Assembly: GCF_000172995.2 (NCBI RefSeq)
Contig: NC_014729.1
Span: forward strand, 2,340,001 to 2,372,000
Length of the DNA: 32,000 nucleotides
Source of the DNA: Halogeometricum borinquense DSM 11551
Lineage (GTDB): Archaea > Halobacteriota > Halobacteria > Halobacteriales > Haloferacaceae
Reading direction: 5' to 3'
Shown here: positions 1-32,000 of the stretch, piece by piece
Position numbering within the stretch: position 1 is the first letter of the stretch
Layout: each line of letters begins with the position of its first letter
The notes under the pieces: model-generated
Told to the model about the DNA's origin: nothing
Database searches by the model: none
What the model saw: only the letters and a program-made list of their open reading frames with translations
Program-made: the position numbers and the translations under genes

Positions 1-514
1 CTTCCTCTTCGCCGTAGAGACGCGACCCCATCGGGAGCAACCAGTTGTAGACGACCCGAGCGCTCGTGTCGTTGAACGTGTCGAAGAACACCACGTCCTT
101 CGAGACGCGTGCCATCTCAGCGAGGAACTTCGCAGGCGTGTCCGCGAGGTGGAAAAACCGCATCGCAAACACTGCGTCGAAGTGGTCATCCGGGAACGGC
201 AGACGCGCTGCGTCACCACGGAGGAACTCCACATGGTCGGCTACGCCAGCCCGTCTGGCCTTTTCACGTCCCTGTTGCATCATCGCGCGCGAGATGTCGA
301 GTCCGACGATGTCCGCGCCGCGTTCAGCGAGCATGACCGTGAACCGACCCGTCCCGCAGGCTATTTCGAGAACGTCCTTGTCTTCGACGGGGCCAACAGC
401 ATCGAGGACGGCTTGCTTCTCTCGGTGGTCGATGAGTCGCCCGCCGCGAGAGAATCGCTTCGAGTCGTACTCTTGGGCGACGTCGTCCGCCTGGTACCAC
501 TCTTTTCCTTTCAC
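1..514 (-). CDS. class I SAM-dependent methyltransferase (3' end runs off the window edge)
   Basis: My own minus-strand translation from GTG at 512-514 gives MKGKEWYQADDVAQEYDSKRF...DVLEIACGTGRFTVMLAERGADIVGLDIS...LPFPDDHFDAVF. This carries SAM-binding motif I (ExxxGxG) and the post-I acidic residue. It is absent from the ORF track because there is no stop codon inside the window. Confidence 0.8.
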   Translation of the reverse strand, partial: MKGKEWYQADDVAQEYDSKRFSRGGRLIDHREKQAVLDAVGPVEDKDVLEIACGTGRFTVMLAERGADIVGLDISRAMMQQGREKARRAGVADHVEFLRGDAARLPFPDDHFDAVFAMRFFHLADTPAKFLAEMARVSKDVVFFDTFNDTSARVVYNWLLPMGSRLYGEEE

Positions 515-691
515 ACTAACCGGTACTGAACACCGACGGACTAAAACCGTACTGGATACCGTCCAGCGTCGGCTGACTGCCGACGAAATCGCGTGACTGC
601 GTCGCCGTCACCAATAGCACGCACAGATCACCCAAGAAATGGGTCCCGTTGGTGAGTCAAGAGACAGGCACGTTGGCAGGTGGAGAACCAG

Positions 692-1132
692 TTACCCGTT
701 CGTGACGACGTTTTCGGCGGGAATACGGATGATAACTCGCGGCCCCGACTCCTCGCCGTGATGCGGGTATTTGTCCACGCCCATGTACTGACGGGCGAGT
801 TTGTCCACGTGGGCGTCCGCTCCGTCGCCTATCAACTCCGCCTCTCCGCGGACAGAGACATACCGATACGGGTCGTCCGGGTCGGTGACGGAGACGCCGA
901 CTTTCGGATCGCGTTCGATGTTCGTGACCTTTCGCCGGCCGCGAGCGCTGTTGAGCAACACGTATTCGCCGTTCTCGTGGTCAACCCAGACGGGCGTGAC
1001 TTGCGGCGTCCCGTCGGGCATGTTCGTGGCAACCTGAGCGAACGACTCTTTCTCGAAGATGTCGCGGTGGGACTCGGGAATCATGATCGACATCTCTCTC
1101 GGTGGCGACAAAAACTGTCCGTCCGAGGTCAT
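692..1132 (-). CDS. pyridoxamine 5'-phosphate oxidase (PPOX) family / F420- or FMN-binding split-barrel protein
   Basis: 146-aa ORF. IPESHRDIFEKESFAQVATNMPDGTPQVTPVWVD...NSARGRRKVTNIERDPKVGVSV...YRYVSVRGEAE is the typical PPOX-class signature. The start could instead be the internal ATG at 1093 (MSIMIPESH). Confidence 0.8.
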   Translation of the reverse strand: MTSDGQFLSPPREMSIMIPESHRDIFEKESFAQVATNMPDGTPQVTPVWVDHENGEYVLLNSARGRRKVTNIERDPKVGVSVTDPDDPYRYVSVRGEAELIGDGADAHVDKLARQYMGVDKYPHHGEESGPRVIIRIPAENVVTNG

Positions 1133-1221
1133 TATATTCCCTTGTGTGTGTATTATGTGTCTGGATTATTTTGTCACACTTGTAGGCAACCTTTACCAAG
1201 GCCCACGGTATTTGGTGTGGT

Positions 1222-1494
1222 ATGAGCACCAGTACCGCAGAGATGAACCGCGAGGACTCCCTTTCGGAGGGCGAGTTCCGCGAACGGCTTCGTGAGCTTC
1301 CCCCCAGTGCGAAACTTGTCGCCAAAGTGTTAGAAGGTGACGCACCGCTTTCGCAGGGCGAACTCGCTGAGGAGTCACTGCTCCCCGACCGCACTGTCCG
1401 CTACGCGCTCAATCGGCTCGAAGAGACCGAACTCGTCAGTTCACGTTACAGTTTCAAGGACGCACGCAAGCAAGTCTACTTCCTCAACACGTAG
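1222..1494 (+). CDS. small winged helix-turn-helix (MarR/ArsR-like) transcriptional regulator
   Basis: 90-aa acidic ORF. AKVLEGDAPLSQGELAEESLLPDRTVRYALNRLEETELV reads as an HTH plus wing. It is divergent from the PPOX gene across an AT-rich promoter region (1133-1221). Confidence 0.7.
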   Translation: MSTSTAEMNREDSLSEGEFRERLRELPPSAKLVAKVLEGDAPLSQGELAEESLLPDRTVRYALNRLEETELVSSRYSFKDARKQVYFLNT

Positions 1495-1566
1495 ACGAGC
1501 GAGTCGTGAACGGTGGTCACAGCACGTACTGACCAAGCCAACCGCCGCCGTTCACCTCAGTAACGG

Positions 1567-1572
1567 TTTTTT
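1567..1572 (+). terminator. oligo-T tract, possible archaeal intrinsic terminator after the wHTH gene
   Basis: A T6 run (ggttttttcg) lies about 70 nt after the stop at 1494, in otherwise GC-rich DNA. Confidence 0.3.
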
Positions 1573-1595
1573 CGCGGCCACGTGAACCCAGAGTC

Positions 1596-2372
1596 GTGAC
1601 GCTCCCCACTCGCGTTTCGGTCCCGACCCGCGCACCCACAGGTGCGACGAACGCGTATCTCGTAGGCACCGAGCGGGCGCTCCTCGTTGATCCGGCCGGG
1701 CGAACCGACGAACTGGACGAACTCGTCGCCGAGTCGAACGTCGAACACATCGCCGTCACGCACACGCACCCCGATCACACGGACGCCGTCGCGGCGTACG
1801 CCGCAGCGACTGACGCGACAGTGTGGTGTCGCCGCGGACGCAAGAGACGATTCATCGACGCGACGGGAATCGAACCCGACCGAACGTTCGTCGAAGGCGA
1901 CGTGATCCCCGCTGGACACGGTGTCACTGTCCTCGACACGCCCGGTCACGCACCCGATCACGTGGCGTTCGAAGGCAACTTCGGCGTCATCTGCGGTGAT
2001 CTCGCGGTTGCGGAAGGGAGTGTCGTCGTCGGTGCGCCGGAGGGGAGCATCCGCGCGTATCTCGTGGCACTCCGCCGTCTTCACGCGAGAGATCCACCCA
2101 CGCTGTTCCCCGGCCACGGACCGAATATCACTGATCCGCAAGCGACGTGCGATCGATTGGTTCGCCACCGAATCAACCGAGAACGGCGAATCCTCGACAC
2201 CGTGACAGACGGGGCGTCGGACGTGGAATCAGTACTCGACGCCGCTTACGACAAAGATCTCTCCGGCGTCCGCGACTTGGCCCGTGCCACGGTCGTCGCT
2301 CACATCGAGAAACTCGCCGCCGAGGGGCGCGTCCACTACGACCGGGAGGCGAATCGGGTCATTCCAGTCTAA
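1596..2372 (+). CDS. MBL-fold metallo-hydrolase
   Basis: 258 aa with the HxHxDH motif (VTHTHPDHTDA), a downstream TPGHAPDH and an FPGHG histidine. Confidence 0.85.
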   Translation: MTLPTRVSVPTRAPTGATNAYLVGTERALLVDPAGRTDELDELVAESNVEHIAVTHTHPDHTDAVAAYAAATDATVWCRRGRKRRFIDATGIEPDRTFVEGDVIPAGHGVTVLDTPGHAPDHVAFEGNFGVICGDLAVAEGSVVVGAPEGSIRAYLVALRRLHARDPPTLFPGHGPNITDPQATCDRLVRHRINRERRILDTVTDGASDVESVLDAAYDKDLSGVRDLARATVVAHIEKLAAEGRVHYDREANRVIPV

Positions 2373-2408
2373 GAGAGCGCTTTTCCGTTCACGTGCCCAA
2401 GCGGCGGT

Positions 2409-3155
2409 GTGAGTCACGCCGGACCGACGCTAGAGGATGAACTCGAACGGGCGCGCGACCTGTCGGTAGCCGAACTCGCGGACGCTATCGAGTCGATTGG
2501 GTTCGAGTGTACACGGTGCGGTGCCTGCTGTAAGGGCCACGGTCCCGCCGACGACCGAGAGCCGCACACGGCGACAGTGTTTCCCGACGAAGTGCGGGCG
2601 GTTCAGGATGCCACCGAGACCGAATCGTACGACTGGCGCGACGTGGCCCGCCCGATGCCGTACGGTCTCACCGAAGGCGACGACGGCCCGGAGGGCGAGA
2701 CGTTCGAGTGGGCGCTGCAGACCGATGCGTGCGGCGACTGCGTGTTCTACGAAGAGTCCGAAGGCGCGGACGGGACGACCGGTGCCTGTTCCATCCATTC
2801 GGACCGACCGCTTATCTGCGAGACGTACCCGTTCAGCGTTGCACTCGGCGGAACGAGTCAGCCGATGGGCGAAGCAGTAGACAGCGTGGCGCTGGGAGAC
2901 CAACAGGACCCCGACGAGACTGACGACGAGGCGATGACGGTTCGTGCCCACGAGTGCGAAGGCCTCGGGCGAGACATCTCCCGCGAGGACGCGGAGGAAC
3001 TCGCCGCAGCGTTGAAAGAACGCGCGGTTCGAGAACTCGAAGAGGCAATCGGCGTCAGAGACGAGTACGAACCCGTACAAACCGAATCCGGCGAGGTAGT
3101 CGTCCACGACTCCGAAGGGGCGAAAAACCCTGACGGGACGCCCATCGAAGAGTAA
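2409..3155 (+). CDS. YkgJ-family (UPF0153) cysteine-cluster protein, putative Fe-S/Zn binding
   Basis: 248 aa with a GTG start. It has a CTRCGACC motif, a later CGDCVFYE...GACSIHSDRPLICETYPF, and an acidic C-terminal tail. Confidence 0.7.
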   Translation: MSHAGPTLEDELERARDLSVAELADAIESIGFECTRCGACCKGHGPADDREPHTATVFPDEVRAVQDATETESYDWRDVARPMPYGLTEGDDGPEGETFEWALQTDACGDCVFYEESEGADGTTGACSIHSDRPLICETYPFSVALGGTSQPMGEAVDSVALGDQQDPDETDDEAMTVRAHECEGLGRDISREDAEELAAALKERAVRELEEAIGVRDEYEPVQTESGEVVVHDSEGAKNPDGTPIEE

Positions 3156-3282
3156 ACTGCCGGGAAAGCGCGTACTCAGAGAGTCATTCTGCGGAGCGAT
3201 TATCTCCTGTGAGCGGCGACAGATACCTGTCCGAACGCGTGACCGCGGCGGTACACATTTAACACTCCCGCGAGACGTTCGC

Positions 3283-3705
3283 GTGGAGGTCTACACGGTG
3301 GAAATCTCAGATAAACTCCTGTGTCTGTTCAACACCGACGTGCGCGCGGAGGACGACCAGTACGTGGTCGAAGTTCCGAAGCGTGAAGTCGAATCCGGAA
3401 CCGTCGAACCCGGAGAAACGTATCGCGTCGCTCTCATCTCTCGTGAAGCGGTCGAAGAGGCTGAGTCGGTCGAAACGAGTGCCGCGACAACTCCGTCGTC
3501 CGAACCGCAACCCCCAGTCGAGATCGGAGAACTCCGATACGTTGAGATCGAAGACATCGGCAAGCAGGGAGACGGTATCGCACGCGTCGAACGCGGATAC
3601 GTCATCATCGTACCCGGTGCCGAAGTGGGTGACCGAGTGAAAATAGAAGTCACGGAGGTCAAGTCCAACTTCGCCGTCGGCGAAGTCATCGAAGAGGACT
3701 TCTAA
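3283..3705 (+). CDS. TRAM domain-containing (RNA-binding) protein
   Basis: 140 aa. The C-terminal stretch IEDIGKQGDGIARVERGYVIIVPGAEVGDRVKIEVTEVKSNFAVGEVI is a classic TRAM fold signature. An acidic linker precedes it. Confidence 0.8.
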   Translation: MEVYTVEISDKLLCLFNTDVRAEDDQYVVEVPKREVESGTVEPGETYRVALISREAVEEAESVETSAATTPSSEPQPPVEIGELRYVEIEDIGKQGDGIARVERGYVIIVPGAEVGDRVKIEVTEVKSNFAVGEVIEEDF

Positions 3706-3942
3706 CACCCACTTTTGCAGTTCGGGTCGCGCAAAACGCGACCACTCTCGCAAGAACAACCGCTCTTGGCTCACGAGACGCGCGGTGTCTCGTGACCCGC
3801 AGAAAAAGTGGATCAAAACGTTTCCGCGCCGTGTCCGTGTTCGGACACTCGGCGCGGTACACTCTCTTACGTCGTTTCGAGTGTCGTCTGCACGACGCGA
3901 ACGCAGCCCAGTGGCAAGAACACGGCCCGCCGGGCCAGTTGC

Positions 3943-5670
3943 TCAGTCCGCCCGGTGTTCTACCGGATAGCTGTCGGTGAACTTCGAGAAGTCAACGTCA
4001 GCGGCGGATACCTCGTCCGCTGAGGCGTAGGGGCGATTGATGACGATGTCGCCCGCGGTGCGCTTGCCAATCCCGGGAATGGACGTGAGTTCGTCCATGC
4101 TGGCCTCGTTCGGGTCGAGTGGGTGCGGGACGCCCGTCACAGAACGGTAGCCGTGATCGACGACGGCCACGTCGATGGTCTGTCCGAGTTCGCGTTCGCC
4201 CGGAATCCCCACGAGAAGCGGATACGTCCCGAGTTGCCGACCGAACGTCTTGCCGTCCTGATGGTATTCGAGATGGACGTTCGGAAGCACCGTCCCGGCG
4301 GGAGCGACGCGCCGGAGCATCGGCTGGTCGATCTCCTCGCGGACTTGCTTTTTGTACGCTTGGAAGCGTTTCTTGTGTTCTTTGGCGATGTTTGCGCCCT
4401 CGTCTGCCATCTCCGTCCCCTCGAAGGCCATCACTTGCCGGATGTTGATCCGTCGCACCATCAACCCGGCGTCGTAGACGCGGTGGAGGAAGCGCTTGTT
4501 GTGCTCGAACGTCTCCTCACGCTCGCCCTTCAGGCCGTGCAGAAGGTTGATTCCGGGCAGGAGTTTCGGGAGACGGTTCGAGGCGTCGGGACCGTGCGTC
4601 GGCGCGTTGTCCGGAGTTTCGCCGGGACGCCATCCTGCCTCCTCGTTGACGATCTTAACCGCCTCAAAACATTCGTCGGCAGTCACGTTGAGCGTGTTCG
4701 CCTCCTGTACGACAGGGTCGGCCGACTCTAAGCCGAAGGCGGCGGTGTCACCCGGCGTGTTGTGTTCTGCGATGATTCGAATACATTCGCGGGCTTTCTC
4801 GGGCCACTTGACGACCGTGATCGGGTTCATGTTGTCGAGGTGGAGCGTCTGCAAGTCTGGAGCCACCTCGCGGATACCGCCGTACAGTCGTCGGAGCGCG
4901 TCCGGATTCGGTGCCTCGCCGTCGCCGCCGAACGCGAGGATGTCCGCCTGTCGGCCGAGACGGAAGTGTTTGGCACCTCTAGCCGAGAGATTCTCCACTT
5001 CGCGGACGACGGACTCCGCGGTGCGGAACGCCGGGTTGCCGTACATCGGTTCCGTACAGAACGAACACCGGTAGGCGCACCCGCGCGAGGTCTCCATCTC
5101 ACAGATGAGGTAGTCGGGGTGGTTCGGGTGTTGTTCGACGACGAACGCACCTTTGGCGGCCCAGCGGTCAAGTTCCTCGTTGTCGCGGTAGCGGTTGTTG
5201 AACCCCTCCAAGCCGCTATCTACGAGGTCGTACGCGGCGGCTTCGACGTCGGCCATCGCCAAGTAGTCGTAGTCGAGATTCCGCCGCTCCATCTCCTGTG
5301 CGCCGGCGTTCTCCTCGCCGACGCCGAAGCGGATGGGACCGCCCATGACGGAGACGCCGTCAGCAGTCCATGCGAGTTCTCGCACTTCGTCCGGTTCGGC
5401 GGGCGTGCCCCCGACGTACTTGCCGGGGACGGTCATGCCGCCGATGTAGAGCATCAGGTCGGCATCGGCCACATCAGCCCATTTTTGTCTGTCGTCGCGG
5501 AGTTCGTCTATCGTGTGGTACGTAACGTTCTCCTCGGGGACGCCAGCGTCAACGAGGGCACCGGCCGTAAAGCGCGGATACGTCGAAATGTAGGGCGGCA
5601 CGCCGAAGTGTGCCGGTTCATCGACGTAGCCGTCCACGAGCGTCACGGTGAGGTCGGCCGGGTCGGTCAT
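3943..5670 (-). CDS. radical SAM protein with C-terminal helix-hairpin-helix motif
   Basis: CxxxCxxC motif (SRGCAYRCSFCTEP) and C-terminal LTSIPGIGKRTAGDIV (HhH). I place the start at ATG 5668-5670 (MTDPADLTVTLVDGY). The 88 upstream residues of the track ORF are R/G/S-rich and overlap the 3' end of the neighbouring gene. Confidence 0.85.
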   Translation of the reverse strand: MTDPADLTVTLVDGYVDEPAHFGVPPYISTYPRFTAGALVDAGVPEENVTYHTIDELRDDRQKWADVADADLMLYIGGMTVPGKYVGGTPAEPDEVRELAWTADGVSVMGGPIRFGVGEENAGAQEMERRNLDYDYLAMADVEAAAYDLVDSGLEGFNNRYRDNEELDRWAAKGAFVVEQHPNHPDYLICEMETSRGCAYRCSFCTEPMYGNPAFRTAESVVREVENLSARGAKHFRLGRQADILAFGGDGEAPNPDALRRLYGGIREVAPDLQTLHLDNMNPITVVKWPEKARECIRIIAEHNTPGDTAAFGLESADPVVQEANTLNVTADECFEAVKIVNEEAGWRPGETPDNAPTHGPDASNRLPKLLPGINLLHGLKGEREETFEHNKRFLHRVYDAGLMVRRINIRQVMAFEGTEMADEGANIAKEHKKRFQAYKKQVREEIDQPMLRRVAPAGTVLPNVHLEYHQDGKTFGRQLGTYPLLVGIPGERELGQTIDVAVVDHGYRSVTGVPHPLDPNEASMDELTSIPGIGKRTAGDIVINRPYASADEVSAADVDFSKFTDSYPVEHRAD

Positions 5671-5746
5671 GTGGCAACCCAGACGGTGGACGGGTAAAAC
5701 GGTGACTACCTCGAAGCGAGGGTGGGCGGGCGCGACAGCACACGTC

Positions 5747-7024
5747 TCAGACGCTGAATATGAACGCGGACCCGCCGGGGAAGAACGGCGCGCCCACGAT
5801 AGCGAACCGTGAGTCCACGGCGACTGACCGCCCGAACTGCTTGTCTTCAGTCGGACTCGTCCCCGCAAGCGTCGCCCGCCGAACCCACCGCCCGCGACGG
5901 CGGATGTAGGGATACGCTTCGCCACCGTCCTCACCGACGCCCGGTGCGCCGATCACCGTGTGGTCGTTCAGCATGTCGATTGCGGCCCCGAACCGGTCGC
6001 CCGGTTCTCCGCTGGGACCGACGAGACGCTCTTGGAAGATCCAGCGGCGTTGAGGTACCGCCCGACGTTCGTAGACACTGACCGACCCGGGCACGTCTGA
6101 ACTGGAACGGCCGGTAGCGAACTGATCCGATCCCACGAGTACGATATTTCTGTCCGTGGCGACGGCTGCACCGACCCCGGGAGCGTCATCGGCACCGACC
6201 AACCGGCCCGTCTGTCGCCACCCGCGCTTACCGCCCCTGAAGACGAACGCGGCACCGACAGGATGGTCGTCGTTCTCTGCGCGCGGTGCGCCGACGACGA
6301 CGCGTTGTTGTTCGATATCGACCGCGTGCCCGAATAAATCGTCAGGCGCGCCGTCGTCCGGTTCGAGTTCCGTCAGGAACGACCACTCGCCGTTTCCGAA
6401 CTCGAAAACGTACGCTCCCGACGGATTGTCACGCACGTCGTCACGGACCGGGTCCCGTAACCAAAGCGGAGATTCGGTGACGGCGATTCGAGGGAACGAA
6501 AGCGCGACCGCCTGACCGAACGAAGCGTTCTCACGCGGTGTCGGCGCGTGAAGTCTGTGACGCAACTCCCACCGACCGGCTGAGCGCCGGTAGACGTACA
6601 CTTCGCCCGCATGTTCGACGTCACCCACCTTGGCAAACGGCGCGCTAACGACGAGATGGCGATCCTCCGCGTCCAGATCGTATCCGAAGAGATCGATGGA
6701 ATCGTTCGGCGACGGAATCAGCGGCTGTTGGGTCCACGTTCCGGAGCGACGTATTCCCAGATCAACGAATCCGGTAATTCGTTCGTCCACGACACCCCCC
6801 GGAGCGCCGACGAACGCCCGATTACCGTCAAGCGCCGAGCTGAGTCCGTAGAACGTGTCTTCGTCCGGATCGCCCGTATTACGCGTCAGTATCGCTACCC
6901 GTTCGAACCGCTCGGCCGCAGCCCCTCCTGTCCCCATCCCGAGGGCACCAACACCCGCGACGGCACCGAGAAACGTCCGTCGAGCGAGCGTCGCACGCCG
7001 ATCCCGAATTGTATCAGTGCTCAT
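5747..7024 (-). CDS. Tat-secreted FG-GAP repeat (beta-propeller) protein
   Basis: The twin-arginine signal is RRATLARRTFLGAVAGVGALG. About seven repeats of the F-G-x-[AS]-[VIL] ... VGAP type are present (LFGYDLD, SFGQAVAL, LFGHAVDI, RFGAAIDM, QFGRSVAV). An ATG at 7022-7024 follows an AT-rich TATA region. The track start at 7045 is a TTG. Confidence 0.75.
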   Translation of the reverse strand: MSTDTIRDRRATLARRTFLGAVAGVGALGMGTGGAAAERFERVAILTRNTGDPDEDTFYGLSSALDGNRAFVGAPGGVVDERITGFVDLGIRRSGTWTQQPLIPSPNDSIDLFGYDLDAEDRHLVVSAPFAKVGDVEHAGEVYVYRRSAGRWELRHRLHAPTPRENASFGQAVALSFPRIAVTESPLWLRDPVRDDVRDNPSGAYVFEFGNGEWSFLTELEPDDGAPDDLFGHAVDIEQQRVVVGAPRAENDDHPVGAAFVFRGGKRGWRQTGRLVGADDAPGVGAAVATDRNIVLVGSDQFATGRSSSDVPGSVSVYERRAVPQRRWIFQERLVGPSGEPGDRFGAAIDMLNDHTVIGAPGVGEDGGEAYPYIRRRGRWVRRATLAGTSPTEDKQFGRSVAVDSRFAIVGAPFFPGGSAFIFSV

Positions 7025-7281
7025 ATATTCACACAGCCTGTCCAAAATAATAATTATAATTCAGTGTTTTCTTGAGTATCAGGGATTCCATTACGATTAC
7101 GCGACGAGTACTATTGATCTCTTTTCCGCACCTGAGAACGCAGAAGGACGAATGCTACGACTCGCTTTCCACTGTTGACTCGCCGTTCGGCACCGCGTGG
7201 TGAGTACGAGAAGACCGGGGTACGGCGGCGAGGGAGACCGAAGCCCGCGTGTTTATCATCGTGGCGAAACAACGTCTAGCC

Positions 7282-7440
7282 ATGCCTGCGACCCTCGAAG
7301 TGAAGTGTACGGATTCGGACTGCGAACTTGATATGTTCGAGATGCACTACACGTACGATATGCCGGACGATGTAGGCGTCGAGGACTTCGCCTGTCCGTA
7401 CTGCCGAGGGACCGACAGTCTCGAACCCATCGAACTATGA
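7282..7440 (+). CDS. small zinc-finger micro-protein (CxxxxC ... CxxC)
   Basis: MPATLEVKCTDSDCELDMF...DFACPYCRGTDSLEPIEL (52 aa). The TATA-like GTTTATCA lies 23 nt upstream of ATG 7282. The stop overlaps the hsp20 start (ATGA at 7437-7440). Confidence 0.55.
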   Translation: MPATLEVKCTDSDCELDMFEMHYTYDMPDDVGVEDFACPYCRGTDSLEPIEL

Positions 7441-8009
7441 ATCGGCTGAAAGAGTTCGGCGAGTCGGCCGCACGGAGCGTTCTCGAACGAATCGGGCGTG
7501 GCGTCAGCCGAGTTCAAGAACAGAAACCGCTGCCGTACGACCTGCTGGAGAGCGACGATGCCTACCTCGTCGTCTTCGACGCACCCGGAGTCCAACGAAG
7601 CGACGTGCAGGTCCGCTTTCTCAACGGAGAGGTACAGGTCCGAATCGACCGCTTCCGCGACTTCCACGAGGGATTCGAGATGCGCTTCCCGGGTCGCGGC
7701 CTATCGCTCGACGGCGGCGCGGAACTCCCCGACGACGCGGCTGTCGATGCAACCGGCGCGAGTGCAACGCTAACCGCCAACGGGACGCTTCGCGTCGAGA
7801 TTCCGAAAGACGAGCAGGCTCACGACGTGGTCGTCACCGATGAAGAAAACGAGCACGCCGAAGAGGCGGATTCGAGGGCTGACTCCGATTCAACGGCTGG
7901 CTCAGATCCAACCGCAGACTCCGATTCGGCAGTGGACGCTGACTCGACCGACGTAGCTGACCACGCGGGCGATGGCGAAGATGCTGACGAGGACGCCCTC
8001 GACAACTAA
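7437..8009 (+). CDS. hsp20: Hsp20/alpha-crystallin family small heat-shock protein with acidic repeat tail
   Basis: DDAYLVVFDAPGVQRSDVQVRFLNGEVQVRIDR ... ASATLTANGTLRVEIPK is the alpha-crystallin domain pattern. The C-terminus is D/S/A-rich and of low complexity. Confidence 0.85.
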   Translation: MNRLKEFGESAARSVLERIGRGVSRVQEQKPLPYDLLESDDAYLVVFDAPGVQRSDVQVRFLNGEVQVRIDRFRDFHEGFEMRFPGRGLSLDGGAELPDDAAVDATGASATLTANGTLRVEIPKDEQAHDVVVTDEENEHAEEADSRADSDSTAGSDPTADSDSAVDADSTDVADHAGDGEDADEDALDN

Positions 8010-8018
8010 TCTGACGTA

Positions 8019-9248
8019 TTACTCGACGGTCATCCCTTCGACCACCTCGAACTCCTCGTCGCCGTCGAACCGACGCGGGTCGTACGGATCTAACGCAACA
8101 TCGCCGCCGAGCATCATCGCGGCGACTGCTTCTCCCGACGCGGGCGACCACATGAAGCCGTGGCCGTGCCATCCGGTCGCCACGTACACGTCGTCCTCGA
8201 TTTCGCCAAGCAACGGATTCCGGTCCGGTGTCGCCGTACACAGCCCCGCCCACGCCCGCGACACGTCGGCGTCGTATCCGGCCCGGTTGTCGAGTACGCC
8301 GGTCACATCTTCGACGAACCAGTCGTCGCCGTCGCGGTCCCAGCGGTCGGGGTCAGCTTCGACTTCTTCGGTTCCGTCCCCCGCGAGAAGGCCTTCCGGG
8401 TGCGGGCGGAAGTACGCTCCCTCGGTGGCGTCGTAGCAGATCGGGCCGTCGTACGGCTGATCGCTGACGAGTGCCTGTACGCGATATGGTTTCATGGGGA
8501 TTGAGACGCCCGCATCCGCGAGAACGTGCTTCGTATGCGCTCCCGCCGCCACGAGGACGGCGTCGTAGCGTTCAGTCTCGCCGTCGTCGGAAACGATTTC
8601 GGGCGGATCGGTTCGGATCCCGACTTCCGTCTCAGTCCGAAGGTCAACGCCTGCTTCGCGGACGCGGGGAGCCATCGCTTCGACGTACGAGGCGGGGTCG
8701 GTCCACATCGCGTTGTCGGCGATGACGGCGGTCCCCACGTCGTCAGTGCGGAGCGTCTCACCGAACCGCTCTGTGAGGCCCGCACCGTCAGTCGTGGTCA
8801 CGTCGCGCCCGTGAACTCGCATTCGTTCCGCCGTTTCGGCGATGGCTTCGGCCGTCTTCTCGTCGGACTCGTGCGCAACGGCGACGTGCGGACACGGCGT
8901 GACCGAGAAACCACCAGTGCCGTCGAACTCGCGGAATCGCGCGAGCGCGCGGGCGGCCATCCGGGCGTCCACGTCCTCGGCGTACGCGTCGTAGAGAATA
9001 CCTGACGCACGGCCGGACGACCCTGACCCGACATCGCCGCGTTCGTACACGGTGACCGACGCGCCCGCCTCGGCGAGGTCGAAGGCGGCCGTGAGTCCGA
9101 CCGCACCCGCGCCGACGACGGCGACCCGTCGTCCCGATCCATCAGGAACATCGAACGGGTGTGCGAGTTCATCGTCTTCGTCTTCGACTCCGTCGGTAGC
9201 GGTCGTCGTCGTATTCCCGTGGAGGTCTGACGACTCGTCAGTGGGCAT
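8019..9248 (-). CDS. FAD-dependent oxidoreductase (DAO / glycine-sarcosine oxidase-like)
   Basis: The Rossmann dinucleotide motif is VAVVGAGAVGLTAAFDLAEAGASVTVYER. At 409 aa, with a C-terminal GWHGHGF, it fits the DAO family. Confidence 0.85.
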   Translation of the reverse strand: MPTDESSDLHGNTTTTATDGVEDEDDELAHPFDVPDGSGRRVAVVGAGAVGLTAAFDLAEAGASVTVYERGDVGSGSSGRASGILYDAYAEDVDARMAARALARFREFDGTGGFSVTPCPHVAVAHESDEKTAEAIAETAERMRVHGRDVTTTDGAGLTERFGETLRTDDVGTAVIADNAMWTDPASYVEAMAPRVREAGVDLRTETEVGIRTDPPEIVSDDGETERYDAVLVAAGAHTKHVLADAGVSIPMKPYRVQALVSDQPYDGPICYDATEGAYFRPHPEGLLAGDGTEEVEADPDRWDRDGDDWFVEDVTGVLDNRAGYDADVSRAWAGLCTATPDRNPLLGEIEDDVYVATGWHGHGFMWSPASGEAVAAMMLGGDVALDPYDPRRFDGDEEFEVVEGMTVE

Positions 9249-9317
9249 ACGCGTCGCTCGTCGGGACGGTACTTATCCTTCAGTGAGGAGGAAAGTGAGG
9301 CGGAGAAGTCGCGGACG

Positions 9318-10100
9318 CTACTCCACGAACTCCTCGACGCCACGGGCCGGGTAGCCGACGATCACGTCGGCACCCGCCTCCTTCAACGTAGAGACCTGTT
9401 CGCGGACGCGTTCGACGCTCCCGACGAGCGCGTAATCTCGGACGGCCGCACCCAGCACGTCGCGGGCGCGGTCCGCAGCGTTCGAGTCAGTCTCCGCTCC
9501 TTCCGGTAACGCCTTGGCGACCGGGCGGCGGCGGGCGGCGTACGCGCCGACGGCATCGAGGATTTCGTCTTCGTCGTCGGAGAGGACGGTCGGTGCGTAG
9601 ACGGCGATTTCGCCGTCGTATCCGGTCGCGCGAAGTGCGCGGAGGTTCGATTCAGTGCGCCGCGAGAGCAATTCGTACTGTGTCCCGCCGACGGCGAGCG
9701 CGACACGTTCGATACCTTCGGTGCCGACCCACGCATCGGGGGCGCGTTCGATGCCAGCGGCGAGGCGCGGCGAGACGGCGCGTCCGGCCTCCGACTCAGT
9801 GAGGTAGGCGGCGTGACCCGCTACGAGAACGCGTCGGACGCCCTCGGGAATCCACTCCCACAACTCGTCGTCGCCGGTCGGGTCGAATCCGTCGGCGCGG
9901 ACGGGCGTCGTGAGTCGTACCTCCCGGTCGTCAGCGAGTTCGCGGAGTACGTCTGCGTCCGGAAGGTACTCGCGACCCTCGTAGTCGATAGCGACAGTGT
10001 CGAACGGCGTCTCGAGAGCCATCCGAACGTCGCACTCTTTCGGCTTCAGGGCTACCGCATCGATACCCGTCTGCGAGACGCTACGCTCACCGGTCAGCAT
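9318..10100 (-). CDS. conserved hypothetical acidic protein (C-terminal segment resembles the luciferase-like/LLM tail)
   Basis: The ORF has haloarchaeal acidic composition. The C-terminal YALVGSVERVREQVSTLKEAGADVIVGYP resembles LLM-class enzyme ends. An alternative start exists at ATG 10022 (MALETPFD). Confidence 0.55.
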   Translation of the reverse strand: MLTGERSVSQTGIDAVALKPKECDVRMALETPFDTVAIDYEGREYLPDADVLRELADDREVRLTTPVRADGFDPTGDDELWEWIPEGVRRVLVAGHAAYLTESEAGRAVSPRLAAGIERAPDAWVGTEGIERVALAVGGTQYELLSRRTESNLRALRATGYDGEIAVYAPTVLSDDEDEILDAVGAYAARRRPVAKALPEGAETDSNAADRARDVLGAAVRDYALVGSVERVREQVSTLKEAGADVIVGYPARGVEEFVE

Positions 10101-10254
10101 CGTGTATCACCACTCACGGGAAGAGAACTATCGTCGTCGCGGAACGCGATCCATCGTCTGTGCGACCATGTAAACTGCTTTGCCTACCGCGGGATAAACT
10201 CGTCGTTCAACGGCACTTCTTGCGACGGGTGGAGTCAAAAGGACGGCTCGACCG

Positions 10255-10854
10255 TCACAGCGGCAGTTCGGCATCCGGATCAACTACTCTGTCGGGTTCG
10301 GGCGGTGCGCGCCAGTCGGTAGTGAGTTCGAGCAGTTGCACGAGCATTCGACCCGTCGCCCCCCAGACGGTGTAGCCATCGACGTGGAAGAAGTGGAGTC
10401 GTCGTTTCCCGTAGTGAGGATGCATCCGCTCTTCGGACTCGTAGTTGTCGAGGTTGGTGAGGTCGGACACCGCCAAGACGGCTATCTCCGCAACTTCGCG
10501 CTCGTCGGGTTCGTACTCTCTGTCCGGGACCCGCGCGACGAACGGCGTCACCGAATAGTCGGTGACTGTTTTGATGTCGTCGAGACATCCGAAGAACTCG
10601 ACCTCGTTGCTCCGGAGTCCAATCTCTTCGTACGCCTCGCGGAGAGCAGTCGCGCGCAGGTCTCCGTCGCTGGGTTCGCGGGACCCGCCGGGAAAACTCA
10701 TCTGCCCGGGGTGTTCACCGAGATGGTCCGCGCGCTTCGTAAAGAGGACATGGTCCTCGCCCCGACGGGTGAGAACGGGCGCGATGACCGCCGCTTGCCG
10801 ACCAGCATCTGTCAGCGTTTCGGCGTCACACGACGATACCCGCGAGAGATCCAT
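10255..10854 (-). CDS. NUDIX hydrolase, CoA pyrophosphatase-like
   Basis: The Nudix box is GGSREPSDGDLRATALREAYEEIGL (Gx5Ex7REUxEExGU). The preceding LFTKRADHLGEHPGQMSFPGG is typical of the CoA pyrophosphatase subgroup. Confidence 0.85.
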   Translation of the reverse strand: MDLSRVSSCDAETLTDAGRQAAVIAPVLTRRGEDHVLFTKRADHLGEHPGQMSFPGGSREPSDGDLRATALREAYEEIGLRSNEVEFFGCLDDIKTVTDYSVTPFVARVPDREYEPDEREVAEIAVLAVSDLTNLDNYESEERMHPHYGKRRLHFFHVDGYTVWGATGRMLVQLLELTTDWRAPPEPDRVVDPDAELPL

Positions 10855-10915
10855 ACTAGTTCGAAATGTCGGAGGCGCTTAGACTTAGCTCTCGCGGCAC
10901 GTGTGCGATGTTCGT

Positions 10916-11398
10916 TCACTCATCTAGTTCAGTCTCGAAACGCGACCGAATGTCGCCCACATCCACGTCGCGGGCGGTCCACAGTTCCACGTCGTACGTC
11001 ACGTCGAGGAGCTGTCGAATCCGATTGTCGTCGCCTGCTTCGAGAGCATCATCGGCGTCGGCTCGAAGTCGCGAGAGTGCGGCCTCGGTGACAGCCTCCT
11101 CGTCCGCCGTTCGCTCGTCCACGTCGAGAATGTGCGGCAAGTCCTCGGCGTTCTCTGGGAGTGACGGGAACGCGACGGGTCCGGGGACGACGCGCTCGAC
11201 GCCGTCGCGTTCGTACGTGACGAGGTAGTAGTTCGAGACGGCTTCCTCGACAGCGTCCGCCAGCGCCTCCCGGTCGGTATCTTGCCCCTGCTTGAACGCC
11301 AGTTCGTCGAGCGCGCGTTCGAGTTCAGCGCGCGTGAGTACGCCGAACAGATCAACGACGCCCGCCAACTCGTCGTACAACGCCTCCTTGTCGCTCAC
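10916..11398 (-). CDS. conserved hypothetical acidic protein
   Basis: 160 aa and very acidic. Its GTG start overlaps the stop of the upstream glycosyltransferase (GTGA at 11395-11398), which implies co-translation. Confidence 0.6.
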   Translation of the reverse strand: MSDKEALYDELAGVVDLFGVLTRAELERALDELAFKQGQDTDREALADAVEEAVSNYYLVTYERDGVERVVPGPVAFPSLPENAEDLPHILDVDERTADEEAVTEAALSRLRADADDALEAGDDNRIRQLLDVTYDVELWTARDVDVGDIRSRFETELDE

Positions 11399-12495
11399 GA
11401 CGAGACCTCCTCGGCGTCCGCGACGGCCGCTTCGACCACCTCATCGGGCGATAACGGCGCGTCCGACCACGGCGGAAGCCGTCGGTCTTCACCCGCGGGT
11501 TCGGCCACCGCGTCGGCGTACGCCGCCACCTGTTCTCGTTCGCCTGCGCGGTCGAACTCGAAGTCGTTGAACGCCGCGTCGGCGGCGTACTGATCGACGA
11601 GACGGTCGGCTGCTGTCTGATACCGGTCCGGCAACGTGTCGAAGTCCGGTGCGACGCCGTGGTCAGCGACCGTACGAAACAGCGTCTCGCCGACGGACTC
11701 GCTCATATCCGAGAGGCCTGTCGGCCCGGAGACGGCGCGATGGTCGTGTTCGTACGCGCCGAGGTCAACCTGCGCCGTCCCGTCGAATCCGGCGATGCCG
11801 AATGCGTCGCCGAGAACGCCGACTTCGAGACCCCAGTCGCGCGGGGCGCGAATCGACCGCGCCATCTCGCTCGTCGCGGCGAATTCGCCCGCCAGCGCGT
11901 ACCGGAAGGCATCGAGATACTGCAAGATCGGAGCGTCCGACTCGGAGCGCAGCGCGCGGACGAGCGGGACGTAGAACAGGCGGAACAGGCGGCCGTACAG
12001 GCGTCGGTCCTCGACGCGGGCGTAGTAGCCTTTCGAGAACTCGTAGCCGTTCGCCAGCGGGAACAGCAGACGAGAGACGTACGACCGGTCGTACGTCTTC
12101 GTATCGGCGTCGTGAACCACAACGTACTCTTCCGTCGCGGCGGGGCCGAGCGCCAACCACACGTCGCGTCCCTTCCCTCGTTTATCGTTCAATCCCACCG
12201 AATCGAGCAGATCGGCAACGCGCGGCCCGTCACACCACAGGATGTCGAGAGAAAGGTCGTACTGGGAGAGCCACTCGCAGAACGGACCGACGCGGTCTTT
12301 CGGCGCGCGGAGAGGAACGACGACGCGGGCCGGTTCGACGCGTTCGAGGACCGAGAGGACGCGGTCGGCCGCCAGTCCGGCGTACTCGCGCTCGGTCATC
12401 GGGACGACTACCGCCGTCCGACTCGTCGGGGCGTCGGGAACCGGGTCAGTTAGGTCGTGTAGCGTCGTCACCCGCTCCTGAACGTACTCCATCAA
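11395..12495 (-). CDS. GT2/GT81-like glycosyltransferase (glucosyl-/mannosyl-3-phosphoglycerate synthase-like)
   Basis: 366 aa with AVVVPMTEREYAG, a DxD-type motif (VVVHDADTKTY), FSKGYYAR and RLYGRLFRLFYVPL. This pattern recalls GpgS/MpgS-type retaining glycosyltransferases. Confidence 0.7.
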   Translation of the reverse strand: MMEYVQERVTTLHDLTDPVPDAPTSRTAVVVPMTEREYAGLAADRVLSVLERVEPARVVVPLRAPKDRVGPFCEWLSQYDLSLDILWCDGPRVADLLDSVGLNDKRGKGRDVWLALGPAATEEYVVVHDADTKTYDRSYVSRLLFPLANGYEFSKGYYARVEDRRLYGRLFRLFYVPLVRALRSESDAPILQYLDAFRYALAGEFAATSEMARSIRAPRDWGLEVGVLGDAFGIAGFDGTAQVDLGAYEHDHRAVSGPTGLSDMSESVGETLFRTVADHGVAPDFDTLPDRYQTAADRLVDQYAADAAFNDFEFDRAGEREQVAAYADAVAEPAGEDRRLPPWSDAPLSPDEVVEAAVADAEEVSS

Positions 12496-12546
12496 ACGGA
12501 GATGAGGACGGATGAAAGAAAAACGCGGCGAGTCGGGCGATACAAT

Positions 12547-13794
12547 CTACTGCGGCAGGCGGCCACCGCGTTGGAGGAGCAGTAACGTCGTGACGATGAC
12601 AGCGAGACCGAGAGCGAGCCCGGTGAAGATCGCGTCATAGGAGAGTCCGCCCGCCGGAAGAATGCCAACGAACGGAACTACGGCGGTAGCAGCGCGGATA
12701 AATTCGTACGTACCGCCACCCTCGCGGAGAGCACCGACGACGGACGACCCCGAGGCCTGAACGACCATCATCCCCGCGGAGTAGACGGCGTAGGCGCTCG
12801 CGCGGTTCTCGTCCGGAAGCGTGTCGAGCAGATAGGTATCGAGAGCCGGAAACAGACTGTGGATGACGTAACCGATGAGGGCGGTCAGGACGAGAAGCGG
12901 GATAAGCCCACGCGTGACTGTCAGCGCGAGGACGCCGATGACGAAAGCGACGAGAATCGAGAGGAGATATGGAACGCGCGGGAGTCGGTCGGCGAGTTTG
13001 CCAGAGATGAAAAACGCCGGGACGCCCGCGGCGAAGATGAGCGTCAGCATGTTCTTCGCCGTGGCGTCAGCGATATTCTTCGTCTGCATGTACAGTTCGT
13101 AGAAATTAAACAGACCCTGCCAGACGAACCCGGTGAAACCCAGAATGACGATACCGAGGGCGATGATGCGCCACTGGTTCAGCGCCGCACGGAGTAGGTT
13201 TCTGTCTTCACCGCCCGCTTCGGGAAGGTTGGTCCGCTTTGCGGTGTAGTAGAACACGACGGTCGCGACGAACGCGGCGATGCCGAGACAGACGAACACA
13301 ACGTACCACTCGACGAACAAGGTGAGCGCGAGTGTGACAAACGGGGCGGCGATGACGGCGGCGAGTTGACTTGCCATTCCGTGAATCCCCATCGCCCGGC
13401 CGACGCGTTCGGGGTAGAGTTCGCTCACGAGAGGGTTTGCGGCGACGAAATACGCACCCGAGGAAAGCCCCATCAGAAGGGCACCGACGGCGACCATGGC
13501 GACGGAGTCCGCGGCGGCGGTGAACGCCGAGGCGGCGGTCAGAATCACGCCTGTCCCGAGGACGACGCGGTGGCGGGGGACGCGCGTGAGGACCCATCCG
13601 GTCGGGATGCGCGGGAGCGCGCTGCCGACCCAGACGAGCGTAACGATGAGGCCTGCTGTCCCCTCTCCGATAGAGAAGACGGAGATGAGTTGCTCTAGGA
13701 GCGGGGCGAAGACAATCCGCGCGAGGTTGACGAGCAACACCATCGAGCAGAGCGTTCCGAACAGCCGGCCTCGTGACACAGCCGTGGATTCCAA
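12547..13794 (-). CDS. MFS transporter
   Basis: 415 aa with about 12 hydrophobic segments and a loop 2-3 type motif (GWVLTRVPRHRVV). Confidence 0.85.
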   Translation of the reverse strand: MESTAVSRGRLFGTLCSMVLLVNLARIVFAPLLEQLISVFSIGEGTAGLIVTLVWVGSALPRIPTGWVLTRVPRHRVVLGTGVILTAASAFTAAADSVAMVAVGALLMGLSSGAYFVAANPLVSELYPERVGRAMGIHGMASQLAAVIAAPFVTLALTLFVEWYVVFVCLGIAAFVATVVFYYTAKRTNLPEAGGEDRNLLRAALNQWRIIALGIVILGFTGFVWQGLFNFYELYMQTKNIADATAKNMLTLIFAAGVPAFFISGKLADRLPRVPYLLSILVAFVIGVLALTVTRGLIPLLVLTALIGYVIHSLFPALDTYLLDTLPDENRASAYAVYSAGMMVVQASGSSVVGALREGGGTYEFIRAATAVVPFVGILPAGGLSYDAIFTGLALGLAVIVTTLLLLQRGGRLPQ

Positions 13795-13932
13795 CCCCGG
13801 TACTTCAAGGGTTCCGGAACGCCGTTACGGCGCGTCTTGCCGTCTCTGACGGTCGAACAGACGACGCTTTGTATCAACTGTGATAGTTTGTACCGCGGGT
13901 TTTTACGCGTTCCTCACAAAGTTGGGAGCAGC

Positions 13933-14103
13933 ATGAAAACGACGCGGAAGGGGATGCGAGAGGGAGAACTGGAGAAAGATACGTACGACAGATTAACCTG
14001 CGCCGAGTGCGGGGAATCGCTCAAGAAGCGGAACGACCCGGACGAGGTGTTCTCAGTGCGTATCTGTCCGACGTGCGAAACCGAGTGGAAAGAACTCAGA
14101 TAG
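13933..14103 (+). CDS. small zinc-ribbon protein (CxxC ... CxxC)
   Basis: MKTTRKGMREGELEKDTYDRLTCAECGESLKKRNDPDEVFSVRICPTCETEWKELR (56 aa). The TATA-like GGTTTTTAC lies about 26 nt upstream of ATG 13933. Confidence 0.5.
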   Translation: MKTTRKGMREGELEKDTYDRLTCAECGESLKKRNDPDEVFSVRICPTCETEWKELR

Positions 14104-15198
14104 TTACTCGAAGACGGCGTCGAAGGCGCGCGCACCGAGCGGTTCGAACGTTCCGGCGGCGACGTTCTCTGCGACGTGTTCGGGCGAGCCGGTACCGACG
14201 AGCGCACACGTCACACCCGGTGCGCTTCGAGCGAAGTTGAGTGCCCGTTGGGCGGCGGTTTCACCGGAGAGCTGTTCGTCCACCGCCTCCGGAATCGACG
14301 CCGCAAGGTCTCCTTGCGCGAGACTGGCGCTTGCGAACACGTCGAGTCCGGCTTCTTGCGCGTACCAGAGCGCGCTCACGTCTTTGTCTTCTTCGGGGTG
14401 CCGATGTGCCTCAACGGTGAACGCATCGGCCATCTGGACGTTGAACGGCAGTTGCACCGCCGCGAGGCCGCAGTCGTCCGCACCCGCCGCGTCAGCAGCG
14501 CGTTCGGCGCGAGTAAGGACTTCCGGAAGCGAGAGATAGCTCTGGTGGTCACGCGGAACACGGAATGCTTTCCACGTGGCGACGCCGTAGACGCCTAACT
14601 CTCCCGCAAGTCGCCGTTCTTCGAGTACCTCGAACGCCGCCTCCAACTGGTCGTACACGTCCTCACGCGAACGGACGGCTAACTGCGTCTCGGGGTTGTG
14701 AACGTAGTAACAGTCCACGGTGTCCAGACCGAGATTATCGAGTGACCGGTCGAACAGCGCATCCAGATAGCCGGGCGCGATGGCGTGGCTTCCGCGGGCC
14801 AGTTCCGCGCCGTCCACGATTCCCGTCCGGACGAACTCGTCGCGGACGTACGCACCGGGATCCTCGGGACGCGATCCGTCGAACGGGACGAATCCGCCTT
14901 TTGTGGCGACGACAACTTCCTCCCGAGCGATGTCCGCCTCGCGGAGGGCCTCGCCGACGACCCGCTCGCTCCGTTGACAGCGGTAGTTGATGGCCGTATC
15001 AACGAGGTTGACGCCTGATTCGAGCGCCGCCGTCAGCGCCTCCCGATACCGAGCGTCGGCGGCGTCCGTCGGGTCCCCGAGATACGTTCCGATCCCGATA
15101 CTCGACACGACACCCGGGCCGAACCGTCGGAAGAACGTCCGCGCGAAGGCGTCACCGAACTCGTCGCGGTAGCCCCACGTTCCGCGTTTAGTCGCCAT
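14104..15198 (-). CDS. aldo/keto reductase
   Basis: 364 aa with LGTYLG, GVNLVDTAINY, ATKGG and YYVHNPE, which are typical AKR motifs. Confidence 0.9.
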   Translation of the reverse strand: MATKRGTWGYRDEFGDAFARTFFRRFGPGVVSSIGIGTYLGDPTDAADARYREALTAALESGVNLVDTAINYRCQRSERVVGEALREADIAREEVVVATKGGFVPFDGSRPEDPGAYVRDEFVRTGIVDGAELARGSHAIAPGYLDALFDRSLDNLGLDTVDCYYVHNPETQLAVRSREDVYDQLEAAFEVLEERRLAGELGVYGVATWKAFRVPRDHQSYLSLPEVLTRAERAADAAGADDCGLAAVQLPFNVQMADAFTVEAHRHPEEDKDVSALWYAQEAGLDVFASASLAQGDLAASIPEAVDEQLSGETAAQRALNFARSAPGVTCALVGTGSPEHVAENVAAGTFEPLGARAFDAVFE

Positions 15199-15266
15199 GC
15201 GAACTCGTAGGACACGATGGCGTAAACGCGCTCCGACTTCCGCGGTATCGCCGCGTCGTCGGATCG

Positions 15267-16460
15267 CTACACGTCGCCGGACATTGCCTCGAACAGTCGC
15301 TCACAGAGCGTGTCGCGGGTGAGCGCGTCGCCACCGTCGGTGACGATACCTCCCTCTCGTTGGGGGACCTGACCGCCGCCCATGCGGGCGTGACCGCCCG
15401 CGGATGCGCCGGGAACGTTGTCGAGCGCGTGTCCTAACGTGCGCCCCATGTGAACTCTGTCGTCGCGCGACCGGCCCGAAAGATAGAGTGTTCCGTCGCG
15501 TTCGCCGCAGACAACCACGGCCGTGACGCCCTCCAACTGGATGAGTTCGTCTGCCGCCTGCGGGATGGCATCGACGTTCGAGAGCGTTCCGATATCGCTG
15601 ACGGCAAACGGTCCGCGAACGTCGCGTCCGGCAATCGCGCGGGCTTTCAGTTCCAAGACCTCTTTCGACACTTCGGGGTTGGCGATCCGGTCGAGGATGT
15701 CCTCGTTGACGCCGGGATACAGATAGCCCGCGGCGGTGAAGTCGGCCTCTGAACACCCAGCAGTGAGCCGTTTGGTGTCAGTGAGAATCCCGTAAAGGAG
15801 ACCGGTGGCAATAGTCGATGGAACCGTGTACTCCGACCCGACTTCGCTCGCGTGGCGGTCCGGTGGCACCGGTTTCGCACCGATGTCACGAAAGTACTCA
15901 GCGACGATACTCGCACACGCGCCGTAATCTGTCCGTACGTCGGTGAAACGTTCGCCCGTCCCCTCACCGGGATGGTGATCGACGATGGCAAACGGGAGAA
16001 TACCGTCCGCGCCCGCGAATCCGCGCGGCTGGTTGTGGTCTACGAGAACGACGTGTTCGGCCGCAAGATCCGTCACGTGGTCAATCGCGTCCAAATCGAG
16101 ATCTAACACCGTCTCGAACGCGCGGTTTTCTTGATGGCGTATCTGCCCGGAGTATTGGATGTACGAATCGGTTCCGACCTGTTCTGCGAGGCAGGCGACG
16201 CCGATAGCGGCCGCCATCGCGTCCGGATCGGGATTGGGGTGCATCAACACCGCAACCTCGTCTAACTCCGAAAGGCGCTCCAGAAAGCGCGTCCCCATCG
16301 GACGCTTGAATCGCAGGACGACATACAGACCCCCAACTAATGCTACCGTTCCAACGATGAGTGCCGCGACTAGCTCCGGGTGTGTCCCGAAAACGGACTC
16401 GGCTCCGCCAACCACCTGCGCGGCAACGTCCACCGCGTGGGTGGTTCCCCTCGAATCCAT
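15267..16460 (-). CDS. DHH-family phosphoesterase (NrnA-like) with N-terminal membrane anchor
   Basis: DHH motifs are present (HPNPDPDAMAAA, VVLVDHNQP, AIVDHHPG) with a GGH in the DHHA1-like C-terminus (GGHARMGGG). The N-terminal TM segment is LVAALIVGTVALVGGLYVVL. Confidence 0.85.
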   Translation of the reverse strand: MDSRGTTHAVDVAAQVVGGAESVFGTHPELVAALIVGTVALVGGLYVVLRFKRPMGTRFLERLSELDEVAVLMHPNPDPDAMAAAIGVACLAEQVGTDSYIQYSGQIRHQENRAFETVLDLDLDAIDHVTDLAAEHVVLVDHNQPRGFAGADGILPFAIVDHHPGEGTGERFTDVRTDYGACASIVAEYFRDIGAKPVPPDRHASEVGSEYTVPSTIATGLLYGILTDTKRLTAGCSEADFTAAGYLYPGVNEDILDRIANPEVSKEVLELKARAIAGRDVRGPFAVSDIGTLSNVDAIPQAADELIQLEGVTAVVVCGERDGTLYLSGRSRDDRVHMGRTLGHALDNVPGASAGGHARMGGGQVPQREGGIVTDGGDALTRDTLCERLFEAMSGDV

Positions 16461-16541
16461 ACTCTGAGGTCCAGAGCCACACGTATGAATATTCCTTCGT
16501 TTTGACGCCGCTTATACGACAGTATTCGTCGTCCAGTTGAC

Positions 16542-17468
16542 TTACTCGGCGTCGGATGTCGCATCCGAGTCGTCCGCCGACTCACGGAAAGCGTCGATAG
16601 CCGCGCGGTACCCCGTTCGGTACGTCGGATACGCAAACTCGTAGCCGAGTTCACGCAGTCGGTCGTTCGAACACCGCTTGCTCGTCAGAATGCGCCGACG
16701 AGCGGCCTCCGAAAGGTCCGGGTCGTCCAGTCGTTCCTCCTTGGTCCGTTTTGGCGGATGCGAGACGCCGCACTCGTCGGCCAGCCAGTCCGCGAACGAC
16801 CATTTGTCCACGGGTTCGTCGTCTACAACCAGAACCACGTCGTCGCGGGCGGCGTCGGCTTCGAGAAGGAATCGGACGGCACCGGCGGCATCGTCGCGGT
16901 GGACCATGTTGAGATAGCCCTCCGTGACGGGACCGGTAAGATATCTGTCGAGTCGGTACCGGTCCGGGCCGTACAGACCGGCAAACCGTGCGACTGTTCC
17001 GTCGATACCCGCCGCTGACGCGTCTTCGACGGCAACCCGCTCGGCTTCAGCGAGAACGCGCGTCTTGTCAGTCGTCGGGTCAAGCGACGTCTCCTCGTCT
17101 ACCCAGCCGCCGCCGTGATCGCCGTAGACGCCCGTCGAGGAGGTGTACACGAGTCGGTCAGGTTGCGACGCTCGTCCGCCATACTCGTCGATGACGTTCT
17201 GAAGTCCTTCGACGTAGACGCGCCGAGCGGCCTCGGCACCGCGCCCGCCGGAACTAGCAGCGAACACCAGCCAATCGGCGTCCGGAAGCGGCGCGAGAGA
17301 ATCGGGATCGGTCACGTCCGCACGAGCGGGCGAGAACCCAGCGGATTCGACCGCCGCGAGGCCGTCATCGGAGCGACGGACGCCCGTTACGTCGTGACCG
17401 CTCTCGGCCAACTGACGGCCGAGTTCGAGACCGACGTAGCCGCATCCGAGTACGAGTGCGTGAGCCAT
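16542..17468 (-). CDS. NAD(P)-binding SDR / NAD-dependent epimerase-dehydratase family protein
   Basis: The N-terminal Rossmann motif is ALVLGCGYVGLELGRQL, with YTSSTGVYG further in. The protein is 308 aa. Confidence 0.85.
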   Translation of the reverse strand: MAHALVLGCGYVGLELGRQLAESGHDVTGVRRSDDGLAAVESAGFSPARADVTDPDSLAPLPDADWLVFAASSGGRGAEAARRVYVEGLQNVIDEYGGRASQPDRLVYTSSTGVYGDHGGGWVDEETSLDPTTDKTRVLAEAERVAVEDASAAGIDGTVARFAGLYGPDRYRLDRYLTGPVTEGYLNMVHRDDAAGAVRFLLEADAARDDVVLVVDDEPVDKWSFADWLADECGVSHPPKRTKEERLDDPDLSEAARRRILTSKRCSNDRLRELGYEFAYPTYRTGYRAAIDAFRESADDSDATSDAE

Positions 17469-17900
17469 CTATCGGTCGTTTCGCTCGGCGATGTAGCCGT
17501 GGATGGCTGCCAGTTGTTCGAGCGTCATCGACGTTCGACCCTCAAGGGCCTGCTGTACCTCCTGTCCGGAGAGGTCCAACGTCACGTTCGAGGCGATGGT
17601 GTCCACGTCAAGCACGCCCGTCGTCATCCCCATCAGGAGGTGATCGCGGAGTTCGAGGACGATAGCTTCGCTGTCGGGGTAGTCGTCGGAAAGTGCCAAC
17701 AGAGCCGCTGCATCCTCGACGTGCATCTCGGGGACTGCACCGTCCGCGAGGGCGGCAACCTGCGCTTCGTCTACGCCGGATTCAGCCGCCGCCGCTTCGA
17801 CGCCAACATCGTCCACGACGGTCCGAATCTGCGTTTCGTACGCCTCCCGCAACTCGGTCGTCGATAGCGCTGCTGGGTCGTCGGCCGCGTCGTAGAGCAT
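17469..17900 (-). CDS. conserved hypothetical acidic protein
   Basis: I place the start at ATG 17898-17900 (MLYDAADDPAALSTTELREAYE...). The upstream part of the track ORF overlaps the 3' end of the 1004-aa gene in another frame and is R/S-rich. Its TAG stop abuts the SDR ATG (TAGATG). Confidence 0.6.
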   Translation of the reverse strand: MLYDAADDPAALSTTELREAYETQIRTVVDDVGVEAAAAESGVDEAQVAALADGAVPEMHVEDAAALLALSDDYPDSEAIVLELRDHLLMGMTTGVLDVDTIASNVTLDLSGQEVQQALEGRTSMTLEQLAAIHGYIAERNDR

Positions 17901-17979
17901 AGACGTACTCACTGCGCCTCGGCCAAAACCGTTTCCTGTTGCGTTCACTCCACACACCGAACACTCCCTCGCCCAGTTC

Positions 17980-20900
17980 TTACTCCCGCGGACACCGCCC
18001 CGTCGGCGTATCACATCGTGGCCCCGGTGCCGAACCGGACCACGCCTCGGATGTCTCGAAGGCGTCGCCGTCGATGTCTCCGACGCCGTTACCGCCGGGT
18101 GGAACCGCGGCGACGACGACGGTCCGTAGCTCGAAGCCGATGCGTTCGTTCGATCCGATGGCCTCTCGACTTCCGTCACCGTCAACGTCCAAACGAACGA
18201 CGGACCCATCGCGGACGTACGTCGTCGGCACCGCACCGTCACCCGCCGAAACGGTAAAGCGAGCGTACGCACCGTGTGCTTCGACTACCCAGAGATTCGT
18301 CGTCGCGACCCACGGACTCATCGTCGGCGAGAGCGGAAGCCCCGCCGGAACCGCACCGAGCGTCCCGTTCAGCGCGTGACTCGTCAGGCGGTCCGCACCG
18401 CGGGAGGCCGCTTCCCGGCCGAGTTCTCGCACGAGCGTCCGCGTCCGAGTCGCGGTTCCGTTCACGGCCGCCTCCGAAACGCGAACCCGCGATGCTGTGG
18501 TCGTCTCGCGCAACTCGACACGGAGCGCAGTCGCCACGCGGTCCTGAGCCATCTCTCCGTCCAGATCCGCTTCCGTCGCTATCGCGGTCGCCAGTGAGTC
18601 GTTCGACGCGGCGACAGCACGTTGGCCGACGCCGTCCCAGTGGGCGAGTCCGGCGGCAACAGCATCTTCGCTCTCTGCGTGCGTCAGGTCCGTCTCGCGT
18701 TCGACCGTCGATGCGGCCGTCTCACGGACGGGAGCGAGCGAGTGCTTGACCTCCTTTCGGAGTTCGTTGCTTCGGCGGCGGAGCGTCGAATCGGATTGGA
18801 CGGCGAGCGTCCGGTCCGCGGCGACGAGTGCGCGCCCGGCAGTTCTGAGCGACACCTCACCGCCGGGACCGAAGATGTCACCGACGACAGCGTCAGCGAG
18901 GTCCCCGTACGGAAGCGTGAACAGGTTGGTGTTGCGCGCGGCGAGTGGGGTGTATGTGGCGTCGTCTGCGACACCATCGATGGCTCGTCCATCGACGCCC
19001 GACAGCGAGAGATACGCCGGGTCGCCGTCGGGGACGAACGCCGCTGAACTGTTCGACAATTCGCGGGTATCGGCGGTCGTCCGACTCGACAGACGGTCCC
19101 GCGTCGCCGTTGCGTTCACACCGCGCGAAGCGAGTGCGTCCTGAAGTCGGTCGTTCCGACCGGCGGCCTCGGCGGCCCGTTCGTCCAGTCGTGCGAGGAC
19201 CGTATCGAGATATGCCGCGCGTGCGGCGACACGAACCCGGTCTGCGACACCGTCGTACGTCGCCGGGGCATCGACCAGTTCCGCTCGCCGGTCGCGGAGC
19301 GCCGCCGCCAGTGTAGCTGCGGTGTTGGCGTGACCGGTGGCGGTTTCCTGTGCCGCGACGTCCACCGAGACGTTTCTGACCCGCTCACGGAGCGCTGCCA
19401 CGTCGGCGTACACCCACGCGCGAAGCGCAGACGGGCGGTCGGTTTCGGCGCGTGCGGGATCGTAATCCGCGCTACCCGTTACTGCTTGACGAGCGACGGT
19501 GTTCGCACCACCCCGAGCGGCGAGTTCGTCGCGCGCGAGACGGGCGACGGATTCGAGATTCGGTCCCGAAAGCGCCCCACCGCGTTCGAACAGCGGTTCT
19601 ACGGCGCGGTCCGGTCCCGGCAGCGACCGAAGCGACCCGACGACGGCGACGCGGACGCGGTACCGGTCGGTCCACTGCGCCGTCGTCGTTCGACTCGAGT
19701 GATTCGCCGCGCGCCACGTCCGAGTAACGGTGTGCCGGACGACGACTTGCCGCGTCGTCGTCTTGAACGCGCGTGCGCCGACGCCGACAGACGGCGGTGC
19801 TGCTGTCCCGCGATCAACTACGGAGACATCACTATCTACGTCTTCGGCGGCGAGCGACCACGACACGTCGGACGAATCAGGTGCCTCGGGCGCGGGACGG
19901 TGTCCCTCGTTTTCGTCGAGGACGTCGCTGACGACTGTCACGCTCGGCGTGTATCCGGTGCGAATGACCGAGTCAAGAGCCGTGTCGGAGGAATCATCGG
20001 TCCCGCGAAGGAACGCGAGAAACGCGTCATCTGCAGTTTCGTTGACGCCGACAGTGAGAGTTCCCGTCGGCATCGTAGTCGGTGTCGGTCGGGGGTTCGG
20101 ACTCGGTGTCGCAGAGACGAGTTTCTCGGTCGTCGATCCGCCAGCGACCGGGGACAGGAGGTCGGTAAGGCCGGTTCGGAGCGTCGCCGCACGAACACCT
20201 CGCTTGGCGTCGGGATCAACGCGGCCGAACGATGCACGCTGGGCGGCGAGGACGCCCGCGTTGGTCGAGAGTTCAACGTGGCGGTTGCCGAGGACGTTCT
20301 CGATTGGCGCACCCGCGTACTGACCGAGGGCGCGTGCCTGCGTGATAGCAAGGAGTCCTGCCGTCGTGCGACGCGCCAGACCGGGCGCATACACGGGCGA
20401 TTCGTTCAGTCGTCGCTGGTAATCGGTCGTCCGCGCGTGGAGTGCGAGGACGGGAACTGCGACGGTCACGCGGCGTGTCACTGTCCGGGTGGCGACCACG
20501 CGGTCCTCGTGAGTAGCGACGAGCGAGACGTTACTAACGGCGACTGTGAGAGCGCGACCCTCGTTCTCACTCGATACGGAGACGTTCCGAACCGCCGCAT
20601 CAAGACCGGCAGAGAGCGGTGGCAAGGTGGCTCTCGCTGTCGTCATCCCGCGACGATGTTCGACTCCCGAAAGCGCGTCACGGGCAGCGAGTGCGATCCG
20701 GAGCCGTAGATAGTTATGGAACGTTTCGTTCGGGCCGAGCGTTCGACCGACCGCGGAGTTCGCGGGTGTCGTCACGGGATCCCTCGCCGCCGCGCATGCC
20801 GCTTCGCGGACAGCGACCCGGAGCGCGGCAGTCGTCTCGGCGTCCACACGTTCCATGGCAACGTCTGTCGAACGGTCCACGACGCCCGTATCGGGCGACG

Positions 20901-20994
20901 CGAGCGACGCGGCAAACGTCGAACTGCCGACGAGAAGCAGAACGCCGACGAGCGCGAACGGAACGCGTCCGCGGTTGTCGTCTGCGAGGCGCAT
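17980..20994 (-). CDS. 1004-aa N-terminally anchored protein, last gene of the Tad/T4P-like locus (function unknown)
   Basis: The N-terminus is MRLADDNRGRVPFALVGVLLLVGSSTFAASLA (basic residues followed by a hydrophobic helix). The protein has many NxS/T sequons and a P/T-rich linker (SATPSPNPRPTPTTMPTGT). The C-terminus carries CDTPTGRC. The ATG overlaps the upstream stop (TGATG at 20992-20996). Confidence 0.75.
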   Translation of the reverse strand: MRLADDNRGRVPFALVGVLLLVGSSTFAASLASPDTGVVDRSTDVAMERVDAETTAALRVAVREAACAAARDPVTTPANSAVGRTLGPNETFHNYLRLRIALAARDALSGVEHRRGMTTARATLPPLSAGLDAAVRNVSVSSENEGRALTVAVSNVSLVATHEDRVVATRTVTRRVTVAVPVLALHARTTDYQRRLNESPVYAPGLARRTTAGLLAITQARALGQYAGAPIENVLGNRHVELSTNAGVLAAQRASFGRVDPDAKRGVRAATLRTGLTDLLSPVAGGSTTEKLVSATPSPNPRPTPTTMPTGTLTVGVNETADDAFLAFLRGTDDSSDTALDSVIRTGYTPSVTVVSDVLDENEGHRPAPEAPDSSDVSWSLAAEDVDSDVSVVDRGTAAPPSVGVGARAFKTTTRQVVVRHTVTRTWRAANHSSRTTTAQWTDRYRVRVAVVGSLRSLPGPDRAVEPLFERGGALSGPNLESVARLARDELAARGGANTVARQAVTGSADYDPARAETDRPSALRAWVYADVAALRERVRNVSVDVAAQETATGHANTAATLAAALRDRRAELVDAPATYDGVADRVRVAARAAYLDTVLARLDERAAEAAGRNDRLQDALASRGVNATATRDRLSSRTTADTRELSNSSAAFVPDGDPAYLSLSGVDGRAIDGVADDATYTPLAARNTNLFTLPYGDLADAVVGDIFGPGGEVSLRTAGRALVAADRTLAVQSDSTLRRRSNELRKEVKHSLAPVRETAASTVERETDLTHAESEDAVAAGLAHWDGVGQRAVAASNDSLATAIATEADLDGEMAQDRVATALRVELRETTTASRVRVSEAAVNGTATRTRTLVRELGREAASRGADRLTSHALNGTLGAVPAGLPLSPTMSPWVATTNLWVVEAHGAYARFTVSAGDGAVPTTYVRDGSVVRLDVDGDGSREAIGSNERIGFELRTVVVAAVPPGGNGVGDIDGDAFETSEAWSGSAPGPRCDTPTGRCPRE

Positions 20995-21872
20995 CAGCGA
21001 CCACCCTCCGATTCATCGCCCCACGTCCGGACAACGATTCTGACCTCACTCACGGAGACGGCGGCCGCAGCATCCGCGGGCGAGTCGTAGCGCGCCCGCA
21101 GATCAGACTCGACTCGCGGCGCGAGGGCGTCCGCAAGGCGCTGGTTCGCTACATCGGTGTCGGCATCGGCTATCGGGTCTTCGACGGAGACGTTCAGTGC
21201 TGCGGCGAGACGTGCGTAGCGGTACCGAACGAGCGTCGAAACGGGCGGGTCCCCGCGGAGAGCGAGGCGCGTTCGACTCGCTGGCGCAACCGTTTCGATA
21301 GTTTGCGCCGCGACGGCGTTCGAGAGCGACTCGAAGTCATCCGTCTCGTTTGCCGGAAGCGACTGCGTTCGCGTGGGAATCGTCAGCGTCGCCGCGTCCG
21401 TCGCGGCCGACTGCGGCGGAGACGCACCGACGGCGACGTGTCCTTCGACCGGTGCATCGGGGTAGGGCCGCCACGCGGCGTCGATTCTGAGACCGGTCGG
21501 CACAAGTCTGGCCGTGATGGCCTCCCGAACTGACGACCGGAAGTCGTCGCGTGCGTGTGTCACCGGCGTGCCGTCGAAACCGGCGGTGCCGACGGTAACG
21601 CGGGCGAGCAGCCCCGCAAGTGACCCGTGTGTCGTTCGCTCGAACTCCGGACCCGACGTTCGCCGGAAGTCGGCACCGCTCTCGTTCGCCCGCCGCGCAC
21701 CCGGCGAGAGCGAGTAGTTCACTGTCGCCGTACTGGTAGCAAGCACGTTCGCAACGGCATCTGAACGGCCGTCGTCGAGGGTCGGCTGCGACCCTGCATC
21801 GGCGGTGGTAAGACCGACGACGGCCGCCCCAAGGAGCAACAGGAACACCGCGGCGTCGAGGGTGGCGTTCAC
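20994..21872 (-). CDS. N-terminally hydrophobic protein of the Tad/T4P-like locus (function unknown)
   Basis: The GTG start at 21870-21872 overlaps the upstream stop (GTGA), with an alternative GTG at 21878. The N-terminus is MNATLDAAVFLLLLGAAVVGL. The track ORF extension upstream is R/S/P-rich and overlaps the preceding gene. Confidence 0.65.
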   Translation of the reverse strand: MNATLDAAVFLLLLGAAVVGLTTADAGSQPTLDDGRSDAVANVLATSTATVNYSLSPGARRANESGADFRRTSGPEFERTTHGSLAGLLARVTVGTAGFDGTPVTHARDDFRSSVREAITARLVPTGLRIDAAWRPYPDAPVEGHVAVGASPPQSAATDAATLTIPTRTQSLPANETDDFESLSNAVAAQTIETVAPASRTRLALRGDPPVSTLVRYRYARLAAALNVSVEDPIADADTDVANQRLADALAPRVESDLRARYDSPADAAAAVSVSEVRIVVRTWGDESEGGR

Positions 21873-22300
21873 GACCACACCACCACCGTCAGACGGCCGG
21901 GTTCGACCTGTCCGGGTGAGAGACGAACGCTCACGAGGCGACTCGCGCGGTCGGTCGCCTCCTGCGGGACGGCTGGACCGACGGTCCACACGTCGTCCGA
22001 GGCGGTGAGCGTAACGTTGAGACGGCGGCCATCCGGCCCGCGAGTCATTGCGTCGGGAAGTCGCTCGGCGTCTACCACGCCACCGTCGTCAATAACGTCG
22101 TGAACGCGGTCAAGCGTTGGATCAGCGACGGCTCGATCCTCAAGGAGTGGAATCGAACCACCGAGGACGGTCACATAGAGGCTCAGTCCTGCGCAGACGG
22201 CAAACAGCGCGGCCAATGCGGCGACGGGTGACGTTTGGGCGCGTGCCCGTCTCCGCTCGCCCGTCCGAGTAGCGCCGTCACGCGTCCACGAGGACAACAT
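21869..22300 (-). CDS. pilin-like protein (class III signal-peptide-like N-terminus) of the Tad/T4P-like locus
   Basis: ATG start at 22298-22300. The N-terminus ...GERRRARAQ/TSPVAALAALFAVCAGLSLYVTVLG resembles an archaeal prepilin motif: basic residues, a small residue plus Q, then a hydrophobic helix. It overlaps the upstream gene by 23 nt. Confidence 0.6.
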   Translation of the reverse strand: MLSSWTRDGATRTGERRRARAQTSPVAALAALFAVCAGLSLYVTVLGGSIPLLEDRAVADPTLDRVHDVIDDGGVVDAERLPDAMTRGPDGRRLNVTLTASDDVWTVGPAVPQEATDRASRLVSVRLSPGQVEPGRLTVVVWS

Positions 22301-22757
22301 CGACTCCCTCCCAAGTCGTTTTGCGGACGAGAAGCGTGCGGTCCACCTCGCGCCACGTTGCGTTGCTTGTGCGGGTGCGCGAATCGATAACGGCCTGTTG
22401 GAACGCCGCCGGCGAGTCGAAGACGGCCGATGGGTGCGCACCGTGAATCACGTCACGAAGCGGCGAGTCACCCGCCGGAACGGGTGTGACCGGAGCGAAC
22501 GCGAACGTCGCGTGCGCCGTCCCGGCGTCGTTTCGGAGTGCGAGACGGCGCGTTTCGAGTTTGACCGCCGTCGCGTCCAGCGGATGTTCGGCCGTCGATG
22601 CGTACTCGGTCGCCGCCACACGGTCTACCGTCTCAGCCGCCGCAGTAGCGTTCGGCGGTGGGGCTGTTGGGAGTCCAGACGCCGCGCCGACGAGGGCGAC
22701 GCCCGCAAGCGAGAGCCCCAGCCACGCGTACCACGAATCGAGGGGAACGTCGAGCAT
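22278..22757 (-). CDS. N-terminally hydrophobic protein, first gene of the four-gene accessory module (function unknown)
   Basis: 159 aa with N-terminus MLDVPLDSWYAWLGLSLAGVALVGAASGL and an NAT sequon. It is preceded by its own TATA core (22777-22789), 22 nt from the ATG. Confidence 0.65.
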   Translation of the reverse strand: MLDVPLDSWYAWLGLSLAGVALVGAASGLPTAPPPNATAAAETVDRVAATEYASTAEHPLDATAVKLETRRLALRNDAGTAHATFAFAPVTPVPAGDSPLRDVIHGAHPSAVFDSPAAFQQAVIDSRTRTSNATWREVDRTLLVRKTTWEGVDVVLVDA

Positions 22758-22776
22758 GAGCCGTCTGGCCGCGCTC

Positions 22777-22789
22777 CCGTATATAAACC
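22777..22789 (-). promoter_or_regulatory. promoter core GGTTTATATACGG (TATA box) upstream of the four-gene accessory module
   Basis: The 13-mer and its 22-nt spacing to ATG 22757 are identical to those upstream of the ATPase gene. The flanking bases are also similar (CGCG.C.CCGTATATAAACC on the plus strand). Confidence 0.6.
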
Positions 22790-22805
22790 CTCGCAGGGGT
22801 GCAGT

Positions 22806-24533
22806 TCAGAACACGAGTGCCGCACCACGGAACGCAGCGAGATACGCGGCCGTCGCTGAAAGGAGCGCGAGACCGACGCGGTAGCCGACGAGCGTTCGGT
22901 CGAGTCCTCGGTCGAGACCGGTCGCGAGGGTAGTCAACACAACCGCGAGAACGAGAACGTACGCACCGACGGCCGTGCCGAGGAGTTCGGGTCCGAGCGC
23001 CTGCGCCCCGTCTTCGACGAGTGCCGTGTCCGCGGCACCCATCCGCGCCGCCATTGCCACCGTGGCACCACCGACTAACGGCGCGAACAGGGCGGCAGTG
23101 TTCGAGAGCGTTCCCGTCACCGACGCCAGTTCGCGCCGGGCCTCACTCTCGACGCGGCGAAGTTCGCTGAGATGGTCGGCGGTGGCGACGACAGCGTGGC
23201 CTGCCGGTCGGCCTTCCGTCGCGGCCACGGAGAGCAGTGCAGCGGCCGCCCTCGTCCGCGGACTGGGAACGTCGGCGAGGACACCATAGCGCCCGAGAAA
23301 CGCCTCGCGGACGCTGACGCGGAGGCGGCGACGGACGCCCGCGGCGTCGGCGAACACCGCTCCTGCCGGGGTCGAAACGGCGTCCGCGGCGGATTCGAGT
23401 GCGACCTCGACAGAGTCACCAGCACTGACACGCCGACCAACCAGCGAGAGTACGTCGTCCAGACCCGATTCAACCTCGCGGACGCGTTCTCTGACCCGTG
23501 CCATCGGGTAGTAGCGTCCGACCAAGCCCGCTCCGACGCCTGTGCCGGCGGCGGTGAGCGCGTCGGCCCACGGGGCGACGGCTGAACCGACGAACCAGCC
23601 GACGATACCGCAGAGAACGCCTGCCCCGACCGCGGGGAGAGCGGACGACGGGACATCCGGATGGCTCGAATCGACGCGCGGCGGGGCGAGTGCGACCGGC
23701 CGCCGGAGCAATATCCACGCGCTCGCGGCGACGAGACCGAGCGGCAGAAGTAGATCATAGACGGCTACGAACGCCGCAGTCGGGACGGCGACACCGCCCG
23801 CACGGGCCGCCGGGAGGACGCCAACGAGCGCGAGTGGGAGGAGAACACCGAAGGCGTAGACGCCGGTTGTCGGGCCGCGAACGTCCGCCGCGAACGACGC
23901 GAGTTCGTCGCGCGTCCCGTCGAGGACAGCGTCGAGCGCGCGTTCTAACCCTCGCTCGCGTTCGTCCGGCTGTGCGTCGGCGCTGGCGAGAAGAAGCGAG
24001 ATAGCACGCTCCAACGCGGGGAAGTGGTCGCGCCACTCGCGTGCGAACGATTCGAATCCGGAGTTCGGCGTACCGCGGGCGCGACGGACGTGTTCTGCGA
24101 GACTGTCAGCCAGCGGTCCGTCGGCCGTGTGCGCGGCGAACGACGCGGCACGTTCGGGCGTTGGTCCGAGTTGCATCCGGAGCGTCGCGCGGCCGACAAG
24201 CGCAGGCGTCTCGCCCAGTGCGCGCGTCCGGCGGAGTCGGGCTGCGACGACCGGGAGTCGGTGAACCGCATGCGTTCCGACGAGTCCGATAGCGAGGGAC
24301 GCACACAGGCGAACAACGATCGGTGAGCGCGGTGCGAGTAGTGAAACGAACGCGAACGAGACGAGTGTGAGCGGGAGGCTCAACACGTACCCCGCTCGAA
24401 CGACCATTTCGGCGTCTGTGTCGCTGCCGAGATACGACAGCGCGGACCGGACATCCTCACCCGGTTCGACCGACCACGGATACACCTGCGCGAGCGACTC
24501 AACGAGATGGGAGCAATTCGACGGAGCAGTCAT
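22806..24533 (-). CDS. type II secretion system F-family membrane protein (TadB/TadC-, PilC-, FlaJ-like; two-domain)
   Basis: 575 aa with two blocks, each a cytoplasmic helical region followed by TM helices. The ATG overlaps the ATPase stop (ATGA at 24530-24533). This is the typical partner of a secretion ATPase. Confidence 0.8.
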   Translation of the reverse strand: MTAPSNCSHLVESLAQVYPWSVEPGEDVRSALSYLGSDTDAEMVVRAGYVLSLPLTLVSFAFVSLLAPRSPIVVRLCASLAIGLVGTHAVHRLPVVAARLRRTRALGETPALVGRATLRMQLGPTPERAASFAAHTADGPLADSLAEHVRRARGTPNSGFESFAREWRDHFPALERAISLLLASADAQPDERERGLERALDAVLDGTRDELASFAADVRGPTTGVYAFGVLLPLALVGVLPAARAGGVAVPTAAFVAVYDLLLPLGLVAASAWILLRRPVALAPPRVDSSHPDVPSSALPAVGAGVLCGIVGWFVGSAVAPWADALTAAGTGVGAGLVGRYYPMARVRERVREVESGLDDVLSLVGRRVSAGDSVEVALESAADAVSTPAGAVFADAAGVRRRLRVSVREAFLGRYGVLADVPSPRTRAAAALLSVAATEGRPAGHAVVATADHLSELRRVESEARRELASVTGTLSNTAALFAPLVGGATVAMAARMGAADTALVEDGAQALGPELLGTAVGAYVLVLAVVLTTLATGLDRGLDRTLVGYRVGLALLSATAAYLAAFRGAALVF

Positions 24534-26473
24534 CGGCGGACCTCGCGCACATCGGCCGCGGCGTTCGGAAGGTCATCGGGTCGCGTCTGGTCTGTTTCGG
24601 CGAGGTGCGAGAGCGTCGCTGTCCGGCGGTCGAGTGCGTCGAGTACGTCGGCGTACGATTCGTCGTGCCGGGCGAGCGCGGCGACCAACGAACTATCACC
24701 ACGCGTGACGACTCCAGTCTCTTGAATACCGTTGCCGTCGCGGCCGTAGAGCGTCTCGAAATGAACGCCCTCGTCGGTCTGTCGAACCTCGGCGACCGTC
24801 TCGACTCGCCTGTCGGAACCGTCACGAGTGCAGGTGACAACGAGGTCTGTCGCCGCGAACGACGATTCGGGGACGCCGAGGTCCGAGACGACCCGTTCGC
24901 GGACGGCTGCGGGCGAGTCGCCGTGAATCGTCCCGAGAACAGCGTGGCCGTGTGCGCCGACTCGCATCGCTTCGTAGAGGGCGCTGGCCTCGTCACCCCG
25001 AACCTCGCCAACGACGAGAGCGCCGTCTCCGAGCCGGAGCGCGGTACGGACGGCATCTGTCGGCGAAAAGGAACCGTCCTCACCGAGGTCGGTGTGGAGG
25101 GGTTGCACGTCGCGCCCGCCGTCTCTGAGCGCCGCGACCGGGAGTTCCGGGGTGTCTTCGACGGTGACGAGACGCGTCGCCGCCGGGAGTTCCCAGAGAA
25201 GAGAGCCAAGAAGCGTCGTCTTGCCCGCACCGCGCGTTCCCGCGACGAGGCCCGTCGCACCGCGTTCGACAGCAAACGAGAGAAACGCCGCCGTCTCGGC
25301 CGAGAGGGTCCCCGAAGCAACGAGACCGGGGAGCGTCCACGCTCGACCGTCGTGTGCGCGGAAGGCGAATCCGATGCCGTCGCTCGCAGGGGCGGTGACG
25401 CCAGCGACGCGGACGCGTGACCCGTTGGGCGCGTCGATCGCGGCGTCCAGTGCGGGCGACGCGCGGGAGAACCCGCGTCCGCTGGCGTGTCGGAACCGAG
25501 ACGCGAGCGCCGCGGCCCCATCCGGCGTGAGACGGACGTTCGTCCGGATACGCTCACCGTCGATCGCAACGCGTACCGGATTTGACGCAACCGGAGCCGA
25601 CGCAACCACGTCGGTCACTCGTGGATCAGCAAACAGGTCGTCGAGAACGCCGTTCCCGCGCGTGTGACGGTTGAGTACGTCCGTTAACGTCTCCACTGGG
25701 TCGTCGTCGTCCGCGACGTGCCGCACGGCTCGGCCGGCAGCACGCTCTCCGCCCTGCACGATTCCGCGCGCGAGACACTCGTGTGCCGCCGCCAGCGTCG
25801 CCGTCGCGTCTGCGTCGAGTTCGTGCGCAACGGGCGTGAGATGATACAGTCGGCCGTCGCCGGTCCGGTACAGACGAACCGTCGCGCCGGTATCAAGTTC
25901 TCGCCGGTCGAGGAGAGCGGCATCCGACGGAAGTCGCCGAGCGACACGGGAACGGGCGACTGACGGTCCCACGTAACTCCACAGGAGACTCTCGTAATCG
26001 TCTGCACGTTCGACACCCGCGGCAAGGCCTGTCTCGGCCGCGAGAGTCGCCACCGGTCCCGCCCGACCGGTTGCTCGCCGGACCGCATCTATCGGGTCTC
26101 GGGTGGCGCGTTCTGCGAGCGATTCGTCGTGGAATCCGACGCGTTCGGCGAACCGACCTGCCGCGAGCAAAACACCCGCAGCATCGTCGTCGTAGGTGCG
26201 TTCGAGACCGTCAGCACGGACGCGAACCACGTCCGCGTCTCGGTCCGCGAGTGCGCCAATGACGGTGGCACGGCACGCGGGAACGCCGGCGAGGTCACCG
26301 CCACCGGGACAGTCGGTCGCATCGACGACGAGCTCCGTCCGGTCTGTCGTCCGGCCGGTCGGCGTCTCGAACGAGTGTTGGCACCGGCAGGCGGATTCAT
26401 CGTCATCGGTGTCGGTATCGAGCGAGAGCGCCGAACCGACAGCGGCGATGCAGGCGGTGAAGTCGAGAGGCAT
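24530..26473 (-). CDS. type II/IV secretion system ATPase (TadA/CpaF-VirB11-PilB superfamily) with about 250-aa N-terminal extension
   Basis: Motifs present: Walker A GTRGAGKTTLL, Asp box VTVEDTPEL, Walker B ALVVGEVRGDEA and His box HAVLGTIHG. I place the start at ATG 26471-26473 (MPLDFTAC...), 22 nt downstream of a TATA core. The upstream part of the track ORF overlaps the preceding gene. Confidence 0.9.
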   Translation of the reverse strand: MPLDFTACIAAVGSALSLDTDTDDDESACRCQHSFETPTGRTTDRTELVVDATDCPGGGDLAGVPACRATVIGALADRDADVVRVRADGLERTYDDDAAGVLLAAGRFAERVGFHDESLAERATRDPIDAVRRATGRAGPVATLAAETGLAAGVERADDYESLLWSYVGPSVARSRVARRLPSDAALLDRRELDTGATVRLYRTGDGRLYHLTPVAHELDADATATLAAAHECLARGIVQGGERAAGRAVRHVADDDDPVETLTDVLNRHTRGNGVLDDLFADPRVTDVVASAPVASNPVRVAIDGERIRTNVRLTPDGAAALASRFRHASGRGFSRASPALDAAIDAPNGSRVRVAGVTAPASDGIGFAFRAHDGRAWTLPGLVASGTLSAETAAFLSFAVERGATGLVAGTRGAGKTTLLGSLLWELPAATRLVTVEDTPELPVAALRDGGRDVQPLHTDLGEDGSFSPTDAVRTALRLGDGALVVGEVRGDEASALYEAMRVGAHGHAVLGTIHGDSPAAVRERVVSDLGVPESSFAATDLVVTCTRDGSDRRVETVAEVRQTDEGVHFETLYGRDGNGIQETGVVTRGDSSLVAALARHDESYADVLDALDRRTATLSHLAETDQTRPDDLPNAAADVREVRR

Positions 26474-26492
26474 GGGGTCGATGGTCGCGTCT

Positions 26493-26505
26493 CCGTATAT
26501 AAACC
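26493..26505 (-). promoter_or_regulatory. promoter core GGTTTATATACGG (TATA box) upstream of the secretion ATPase
   Basis: On the minus strand, TTTATATA lies exactly 22 nt upstream of ATG 26473, directly after the stop of the preceding gene. The same 13-mer occurs at 22777-22789. Confidence 0.6.
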
Positions 26506-26976
26506 TCAGCCAGAGTAGGCACGCGAGGCGACCAGTACAGGACCATCCGCTGTCCGCCGAAGCGCGACCGAGATCGGTCGGTCGCCGTATCCGCGGAGGA
26601 CGATAGGACCGTTCGGTGTCCGGAGTGCGACCGGGAGCGAGAGCCGACGCGTTATTTCCGTGCCACCGGCCACCGCGTAGGTCACGACCGACCGGTTTCC
26701 CTGTCCGCCGGGTTGCCCACCGACAGCGACGTAATCGATACCTGCGCTCGTCCACGTCGGCGACGGGAGCGAGAACGTCACGGTTCGCGTCGGCGCGACA
26801 GCGGCGTCACTCGTCGCATCCGAACCGTACGCGAGCGCCGACCCGGCCGCCGAGAGTCGTTCGACGGAAGTGTCCACTCTCGTCGCCGTTCGGTCGGCCC
26901 GGGCGTCTTCGACCGCCGGAAGCGACGCACCGAGGACCGCGACAGCGAGGACCGCCGCGAGAACGACGCGAATCAC
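26506..26976 (-). CDS. single-pass membrane/secreted protein of the Tad/T4P-like locus (function unknown)
   Basis: The GTG at 26974-26976 lies 1 nt after the stop of the upstream coiled-coil gene. The N-terminus is MIRVVLAAVLAVAVLGASLPAV, followed by a soluble domain that looks beta-rich. Confidence 0.6.
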   Translation of the reverse strand: MIRVVLAAVLAVAVLGASLPAVEDARADRTATRVDTSVERLSAAGSALAYGSDATSDAAVAPTRTVTFSLPSPTWTSAGIDYVAVGGQPGGQGNRSVVTYAVAGGTEITRRLSLPVALRTPNGPIVLRGYGDRPISVALRRTADGPVLVASRAYSG

Positions 26977-26977
26977 G

Positions 26978-27451
26978 TCACAGCGCCTCGCGGAGGCGTG
27001 CGGCGAGAGAGTCCTCCGCCTCGTCCCCGTCGGTATCGCAAGCGGTGTCGTCACGGCGGTCCGCCACGTCGCCGACTGTCTCCGCGTCGTCCGGAAGGCG
27101 TTCGACGACGAGGCCGTCATCCTCGTCGTGCGCGGCGGCGAGTTGTTCGGCTATCGCAAGTGCGAGATCGGCGCGGCGTTCGACTGATTCGTTTACCGCC
27201 TGCACGCCGCCCAGGAGACCACGAACCGCCTCAAGTTCGGCCGACAGTTCGGACACACGCCGGTCGAGAGCCGCTATCGACTGTTCGAGATCCGCCACGG
27301 TCGTCTCGGACAGCGCTTCGGCGGCCTCGGTATCCGTGTCGGTACCCGACGCGTCGTTCGACGGTTGGTCGCGGTCGTCGTCAGTCAGAGCGCGTTCAAC
27401 GGCGTCGAGACGGGCTGCAAGCGTTGTGAGGTCGGTTTTGTCATCCGGCAT
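26978..27451 (-). CDS. acidic coiled-coil protein, first gene of the Tad/T4P-like locus
   Basis: ATG at 27449-27451 gives MPDDKTDLTTLAARLDAVERAL ... DLEQSIAALDRRVSELSAELEAVRGLL. It shows heptad-like periodicity and very acidic tails. The longer track ORF (to 27877) is antisense to cetZ and S/P/R-rich. Confidence 0.65.
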   Translation of the reverse strand: MPDDKTDLTTLAARLDAVERALTDDDRDQPSNDASGTDTDTEAAEALSETTVADLEQSIAALDRRVSELSAELEAVRGLLGGVQAVNESVERRADLALAIAEQLAAAHDEDDGLVVERLPDDAETVGDVADRRDDTACDTDGDEAEDSLAARLREAL

Positions 27452-27474
27452 GGGGCGACTGGTCCCGTCATGTG

Positions 27475-27482
27475 AAATAAAA
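27475..27482. promoter_or_regulatory. AT box (AAATAAAA / TTTTATTT) in the 76-bp divergent intergenic region; candidate shared TATA for cetZ and the pilus-like locus
   Basis: It is the only AT-rich element between 27452 and 27527. On the minus strand it reads GAGGTTTTATTT, 23 nt before ATG 27451, the same geometry as the two promoter cores below. Confidence 0.45.
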
Positions 27483-27527
27483 CCTCGGTGGGGAAAGTTG
27501 AAGGTCGGTACTAACGAGTCATCCGAT

Positions 27528-28613
27528 ATGAAGACCGTCCTGATAGGTGTCGGCCAGGCCGGCGGGAAGCTTACCCGCGAACTGGTTGACTTCGATGAAC
27601 GAATGGAGTTCGGCGCGGTTCTCGATGCAGTCGCCGTGAACTCCGCGAAGGCTGACCTGCGCGACATTCCGTTCGAGACGATTCTCATCGGACAGGACCG
27701 CGTGAAAGGCCACGGGGTCGGCGGCGACAACGAACTCGGCGCGGAAGTCATGCAAGCAGACAAGCGCGAGGTGCTCTCAGCACTCGACGGCCGCATCACC
27801 GCCGAAGCCGAAGCGATTTTCGTCGTCGCCGGACTCGGCGGCGGGACCGGAAGCGGTGGCGCACCCGTCCTCGTCAATGAACTCCAGCAGATCTACGACG
27901 TACCAATCTACGCTCTCGGCATCCTTCCCGGCGACAGCGAAGGCGCGATGTATCAGGTGAACGCCGGACGGTCGCTGAAGACCGTCGCTCGCGAAGCAGA
28001 TTCGCTCCTCCTCGTTGACAACGACGCGTTCCGGAGTTCGGGCGAGAGCCTCGAACAGGGATACGACGCGATCAACCGCGCTATCGCCCAGCGCGTCGGA
28101 CTCCTGTTCGCCTCCGGTGAGGCAGTCGAGGGCGTCGCAGAGAGTGTCGTTGACTCCTCTGAGGTCATCAACACGCTCCGCTCGGGCGGCATTTCGGCGC
28201 TCGGCTACGCCGCCGCTGAGTCCGCCGATAGCTCCGAGGGCAACATCAACACCGTGATGAGTACCACGCGGCGCTCTCTCCTCACTGGCACGAGCCTCCC
28301 CGAGGCGACAACAGCTGATTCGGCGCTCCTCGTCGTCGCGGGCGAACCGGACAAGATACCTCGCAAAGGCGTCGAGCGCGCCCGCCGATGGATCGAAGAG
28401 GAAACCGGAAGCCTCCAAGTTCGTGGCGGAGACTTCCCGCTGGATTCCGGACGCATCGCGTCGCTCATCCTTCTCGGCGGTGTCGAGCGCTCCGACCGGC
28501 TTGAAGCGTTCATGCAACGCGCAAAAGAGGCCGTTAAAGAAGCCGAAGAGACCGAAGAGCGCGAAGACCCCGCCGAGACGTGGCGGAACGACGAACTCGA
28601 AGACCTCATCTAG
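27528..28613 (+). CDS. cetZ: CetZ-family tubulin/FtsZ-superfamily GTPase
   Basis: MKTVLIGVGQAGGK (GxGxxG), AVNSAKADL, RVKGHGVGGDNELGAE, the T4 tubulin signature GLGGGTGSGGAPV, T7-like LLVDNDAF and an acidic C-terminal tail. The GGGTGSG form and overall pattern match the CetZ sequences I remember rather than FtsZ. Confidence 0.9.
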   Translation: MKTVLIGVGQAGGKLTRELVDFDERMEFGAVLDAVAVNSAKADLRDIPFETILIGQDRVKGHGVGGDNELGAEVMQADKREVLSALDGRITAEAEAIFVVAGLGGGTGSGGAPVLVNELQQIYDVPIYALGILPGDSEGAMYQVNAGRSLKTVAREADSLLLVDNDAFRSSGESLEQGYDAINRAIAQRVGLLFASGEAVEGVAESVVDSSEVINTLRSGGISALGYAAAESADSSEGNINTVMSTTRRSLLTGTSLPEATTADSALLVVAGEPDKIPRKGVERARRWIEEETGSLQVRGGDFPLDSGRIASLILLGGVERSDRLEAFMQRAKEAVKEAEETEEREDPAETWRNDELEDLI

Positions 28614-28639
28614 TCGGCTCGGTCCCCCTTTTCCCCTCC

Positions 28640-29035
28640 TGGCGTTCGAGAACCCGTCGAGACGGACTCGTCTGTGTCAGCGTGACCGATGAATCGAGAC
28701 GGATCAAGTGGCGGAGACGAGACTGTGCGTAAAGCGTGAGATAGCGAGCGGAGACGGGACACTGAGTGAACCGCCTCGGGGTCAAGTGGTTCGAGAGACT
28801 TCGTCTCTCGTCATCACGGAAATCTTTGATTTCCGTATGACTCCGAGGCTTCCCGTGGGTTAGTCGGACACTCCCACTCGACCATCGGCCTGATAGCCTC
28901 GAACGGTCGGTTGGGTCACGGTCGGGGCGTCCACGGCCCCCGATGCCCGCCGTCTCAAAGTCGCGAAGCGACTTTGCGGGCTGCACAAGAGCTCCGCTCT
29001 TGTGAACGTCGAACCTTCCGAACAACGGGAAGGCT
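28640..29035 (-). ncRNA. candidate TnpB omega-RNA (reRNA) scaffold / right-end region
   Basis: The position (3' end of tnpB and downstream) and the density of perfect 8-9-bp hairpins fit the known omega-RNA layout. The hairpins lie at 28924-40, 28956-76, 28984-29004, 29014-33, 28792-810 and 28817-35. The ends are not determinable by eye. Confidence 0.3.
28787..28845. repeat. twin-hairpin module, copy A (inverted relative to copy B)
   Basis: Hairpin 1 is cgagagac-ttc-gtctctcg (28792-28810) and hairpin 2 is cggaaatc-ttt-gatttccg (28817-28835). A 7-bp closing stem gcctcgg/ccgaggc (28773-79 / 28843-49) encloses both. Confidence 0.7.
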
Positions 29036-29557
29036 GTTGAGAGCAGGCACATTCCAATCGAGTTTCTTCACGCCTTTCACGGCGATGTTGACGCTTGCAC
29101 TACGGTCGCTGTGGTCTTGATGGGAACAGTCCTTGCACTTGAACCGCTTCTTGTTTCGGTTCGCACGCTCCGTATTCCCACACATCGGACACCGCTGACT
29201 CGTGTACTCGGGGTTAATCCACGCGGTCGGAATCTCCTTGAACGACGCCTTGTACGACGTATAGAACTGAAGGGCGCGGAACGGGAGGTGGTGCAAGCGT
29301 CGGTTCATCCGCGTGCCGTAGTCGATACTGTCGCGCATTTCTTTGAGGTCTTCAAAGACGATGCACGGCTTCTCGAACTGACGGCTCCACTCCACGATGT
29401 GACGACTCACCTTGTGGAGTCGGTCGCGGACAAACCGTTCTTCGCGCCCTTCGAGCGTGTCGTGGGTACTGTCTTTCCCCGCGTTCTGGACGCGCTTCCG
29501 CATCGTGAAGTAGCGGTGACGCTCGAACTTGATTTCGGGGAAGTCAATAACCAACAT
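28860..29557 (-). pseudogene. tnpB: tnpB (RNA-guided endonuclease, IS200/IS605 OrfB) remnant: 5'-truncated, possible 3' frameshift
   Basis: The remnant retains a RuvC-II-like IVFEDLKEM, the Zn ribbon CPMCG...FKCKDC and RuvC-III-like DHSDRSASVNIAVKG. The N-terminal WED/REC/RuvC-I half (about 200 aa) is missing. After the stop at 28955 the reading continues in another frame (RRRASGAVDAPTVTQPTVRGYQADG) down to 28860. Confidence 0.7.
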
Positions 29558-29559
29558 GT

Positions 29560-29944
29560 CCTCAACGCCATCCTCGAACCAATCGAGGACTCGCTGGAAG
29601 CGAGTTTCCGCGACGTGTGCAGCGAGTACGACTACGAGATACTGTCGTCGTCCGAAAATCTCTGATTTTCGGGATCAAGAGAGACGAAGTCTCTCGAACG
29701 ACTCCACATTTCACCCGACCACACACATCTGTTCCTCTCCGCCCACCCAAGATACGCTCCGAGCGAGATTGTTCGAACGGTCAAGAGCATCACGGCGCGG
29801 GAGATGTGGGAACAGCACGAACCGTTCTTGGAGGAGTATCTGTGGGGCGGCGGGTTCTGGGAGGAATCGTACTACGTTGGGACGGCAGGCGACGTTTCGA
29901 CAGACACGATTGAGCAGTATATCGAGCGGACGGAACACGTTTAG
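29560..29944 (+). pseudogene. tnpA: tnpA (IS200/IS605 Y1 HUH transposase) remnant: N-terminus missing, in-frame TGA inside a hairpin insertion
   Basis: My own translation gives VLNAILEPIEDSLEASFRDVCSEYDYEILS [SSENL*FSGSRETKSLER] LHISPDHTHLFLSAHPRYAPSEIVRTVKSITAREMW...SYYVGTAGDVSTDTIEQYIERTEHV*. The HUH motif (DHTHL) and a C-terminal Tyr (QYIE) are present. There is no start codon or N-terminal beta strand. Confidence 0.7.
29646..29703. repeat. twin-hairpin module, copy B (inside tnpA remnant)
   Basis: The hairpins are ccgaaaatc-tct-gattttcgg (29652-29672) and gagagac-gaa-gtctctc (29679-29695). The reverse complement matches copy A over 21 consecutive nt (gttcgagagacttcgtctctc). The second hairpin is then related, with compensatory changes. 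Confidence 0.7.
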
Positions 29945-30042
29945 CGGAGCGTACGGCCTTCACCCACGGGGTCAAGCCCCGAGGCACTCGGCCTGCTCAG
30001 CCTGTAGAAACCGAGACAGCGCGTGAAGATCGAGACCCGGCG

Positions 30043-31392
30043 TTACTGGGTGATGAGACTCGCGCCGTCGAAGTCGGTCCGAGTGTACTCGACTTCCATC
30101 AGGTCGAGGATTGTCGGTGCGATATCGTAGAGGTCTGCATCCTCAATCGTCGCGTTGGGGTCGTCGATGTACAGCGACGCGTTGTCGAAGCTGTGCATCC
30201 CGTTTCGTGGGCCCTGTCCGAACACGTCGTCTTTGCCCTTGAAGCCGGACTTGAGGTCGAATCCGTGGTTCGGGACGATGACGAGGTCCGGGGCGATGTC
30301 GTCGTGGTTGCCGCGGAACGCATCTTCCTTCTCGACGACGCGGTCTGCGACCTTGCGGCCGTTGGGACCTTCGAGGTTCTCCAGCATCTCCTTCAGTTCG
30401 TCACGGCGCTCTTGGTACTCGTCCTGCGGGACGGCACCGCGCGGTTCGCGGCCTTCGAGGTTGATGTAGAAGCGTCCGGGGATGAGCGAGTACGCCAGCG
30501 TGTCGTCGGAGATATCCTCAAGTTGTTCGTGGTCGTCGTCCTCGTACGAGAGCCATCCCTCCTGTTCGAGGAGCGTGTTGCAGTGGACTTCGTAGTCGAG
30601 AGACGTGAACCCGTGGTCGGCGGCGATGACGAGCGTCACGTCCTCGGGCAGCATCTCCCGAATCTGACCGAGATAGTCGTCTACCTTGCGGTAGAACGCC
30701 ATGAACTTCTCTTTGTCCGACGTTTCGTTCTCGTAATCCTTGAACAGGAAGTGGTTGACCCGGTCTGTGGTCATGAACACGCCGAAAAACAGGTCCCAGT
30801 CGTCCTGTTGGAGGTAGTGACTGAACGCCTCGAACCGTCTATCGAGGGTCTTGTTGGCGTTCTCGACGAACTCGGTCTTGTCGTCTTTGTGACCGAGTTT
30901 CGCGTTCACGTCGATAATGTATCCTGAAGACTCCAAGTGATCGCGGAAGTCGTCGGGATACGCCGCCTTGTCCACGCTGGGCGAGAGAAAGCCCGAAACC
31001 ATCCGCTGGACGTTTCGCTGCGGCGGGAACGTGACGGGGACGTTCATCACGGTTGCCTTCCGCCCGGCGTCGGTGACGCGGTCCCAGATGCGCGTGGCCT
31101 GCACGTCGCGGCCCATCGGGACGTACGTCTCGTACGAACCATTCTCGCGGTCTTGGAAGCCGTACACACCAGTTTCTCCGGGGTTGACACCCGTGGTGAG
31201 GGCGGGCCAACACGCGGAGGACTCGGGGGGAACGATACTTTCGATAGCTCCGGCACTCCCCGTCTCGGCGAGATCAGCCATGTTGGGGAACTCGTCGGGG
31301 TTGTCGGCGAGGAGACTAAAGGGAACGCCGTCGATTCCAATGAAGGCGACACGCGGGTCGTCTTGCCCACGTAGTCGGTCGAACAGACCCAT
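30043..31392 (-). CDS. alkaline phosphatase superfamily protein (nucleotide pyrophosphatase/phosphodiesterase-like, COG1524 type)
   Basis: MGLFDRLRG...VAFIGIDGVPFSLL ... PPESSACWPALTTGVNPGETGVYGF ... VIAADHGF ... GMHS are metal-ligand and nucleophile-region motifs of the AP/NPP family. The start is at ATG 31390-31392. Confidence 0.8.
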   Translation of the reverse strand: MGLFDRLRGQDDPRVAFIGIDGVPFSLLADNPDEFPNMADLAETGSAGAIESIVPPESSACWPALTTGVNPGETGVYGFQDRENGSYETYVPMGRDVQATRIWDRVTDAGRKATVMNVPVTFPPQRNVQRMVSGFLSPSVDKAAYPDDFRDHLESSGYIIDVNAKLGHKDDKTEFVENANKTLDRRFEAFSHYLQQDDWDLFFGVFMTTDRVNHFLFKDYENETSDKEKFMAFYRKVDDYLGQIREMLPEDVTLVIAADHGFTSLDYEVHCNTLLEQEGWLSYEDDDHEQLEDISDDTLAYSLIPGRFYINLEGREPRGAVPQDEYQERRDELKEMLENLEGPNGRKVADRVVEKEDAFRGNHDDIAPDLVIVPNHGFDLKSGFKGKDDVFGQGPRNGMHSFDNASLYIDDPNATIEDADLYDIAPTILDLMEVEYTRTDFDGASLITQ

Positions 31393-31529
31393 ATGCTTCC
31401 TTCCGCGGAGACGCATAAGAACCTTCTTCTACTTCCGAACTCCTGCCGGTGATTACGACACGAAGGAGAGAGCCAACCTTCGGGGGCGAAGGAGCGAAGT
31501 GTCGTCCGGTCGTACGCTTACGAAGAGCC

Positions 31530-31973
31530 GTGAAGGAGTTCGAGCGAAAGCAGTTGTTGGAGCGCGTCAATCGCGAGGGGGCAACCATTGGTGTCGATAT
31601 CCCTGACCGAATCGACGTGCAGGGCGAGGAGGTGGAACTGCGCGATTTCGTTTTCGAGATCAAGCGCCGCGACACCGTTCCGGAGGGTGAGAAAGACCGC
31701 GTCGAGCAGGCGAAAAAGAACCTCCGACGCGAACGTCTCCAGCGACTCCAGCAAATAGAGGACAACGAGGTGAGTTACGAGGAGGGCCAACGGTTAGTCG
31801 AAAGTATCGTCGGCATCGACCGGGCGTTGAACGCACTCGAACAACTACGCCCCGCGAACCTCGAACAGGAGTCTCAGTTACAGGAGGCCCAAGACCGGAA
31901 ACGGTGGATGAACTTCCTGAAGCAGGCGCTGGGCCGCGAGAAAAGCAGTCGGTCCAGCCGCGGGGGGCGGTGA
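31530..31973 (+). CDS. conserved hypothetical charged/coiled protein
   Basis: The ORF ends at 31973. I prefer GTG 31530 (MKEFERKQLLERVNREGATIGVDIPDRIDVQGEEVELRDFVFEI...) as the start. The upstream part of the track ORF (from 31449) is R/G-rich. Another gene appears to begin at ATG 31973-31975 (MSRNDEVAS..., TGATG overlap), but it is too short in this window to call. Confidence 0.5.
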   Translation: MKEFERKQLLERVNREGATIGVDIPDRIDVQGEEVELRDFVFEIKRRDTVPEGEKDRVEQAKKNLRRERLQRLQQIEDNEVSYEEGQRLVESIVGIDRALNALEQLRPANLEQESQLQEAQDRKRWMNFLKQALGREKSSRSSRGGR

Positions 31974-32000
31974 TGAGCCGAAACGACGAGGTGGCGTCGC

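Follow-up and report, generated by a model that had tools for sequence, protein, structure and literature searches.

A copy of the haloarchaeal type IV filament subsystem 4F beside cetZ2 in Halogeometricum borinquense

Which machine is encoded by a cluster of genes that includes a secretion ATPase and lies head to head with a gene for a tubulin-like protein? We examined such a cluster in a window of 32,000 nucleotides from Halogeometricum borinquense DSM 11551 (NC_014729.1:2340001-2372000; positions are counted from its first letter). A preliminary description of this DNA had left the composition of the machine open. In fact, the locus is the H. borinquense copy of the haloarchaeal type IV filament (TFF) subsystem 4F, which is already catalogued and is not new. 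Makarova, Koonin & Albers (2016) catalogued subclade 4F, including its CetZ neighbour, and assigned every accessory gene to an arCOG; their genome set included H. borinquense DSM 11551. The pilB2/pilC2 regulon adjacent to cetZ2 was described by Brown & Duggin (2023), and Sivabalasarma & Albers (2026) described subsystem 4F again. We think it likely that this identity, taken together with an ATPase-driven filament or pseudopilus, explains the locus.

The cluster comprises eight genes, all on the minus strand, running from 27451 down to 17980. (Nine genes and seven accessory proteins had been claimed, but the genes as listed then, two plus two plus four, add up to eight, and the accessory proteins number six.) The cluster is where the preliminary description placed it, and so are its secretion ATPase and the CetZ gene that diverges from it. 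The accessory proteins that accompany the core pair (PilB and PilC) are one acidic cytoplasmic coiled-coil protein and five single-pass, N-terminally anchored proteins. The coiled-coil protein, DUF7310 (26978..27451; 157 aa; Pfam PF23991, E = 5e-22), is the product of the first gene; it is 28% aspartate plus glutamate and has no transmembrane (TM) segment. DUF7311 follows (26506..26976; 156 aa, starting with MIRVVLA; PF23993, E = 1.5e-44). After the platform gene come four N-terminally hydrophobic proteins, as described before: DUF7283 (22278..22757; 159 aa; PF23954, E = 7.5e-55), DUF7285 (21869..22300; 143 aa; PF23956), DUF7284 (20994..21878; 294 aa; PF23955, E = 6e-90), and the surface protein DUF7286 (17980..20994; 1004 aa; PF23957, 1133 bits). 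DUF7311 and these four each have one N-terminal TM helix. All six accessory proteins belong to Pfam families of unknown function, and we found no experimental function for them in published work, in line with the earlier remark that none could be tied to a characterised family.

Every product except PilC, seven in all, is residue-identical to an annotated GenBank protein of H. borinquense DSM 11551; for instance, DUF7310 is identical to ADQ68025.1 and PilB to ADQ68023.1. Four true starts are downstream of the longest-ORF starts: 26473 for PilB, 26976 (a GTG, 1 nt past the DUF7310 stop) for DUF7311, 22300 for DUF7285, and 21878 for DUF7284. The starts of PilB, DUF7285 and DUF7284 are confirmed by exact identity to the annotated proteins of this strain. 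(DUF7284 has annotated starts at 21878, giving 294 aa, and at 21872, giving 292 aa.) The start of DUF7311 is confirmed by a 100% identical match to a 156-aa H. borinquense protein.

We then considered the engine. The PilB2-type ATPase (24530..26473; 647 aa; Pfam T2SSE, E = 4.9e-19) carries GTRGAGKTT (Walker A, residues 412-420), GEVRG (489), and TIHG (515), motifs that together with the T2SSE domain bear out its earlier identification as a secretion ATPase. Its best matches in the PDB are GspE2 of A. fulgidus (2OAP), CpaF, and FlaI; the catalytic region aligns with CpaF at an E value of about 6e-22, and the match to FlaI has an E value of about 1e-18. The top NCBIfam match is TIGR03819 (TadA family), at 128 bits, far below the cut-off of 373. 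At least 97% of 69 orthologues conserve four cysteines near the N-terminus (C29, C31, C55 and C67). The protein is a secretion ATPase of the VirB11/CpaF/FlaI class whose N-terminal region holds these four conserved cysteines.

The ATPase gene is translationally coupled by an ATGA overlap, as first reported, to the gene for the PilC2/TadC-like polytopic platform protein (22806..24533; 575 aa; at least six hydrophobic segments). This protein itself has no match in Pfam, even at E<=10, but 15 of 28 orthologues, which are 53-78% identical to it, match PF00482 (T2SSF), so we assign it to that family through its orthologues. It had been described as a two-domain T2SS-F/TadC protein. The family assignment stands, but an internal duplication is not demonstrable: the match in the orthologues covers one C-terminal domain only (24-31 bits), and when the N-terminal and C-terminal halves were compared with hhalign, the alignment was in register, with E = 0.024 and a probability of 2%. 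The ATPase and the platform protein do make up a type IV filament engine.

The published traits of 4F include a cysteine-rich N-terminus on the ATPase and an FtsZ-like or CetZ2 neighbour, and Makarova 2016 lists its accessory genes as encoding predicted pilins and a surface protein along with the coiled-coil arCOG07564. In the window, we found a VirB11-family ATPase that has an additional cysteine-rich domain at its N-terminus, an adjacent TadC/T2SSF polytopic platform gene (arCOG01814), upstream of the ATPase an aspartate-rich protein with a coiled coil (arCOG07564), predicted pilins in cis (arCOG10216, 04673, 05166 and 06291) with a surface protein of about 1000 aa (arCOG02945) in fixed order, and two flanks, one with a divergent cetZ2 and the other with arCOG04674 and arCOG03095. 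(On this other flank, downstream, are a DUF5791 gene and an epimerase gene.) The subclade 4F locus of H. hispanica (Table S4 of Makarova 2016) has the same gene order and gene sizes, and it too is followed by arCOG04674 and then arCOG03095. Because the two architectures are identical, we provisionally place the ATPase in subclade 4F. Synteny and size, as opposed to arCOG profiles, also give the correspondence of the families: DUF7311 is arCOG10216 ("predicted major pilin"), DUF7283 is arCOG04673, DUF7285 is arCOG05166, DUF7284 is arCOG06291, DUF7286 is arCOG02945, and DUF7310, by position only, is arCOG07564. Overall, the locus is a member of 4F as described in 2016, 2023 and 2026, with no essential difference; in both, the gene for the aspartate-rich coiled-coil protein comes first, followed by one predicted pilin, by the ATPase and TadC, and then by three more predicted pilins and the surface protein.

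The gene order recurs across genera, as the gene-neighbourhood comparison called for earlier confirmed. Among 343 matches, we examined 80 loci, and the order is conserved in these 80 loci from many genera, so the cluster is more than a chance arrangement. A cetZ gene is the divergent neighbour in 50 of the 80, and the pilB2/pilC2 regulon beside cetZ2 occurs in both Haloferacales and Halobacteriales. In the window, this neighbour (27528..28613, plus strand) lies head to head with the cluster, as first described, and encodes a cytoskeletal GTPase of the tubulin-like kind, in which Pfam finds the domains Tubulin and CetZ_C. Its score is 564 bits against CetZ2 of H. volcanii (PDB 4B45) and 329 bits against CetZ1 (4B46), which identifies it as a CetZ2 orthologue. 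Many genera also keep the four downstream genes (DUF7283-7285-7284-7286) in this order, with 30-85% identity, and the conservation of DUF7286 spans all of its 1000 aa.

Three promoter-like sites on the minus strand suggest how the cluster may be expressed. Site 1 (27460..27481; TTTATTT-N7-CGGGACCA) ends 9 nt before the ATG of DUF7310; site 2 (26482..26503; TTTATAT-N7-CGCGACCA) precedes the ATG of PilB; and site 3 (22766..22787; TTTATAT-N7-CGCGGCCA) precedes the ATG of DUF7283. All three lie at the same distance from their start codons. These are the only matches in the window to the motif (a TATA box plus a CGSGRCCA box), and 0.02 would be expected by chance. Of 69 related loci, 54 have a loose form of the motif ahead of DUF7283. 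Because DUF7310, PilB and DUF7283 are each preceded by such a site, the cluster is probably not a single operon. And because the downstream genes keep their order and have the same box as the engine, they appear to be a functional, co-regulated unit. The shared putative promoter box is a new minor point. So is the conserved four-cysteine N-terminus of the ATPase.

Does the locus encode pilins? The claim that there is no recognisable pilin holds in one respect: none of the five pilin-like N-termini matches the archaeal pilin N-terminal domain of Pfam, which we take to be PF07790, at E<=10, and each hits only its own DUF. (In profile-profile comparisons, these five families were not linked to one another; the best pair had a probability of 49%.) But in two other respects the claim is not supported. 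First, DUF7285 and DUF7286 have class III-type signal peptides, that is, a short charged leader, a [KR]-[GA] site, and a hydrophobic helix, and they are the only two proteins in the window with such N-terminal sites. In DUF7285, the canonical signal peptide is R-[AG]/Q-T-S-P-V (the slash marks the site) and is conserved across 67 orthologues. DUF7286 begins with MRLADDNRG/RVPFALVGVLLLV; this class III-like motif is conserved in 67 orthologues as R-[GA]/R-[VI]-P-F-A-L. Second, DUF7311 is confidently modelled as a pilin-like lollipop: the AlphaFold2 model (pLDDT 90.6) has a long N-terminal helix (residues 2-51) and then a beta domain of eight strands. A place for the accessory genes in known pilin families was one outcome that the preliminary description had named as refuting it, and this is largely what we see; the families are predicted, not experimentally characterised.

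Three of the five pilin-like proteins, DUF7311, DUF7283 and DUF7284, have no class III leader and begin at the TM helix, a leaderless state that sets them apart from known type IV pilins. Among the 150 listed representatives of the DUF7311 family, the match starts at residues 1-4 in about 140. The N-terminus of DUF7283, MFDAPLDAWY and then the TM helix, is conserved, and DUF7284 starts with MVVNATLD. Foldseek found no significant match in the PDB for DUF7311 (no pilin was among the 50 matches listed) or for DUF7286 (E>=0.13; model pLDDT 80.4), which has no solved structural relative. N-glycosylation sequons exceed expectation in DUF7284 (5 versus 1.4) and in DUF7286 (12 versus 5.3).

Other known systems are similar in part. 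Like 4F, subclade 4C (the PilB1-C1 operon of H. volcanii) is specific to Halobacteria and is a hybrid of a clade 4 (crenarchaeal-type) ATPase/TadC pair with euryarchaeal-type pilin genes in cis. However, 4C has another set of pilins and lacks the coiled-coil DUF7310, the giant DUF7286 protein, and the linkage to cetZ2; also, there is genetic evidence for a role in adhesion for 4C and none for 4F. The locus resembles the bacterial Tad/Flp engine (CpaF/TadA, TadB/TadC) in the ATPase's match to CpaF, its top match to TIGR03819, and a T2SSF-family platform, but it has no Flp pilin, TadV, RcpA secretin, or TadZ, and the envelope of the host is archaeal. With the archaellum core (ArlI/ArlJ, ArlF/ArlG), it shares the ATPase's match to FlaI, and its uncleaved proteins, which combine an N-terminal anchor with a beta-rich domain, are reminiscent of the membrane-anchored ArlF/ArlG. 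But Foldseek did not return ArlF/ArlG for DUF7311, and the locus lacks archaellins, ArlH, ArlX, and ArlCDE. Within the window, we found neither a prepilin peptidase nor a gene for the archaellum or KaiC, which agrees with the preliminary description.

How might the machine work? We found no experimental function for the 4F system in the literature, so we can only predict that it forms a filament. The hexameric ATPase would drive the platform protein, and pilin-like proteins would be pulled from the membrane and stacked into a surface filament or a short pseudopilus. PibD, necessarily encoded elsewhere, would cleave DUF7285 and DUF7286. The best candidate in the locus for the bulk subunit is DUF7311. 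DUF7310 may be a cytoplasmic regulator or adaptor, and CetZ2 may position or scaffold the machine. The bacterial T4aP minor-pilin/PilY1 operon, fimU-pilVWXY1E, has several small pilin-like genes and one surface protein of about 1000 aa, transcribed together and separate from the engine genes. By analogy, the DUF7283-7285-7284-7286 unit could form a priming complex with the large glycoprotein at the tip. The two units have no sequence relationship or detectable fold relationship. DUF7286 begins with a pilin-type N-terminus, but PilY1 does not belong to the pilins.

Alternatively, the machine could be a pseudopilus for surface display or secretion instead of a long adhesive pilus: a short piston or stub, made of mostly uncleaved and membrane-retained pilin-like proteins, that exports the DUF7286 glycoprotein or presents it through the S-layer. 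The leaders fit this reading, as DUF7285 is the only small protein with a canonical one and three pilin-like proteins have none, and no PilA-type pilin is present in the window. Also, the gene for the sequon-rich DUF7286 always comes last in its transcription unit, and its translation is coupled to that of the preceding gene. But the pilin-type N-terminus of DUF7286 would be as compatible with building it into a filament as with exporting it, and to our knowledge, there is no precedent for a T2SS-like secretion pseudopilus in archaea. Furthermore, stand-alone PilA-family pilins (arCOG02981), which were linked to 4F by Makarova 2016, could supply a long filament in trans. We consider a pseudopilus of this kind unlikely. 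It is very unlikely that the ATPase and platform are a spare, interchangeable engine for PilA-type adhesion pilins encoded elsewhere, with dispensable or vestigial accessory genes in cis. In its favour, Halovenus loci lack the four downstream genes but keep DUF7310-PilB-PilC, and in H. volcanii the loss of pilB1-C1 can be rescued by PilB3-C3, which points to modular use of pilin sets. Elsewhere, however, those four genes are retained in order, with DUF7286 at full length, and they have their own conserved promoter-like site with the engine's box.

To what is known of the 4F filament system, our analysis adds the class III leader status of each protein, the shared promoter-like box, and the structure models. 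A bolder idea, which seems to us quite unlikely, is that 4F is not a conventional adhesion pilus but an envelope structure positioned by CetZ2. Most of this structure would consist of leaderless pilin-like proteins (DUF7311, DUF7283 and DUF7284), for which no prepilin peptidase would be needed, and its cargo would be a 1000-aa glycoprotein whose fold has no solved relative. A dedicated operator, the CGSGRCCA box common to the three promoters, would switch it on. If this is true, then type IV filaments can be assembled in a way that is new, and an archaeal tubulin-like cytoskeleton would for the first time be tied directly, in function, to a surface machine.

The minus strand from 17980 to 27451 holds eight genes. 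(Nine had been counted in the preliminary description, but the cluster is otherwise real.) In order, they encode DUF7310, a coiled-coil protein (26978-27451); DUF7311 (26506-26976); the secretion ATPase PilB (24530-26473), which matches T2SSE from Pfam; the platform protein PilC, a polytopic membrane protein without a Pfam match (22806-24533); DUF7283 (22278-22757); DUF7285 (21869-22300); DUF7284 (20994-21878); and DUF7286 (17980-20994; 1004 aa). Exact-sequence look-ups, with matches for all products but PilC, identified the window as H. borinquense DSM 11551 (ADQ68019-ADQ68025; Hbor_24610 onward) and fixed the annotated starts. The ATPase motifs that had been named are present in the sequence, and the genes for the ATPase and the platform protein do overlap by ATGA. 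As described, a divergent gene (27528-28613) stands head-to-head with the locus, 76 bp from the start of DUF7310; its product has Tubulin and CetZ_C domains. On the other side, beyond DUF7286, are DUF5791 (17469-17900) and then an NAD-dependent epimerase (16542-17468). As had been stated, the 32-kb window contains no genes for a prepilin peptidase, the archaellum, or KaiC.

This locus is an already known system. Makarova, Koonin and Albers (2016) defined subclade 4F of the archaeal type IV pili systems as a hybrid of a clade 4 ATPase and TadC with predicted pilins of the euryarchaeal type. In 4F, the N-terminus of the ATPase is often cysteine-rich, and an S-layer-like or surface protein is frequent. 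They also reported a coiled-coil protein (arCOG07564) that is unique to halobacterial 4F, and an FtsZ-family protein (arCOG02202) in the neighborhood. In their Table S4, the 4F locus of Haloarcula hispanica starts with arCOG07564, arCOG10216 ("predicted major pilin"), the ATPase arCOG01818, and the TadC arCOG01814; it continues with arCOG04673, arCOG05166, arCOG06291 (predicted pilins), and arCOG02945 (a surface protein of ~1000 aa); and it ends with arCOG04674 and arCOG03095. The genes in the window are alike in order and size, and DUF5791 and the epimerase follow likewise (we mapped genes to arCOGs by synteny and size, and placed the locus in 4F by its architecture). By position, DUF5791 corresponds to arCOG04674, which is reported to be conserved beside cetZ2 with or without the pilus regulon.

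The link to CetZ is also published. Brown and Duggin (2023) found that this system, the pilB2/pilC2 regulon, specifically adjoins cetZ2 in Haloferacales and Halobacteriales, and the flanking genes that they list (a DHH-family protein and a phosphodiesterase) are the same as in the window. Similarly, Sivabalasarma and Albers (2026) state that 4F co-localizes with CetZ2 and contains an adhesin-like arCOG02945 protein. The CetZ in the window scores 564 bits against CetZ2 from H. volcanii (4B45) and 329 bits against CetZ1 (4B46). Because earlier papers already cover the type of locus, what it is composed of, and its link to cetZ2, and because the genome set of the 2016 census included H. borinquense DSM 11551, the locus adds no new kind of system. 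The interpretation as a type IV filament engine that neighbors a CetZ gene still stands, but the view that its composition is open is superseded by these three papers. We did not find a functional study in the literature on the DUF families, pilB2, or the H. volcanii genes presumed to flank cetZ2.

A profile of the platform protein identified 343 relatives in GTDB species genomes. When we compared the best 80 of these 343 loci, using tblastn with the window's proteins, gene order was kept across Halogeometricum, Halobellus, Haloquadratum, Halogranum, Haloferax, Halorientalis, Halosimplex, Haladaptatus, Halostella, Natribaculum, Halorussus, Halolamina, Halorubrum, and Natronomonas. A cetZ gene lies divergently upstream in 50 of these best 80 loci. 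The exception is Halovenus (L045, L054, L072, and L075, at about 10001-12200 in their local coordinates), where DUF7310, PilB, and PilC are directly followed by DUF5791 and the epimerase. These reduced loci lack the four downstream genes for pilin-like or surface proteins, and the flank that we examined showed no cetZ.

The G+C content of the window is high, as in haloarchaea; it is 0.66-0.71 in 18001-27000 versus 0.57-0.65 in the flanking kilobases. The raised G+C of the cluster agrees with a published proposal, in which cetZ2 and arCOG04674 were neighbors before the regulon was inserted between them, with protein composition as an alternative cause. Just downstream of cetZ2, a 200-aa ORF on the minus strand (28955-29557) has a zinc ribbon along with a TNB domain of the Cas12f1-like/TnpB type, and is probably what remains of an IS200/IS605-type element. 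Besides DUF5791, nearby haloarchaeal families of unknown function include DUF7388 (9318-10100) and DUF7109 (10916-11398). We dropped a reading of the region as a defense island because PADLOC returned no defense-system match.

The claim that the cluster has no recognizable pilin holds for standard domain models. In Pfam, the six accessory proteins match only families of unknown function; in NCBIfam, they have no match; and the archaeal pilin N-terminal domain from Pfam did not match any of the five N-termini at E ≤ 10. But the claim does not hold for signal-peptide motifs (in DUF7285 and DUF7286) or for predicted architecture (in DUF7311). All five non-cytoplasmic accessory proteins carry a single hydrophobic helix at the N-terminus. 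Across about 60 orthologs each, DUF7285 shows a canonical class III-type site, where a short leader precedes R-[AG] and then Q-[TV]-[ES]-P, and DUF7286 begins with MRLADDxR-[GA] and then R-[VI]-P-F-A-L-V-G-V-L-L-L. Nowhere else in the window does an N-terminus have a [KR][GA]-plus-hydrophobic site. DUF7311, DUF7283, and DUF7284 have no leader and start directly at the helix. The GTG start of DUF7311 is one base past the stop of DUF7310, and database annotations back this start: among the best 150 of 506 representatives, matches begin at residue 1-4 in about 140. (A profile of DUF7311, searched against 1.84 billion representatives, gave a self-contained family of 506 members, with no sign among the best 150 of a second family.) An all-against-all comparison of the accessory families with hhalign found no significant paralogy.

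An AlphaFold2 model of DUF7311 (pLDDT 90.6) has a 50-residue N-terminal helix and then a beta domain, which is the "lollipop" layout of pilins. Foldseek found no significant relative of this model in PDB (best E = 0.12, with OB and Ig-like noise). By synteny, the counterpart of DUF7311 is arCOG10216, the predicted major pilin in Makarova 2016, and we propose that DUF7311 would be the best candidate within the locus for the repeating subunit. The machine may build a long pilus or, less probably, a short display pseudopilus.

The model of DUF7286 (AlphaFold2, pLDDT 80) is a large mixed alpha/beta structure with very long beta hairpins and helices of 30-40 residues, again with no significant Foldseek relative in PDB (best E = 0.13, with weak SecB and TolC noise). 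DUF7286 lacks a C-terminal anchor but ends in a region with a conserved W...P-x-C-x6-C motif. Glycosylation sequons exceed expectation in both DUF7286 (12 versus 5.3) and DUF7284 (5 versus 1.4), which fits a predicted extracellular location.

The ATPase and the platform protein would form the type IV filament engine. The solved structures nearest to the ATPase are GspE2 from A. fulgidus (2OAP), CpaF, and FlaI, and all of its NCBIfam matches are far under the family cut-offs. The N-terminal cysteines of these ATPases have been proposed to be variable and disulfide-forming. Instead, C29, C31, C55, and C67 (C-x-C ... C ... C; 26260-26390) are kept in at least 97% of 69 orthologs, which suggests a metal-binding module. 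The platform protein has no Pfam match even at E ≤ 10. Among 28 orthologs (53-78% identical), 15 match T2SSF, via one C-terminal domain that is barely over the threshold, and the names that NCBI gives to the orthologs refer to type II secretion or to TadB. A profile of the orthologs did not match any PDB sequence, and hhalign between the two halves of the protein was not significant, so an internal duplication is not demonstrable. We consider it very improbable that the ATPase and platform protein are an interchangeable engine for pilins encoded elsewhere.

Promoter-like sites precede DUF7310 (27460-27481), PilB (26482-26503), and DUF7283 (22766-22787), all on the minus strand, and each stops 9 nt ahead of the start codon. 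Their pattern, TTTATWT-N7-CGSGRCCA, occurs 3 times in the window versus 0.02 expected, a count that is partly circular because we built the pattern on the three sites themselves. The box is kept across genera, and a loose version of the motif precedes DUF7283 in 54 of 69 related loci. It also precedes DUF7310 and PilB, where starts could be mapped, and in the related loci it was never upstream of other mapped genes. Across 1.57 Mb, 109 of its 164 matches sit at these three positions. The TATA box lies ~30 nt ahead of the ATG. For haloarchaeal promoters, this spacing implies leaderless transcripts, and hence three units with shared control, predicted to be DUF7310-DUF7311, PilB-PilC, and DUF7283-7285-7284-7286. 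(In the last unit, successive genes share 23, 10, and 1 nt.) This also implies that DUF7311 would be transcribed separately, together with DUF7310. The box containing CGSGRCCA may be an operator for a dedicated regulator, for which the HTH protein DUF5791 next to the cluster is a candidate.

In our proposed mechanism, DUF7285 and DUF7286 would be cleaved by PibD, which is encoded elsewhere. The DUF7283-7285-7284-7286 unit could act like a bacterial minor-pilin/PilY1 operon, with a priming complex and the large glycoprotein at the tip. DUF7310 might be a cytoplasmic adaptor or regulator, and CetZ2 may position the machine. The sole related experimental note that we found is that overexpression of cetZ2 in H. 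volcanii led to more surface filaments, which the authors credited to archaella. We dropped a role in DNA transfer or mating, as it has no supporting feature; the only related data that we found show lower cetZ2 expression under mating conditions, at most time points.

Beyond the published descriptions of 4F, the presence or absence of a class III leader in each subunit, the confident pilin-like model of a leaderless protein, and the common promoter box are handles for functional work. Learning the function of 4F, and the reason that it adjoins cetZ2, would show whether the tubulin-like filaments of archaea position surface machines or serve as scaffolds for them.

Follow-up and report, generated by a model that had tools for sequence, protein, structure and literature searches.

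Haloarchaea carry several type-IV-filament loci, and a function is known for just one or two of them. The subclade 4F locus, a pilB2-pilC2 type-IV-pilus-like cluster, has been described by Makarova et al. (2016; PMC4858521), Brown & Duggin (2023; PMC9856176), and Sivabalasarma & Albers (2026; bioRxiv 10.64898/2026.04.22.720090). Its published example is the set of Haloarcula hispanica genes numbered 2314-2323 (Makarova et al. 2016, Table S4, PMC4858521), and its ATPase belongs to archaeal clade 4 (PMC4858521). By profile analysis, arCOG04673, arCOG05166, arCOG06291, and arCOG10216 were classed there as pilin-family, with arCOG06291 FlaFind-positive, and the four families that concern us most received the labels "predicted pilin family proteins" (three) and "surface protein" (one) (PMC4858521). 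In Haloferax volcanii the locus probably corresponds to HVO_0746-0755, and the four families to HVO_0750-0753. We found no experiments on the locus, and HVO_0746-0754 are named in no main text among the literature searched.

Here we describe the copy in Halogeometricum borinquense DSM 11551, within a 32,000-nucleotide stretch of DNA that was analysed whole (hereafter, the window). A preliminary description treated four overlapping genes of the window as an uncatalogued curiosity. Both Pfam and the literature already contain them; the observation was correct and is not new. Added here are signal-peptide statistics for each family, the conservation of the gene overlaps, a shared promoter signature, and AF2 and Foldseek results.

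The 4F locus of Halogeometricum borinquense

The genes that surround the four-gene array are as follows:

27528-28613, plus strand: divergent cetZ2-type tubulin-like gene, ATG at 27528 (Pfam CetZ_C, E 9e-66; Tubulin, E 9e-29)
26978-27451, minus strand: DUF7310 Asp-rich coiled-coil protein (arCOG07564), a predicted cytoplasmic component (Pfam E 4.6e-22; Makarova et al. Table S4)
26506-26976, minus strand: DUF7311 (arCOG10216), published as "predicted major pilin" (Pfam E 5e-45)
24530-26473, minus strand: PilB2-type secretion ATPase of the FlaI/VirB11 family (arCOG01818), with a long N-terminal extension (Pfam T2SSE, E 4.9e-19)
22806-24533, minus strand: PilC2/TadC-type polytopic platform protein (arCOG01814), with several hydrophobic segments
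17469-17900, minus strand: DUF5791 (arCOG04674), published as a predicted HTH regulator, a conserved downstream neighbour (Pfam E 2.4e-50)
16542-17468, minus strand: NAD-dependent sugar epimerase/dehydratase (arCOG03095), a conserved downstream neighbour (Pfam Epimerase, E 1.7e-12)

The arCOG content and order of the window (arCOG07564, 10216, 01818, 01814, 04673, 05166, 06291, 02945, 04674, 03095) are identical to those published for 4F; the match to the Haloarcula hispanica locus holds row by row (Makarova et al. Table S4, PMC4858521), and H. volcanii has the same gene order; cetZ2 is the divergent neighbour in the published locus as well. The window thus holds the H. borinquense copy of the 4F locus, with no differences in kind, and its distal half is formed by the four overlapping genes. 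To judge from synteny, which is identical to that published, the ATPase too would belong to subclade 4F. This protein matched T2SSE above the cut-off, and its matches to the NCBIfam TadA, FlaI, and VirB11 models all fell below theirs. The platform protein of the window has no Pfam match itself and is assigned to T2SSF via orthology, 16 of 29 orthologues matching that model (best E 3.3e-7). DUF5791 lies at the same position in Haloarcula hispanica and H. volcanii. No prepilin peptidase gene was found within the window.

Across 80 species-representative genomes the order CetZ, DUF7310, DUF7311, ATPase, TadC, DUF7283, DUF7285, DUF7284, DUF7286 is kept in nearly all, with a CetZ gene at the corresponding position in 62 of the 80 related loci. 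Protein identity is 35-85% across many genera, and all genes are intact. One scan confirmed locus matches in 294 species-representative genomes.

The four overlapping genes

The ORF listing and direct reading of the DNA locate the four-gene array as follows:

22278-22757, minus strand: DUF7283 (arCOG04673), ATG start, 159 aa (Pfam E 7.5e-55)
21869-22300, minus strand: DUF7285 (arCOG05166), ATG start, 143 aa (Pfam E 5.4e-39)
20994-21872, or to 21878 from an alternative start, minus strand: DUF7284 (arCOG06291), GTG start, 292 or 294 aa (Pfam E 4e-90)
17980-20994, minus strand: DUF7286 (arCOG02945, "surface protein"), ATG start, TAA stop at 17982-17980, 1004 aa (Pfam E 0, full length)

In this order the proteins scored 185, 134, 303, and 1133 bits against a Pfam cut-off of 27, each covering its profile end to end. 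Profile-profile comparison found no relationship among the families. The DUF7284 protein matches a DSM 11551 protein at 100% identity, and the DUF7286 protein is 97% identical to its cluster representative. Homologues of DUF7286 number 361, every named one from Halobacteria, and Pfam found no other domain in its 1004 residues.

The overlaps of 23, 4, and 1 nt given in the preliminary description are present in the ORF listing and can be read directly from the DNA: 23 nt between DUF7283 and DUF7285, 4 nt (GTGA) between DUF7285 and DUF7284, and 1 nt (TGATG) between DUF7284 and DUF7286. An additional in-frame GTG at 21878 yields the 294-aa form of DUF7284 found in NCBI records and lengthens the second overlap to 10 nt. 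Among 52 related genomes in which all four starts could be placed, the first overlap is kept in 49, 30 of which have the 23-nt length, the second in 46 (10 or 4 nt), and the third in 49 (4 or 1 nt). Given this conservation, the overlaps appear to be beyond chance. They suggest that the four proteins may be co-translated stoichiometrically, as first proposed.

The array begins 48 nt after the TadC gene; among relatives this gap has a median of 66 nt and is typically 32-90 nt. Because the genes lie so close downstream of the platform and ATPase genes, and within the published 4F locus, a reading of them as a pseudopilin set gains support. The core idea of the preliminary description, a coupled pilin- or pseudopilin-like envelope set ending in a giant surface protein, is supported by this context and agrees with what has been predicted in print; its interpretation as a whole is partly supported. 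The explanation that best covers the evidence as a whole, and that we regard as somewhat probable, is that the distal half of the 4F locus acts as a coupled envelope/pseudopilin set driven by PilB2/PilC2.

N-termini and topology

Segment analysis found exactly one hydrophobic segment in each of the four proteins, at the N-terminus as first described, and none at the C-terminus. The N-terminus of DUF7283 is acidic (MLDVPLDSWY) and runs into a hydrophobic helix; the class III motif is absent. In DUF7285 the hydrophobic helix comes after R-A|Q-T-S-P, a canonical class III signal peptide of the archaeal type. Its motif R-[G/A]-Q occurs in 31 of 33 aligned sequences (R20 invariant, Q22 and P25 at least 90% conserved), and the near-universal form is R-[G/A]-Q-x-x-P. 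DUF7284 has a short N-terminus ahead of its helix, without a [K/R]-[G/A] cleavage motif in the window; in several other lineages it reads M-R-A|I-S-T or R-G|V-S-T. DUF7286 has an R-G-R-VPFAL motif and a hydrophobic helix at its N-terminus; the motif is conserved in most lineages but not all, most DUF7286 proteins having R-[G/A]-R-VPFAL, while in Haloarculaceae it begins M-T-A-R-VPFAL, with no basic residue ahead of the putative cut. The neighbouring DUF7311 starts M-I-R and then its helix, the R-G/A cleavage motif being absent from the N-termini of 49 orthologues. The claim that only the second protein, and perhaps the fourth, resembles a prepilin-peptidase substrate agrees with this comparison, which spanned approximately 70 genomes.

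Potential glycosylation sites are abundant in the two larger proteins. DUF7284 has five sequons (1.3 in shuffled sequences), and in DUF7286 there are 12 of the NxS/T type where shuffles give 5.0 ± 2.0; six of the 12 recur in over half of 64 orthologues. The other features first reported for the giant protein were likewise recovered: the Pro/Thr stretch at approximately residues 296-310, and the CDTPTGRC pair, formed by Cys994 and Cys1001, with a C-terminal Cys pair in 37 of the 64 orthologues.

Structure models

The AF2 model of DUF7284 (pLDDT 90, pTM 0.83) has a confident alpha/beta globular domain and a low-confidence tether. Foldseek searches of the PDB and BFVD returned no match for it (best PDB E 0.79, TM 0.12), and none of its hits was a pilin. 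The DUF7286 model (pLDDT 70) matched no solved structure either (best E 0.13), and neither model matched a pilin, pseudopilin, or archaellin. In both, a low-confidence stretch separates the N-terminal helix from the globular part; the type IV pilin fold, a continuous alpha-1 packed on an antiparallel beta-sheet with similarity to solved pilins, was not seen in either.

A tether between membrane helix and globular domain would suit a different arrangement, in which the proteins are static, uncleaved, N-terminally anchored accessory proteins, comparable to ArlF/ArlG or bacterial PilN/PilO. They would form a scaffold around PilC2 that spans the envelope and S-layer, with DUF7286 as its outer part and only DUF7285, or a pilin encoded elsewhere, polymerised. 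Of the five small proteins with an N-terminal helix, three lack the class III motif and have leaders of just 2-8 residues, and, besides the missing pilin-like fold, no homology was detected between the families or with any Pfam model for pilins or TadE. Against this arrangement stand the published placement of arCOG04673, arCOG05166, arCOG06291, and arCOG10216 in the pilin family (PMC4858521), the cleavage-like N-termini of DUF7284 in several lineages, and the near-invariant R-VPFAL N-terminus of DUF7286, a tighter constraint than a plain anchor requires. We consider the static scaffold possible, though rather less than an even prospect.

Promoters and expression

Three putative promoters of the locus were identified by their TATA boxes:

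22780-22787, minus strand: DUF7283 promoter, TATA box TTTATATA, 30 nt before the ATG, followed by CGCGGCCA at 22773-22766
27475-27482, minus strand: DUF7310 promoter, TATA box followed by CGGGACCA at 27467-27460, which fits the composite pattern
26496-26503, minus strand: ATPase promoter, TATA box followed by CGCGACCA at 26489-26482

All three share a signature of TATA plus CGSGRCCA, and the composite motif stands directly before the DUF7283 start in 55 of 77 loci. The preliminary description had placed a dedicated promoter at 22777-22789; the TATA box TTTATATA at 22787-22780 lies within that range and is strongly conserved in 78 sequences, with T at -30 in 100% and T at -29 in 88% of them, and BRE/TATA conserved at -35 to -23. 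The geometry of this promoter predicts a leaderless mRNA. In the available part of the H. volcanii dRNA-seq table for standard growth, no primary transcription start site is given for the orthologous operon (HVO_0750), and the only sites are weak internal ones in HVO_0752 and HVO_0753.

These data bear on two further explanations. A set with its own conserved promoter, typically separated from the TadC gene by the gap noted above, could be an independent cell-envelope operon, encoding for example surface glycoproteins, that adjoins pilB2/pilC2 without depending on them. We judge this improbable: adjacency and orientation are conserved in essentially all 80 genomes, from several haloarchaeal families; the same signature before the ATPase and DUF7310 genes argues for a single regulon; and DUF7285 has a class III signal peptide, proteins of which kind require a type IV assembly system. 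The missing primary start site might instead mean that the locus is a relic, silent or in decay, and no longer functional. Intact genes, maintained identity, and conserved overlaps and promoter elements indicate purifying selection, however, and we give a relic very little credence.

Comparison with known systems

The preferred reading, a PilB2/PilC2-driven pseudopilin-like set, invites comparison with three known systems. As in bacterial Tad systems with TadE/TadF/TadG, a small set of N-terminal-helix proteins follows the genes for an ATPase and a TadB/C-type platform, the last member is much larger, and the set is presumed to prime or tip a fibre. The likeness to TadE/F/G had been raised at the outset; its pseudopilin-set element fits the ATPase and platform context, but the locus is an archaeal type IV filament locus, and a Tad system was rejected. 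The leader in the locus is of the archaeal R-[G/A]|Q type, whereas that of Tad is G|xxxxE-Y, which DUF7283, DUF7285, and DUF7284 do not have. The phylogenetic origin also differs, 4F having an archaeal clade 4 ATPase (PMC4858521), and the large protein of the locus has no known domain besides DUF7286. In keeping with the original statement that no sequence similarity to TadE/F/G could be seen, the three smaller proteins had no TadE-family or other pilin match in Pfam at E ≤ 5.

The tip complexes formed by the minor pseudopilins GspH-I-J-K of T2SS and by the minor pilins FimU-PilVWX-PilY1 of T4aP are a plausible functional analogue, likewise four co-transcribed, translationally coupled subunits of which one is oversized. 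They differ in that a recognisable prepilin-type leader is present in only one or two of the four proteins of the locus, and no Foldseek match to solved pseudopilins was obtained. With ArlF/ArlG (FlaF/FlaG), accessory proteins of the archaellum, the locus shares an N-terminal hydrophobic helix; further likenesses would be the lack of peptidase cleavage and a globular domain outside the cell that is part of the machinery of a type IV filament. The two resemble each other neither in sequence nor in fold, as far as was detected, and the locus is without archaellins and other arl genes.

Proposed mechanism

If the distal half of the locus does act as a pseudopilin-like set, the N-terminal helices would insert the four proteins in the membrane, the remainder of each lying outside the cell and probably being N-glycosylated. 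PibD, the class III signal peptidase, would process DUF7285 and, in the H. borinquense lineage, probably DUF7286. Together the four may form a priming or capping complex on PilC2, powered by PilB2, in the manner of bacterial minor-pilin or tip complexes (T2SS, T4P, Tad). Through such a complex DUF7286, with its 1000 aa, would be exposed on the cell surface, perhaps carried by a short filament made of another subunit. The overlapping stop and start codons would couple translation, so that the four proteins are made together, and the leaderless promoter of the set, with its signature common to the DUF7310 and ATPase promoters, would allow conditional switching on. The operon appears to be silent under standard laboratory growth, to judge from the available part of the table.

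A bolder proposal, which we offer as speculation and think unlikely, is that the cetZ2-linked 4F module is a distinct machine derived from a type IV filament and not a pilus. One cleavable pilin (DUF7285) and the uncleaved, N-terminally anchored DUF7283, DUF7284, DUF7311, and DUF7286, whose folds would resemble no solved structure, would then form a fixed surface organelle, positioned by CetZ2 and switched by a CGSGRCCA operator between the TATA box and start codon of the three leaderless promoters.

Implications

In terms of discovery, what was found is a locus already on record. The 4F locus beside cetZ2 occurs widely, and its conservation extends to gene overlaps and promoter elements. Experiments in Haloferax volcanii could start from several of the details assembled here: the subunit that is a true class III substrate, the promoter signature, and the models for which no solved structure is a relative. 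If it were known what DUF7283-7286 assemble, the connection between the archaeal tubulin-like cytoskeleton and the cell surface would become clearer.

The four genes and their conservation

Each of the four overlapping minus-strand genes, designated G1 to G4, matched a Pfam family end to end; NCBIfam has no model for any of them. The minus-strand reading agreed with the coordinates in the preliminary description, and the overlaps claimed there were all read in the sequence: 23 nt between G1 and G2, GTGA between G2 and G3, and TGATG between G3 and G4.

Genes G1 to G4
22757-22278, minus strand: G1, DUF7283, ATG start, 159 aa
22300-21869, minus strand: G2, DUF7285, ATG start, 143 aa
21872-20994, minus strand: G3, DUF7284, GTG start, 292 aa
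20994-17980, minus strand: G4, DUF7286, ATG start, 1004 aa

A second in-frame GTG in G3, at 21878, gives the 294-aa form of the NCBI records and a 10-nt overlap with G2. GGAGG-like sequences precede the starts of G2 and G4, in a window of high GC content (about 0.57-0.71). The G3 protein was 100% identical to a DSM 11551 entry and the G4 protein 97% identical to its own cluster representative.

Scanning a single genome for each species gave 294 confirmed G4 relatives; the neighbourhoods of the best 80 of these, with 10-kb flanks, were compared by tblastn using the proteins of the window. The order CetZ (on the opposite strand), DUF7310, DUF7311, ATPase, TadC (platform protein), and G1 to G4 was found in nearly all 80 loci. 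Where all four starts could be placed (52 loci), G1 and G2 overlapped in 49, by 23 nt in 30 and by 20 nt in 10; G2 and G3 overlapped in 46, and G3 and G4 in 49. The spacer between TadC and G1 in the same 52 loci had a median of 66 nt. The overlaps, like the promoter described below, are under selection.

Identity of the locus

G1 to G4 belong to a type-IV-filament-like locus, and their membership of this locus type is solid. The neighbouring genes are as follows.

Neighbours of G1 to G4
22806-24533, minus strand: platform protein (TadC), 575 aa, polytopic
24530-26473, minus strand: ATPase, T2SSE family, roughly 647 aa
Upstream of the ATPase: DUF7311, then the DUF7310 coiled-coil protein, then the divergent CetZ gene
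Downstream of G4: DUF5791 and an NAD-dependent epimerase
Beyond the epimerase: DHH phosphoesterase, aldo-keto reductase, and an HVO_0758-type zinc-finger micro-protein

The platform-protein family has diverged strongly from bacterial GspF/PilC: Pfam T2SSF was matched by 16 of 29 orthologues, and the window's own protein had no Pfam or NCBIfam match. In the ATPase the T2SSE match began only at about residue 350 and took in just the C-terminal part. At least the N-terminal third is a Cys-containing extension without family assignment, in line with the published "variable N-terminal domain" of subclade 4F ATPases.

That subclade was defined by Makarova, Koonin and Albers among the type-IV-pilus systems of Halobacteria, as a crenarchaeal-type ATPase/TadC module hybridised with euryarchaeal pilins, with an S-layer-like or surface protein, the intracellular coiled-coil protein arCOG07564, and an FtsZ-family gene nearby (PMC4858521). 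Their Table S4 lists for Haloarcula hispanica, in order, arCOG07564, arCOG10216 (predicted major pilin), arCOG01818 (ATPase), and arCOG01814 (TadC); then arCOG04673, arCOG05166, and arCOG06291, each a "predicted pilin family protein", the last FlaFind-positive; next arCOG02945 (surface protein); and finally arCOG04674 (HTH) and arCOG03095 (epimerase) (PMC4858521). Gene sizes and order in the window are those of the H. hispanica locus, and the comparison with pseudopilin sets made in the preliminary description is essentially the published interpretation. Brown and Duggin found that the pilB2/C2 regulon adjoins cetZ2 specifically, in Haloferacales and Halobacteriales, and proposed CetZ as a possible scaffold of the system (PMC9856176); subsystem 4F was listed again with CetZ2 and the "adhesin-like" arCOG02945 by Sivabalasarma and Albers (bioRxiv 10.64898/2026.04.22.720090). 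The locus, its gene families, and the cetZ2 link are already catalogued. Our literature search turned up neither experiments on this locus nor any paper using the DUF names; HVO_0742-0754 were not named in the main text of any paper found, and these tags were absent from the text form of the ArcPP supplements.

The H. volcanii locus has an identical layout, and counting back from the gene matching the Pfam HVO_0758 family placed the counterparts of G1 to G4 at HVO_0750-0753, consistent with the HVO_0752 and HVO_0753 entries of the published dRNA-seq table. In the part of that table available (PMC4983044), covering standard growth, there was no primary transcription start site (TSS) between cetZ2 and HVO_0756, including HVO_0746, HVO_0748, and HVO_0750; weak internal sites were listed in HVO_0752 (673744) and HVO_0753 (676653). 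Expression of the locus seems to be conditional, as far as these entries extend.

Two further features of the surroundings were observed. The true start of the HVO_0758 homologue (13837-14103, plus strand; Pfam PF23137, E 3e-31) is probably close to 13933. In both H. borinquense and H. volcanii this gene is found five genes beyond DUF7286 on the downstream side; deletion of HVO_0758 in H. volcanii alters swarming and biofilm formation (PMC10716476). Between cetZ2 and a phosphodiesterase gene, a 200-aa ORF (28955-29557, minus strand) encodes a Cas12f1-like TNB / transposase zinc-ribbon domain and resembles a truncated TnpB remnant of IS200/IS605 type; H. volcanii has a GCS2-family gene in this interval and no TnpB-like ORF.

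A shared promoter signature

A dedicated promoter had been proposed at 22777-22789, and TTTATATA is indeed present at 22787-22780, 30 nt ahead of the G1 ATG. Leaderless haloarchaeal promoters have this TATA-to-ATG spacing. Among related loci the 50 nt upstream of G1 were strongly conserved. Positions -35 to -33 form a BRE-like, G/A-rich GAG; the TATA box spans -30 to -23, its T at -30 being conserved in 100% of the sequences, and is followed by a GC-rich element in which 89% have C at -11. Three promoters in the window are alike, with GAGG-TTTATATA 30-31 nt before the start and, around -17 to -9, the element CG[C/G]G[A/G]CCA.

Promoters sharing the composite pattern
27460-27482, minus strand: DUF7310 promoter, start codon 27451
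26482-26504, minus strand: ATPase promoter, start codon 26473
22766-22788, minus strand: G1 (DUF7283) promoter, start codon 22757

The pattern occurred three times in the window, at these promoters only, against 0.03 expected, a statistic that is partly circular because the pattern was defined post hoc. Across the 80 related loci a relaxed form gave 190 matches on the operon strand versus 10 on the other; it immediately preceded the G1 start in 55 of 77 loci, the ATPase start in 31 of 73, and the DUF7310 start in at least 14 of 68. The motif is almost confined to these three promoter positions in the 80 loci. It is reasonable to infer that the signature may be a shared operator for a dedicated, locus-specific regulator; DUF5791, a conserved neighbour, is a candidate for that role.

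Individual sequences between the G1 TATA box and ATG often fold (mean z -1.08). RNAalifold found no consensus hairpin there, and the best hairpin register paired 60% of cells versus 56.7% in shuffles, with slid registers similar. A conserved hairpin was rejected, and the element was kept as a conserved sequence motif.

How pilin-like are the four proteins?

Several protein features in the preliminary description were borne out. G1 to G4 each have a single hydrophobic segment, at the N-terminus only. G4 contains 12 NxS/T sequons (more than 10 had been claimed; shuffles gave 5.0 +/- 2.0), a P/T-rich stretch at about 296-310 corresponding to the described Pro/Thr linker, and the terminal pair Cys994/Cys1001. 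Sequon enrichment was seen in G3 as well as in G4, and several of these sequons are conserved.

Prepilin-like N-termini had been suggested for G2 and perhaps G4. The suggestion stood for G2: R-[G/A]-Q-x-x-P followed by a hydrophobic helix was present in 31 of 33 aligned DUF7285 orthologues, with the R invariant, and judged by its sequence this N-terminus is a class III signal peptide of the classic archaeal kind. For G4 it stood in part; D-x-R-[G/A]-R-[V/I]-P-F-A-L is highly conserved in DUF7286 (R8, P12, F13, A14, and L15 invariant in 15 sequences), but Haloarculaceae proteins start with M-T-A-R-V-P-F-A-L, and an Arg in position +1 is uncommon. DUF7284 begins M-R-A-I-S-T-V or R-G-V-S-T-V in Haladaptatus and Haloarculaceae and (M)-V-V-N-A-T-L-D, without a basic residue, in the window and other Haloferacaceae. 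The DUF7283 start, M-F-D-x-P-x-D-A-W-Y, is acidic and carries no motif; in DUF7311, the published "major pilin", the helix directly follows M-[I/L]-R. The main rival to the complex proposed below is that most of the four would remain uncleaved and serve as scaffold proteins of the ArlF/ArlG type.

Homology was sought by hhalign, with MAFFT alignments of 49-77 orthologues, between the four families, DUF7311, and the N-terminal domain of DUF7286; no relationship was found (probability <=6.6%), and the idea was rejected. Profiles of DUF7285, DUF7284, DUF7283, DUF7286, and TadC found nothing better than E 0.05 among PDB sequences, and all hits from these five alignments were spurious. A permissive Pfam scan (E <= 5) returned no pilin or TadE family, in keeping with the earlier remark that similarity to TadE/F/G was absent. 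The AlphaFold2 model of DUF7284 (294 aa) was confident (pLDDT 90, pTM 0.83): a short membrane helix is followed by residues 17-32 as a low-confidence tether and then by an alpha/beta domain; that of DUF7286 was partly confident (pLDDT 70), with several well-predicted domains. Foldseek gave no match at E <= 0.1 for DUF7286 against PDB or for DUF7284 against PDB and BFVD (best E 0.28-0.79); pilins, pseudopilins, and archaellins were absent from the matches of both models, and the top hits, TolC and SecB, were rejected (TM <= 0.27). Judging from its model, DUF7284 may be a fold without a solved representative. Because of the N-terminal motifs and the homology, PDB-profile, and model tests, predicted pilin status is solid for DUF7285 only.

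We propose, by analogy with minor-pilin complexes, that the four proteins would assemble on PilC2, with PilB2 as the driver, into a complex for priming, capping, or display. Their bodies would be extracellular, with PibD processing DUF7285 and perhaps DUF7286, and translational coupling would hold the amounts of the four proteins matched. DUF7286 would be the large exposed subunit of the complex.

Follow-up and report, generated by a model that had tools for sequence, protein, structure and literature searches.

Is the short gap between a tubulin-like gene of Halogeometricum borinquense and the pilus-like gene cassette that faces it one common promoter, and does the arrangement tie the two together in function? 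Genomic clues to the roles of CetZ paralogues beyond CetZ1 are few, and the adjacency of cetZ2 and T4P-like genes is among them; it also hints at the purpose of the silent haloarchaeal pilB2/C2 systems; the clue is already in the literature, and the window studied here (the whole 32,000-nt stretch of DNA that was analysed) is one more instance of it. We consider it likely that the gap holds two divergent, back-to-back and probably leaderless promoters at the known cetZ2–pilB2/C2 junction, with the cassette forming a regulon of its own and cetZ2 being regulated alone.

On the plus-strand side of the junction is the cetZ2 gene:
27528..28613, plus strand: cetZ2 coding sequence, 361 aa, tubulin/FtsZ-superfamily GTPase (Pfam Tubulin and CetZ_C)

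The product matches PF00091 Tubulin (8.6e-29) and PF21011 CetZ_C (9e-66), full length. Aligned in one ungapped-like stretch over residues 1–348 is H. volcanii CetZ2 (PDB 4b45, 564 bits); CetZ1 (4b46, 329 bits) matches in two stretches, with about 20 CetZ1 residues (246–265) unmatched. The product lacks the long CetZ1 M-loop insertion and resembles H. volcanii CetZ2 more than CetZ1; it is 76% identical to a protein named CetZ2 by NCBI and matches a protein of Halogeometricum borinquense at 100% identity. The sequence-only reading had called the gene a CetZ; the Pfam and PDB matches agree and, by sequence comparison, the window's CetZ is the CetZ2 orthologue. An ORF overlapping the cetZ stop (28606–29052, minus strand) has zero homologues in related loci and is probably no gene.

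Running in the opposite direction is the cassette, which comprises the following genes:
26978..27451, minus strand: DUF7310 gene, the cassette's first, encoding a cytoplasmic coiled-coil protein (Pfam PF23991, 5e-22)
26506..26976, minus strand: DUF7311 gene, with a GTG start 2 nt past the DUF7310 stop and an N-terminal hydrophobic helix (Pfam PF23993, hydropathy)
24530..26473, minus strand: secretion/pilus ATPase of PilB2 type, TadA/CpaF/FlaI/GspE2 family (Pfam T2SSE, PF00437)
22806..24533, minus strand: polytopic membrane protein of 575 aa in the TadC/PilC2 position, its start overlapping the ATPase stop by 4 nt
22278..22757, minus strand: DUF7283 gene, pilin-like, with an N-terminal hydrophobic helix (Pfam PF23954, 7.5e-55)
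21869..22441, minus strand: DUF7285 gene, start uncertain, probably near 22300 (Pfam PF23956, N-terminal inspection)
20994..21989, minus strand: DUF7284 gene, start uncertain (Pfam PF23955, 6e-90)
17980..20994, minus strand: DUF7286 gene, the cassette's last, encoding a predicted surface protein of 1004 aa, anchored N-terminally (PF23957 over its full length, hydropathy)

The ATPase has partial NCBIfam matches to TadA, FlaI, VirB11 and TrbB, PDB matches to 2oap, CpaF and FlaI at 1e-24 to 1e-18, a Walker A motif (GTRGAGKT) at residue 412 and cysteines in its N-terminal domain. These Pfam, NCBIfam and PDB matches bear out the earlier view that cetZ adjoins a type IV filament ATPase cluster. The protein in the TadC position has at least six hydrophobic segments and found no family match in Pfam, NCBIfam or PDB sequence searches; it is a putative platform protein, on the strength of its gene position and of Makarova 2016 and Losensky 2015. 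Hydropathy gives one N-terminal hydrophobic helix each in DUF7311, DUF7283 and DUF7286, and homologues have been called prepilins in the literature; a TM segment was looked for in DUF7310 by the same means and none was found. Homology begins at residue 1 for DUF7310 in relatives and for DUF7283 in 22 loci. An Rfam scan of the whole window detected no RNA family.

Owing to its coiled-coil protein, Cys-containing ATPase N-terminus, large surface protein and FtsZ-family neighbour, the cassette is tentatively placed by gene content in archaeal T4P subclade 4F, and DUF7310 probably corresponds to arCOG07564 of Makarova. Systems of this subclade (Makarova, Koonin & Albers 2016, PMC4858521; bioRxiv 10.64898/2026.04.22.720090) share with it all of these features, the unique coiled-coil protein being cytoplasmic and the ATPase being of the VirB11/TadA family, and also have a TadC-like partner and pilin-like proteins, for which the cassette has putative counterparts; no filament has been reported for any of them.

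The cetZ2–pilB2/C2 link is already published, having been reported by Brown & Duggin 2023 (PMC9856176), by Makarova 2016 for T4P subclade 4F and in the same preprint. In H. volcanii (Brown & Duggin 2023), HVO_0745 beside HVO_0746–0753 is the same CetZ2 with the same head-to-head ATPase/TadC/pilin-like cassette, and the outer neighbours (epimerase, DUF5791-type hypothetical, DHH protein and phosphodiesterase) are also the same. There is no substantive difference from that description, to which H. borinquense adds a further instance; intergenic promoters are absent from that analysis, and the two-promoter architecture and the threefold cassette module described below are additions made here. HVO_0739/CdpA was considered as a cassette gene and rejected, lying about 7 kb off on the other side of cetZ2.

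The cassette is head-to-head with cetZ2 in 26 of 29 related loci from about ten genera (Halogeometricum, Halopelagius, Haloferax, Halobellus, Halogranum, Haloquadratum, Halobaculum, Halolamina, Halorubrum, Salinibaculum and Halorussus). The sample consists of loci whose CetZ2 shares 66% identity or more with the query: DUF7310, DUF7311, the ATPase and TadC face cetZ2 in 24 of the 27 loci found by CetZ protein and in both of two extra look-ups, and in L007 and L028 the end of the contig falls inside the cassette. The adjacency, at first suggested only as possibly conserved, is thus far from confined to a single genome.

Separating the ATGs at 27528 (plus strand) and 27451 (minus strand) is a 76-bp spacer (27452–27527). 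Within it is AAATAAAA (27475–27482), 23 nt (27452–27474) from the minus-strand ATG and 45 nt (27483–27527) from that of cetZ; sequence reading and translation reproduce the positions first given for cetZ, the opposing ATG, the spacer and this AT box. Runs of at least seven consecutive A/T number ten in the whole 32-kb window (about 0.02 expected per 76-bp spacer), and because they are so rare the AT box is a non-chance feature. Three of the ten sit 22–23 nt upstream of minus-strand start codons within the locus. The sequence-only reading took the AT box to be the sole AT-rich element of the spacer and common to both genes. It is indeed the only pure A/T run there; a second promoter-like element, GGGGAAA-GTTGAA, lies at 27490–27502. 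The predicted elements of the spacer are:
27475..27482, minus strand: TATA box of the predicted leaderless DUF7310 transcript, the AT box of the earlier reading (TTTTATTT on the minus strand, −31 to −24)
27460..27468, minus strand: ACGGGACCA box at −17 to −9 of the DUF7310 start, a cassette-specific promoter-proximal element and candidate regulator site
27490..27502, plus strand: predicted cetZ2 promoter, GGGGAAAGTTGAA (BRE-like GGGGAAA at 27490–27496, weak TATA-like GTTGAA at 27497–27502)

If the AT box were a single bidirectional element, it would recruit TBP both ways; the DUF7310 mRNA would be leaderless, that of cetZ2 would carry a leader of about 20 nt, and the two sides would be co-regulated. 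Archaeal TATA boxes are nearly symmetrical, which favours this, as do the status of the box as sole W8 run in the spacer and the retention of a 74–78 bp spacer in 14 of 28 loci, distant genera included. Spacer length among relatives ranges, however, from 74 to 170 bp, and at any length the AT box keeps a distance of 22–24 nt to the minus-strand start wherever the cassette is present (the DUF7310 start in a few loci, L006 and L027, being set by eye or PWM). The leaderless TATA geometry proposed for the minus-strand gene therefore recurs in every related locus. Where the spacer is 93–170 bp, the box keeps with that gene and comes to lie 60–140 nt from the cetZ ATG; a single-TATA bidirectional promoter would hold a fixed distance to both starts across orthologous loci, and on the cetZ side the distance varies with the spacer. 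The plus-strand side of the box also has no BRE-like purine run upstream.

Fixed relative to cetZ2 is the other element. An ATG-anchored alignment of 28 loci carries about 0.9 bit per column at −39 to −26 of the cetZ ATG as against about 0.2 in the flanks, with an invariant A at −33, and GGGGAA(A/C)-GTT(G/C)AAG holds this position across spacer lengths. In the window the element lies 25 nt upstream of the cetZ ATG, a leaderless geometry from which we infer the transcription start and leaderless status, as we do for the cassette transcripts. L010, L019 and L022, which have lost or never show the cassette, all retain the element, and in the first two the AT box is gone as well. These observations indicate separate promoters on the two sides, at the level of sequence, rather than one common AT box, the box moving with the minus-strand gene; together with a cetZ2-sized transcript and no cassette transcripts in H. 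volcanii (below), they make co-regulation from a shared box very unlikely.

Since the TATA-like GTTGAA of cetZ2 is weak, being interrupted by G/C, it is conceivable that in the compact 76-bp versions the AT box drives a cetZ2 start with a leader of roughly 20 nt. In spacers of 74–78 bp the pre-initiation complexes predicted for the two sides would touch, their BREs lying 1–2 bp apart, and cross-talk or a common regulator is possible between such promoters.

The arrangement at the minus-strand start recurs inside the cassette, where two further promoters are predicted:
26482..26503, minus strand: predicted internal ATPase promoter (TTTATATA at 26496–26503 and ACGCGACCA at 26482–26490, 22 nt upstream of ATG 26473)
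22766..22787, minus strand: predicted internal promoter of the DUF7283–7286 block (TTTATATA at 22780–22787 and GCGCGGCCA at 22766–22774, 22 nt upstream of ATG 22757)

The module consists of TTTATATA followed by a CGCGACCA-like box at −17 to −9, and stands ahead of DUF7310, the ATPase and DUF7283 at three predicted leaderless promoters. Its box is conserved as (A)CG(C/G)G(A/G)CCA in these promoters across genera, and the internal ATPase promoter begins directly past the DUF7311 stop codon, a position that it also has in nearly all related loci. A PWM for which DUF7283 promoters were the sole training set scores 34.9 bits at the DUF7310 start (27451), 29.0 at the ATPase and 38.6 at DUF7283, its own training class, with a null of 0 hits per 32 kb. 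Over about 600 kb it picks out, in almost every locus, the starts of DUF7310 and the ATPase, and hardly anything else; the cetZ promoter was never matched, and the module was never found ahead of cetZ2. As far as sequence goes, this suggests that the cassette is one regulon under a factor recognising the CGCGACCA box, with cetZ2 excluded.

Under the preferred reading of two separate promoters, the AT box at 27475–27482 would be the TATA of the DUF7310 transcript only, and cetZ2 would be driven by its own BRE-like/weak-TATA element at 27490–27502. The cassette would be expressed as three units (DUF7310–DUF7311; ATPase–TadC; DUF7283–7285–7284–7286), each preceded by a strong TATA, a CGCGACCA-like box at −17 to −9 and then the start codon. 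One factor recognising that box would control them all, cetZ2 being without the module. With a private weak BRE/TATA before cetZ2 set against a threefold module in the cassette, the two are probably not co-regulated in cis.

Expression tables for H. volcanii likewise point away from tight co-expression of cetZ2 and the cassette. In exponential phase (Babski 2016) there is no primary TSS for HVO_0745 or HVO_0746, and one internal TSS lies within cetZ2. A 1177-nt transcript co-extensive with cetZ2 (Laass 2019) is labelled 'as' (antisense) in the table and was taken as sense after strand decoding via the Babski iTSS sequence, which makes it weak evidence; the transcript table has none between 667032 and 673755, that is, across the pilus-like genes. 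Co-regulation of cetZ2 and pilB2 was also sought in the CsmR, quorum sensing and mating transcriptome papers, which gave nothing usable.

The adjacency itself may be historical and functionless, a 4F cassette having been inserted once between cetZ2 and the DUF5791/epimerase genes and then passed on by vertical descent with sporadic loss. When matrices of pairwise identity are compared, CetZ2 correlates with the cassette proteins at r = 0.87–0.93 (Mantel p = 0.001) and with the flanking phosphodiesterase at r = 0.92. Since the two are equal, the cassette has been inherited together with cetZ2, and the signal does not rise above that of a housekeeping neighbour, in keeping with a historical origin. 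Brown & Duggin (PMC9856176) compared the cassette to a mobile element and found identical flanking genes in pili-associated and non-associated cetZ2 regions, pilB2/C2 elsewhere in 13 of 41 species, and the link missing in Natrialbales; other literature has CBS or SMC genes also neighbouring 4F loci. A clean deletion of about 9 kb in Halorubrum coriense (L022), which joins the beginning of DUF7310 to the C-terminus of DUF7286 and leaves cetZ2 intact, the differing promoter architectures and the seemingly unrelated H. volcanii expression fit the same account. It has more difficulty with a head-to-head order and short spacer kept in about ten genera at 66–90% CetZ2 identity, and with Halorussus, where a rearrangement relocated DUF7283–7286 and cetZ2 still lies beside DUF7310–TadC. 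A CetZ-family tubulin also adjoins a pilus-like locus in Thermococcales, beside clade 1 T4P loci (Szabo 2007, Makarova 2016, Brown & Duggin 2023); there the CetZ group, the ATPase clade and the pilins all differ from those here, so the association is independent, and two accidents would be hard to explain. On balance we rate a purely historical adjacency at somewhat short of an even chance.

The conserved synteny and the convergent association in Thermococcales speak for a possible link between proteins, in which CetZ2 filaments would act at the envelope to position or scaffold the 4F machine, perhaps via DUF7310, with coordination exerted in trans and not in cis. DUF7310, cytoplasmic, coiled-coil and unique to this cassette system, would suit such a role; the scaffold idea was put forward by Brown & Duggin (PMC9856176), and both partners rise outside exponential growth (pilB2 8.5-fold in adherent Hbt. 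salinarum, PMC4292770; CetZ2 in H. volcanii stationary phase). Weighing on the other side are the retention of cetZ2 without the cassette (L010, L019, L022 and Natrialbales), reported CetZ2 phenotypes that consist of plate-shape maintenance and need no pilus, and the lack of any reported filament from a 4F cassette. We hold such inferred cooperation between CetZ2 and the machine to be doubtful. The fuller proposal, in which DUF7310 would be the adaptor through which CetZ2 polymers physically position the 4F PilB2/C2 machine, or scaffold it, at the envelope, is less likely still; if true, a tubulin-family cytoskeleton would direct a type IV filament apparatus, an idea already in print (Brown & Duggin 2023).

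The haloarchaea-restricted pilB2/pilC2 pair and the prepilin-like genes downstream of it are also found in the pil-2 locus of Halobacterium salinarum (Losensky et al. 2015, PMC4292770), which is very weakly expressed and induced in adherent cells, and whose pilC2 carries an in-frame stop in strain R1. There, seven ORFs from pilB2 on were found by RT-PCR to be co-transcribed, whereas extra internal promoters are predicted here before the ATPase and DUF7283. The meaning assigned above to the CGCGACCA box is a prediction, and (A)CG(C/G)G(A/G)CCA at −17 to −9 offers a defined bait motif for the presumed cassette regulator and an aid to finding the inducing conditions.

At the head-to-head junction of cetZ2 and the type IV pilus-like cassette, sequence reading and translation of the window bore out all the coordinates of the sequence-only reading.

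27528–28613, plus strand: cetZ2, from the ATG to the ORF end, 361 aa by translation
27490–27496 and 27497–27502, plus strand: cetZ2 element from the comparison of loci, GGGGAAA and GTTGAA, then 25 nt to the ATG
27452–27527: intergenic spacer, 76 bp
27475–27482: AT box AAATAAAA, 23 nt to the minus-strand ATG and 45 nt to the cetZ2 ATG
27451, minus strand: ATG of the DUF7310 gene, divergent from cetZ2

The plus-strand protein has Tubulin and CetZ_C domains (Pfam) and scores 564 bits against H. volcanii CetZ2 (PDB 4b45) versus 329 bits against CetZ1 (4b46), the alignment to the latter being interrupted at the CetZ1-specific M-loop insertion. It is identical (100%) to a Halogeometricum borinquense protein and shares 76% identity with a protein named CetZ2 by NCBI; these scores and identities mark it as a CetZ2 orthologue.

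Leading away from the junction on the minus strand are the cassette genes, of which the first encodes DUF7310, a coiled-coil protein without a TM segment, the second DUF7311, and the third an ATPase of the TadA/CpaF/FlaI type, which carries a Walker A motif and has Cys in its N terminus. Occupying the TadC position is a 575-aa polytopic membrane protein with no family match by sequence, followed by DUF7283, DUF7285, DUF7284 and DUF7286 (1004 aa). Beyond the cassette are DUF5791, an NAD-epimerase and a DHH protein, and on the opposite flank of cetZ2 a phosphodiesterase and DUF5788; these outer neighbours agree with the conserved cetZ2 neighbourhood given by Brown & Duggin 2023 (PMC9856176). The distance from the cetZ2 stop to the phosphodiesterase gene is ~1.43 kb in the window (28614–30042) and only ~110–150 bp in related genomes, with reduced G+C in this part (0.567 over 29001–30000). 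Located there on the minus strand is a truncated TnpB (28955–29557) with Cas12f1-like TNB and Zn-ribbon domains and PHROG transposase matches; this insert just 3′ of cetZ2 is probably an IS200/IS605-type remnant.

Whether the adjacency is conserved had been left as a synteny question, and the answer is yes. Searching a genome set with one member for each GTDB species with the CetZ protein gave 27 loci (66–90% identity), and tblastn with the window's proteins found this head-to-head arrangement of cassette and cetZ2 in 24, including one cut by a contig end (L007); the same layout was seen in two further look-ups, Haloferax denitrificans (also contig-limited) and Halorussus. L010, L019 and L022 depart from it. 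Yet the conserved adjacency is already known: Makarova et al. 2016 (PMC4858521) reported that halobacterial T4P loci of subclade 4F come with an FtsZ-family gene and encode a unique coiled-coil protein. Brown & Duggin 2023 (PMC9856176) showed that cetZ2 specifically is the gene beside the pilB2/C2 regulon; they saw the pair in Haloferacales and Halobacteriales (12/22 regions) and not in Natrialbales. A 2026 preprint (bioRxiv 10.64898/2026.04.22.720090) makes the point again, with either CetZ2, a CBS protein or an SMC homologue encoded beside 4F loci.

Only ten runs of at least 7 consecutive A/T occur in the 32-kb window, at 63% G+C, so the AT box is no chance feature. The proposal that it serves both genes is contradicted by the comparative data, as alignment of the upstream regions of all loci resolves two separate conserved elements. 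The first, a BRE-like CGAG(G/A) with a TTTA(T/A)(A/G)T TATA box, is on the minus strand, 22–24 nt from the DUF7310 start codon in every cassette-bearing locus. On the plus strand, GGGGAA(A/C)-GTT(G/C)AAG lies at −39 to −26 of the cetZ ATG in 28/28 sequences (Halorubrum form GGGGAAAAGGTATTA), with ~0.9 bit per column versus ~0.2 in the flanks and an invariant A at −33. The start-to-start spacer is 74–78 bp in 14 loci (Halogeometricum, Halopelagius, Halogranum, one Halobellus and Halorubrum) and 84–170 bp in Haloferax, other Halobellus, Haloquadratum, Halobaculum, Halolamina, Salinibaculum, Halorussus and one uncultured-haloarchaeon MAG (L011); as its length changes, the minus-strand TATA keeps to DUF7310 and the GGGGAA element keeps to cetZ. 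The latter is also kept in L010 and L019, where cassette and AT box are missing. These distinct elements, each tied to its own gene, argue for a separate predicted promoter of leaderless geometry for cetZ2 and for DUF7310. In the window, the cetZ2 element has the BRE(CGAAA-like)/TATA arrangement and position, roughly −28, described for H. volcanii promoters by Babski et al.; its TATA is interrupted by G/C, suggesting that the promoter is weak or depends on an activator.

Three of the ten A/T runs are TATA boxes 22–23 nt upstream of minus-strand start codons.

27475–27482, minus strand: TATA before DUF7310 (start 27451)
26496–26503, minus strand: TATA before the ATPase gene (start 26473), immediately past the DUF7311 stop
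22780–22787, minus strand: TATA before DUF7283 (start 22757)
26482–26503 and 22766–22787, minus strand: internal TATA TTTATATA then a CGCGACCA-like box, 22 nt 5′ of the ATPase and DUF7283 starts

The longest runs (AAAATAATAATTATAATT within 7044–7061, ATTATATT and ATTATTTT within 1131–1172) presumably belong to promoters of other, unrelated genes.

Common to the three promoters is the module GAGG-TTTATATA-N5/6-(A)CG(C/G)G(A/G)CCA-N8-ATG, with a GC-rich box at −17 to −9. To avoid circularity, a PWM was trained on DUF7283 promoters only, taken from 24 loci, and scanned over both strands of all loci. At ≥12 bits it picked out the starts of DUF7310 and of the ATPase gene in almost all loci, with only two other matches in about 600 kb, none at any cetZ promoter and 0 per 32 kb in Markov-resampled sequence. 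This predicted three-copy promoter module is cassette-specific and conserved across genera, and we read the cassette as comprising three transcription units that share a predicted control element specific to it, with cetZ2 outside this predicted cis-regulon. No published description of the module was found, and a literature search on the DUF names was also empty; the new content, dual back-to-back leaderless promoter architecture and a threefold cassette promoter module, is modest. The top off-cassette match (32.9 bits), in L014, a Halolamina MAG, at 18883 on the minus strand, lies ~110 nt upstream of a minus-strand ORF (17482–18771) that is Nre-like by eye only, and may be a coincidence or an extra regulon member. 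An Nre gene adjoins TadC in Halorussus too.

In L022 (Halorubrum coriense, 8590–9926), an ORF from the conserved DUF7310 start, its promoter intact, continues straight into the C-terminal ~180 residues of DUF7286, a clean internal cassette deletion of ~9 kb. This locus keeps an intact cetZ2 and cetZ2 promoter, as well as DUF5791, epimerase and DHH genes; by such gene content, cetZ2 would not need the cassette. L019 (Halorubrum amylolyticum, 7028–11077) has three tandem cetZ paralogues, the two upstream copies at 36–38% identity, with a TnpB-like gene upstream, no cassette and an intact cetZ2 promoter element. The cassette is split in L029 (Halorussus, 3378–21080): DUF7310–DUF7311–ATPase–TadC is still head-to-head with cetZ2, and DUF7283–7286 are ~7 kb off on its other side. 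Directly 3′ of cetZ2 there is a TFB (TFIIB) gene, and after TadC a Nre_N/Nre_C gene. Pairwise-identity matrices of CetZ2 and the cassette proteins correlate at r = 0.87–0.93 (Mantel p = 0.001), and those of CetZ2 and the neighbouring phosphodiesterase at 0.92. Within the sampled loci the junction appears old and vertically inherited rather than repeatedly re-created, which is no proof of a functional link.

Expression was assessed from published H. volcanii data. The Babski 2016 table has no primary start for cetZ2 (HVO_0745) or the pilus-like unit in exponential phase; the sole TSS between 663,935 and 673,744 is internal to HVO_0745, and by our calculation its 71-mer corresponds to T276..R299 of CetZ2, placing the cetZ2 ATG at ~667,052 on the reverse strand. 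The 1,177-nt minus-strand transcript of the Laass 2019 table (665,856–667,032) is co-extensive with the cetZ2 CDS and has no 5′ leader, but is given little weight because the table's 'as' label conflicts with the derived strand; the same table has zero transcripts between 667,032 and 673,755, the region holding those pilus-like genes that lie upstream of HVO_0753. CetZ2 protein goes up in stationary phase and helps to maintain plate shape, and in Hbt. salinarum the very low expression of pilB2 rises 8.5-fold when cells are adherent (PMC4292770). The published data show no co-expression and point to unrelated expression of cetZ2 and the cassette under standard conditions. The suggested cytoskeleton-positioned pilus-like apparatus is a hypothesis already stated by others, the scaffold idea having been put forward by Brown & Duggin 2023 (PMC9856176). 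In L028 (Haloferax denitrificans, 11520–12530), cdpA (PF23600/PF23601), a gene of cell division, is found ~7 kb downstream of cetZ2. CetZ2 was reportedly recovered in an FtsZ2-HA pull-down (PMC12126565), a hint of a division-related rather than pilus-related CetZ2 partner.
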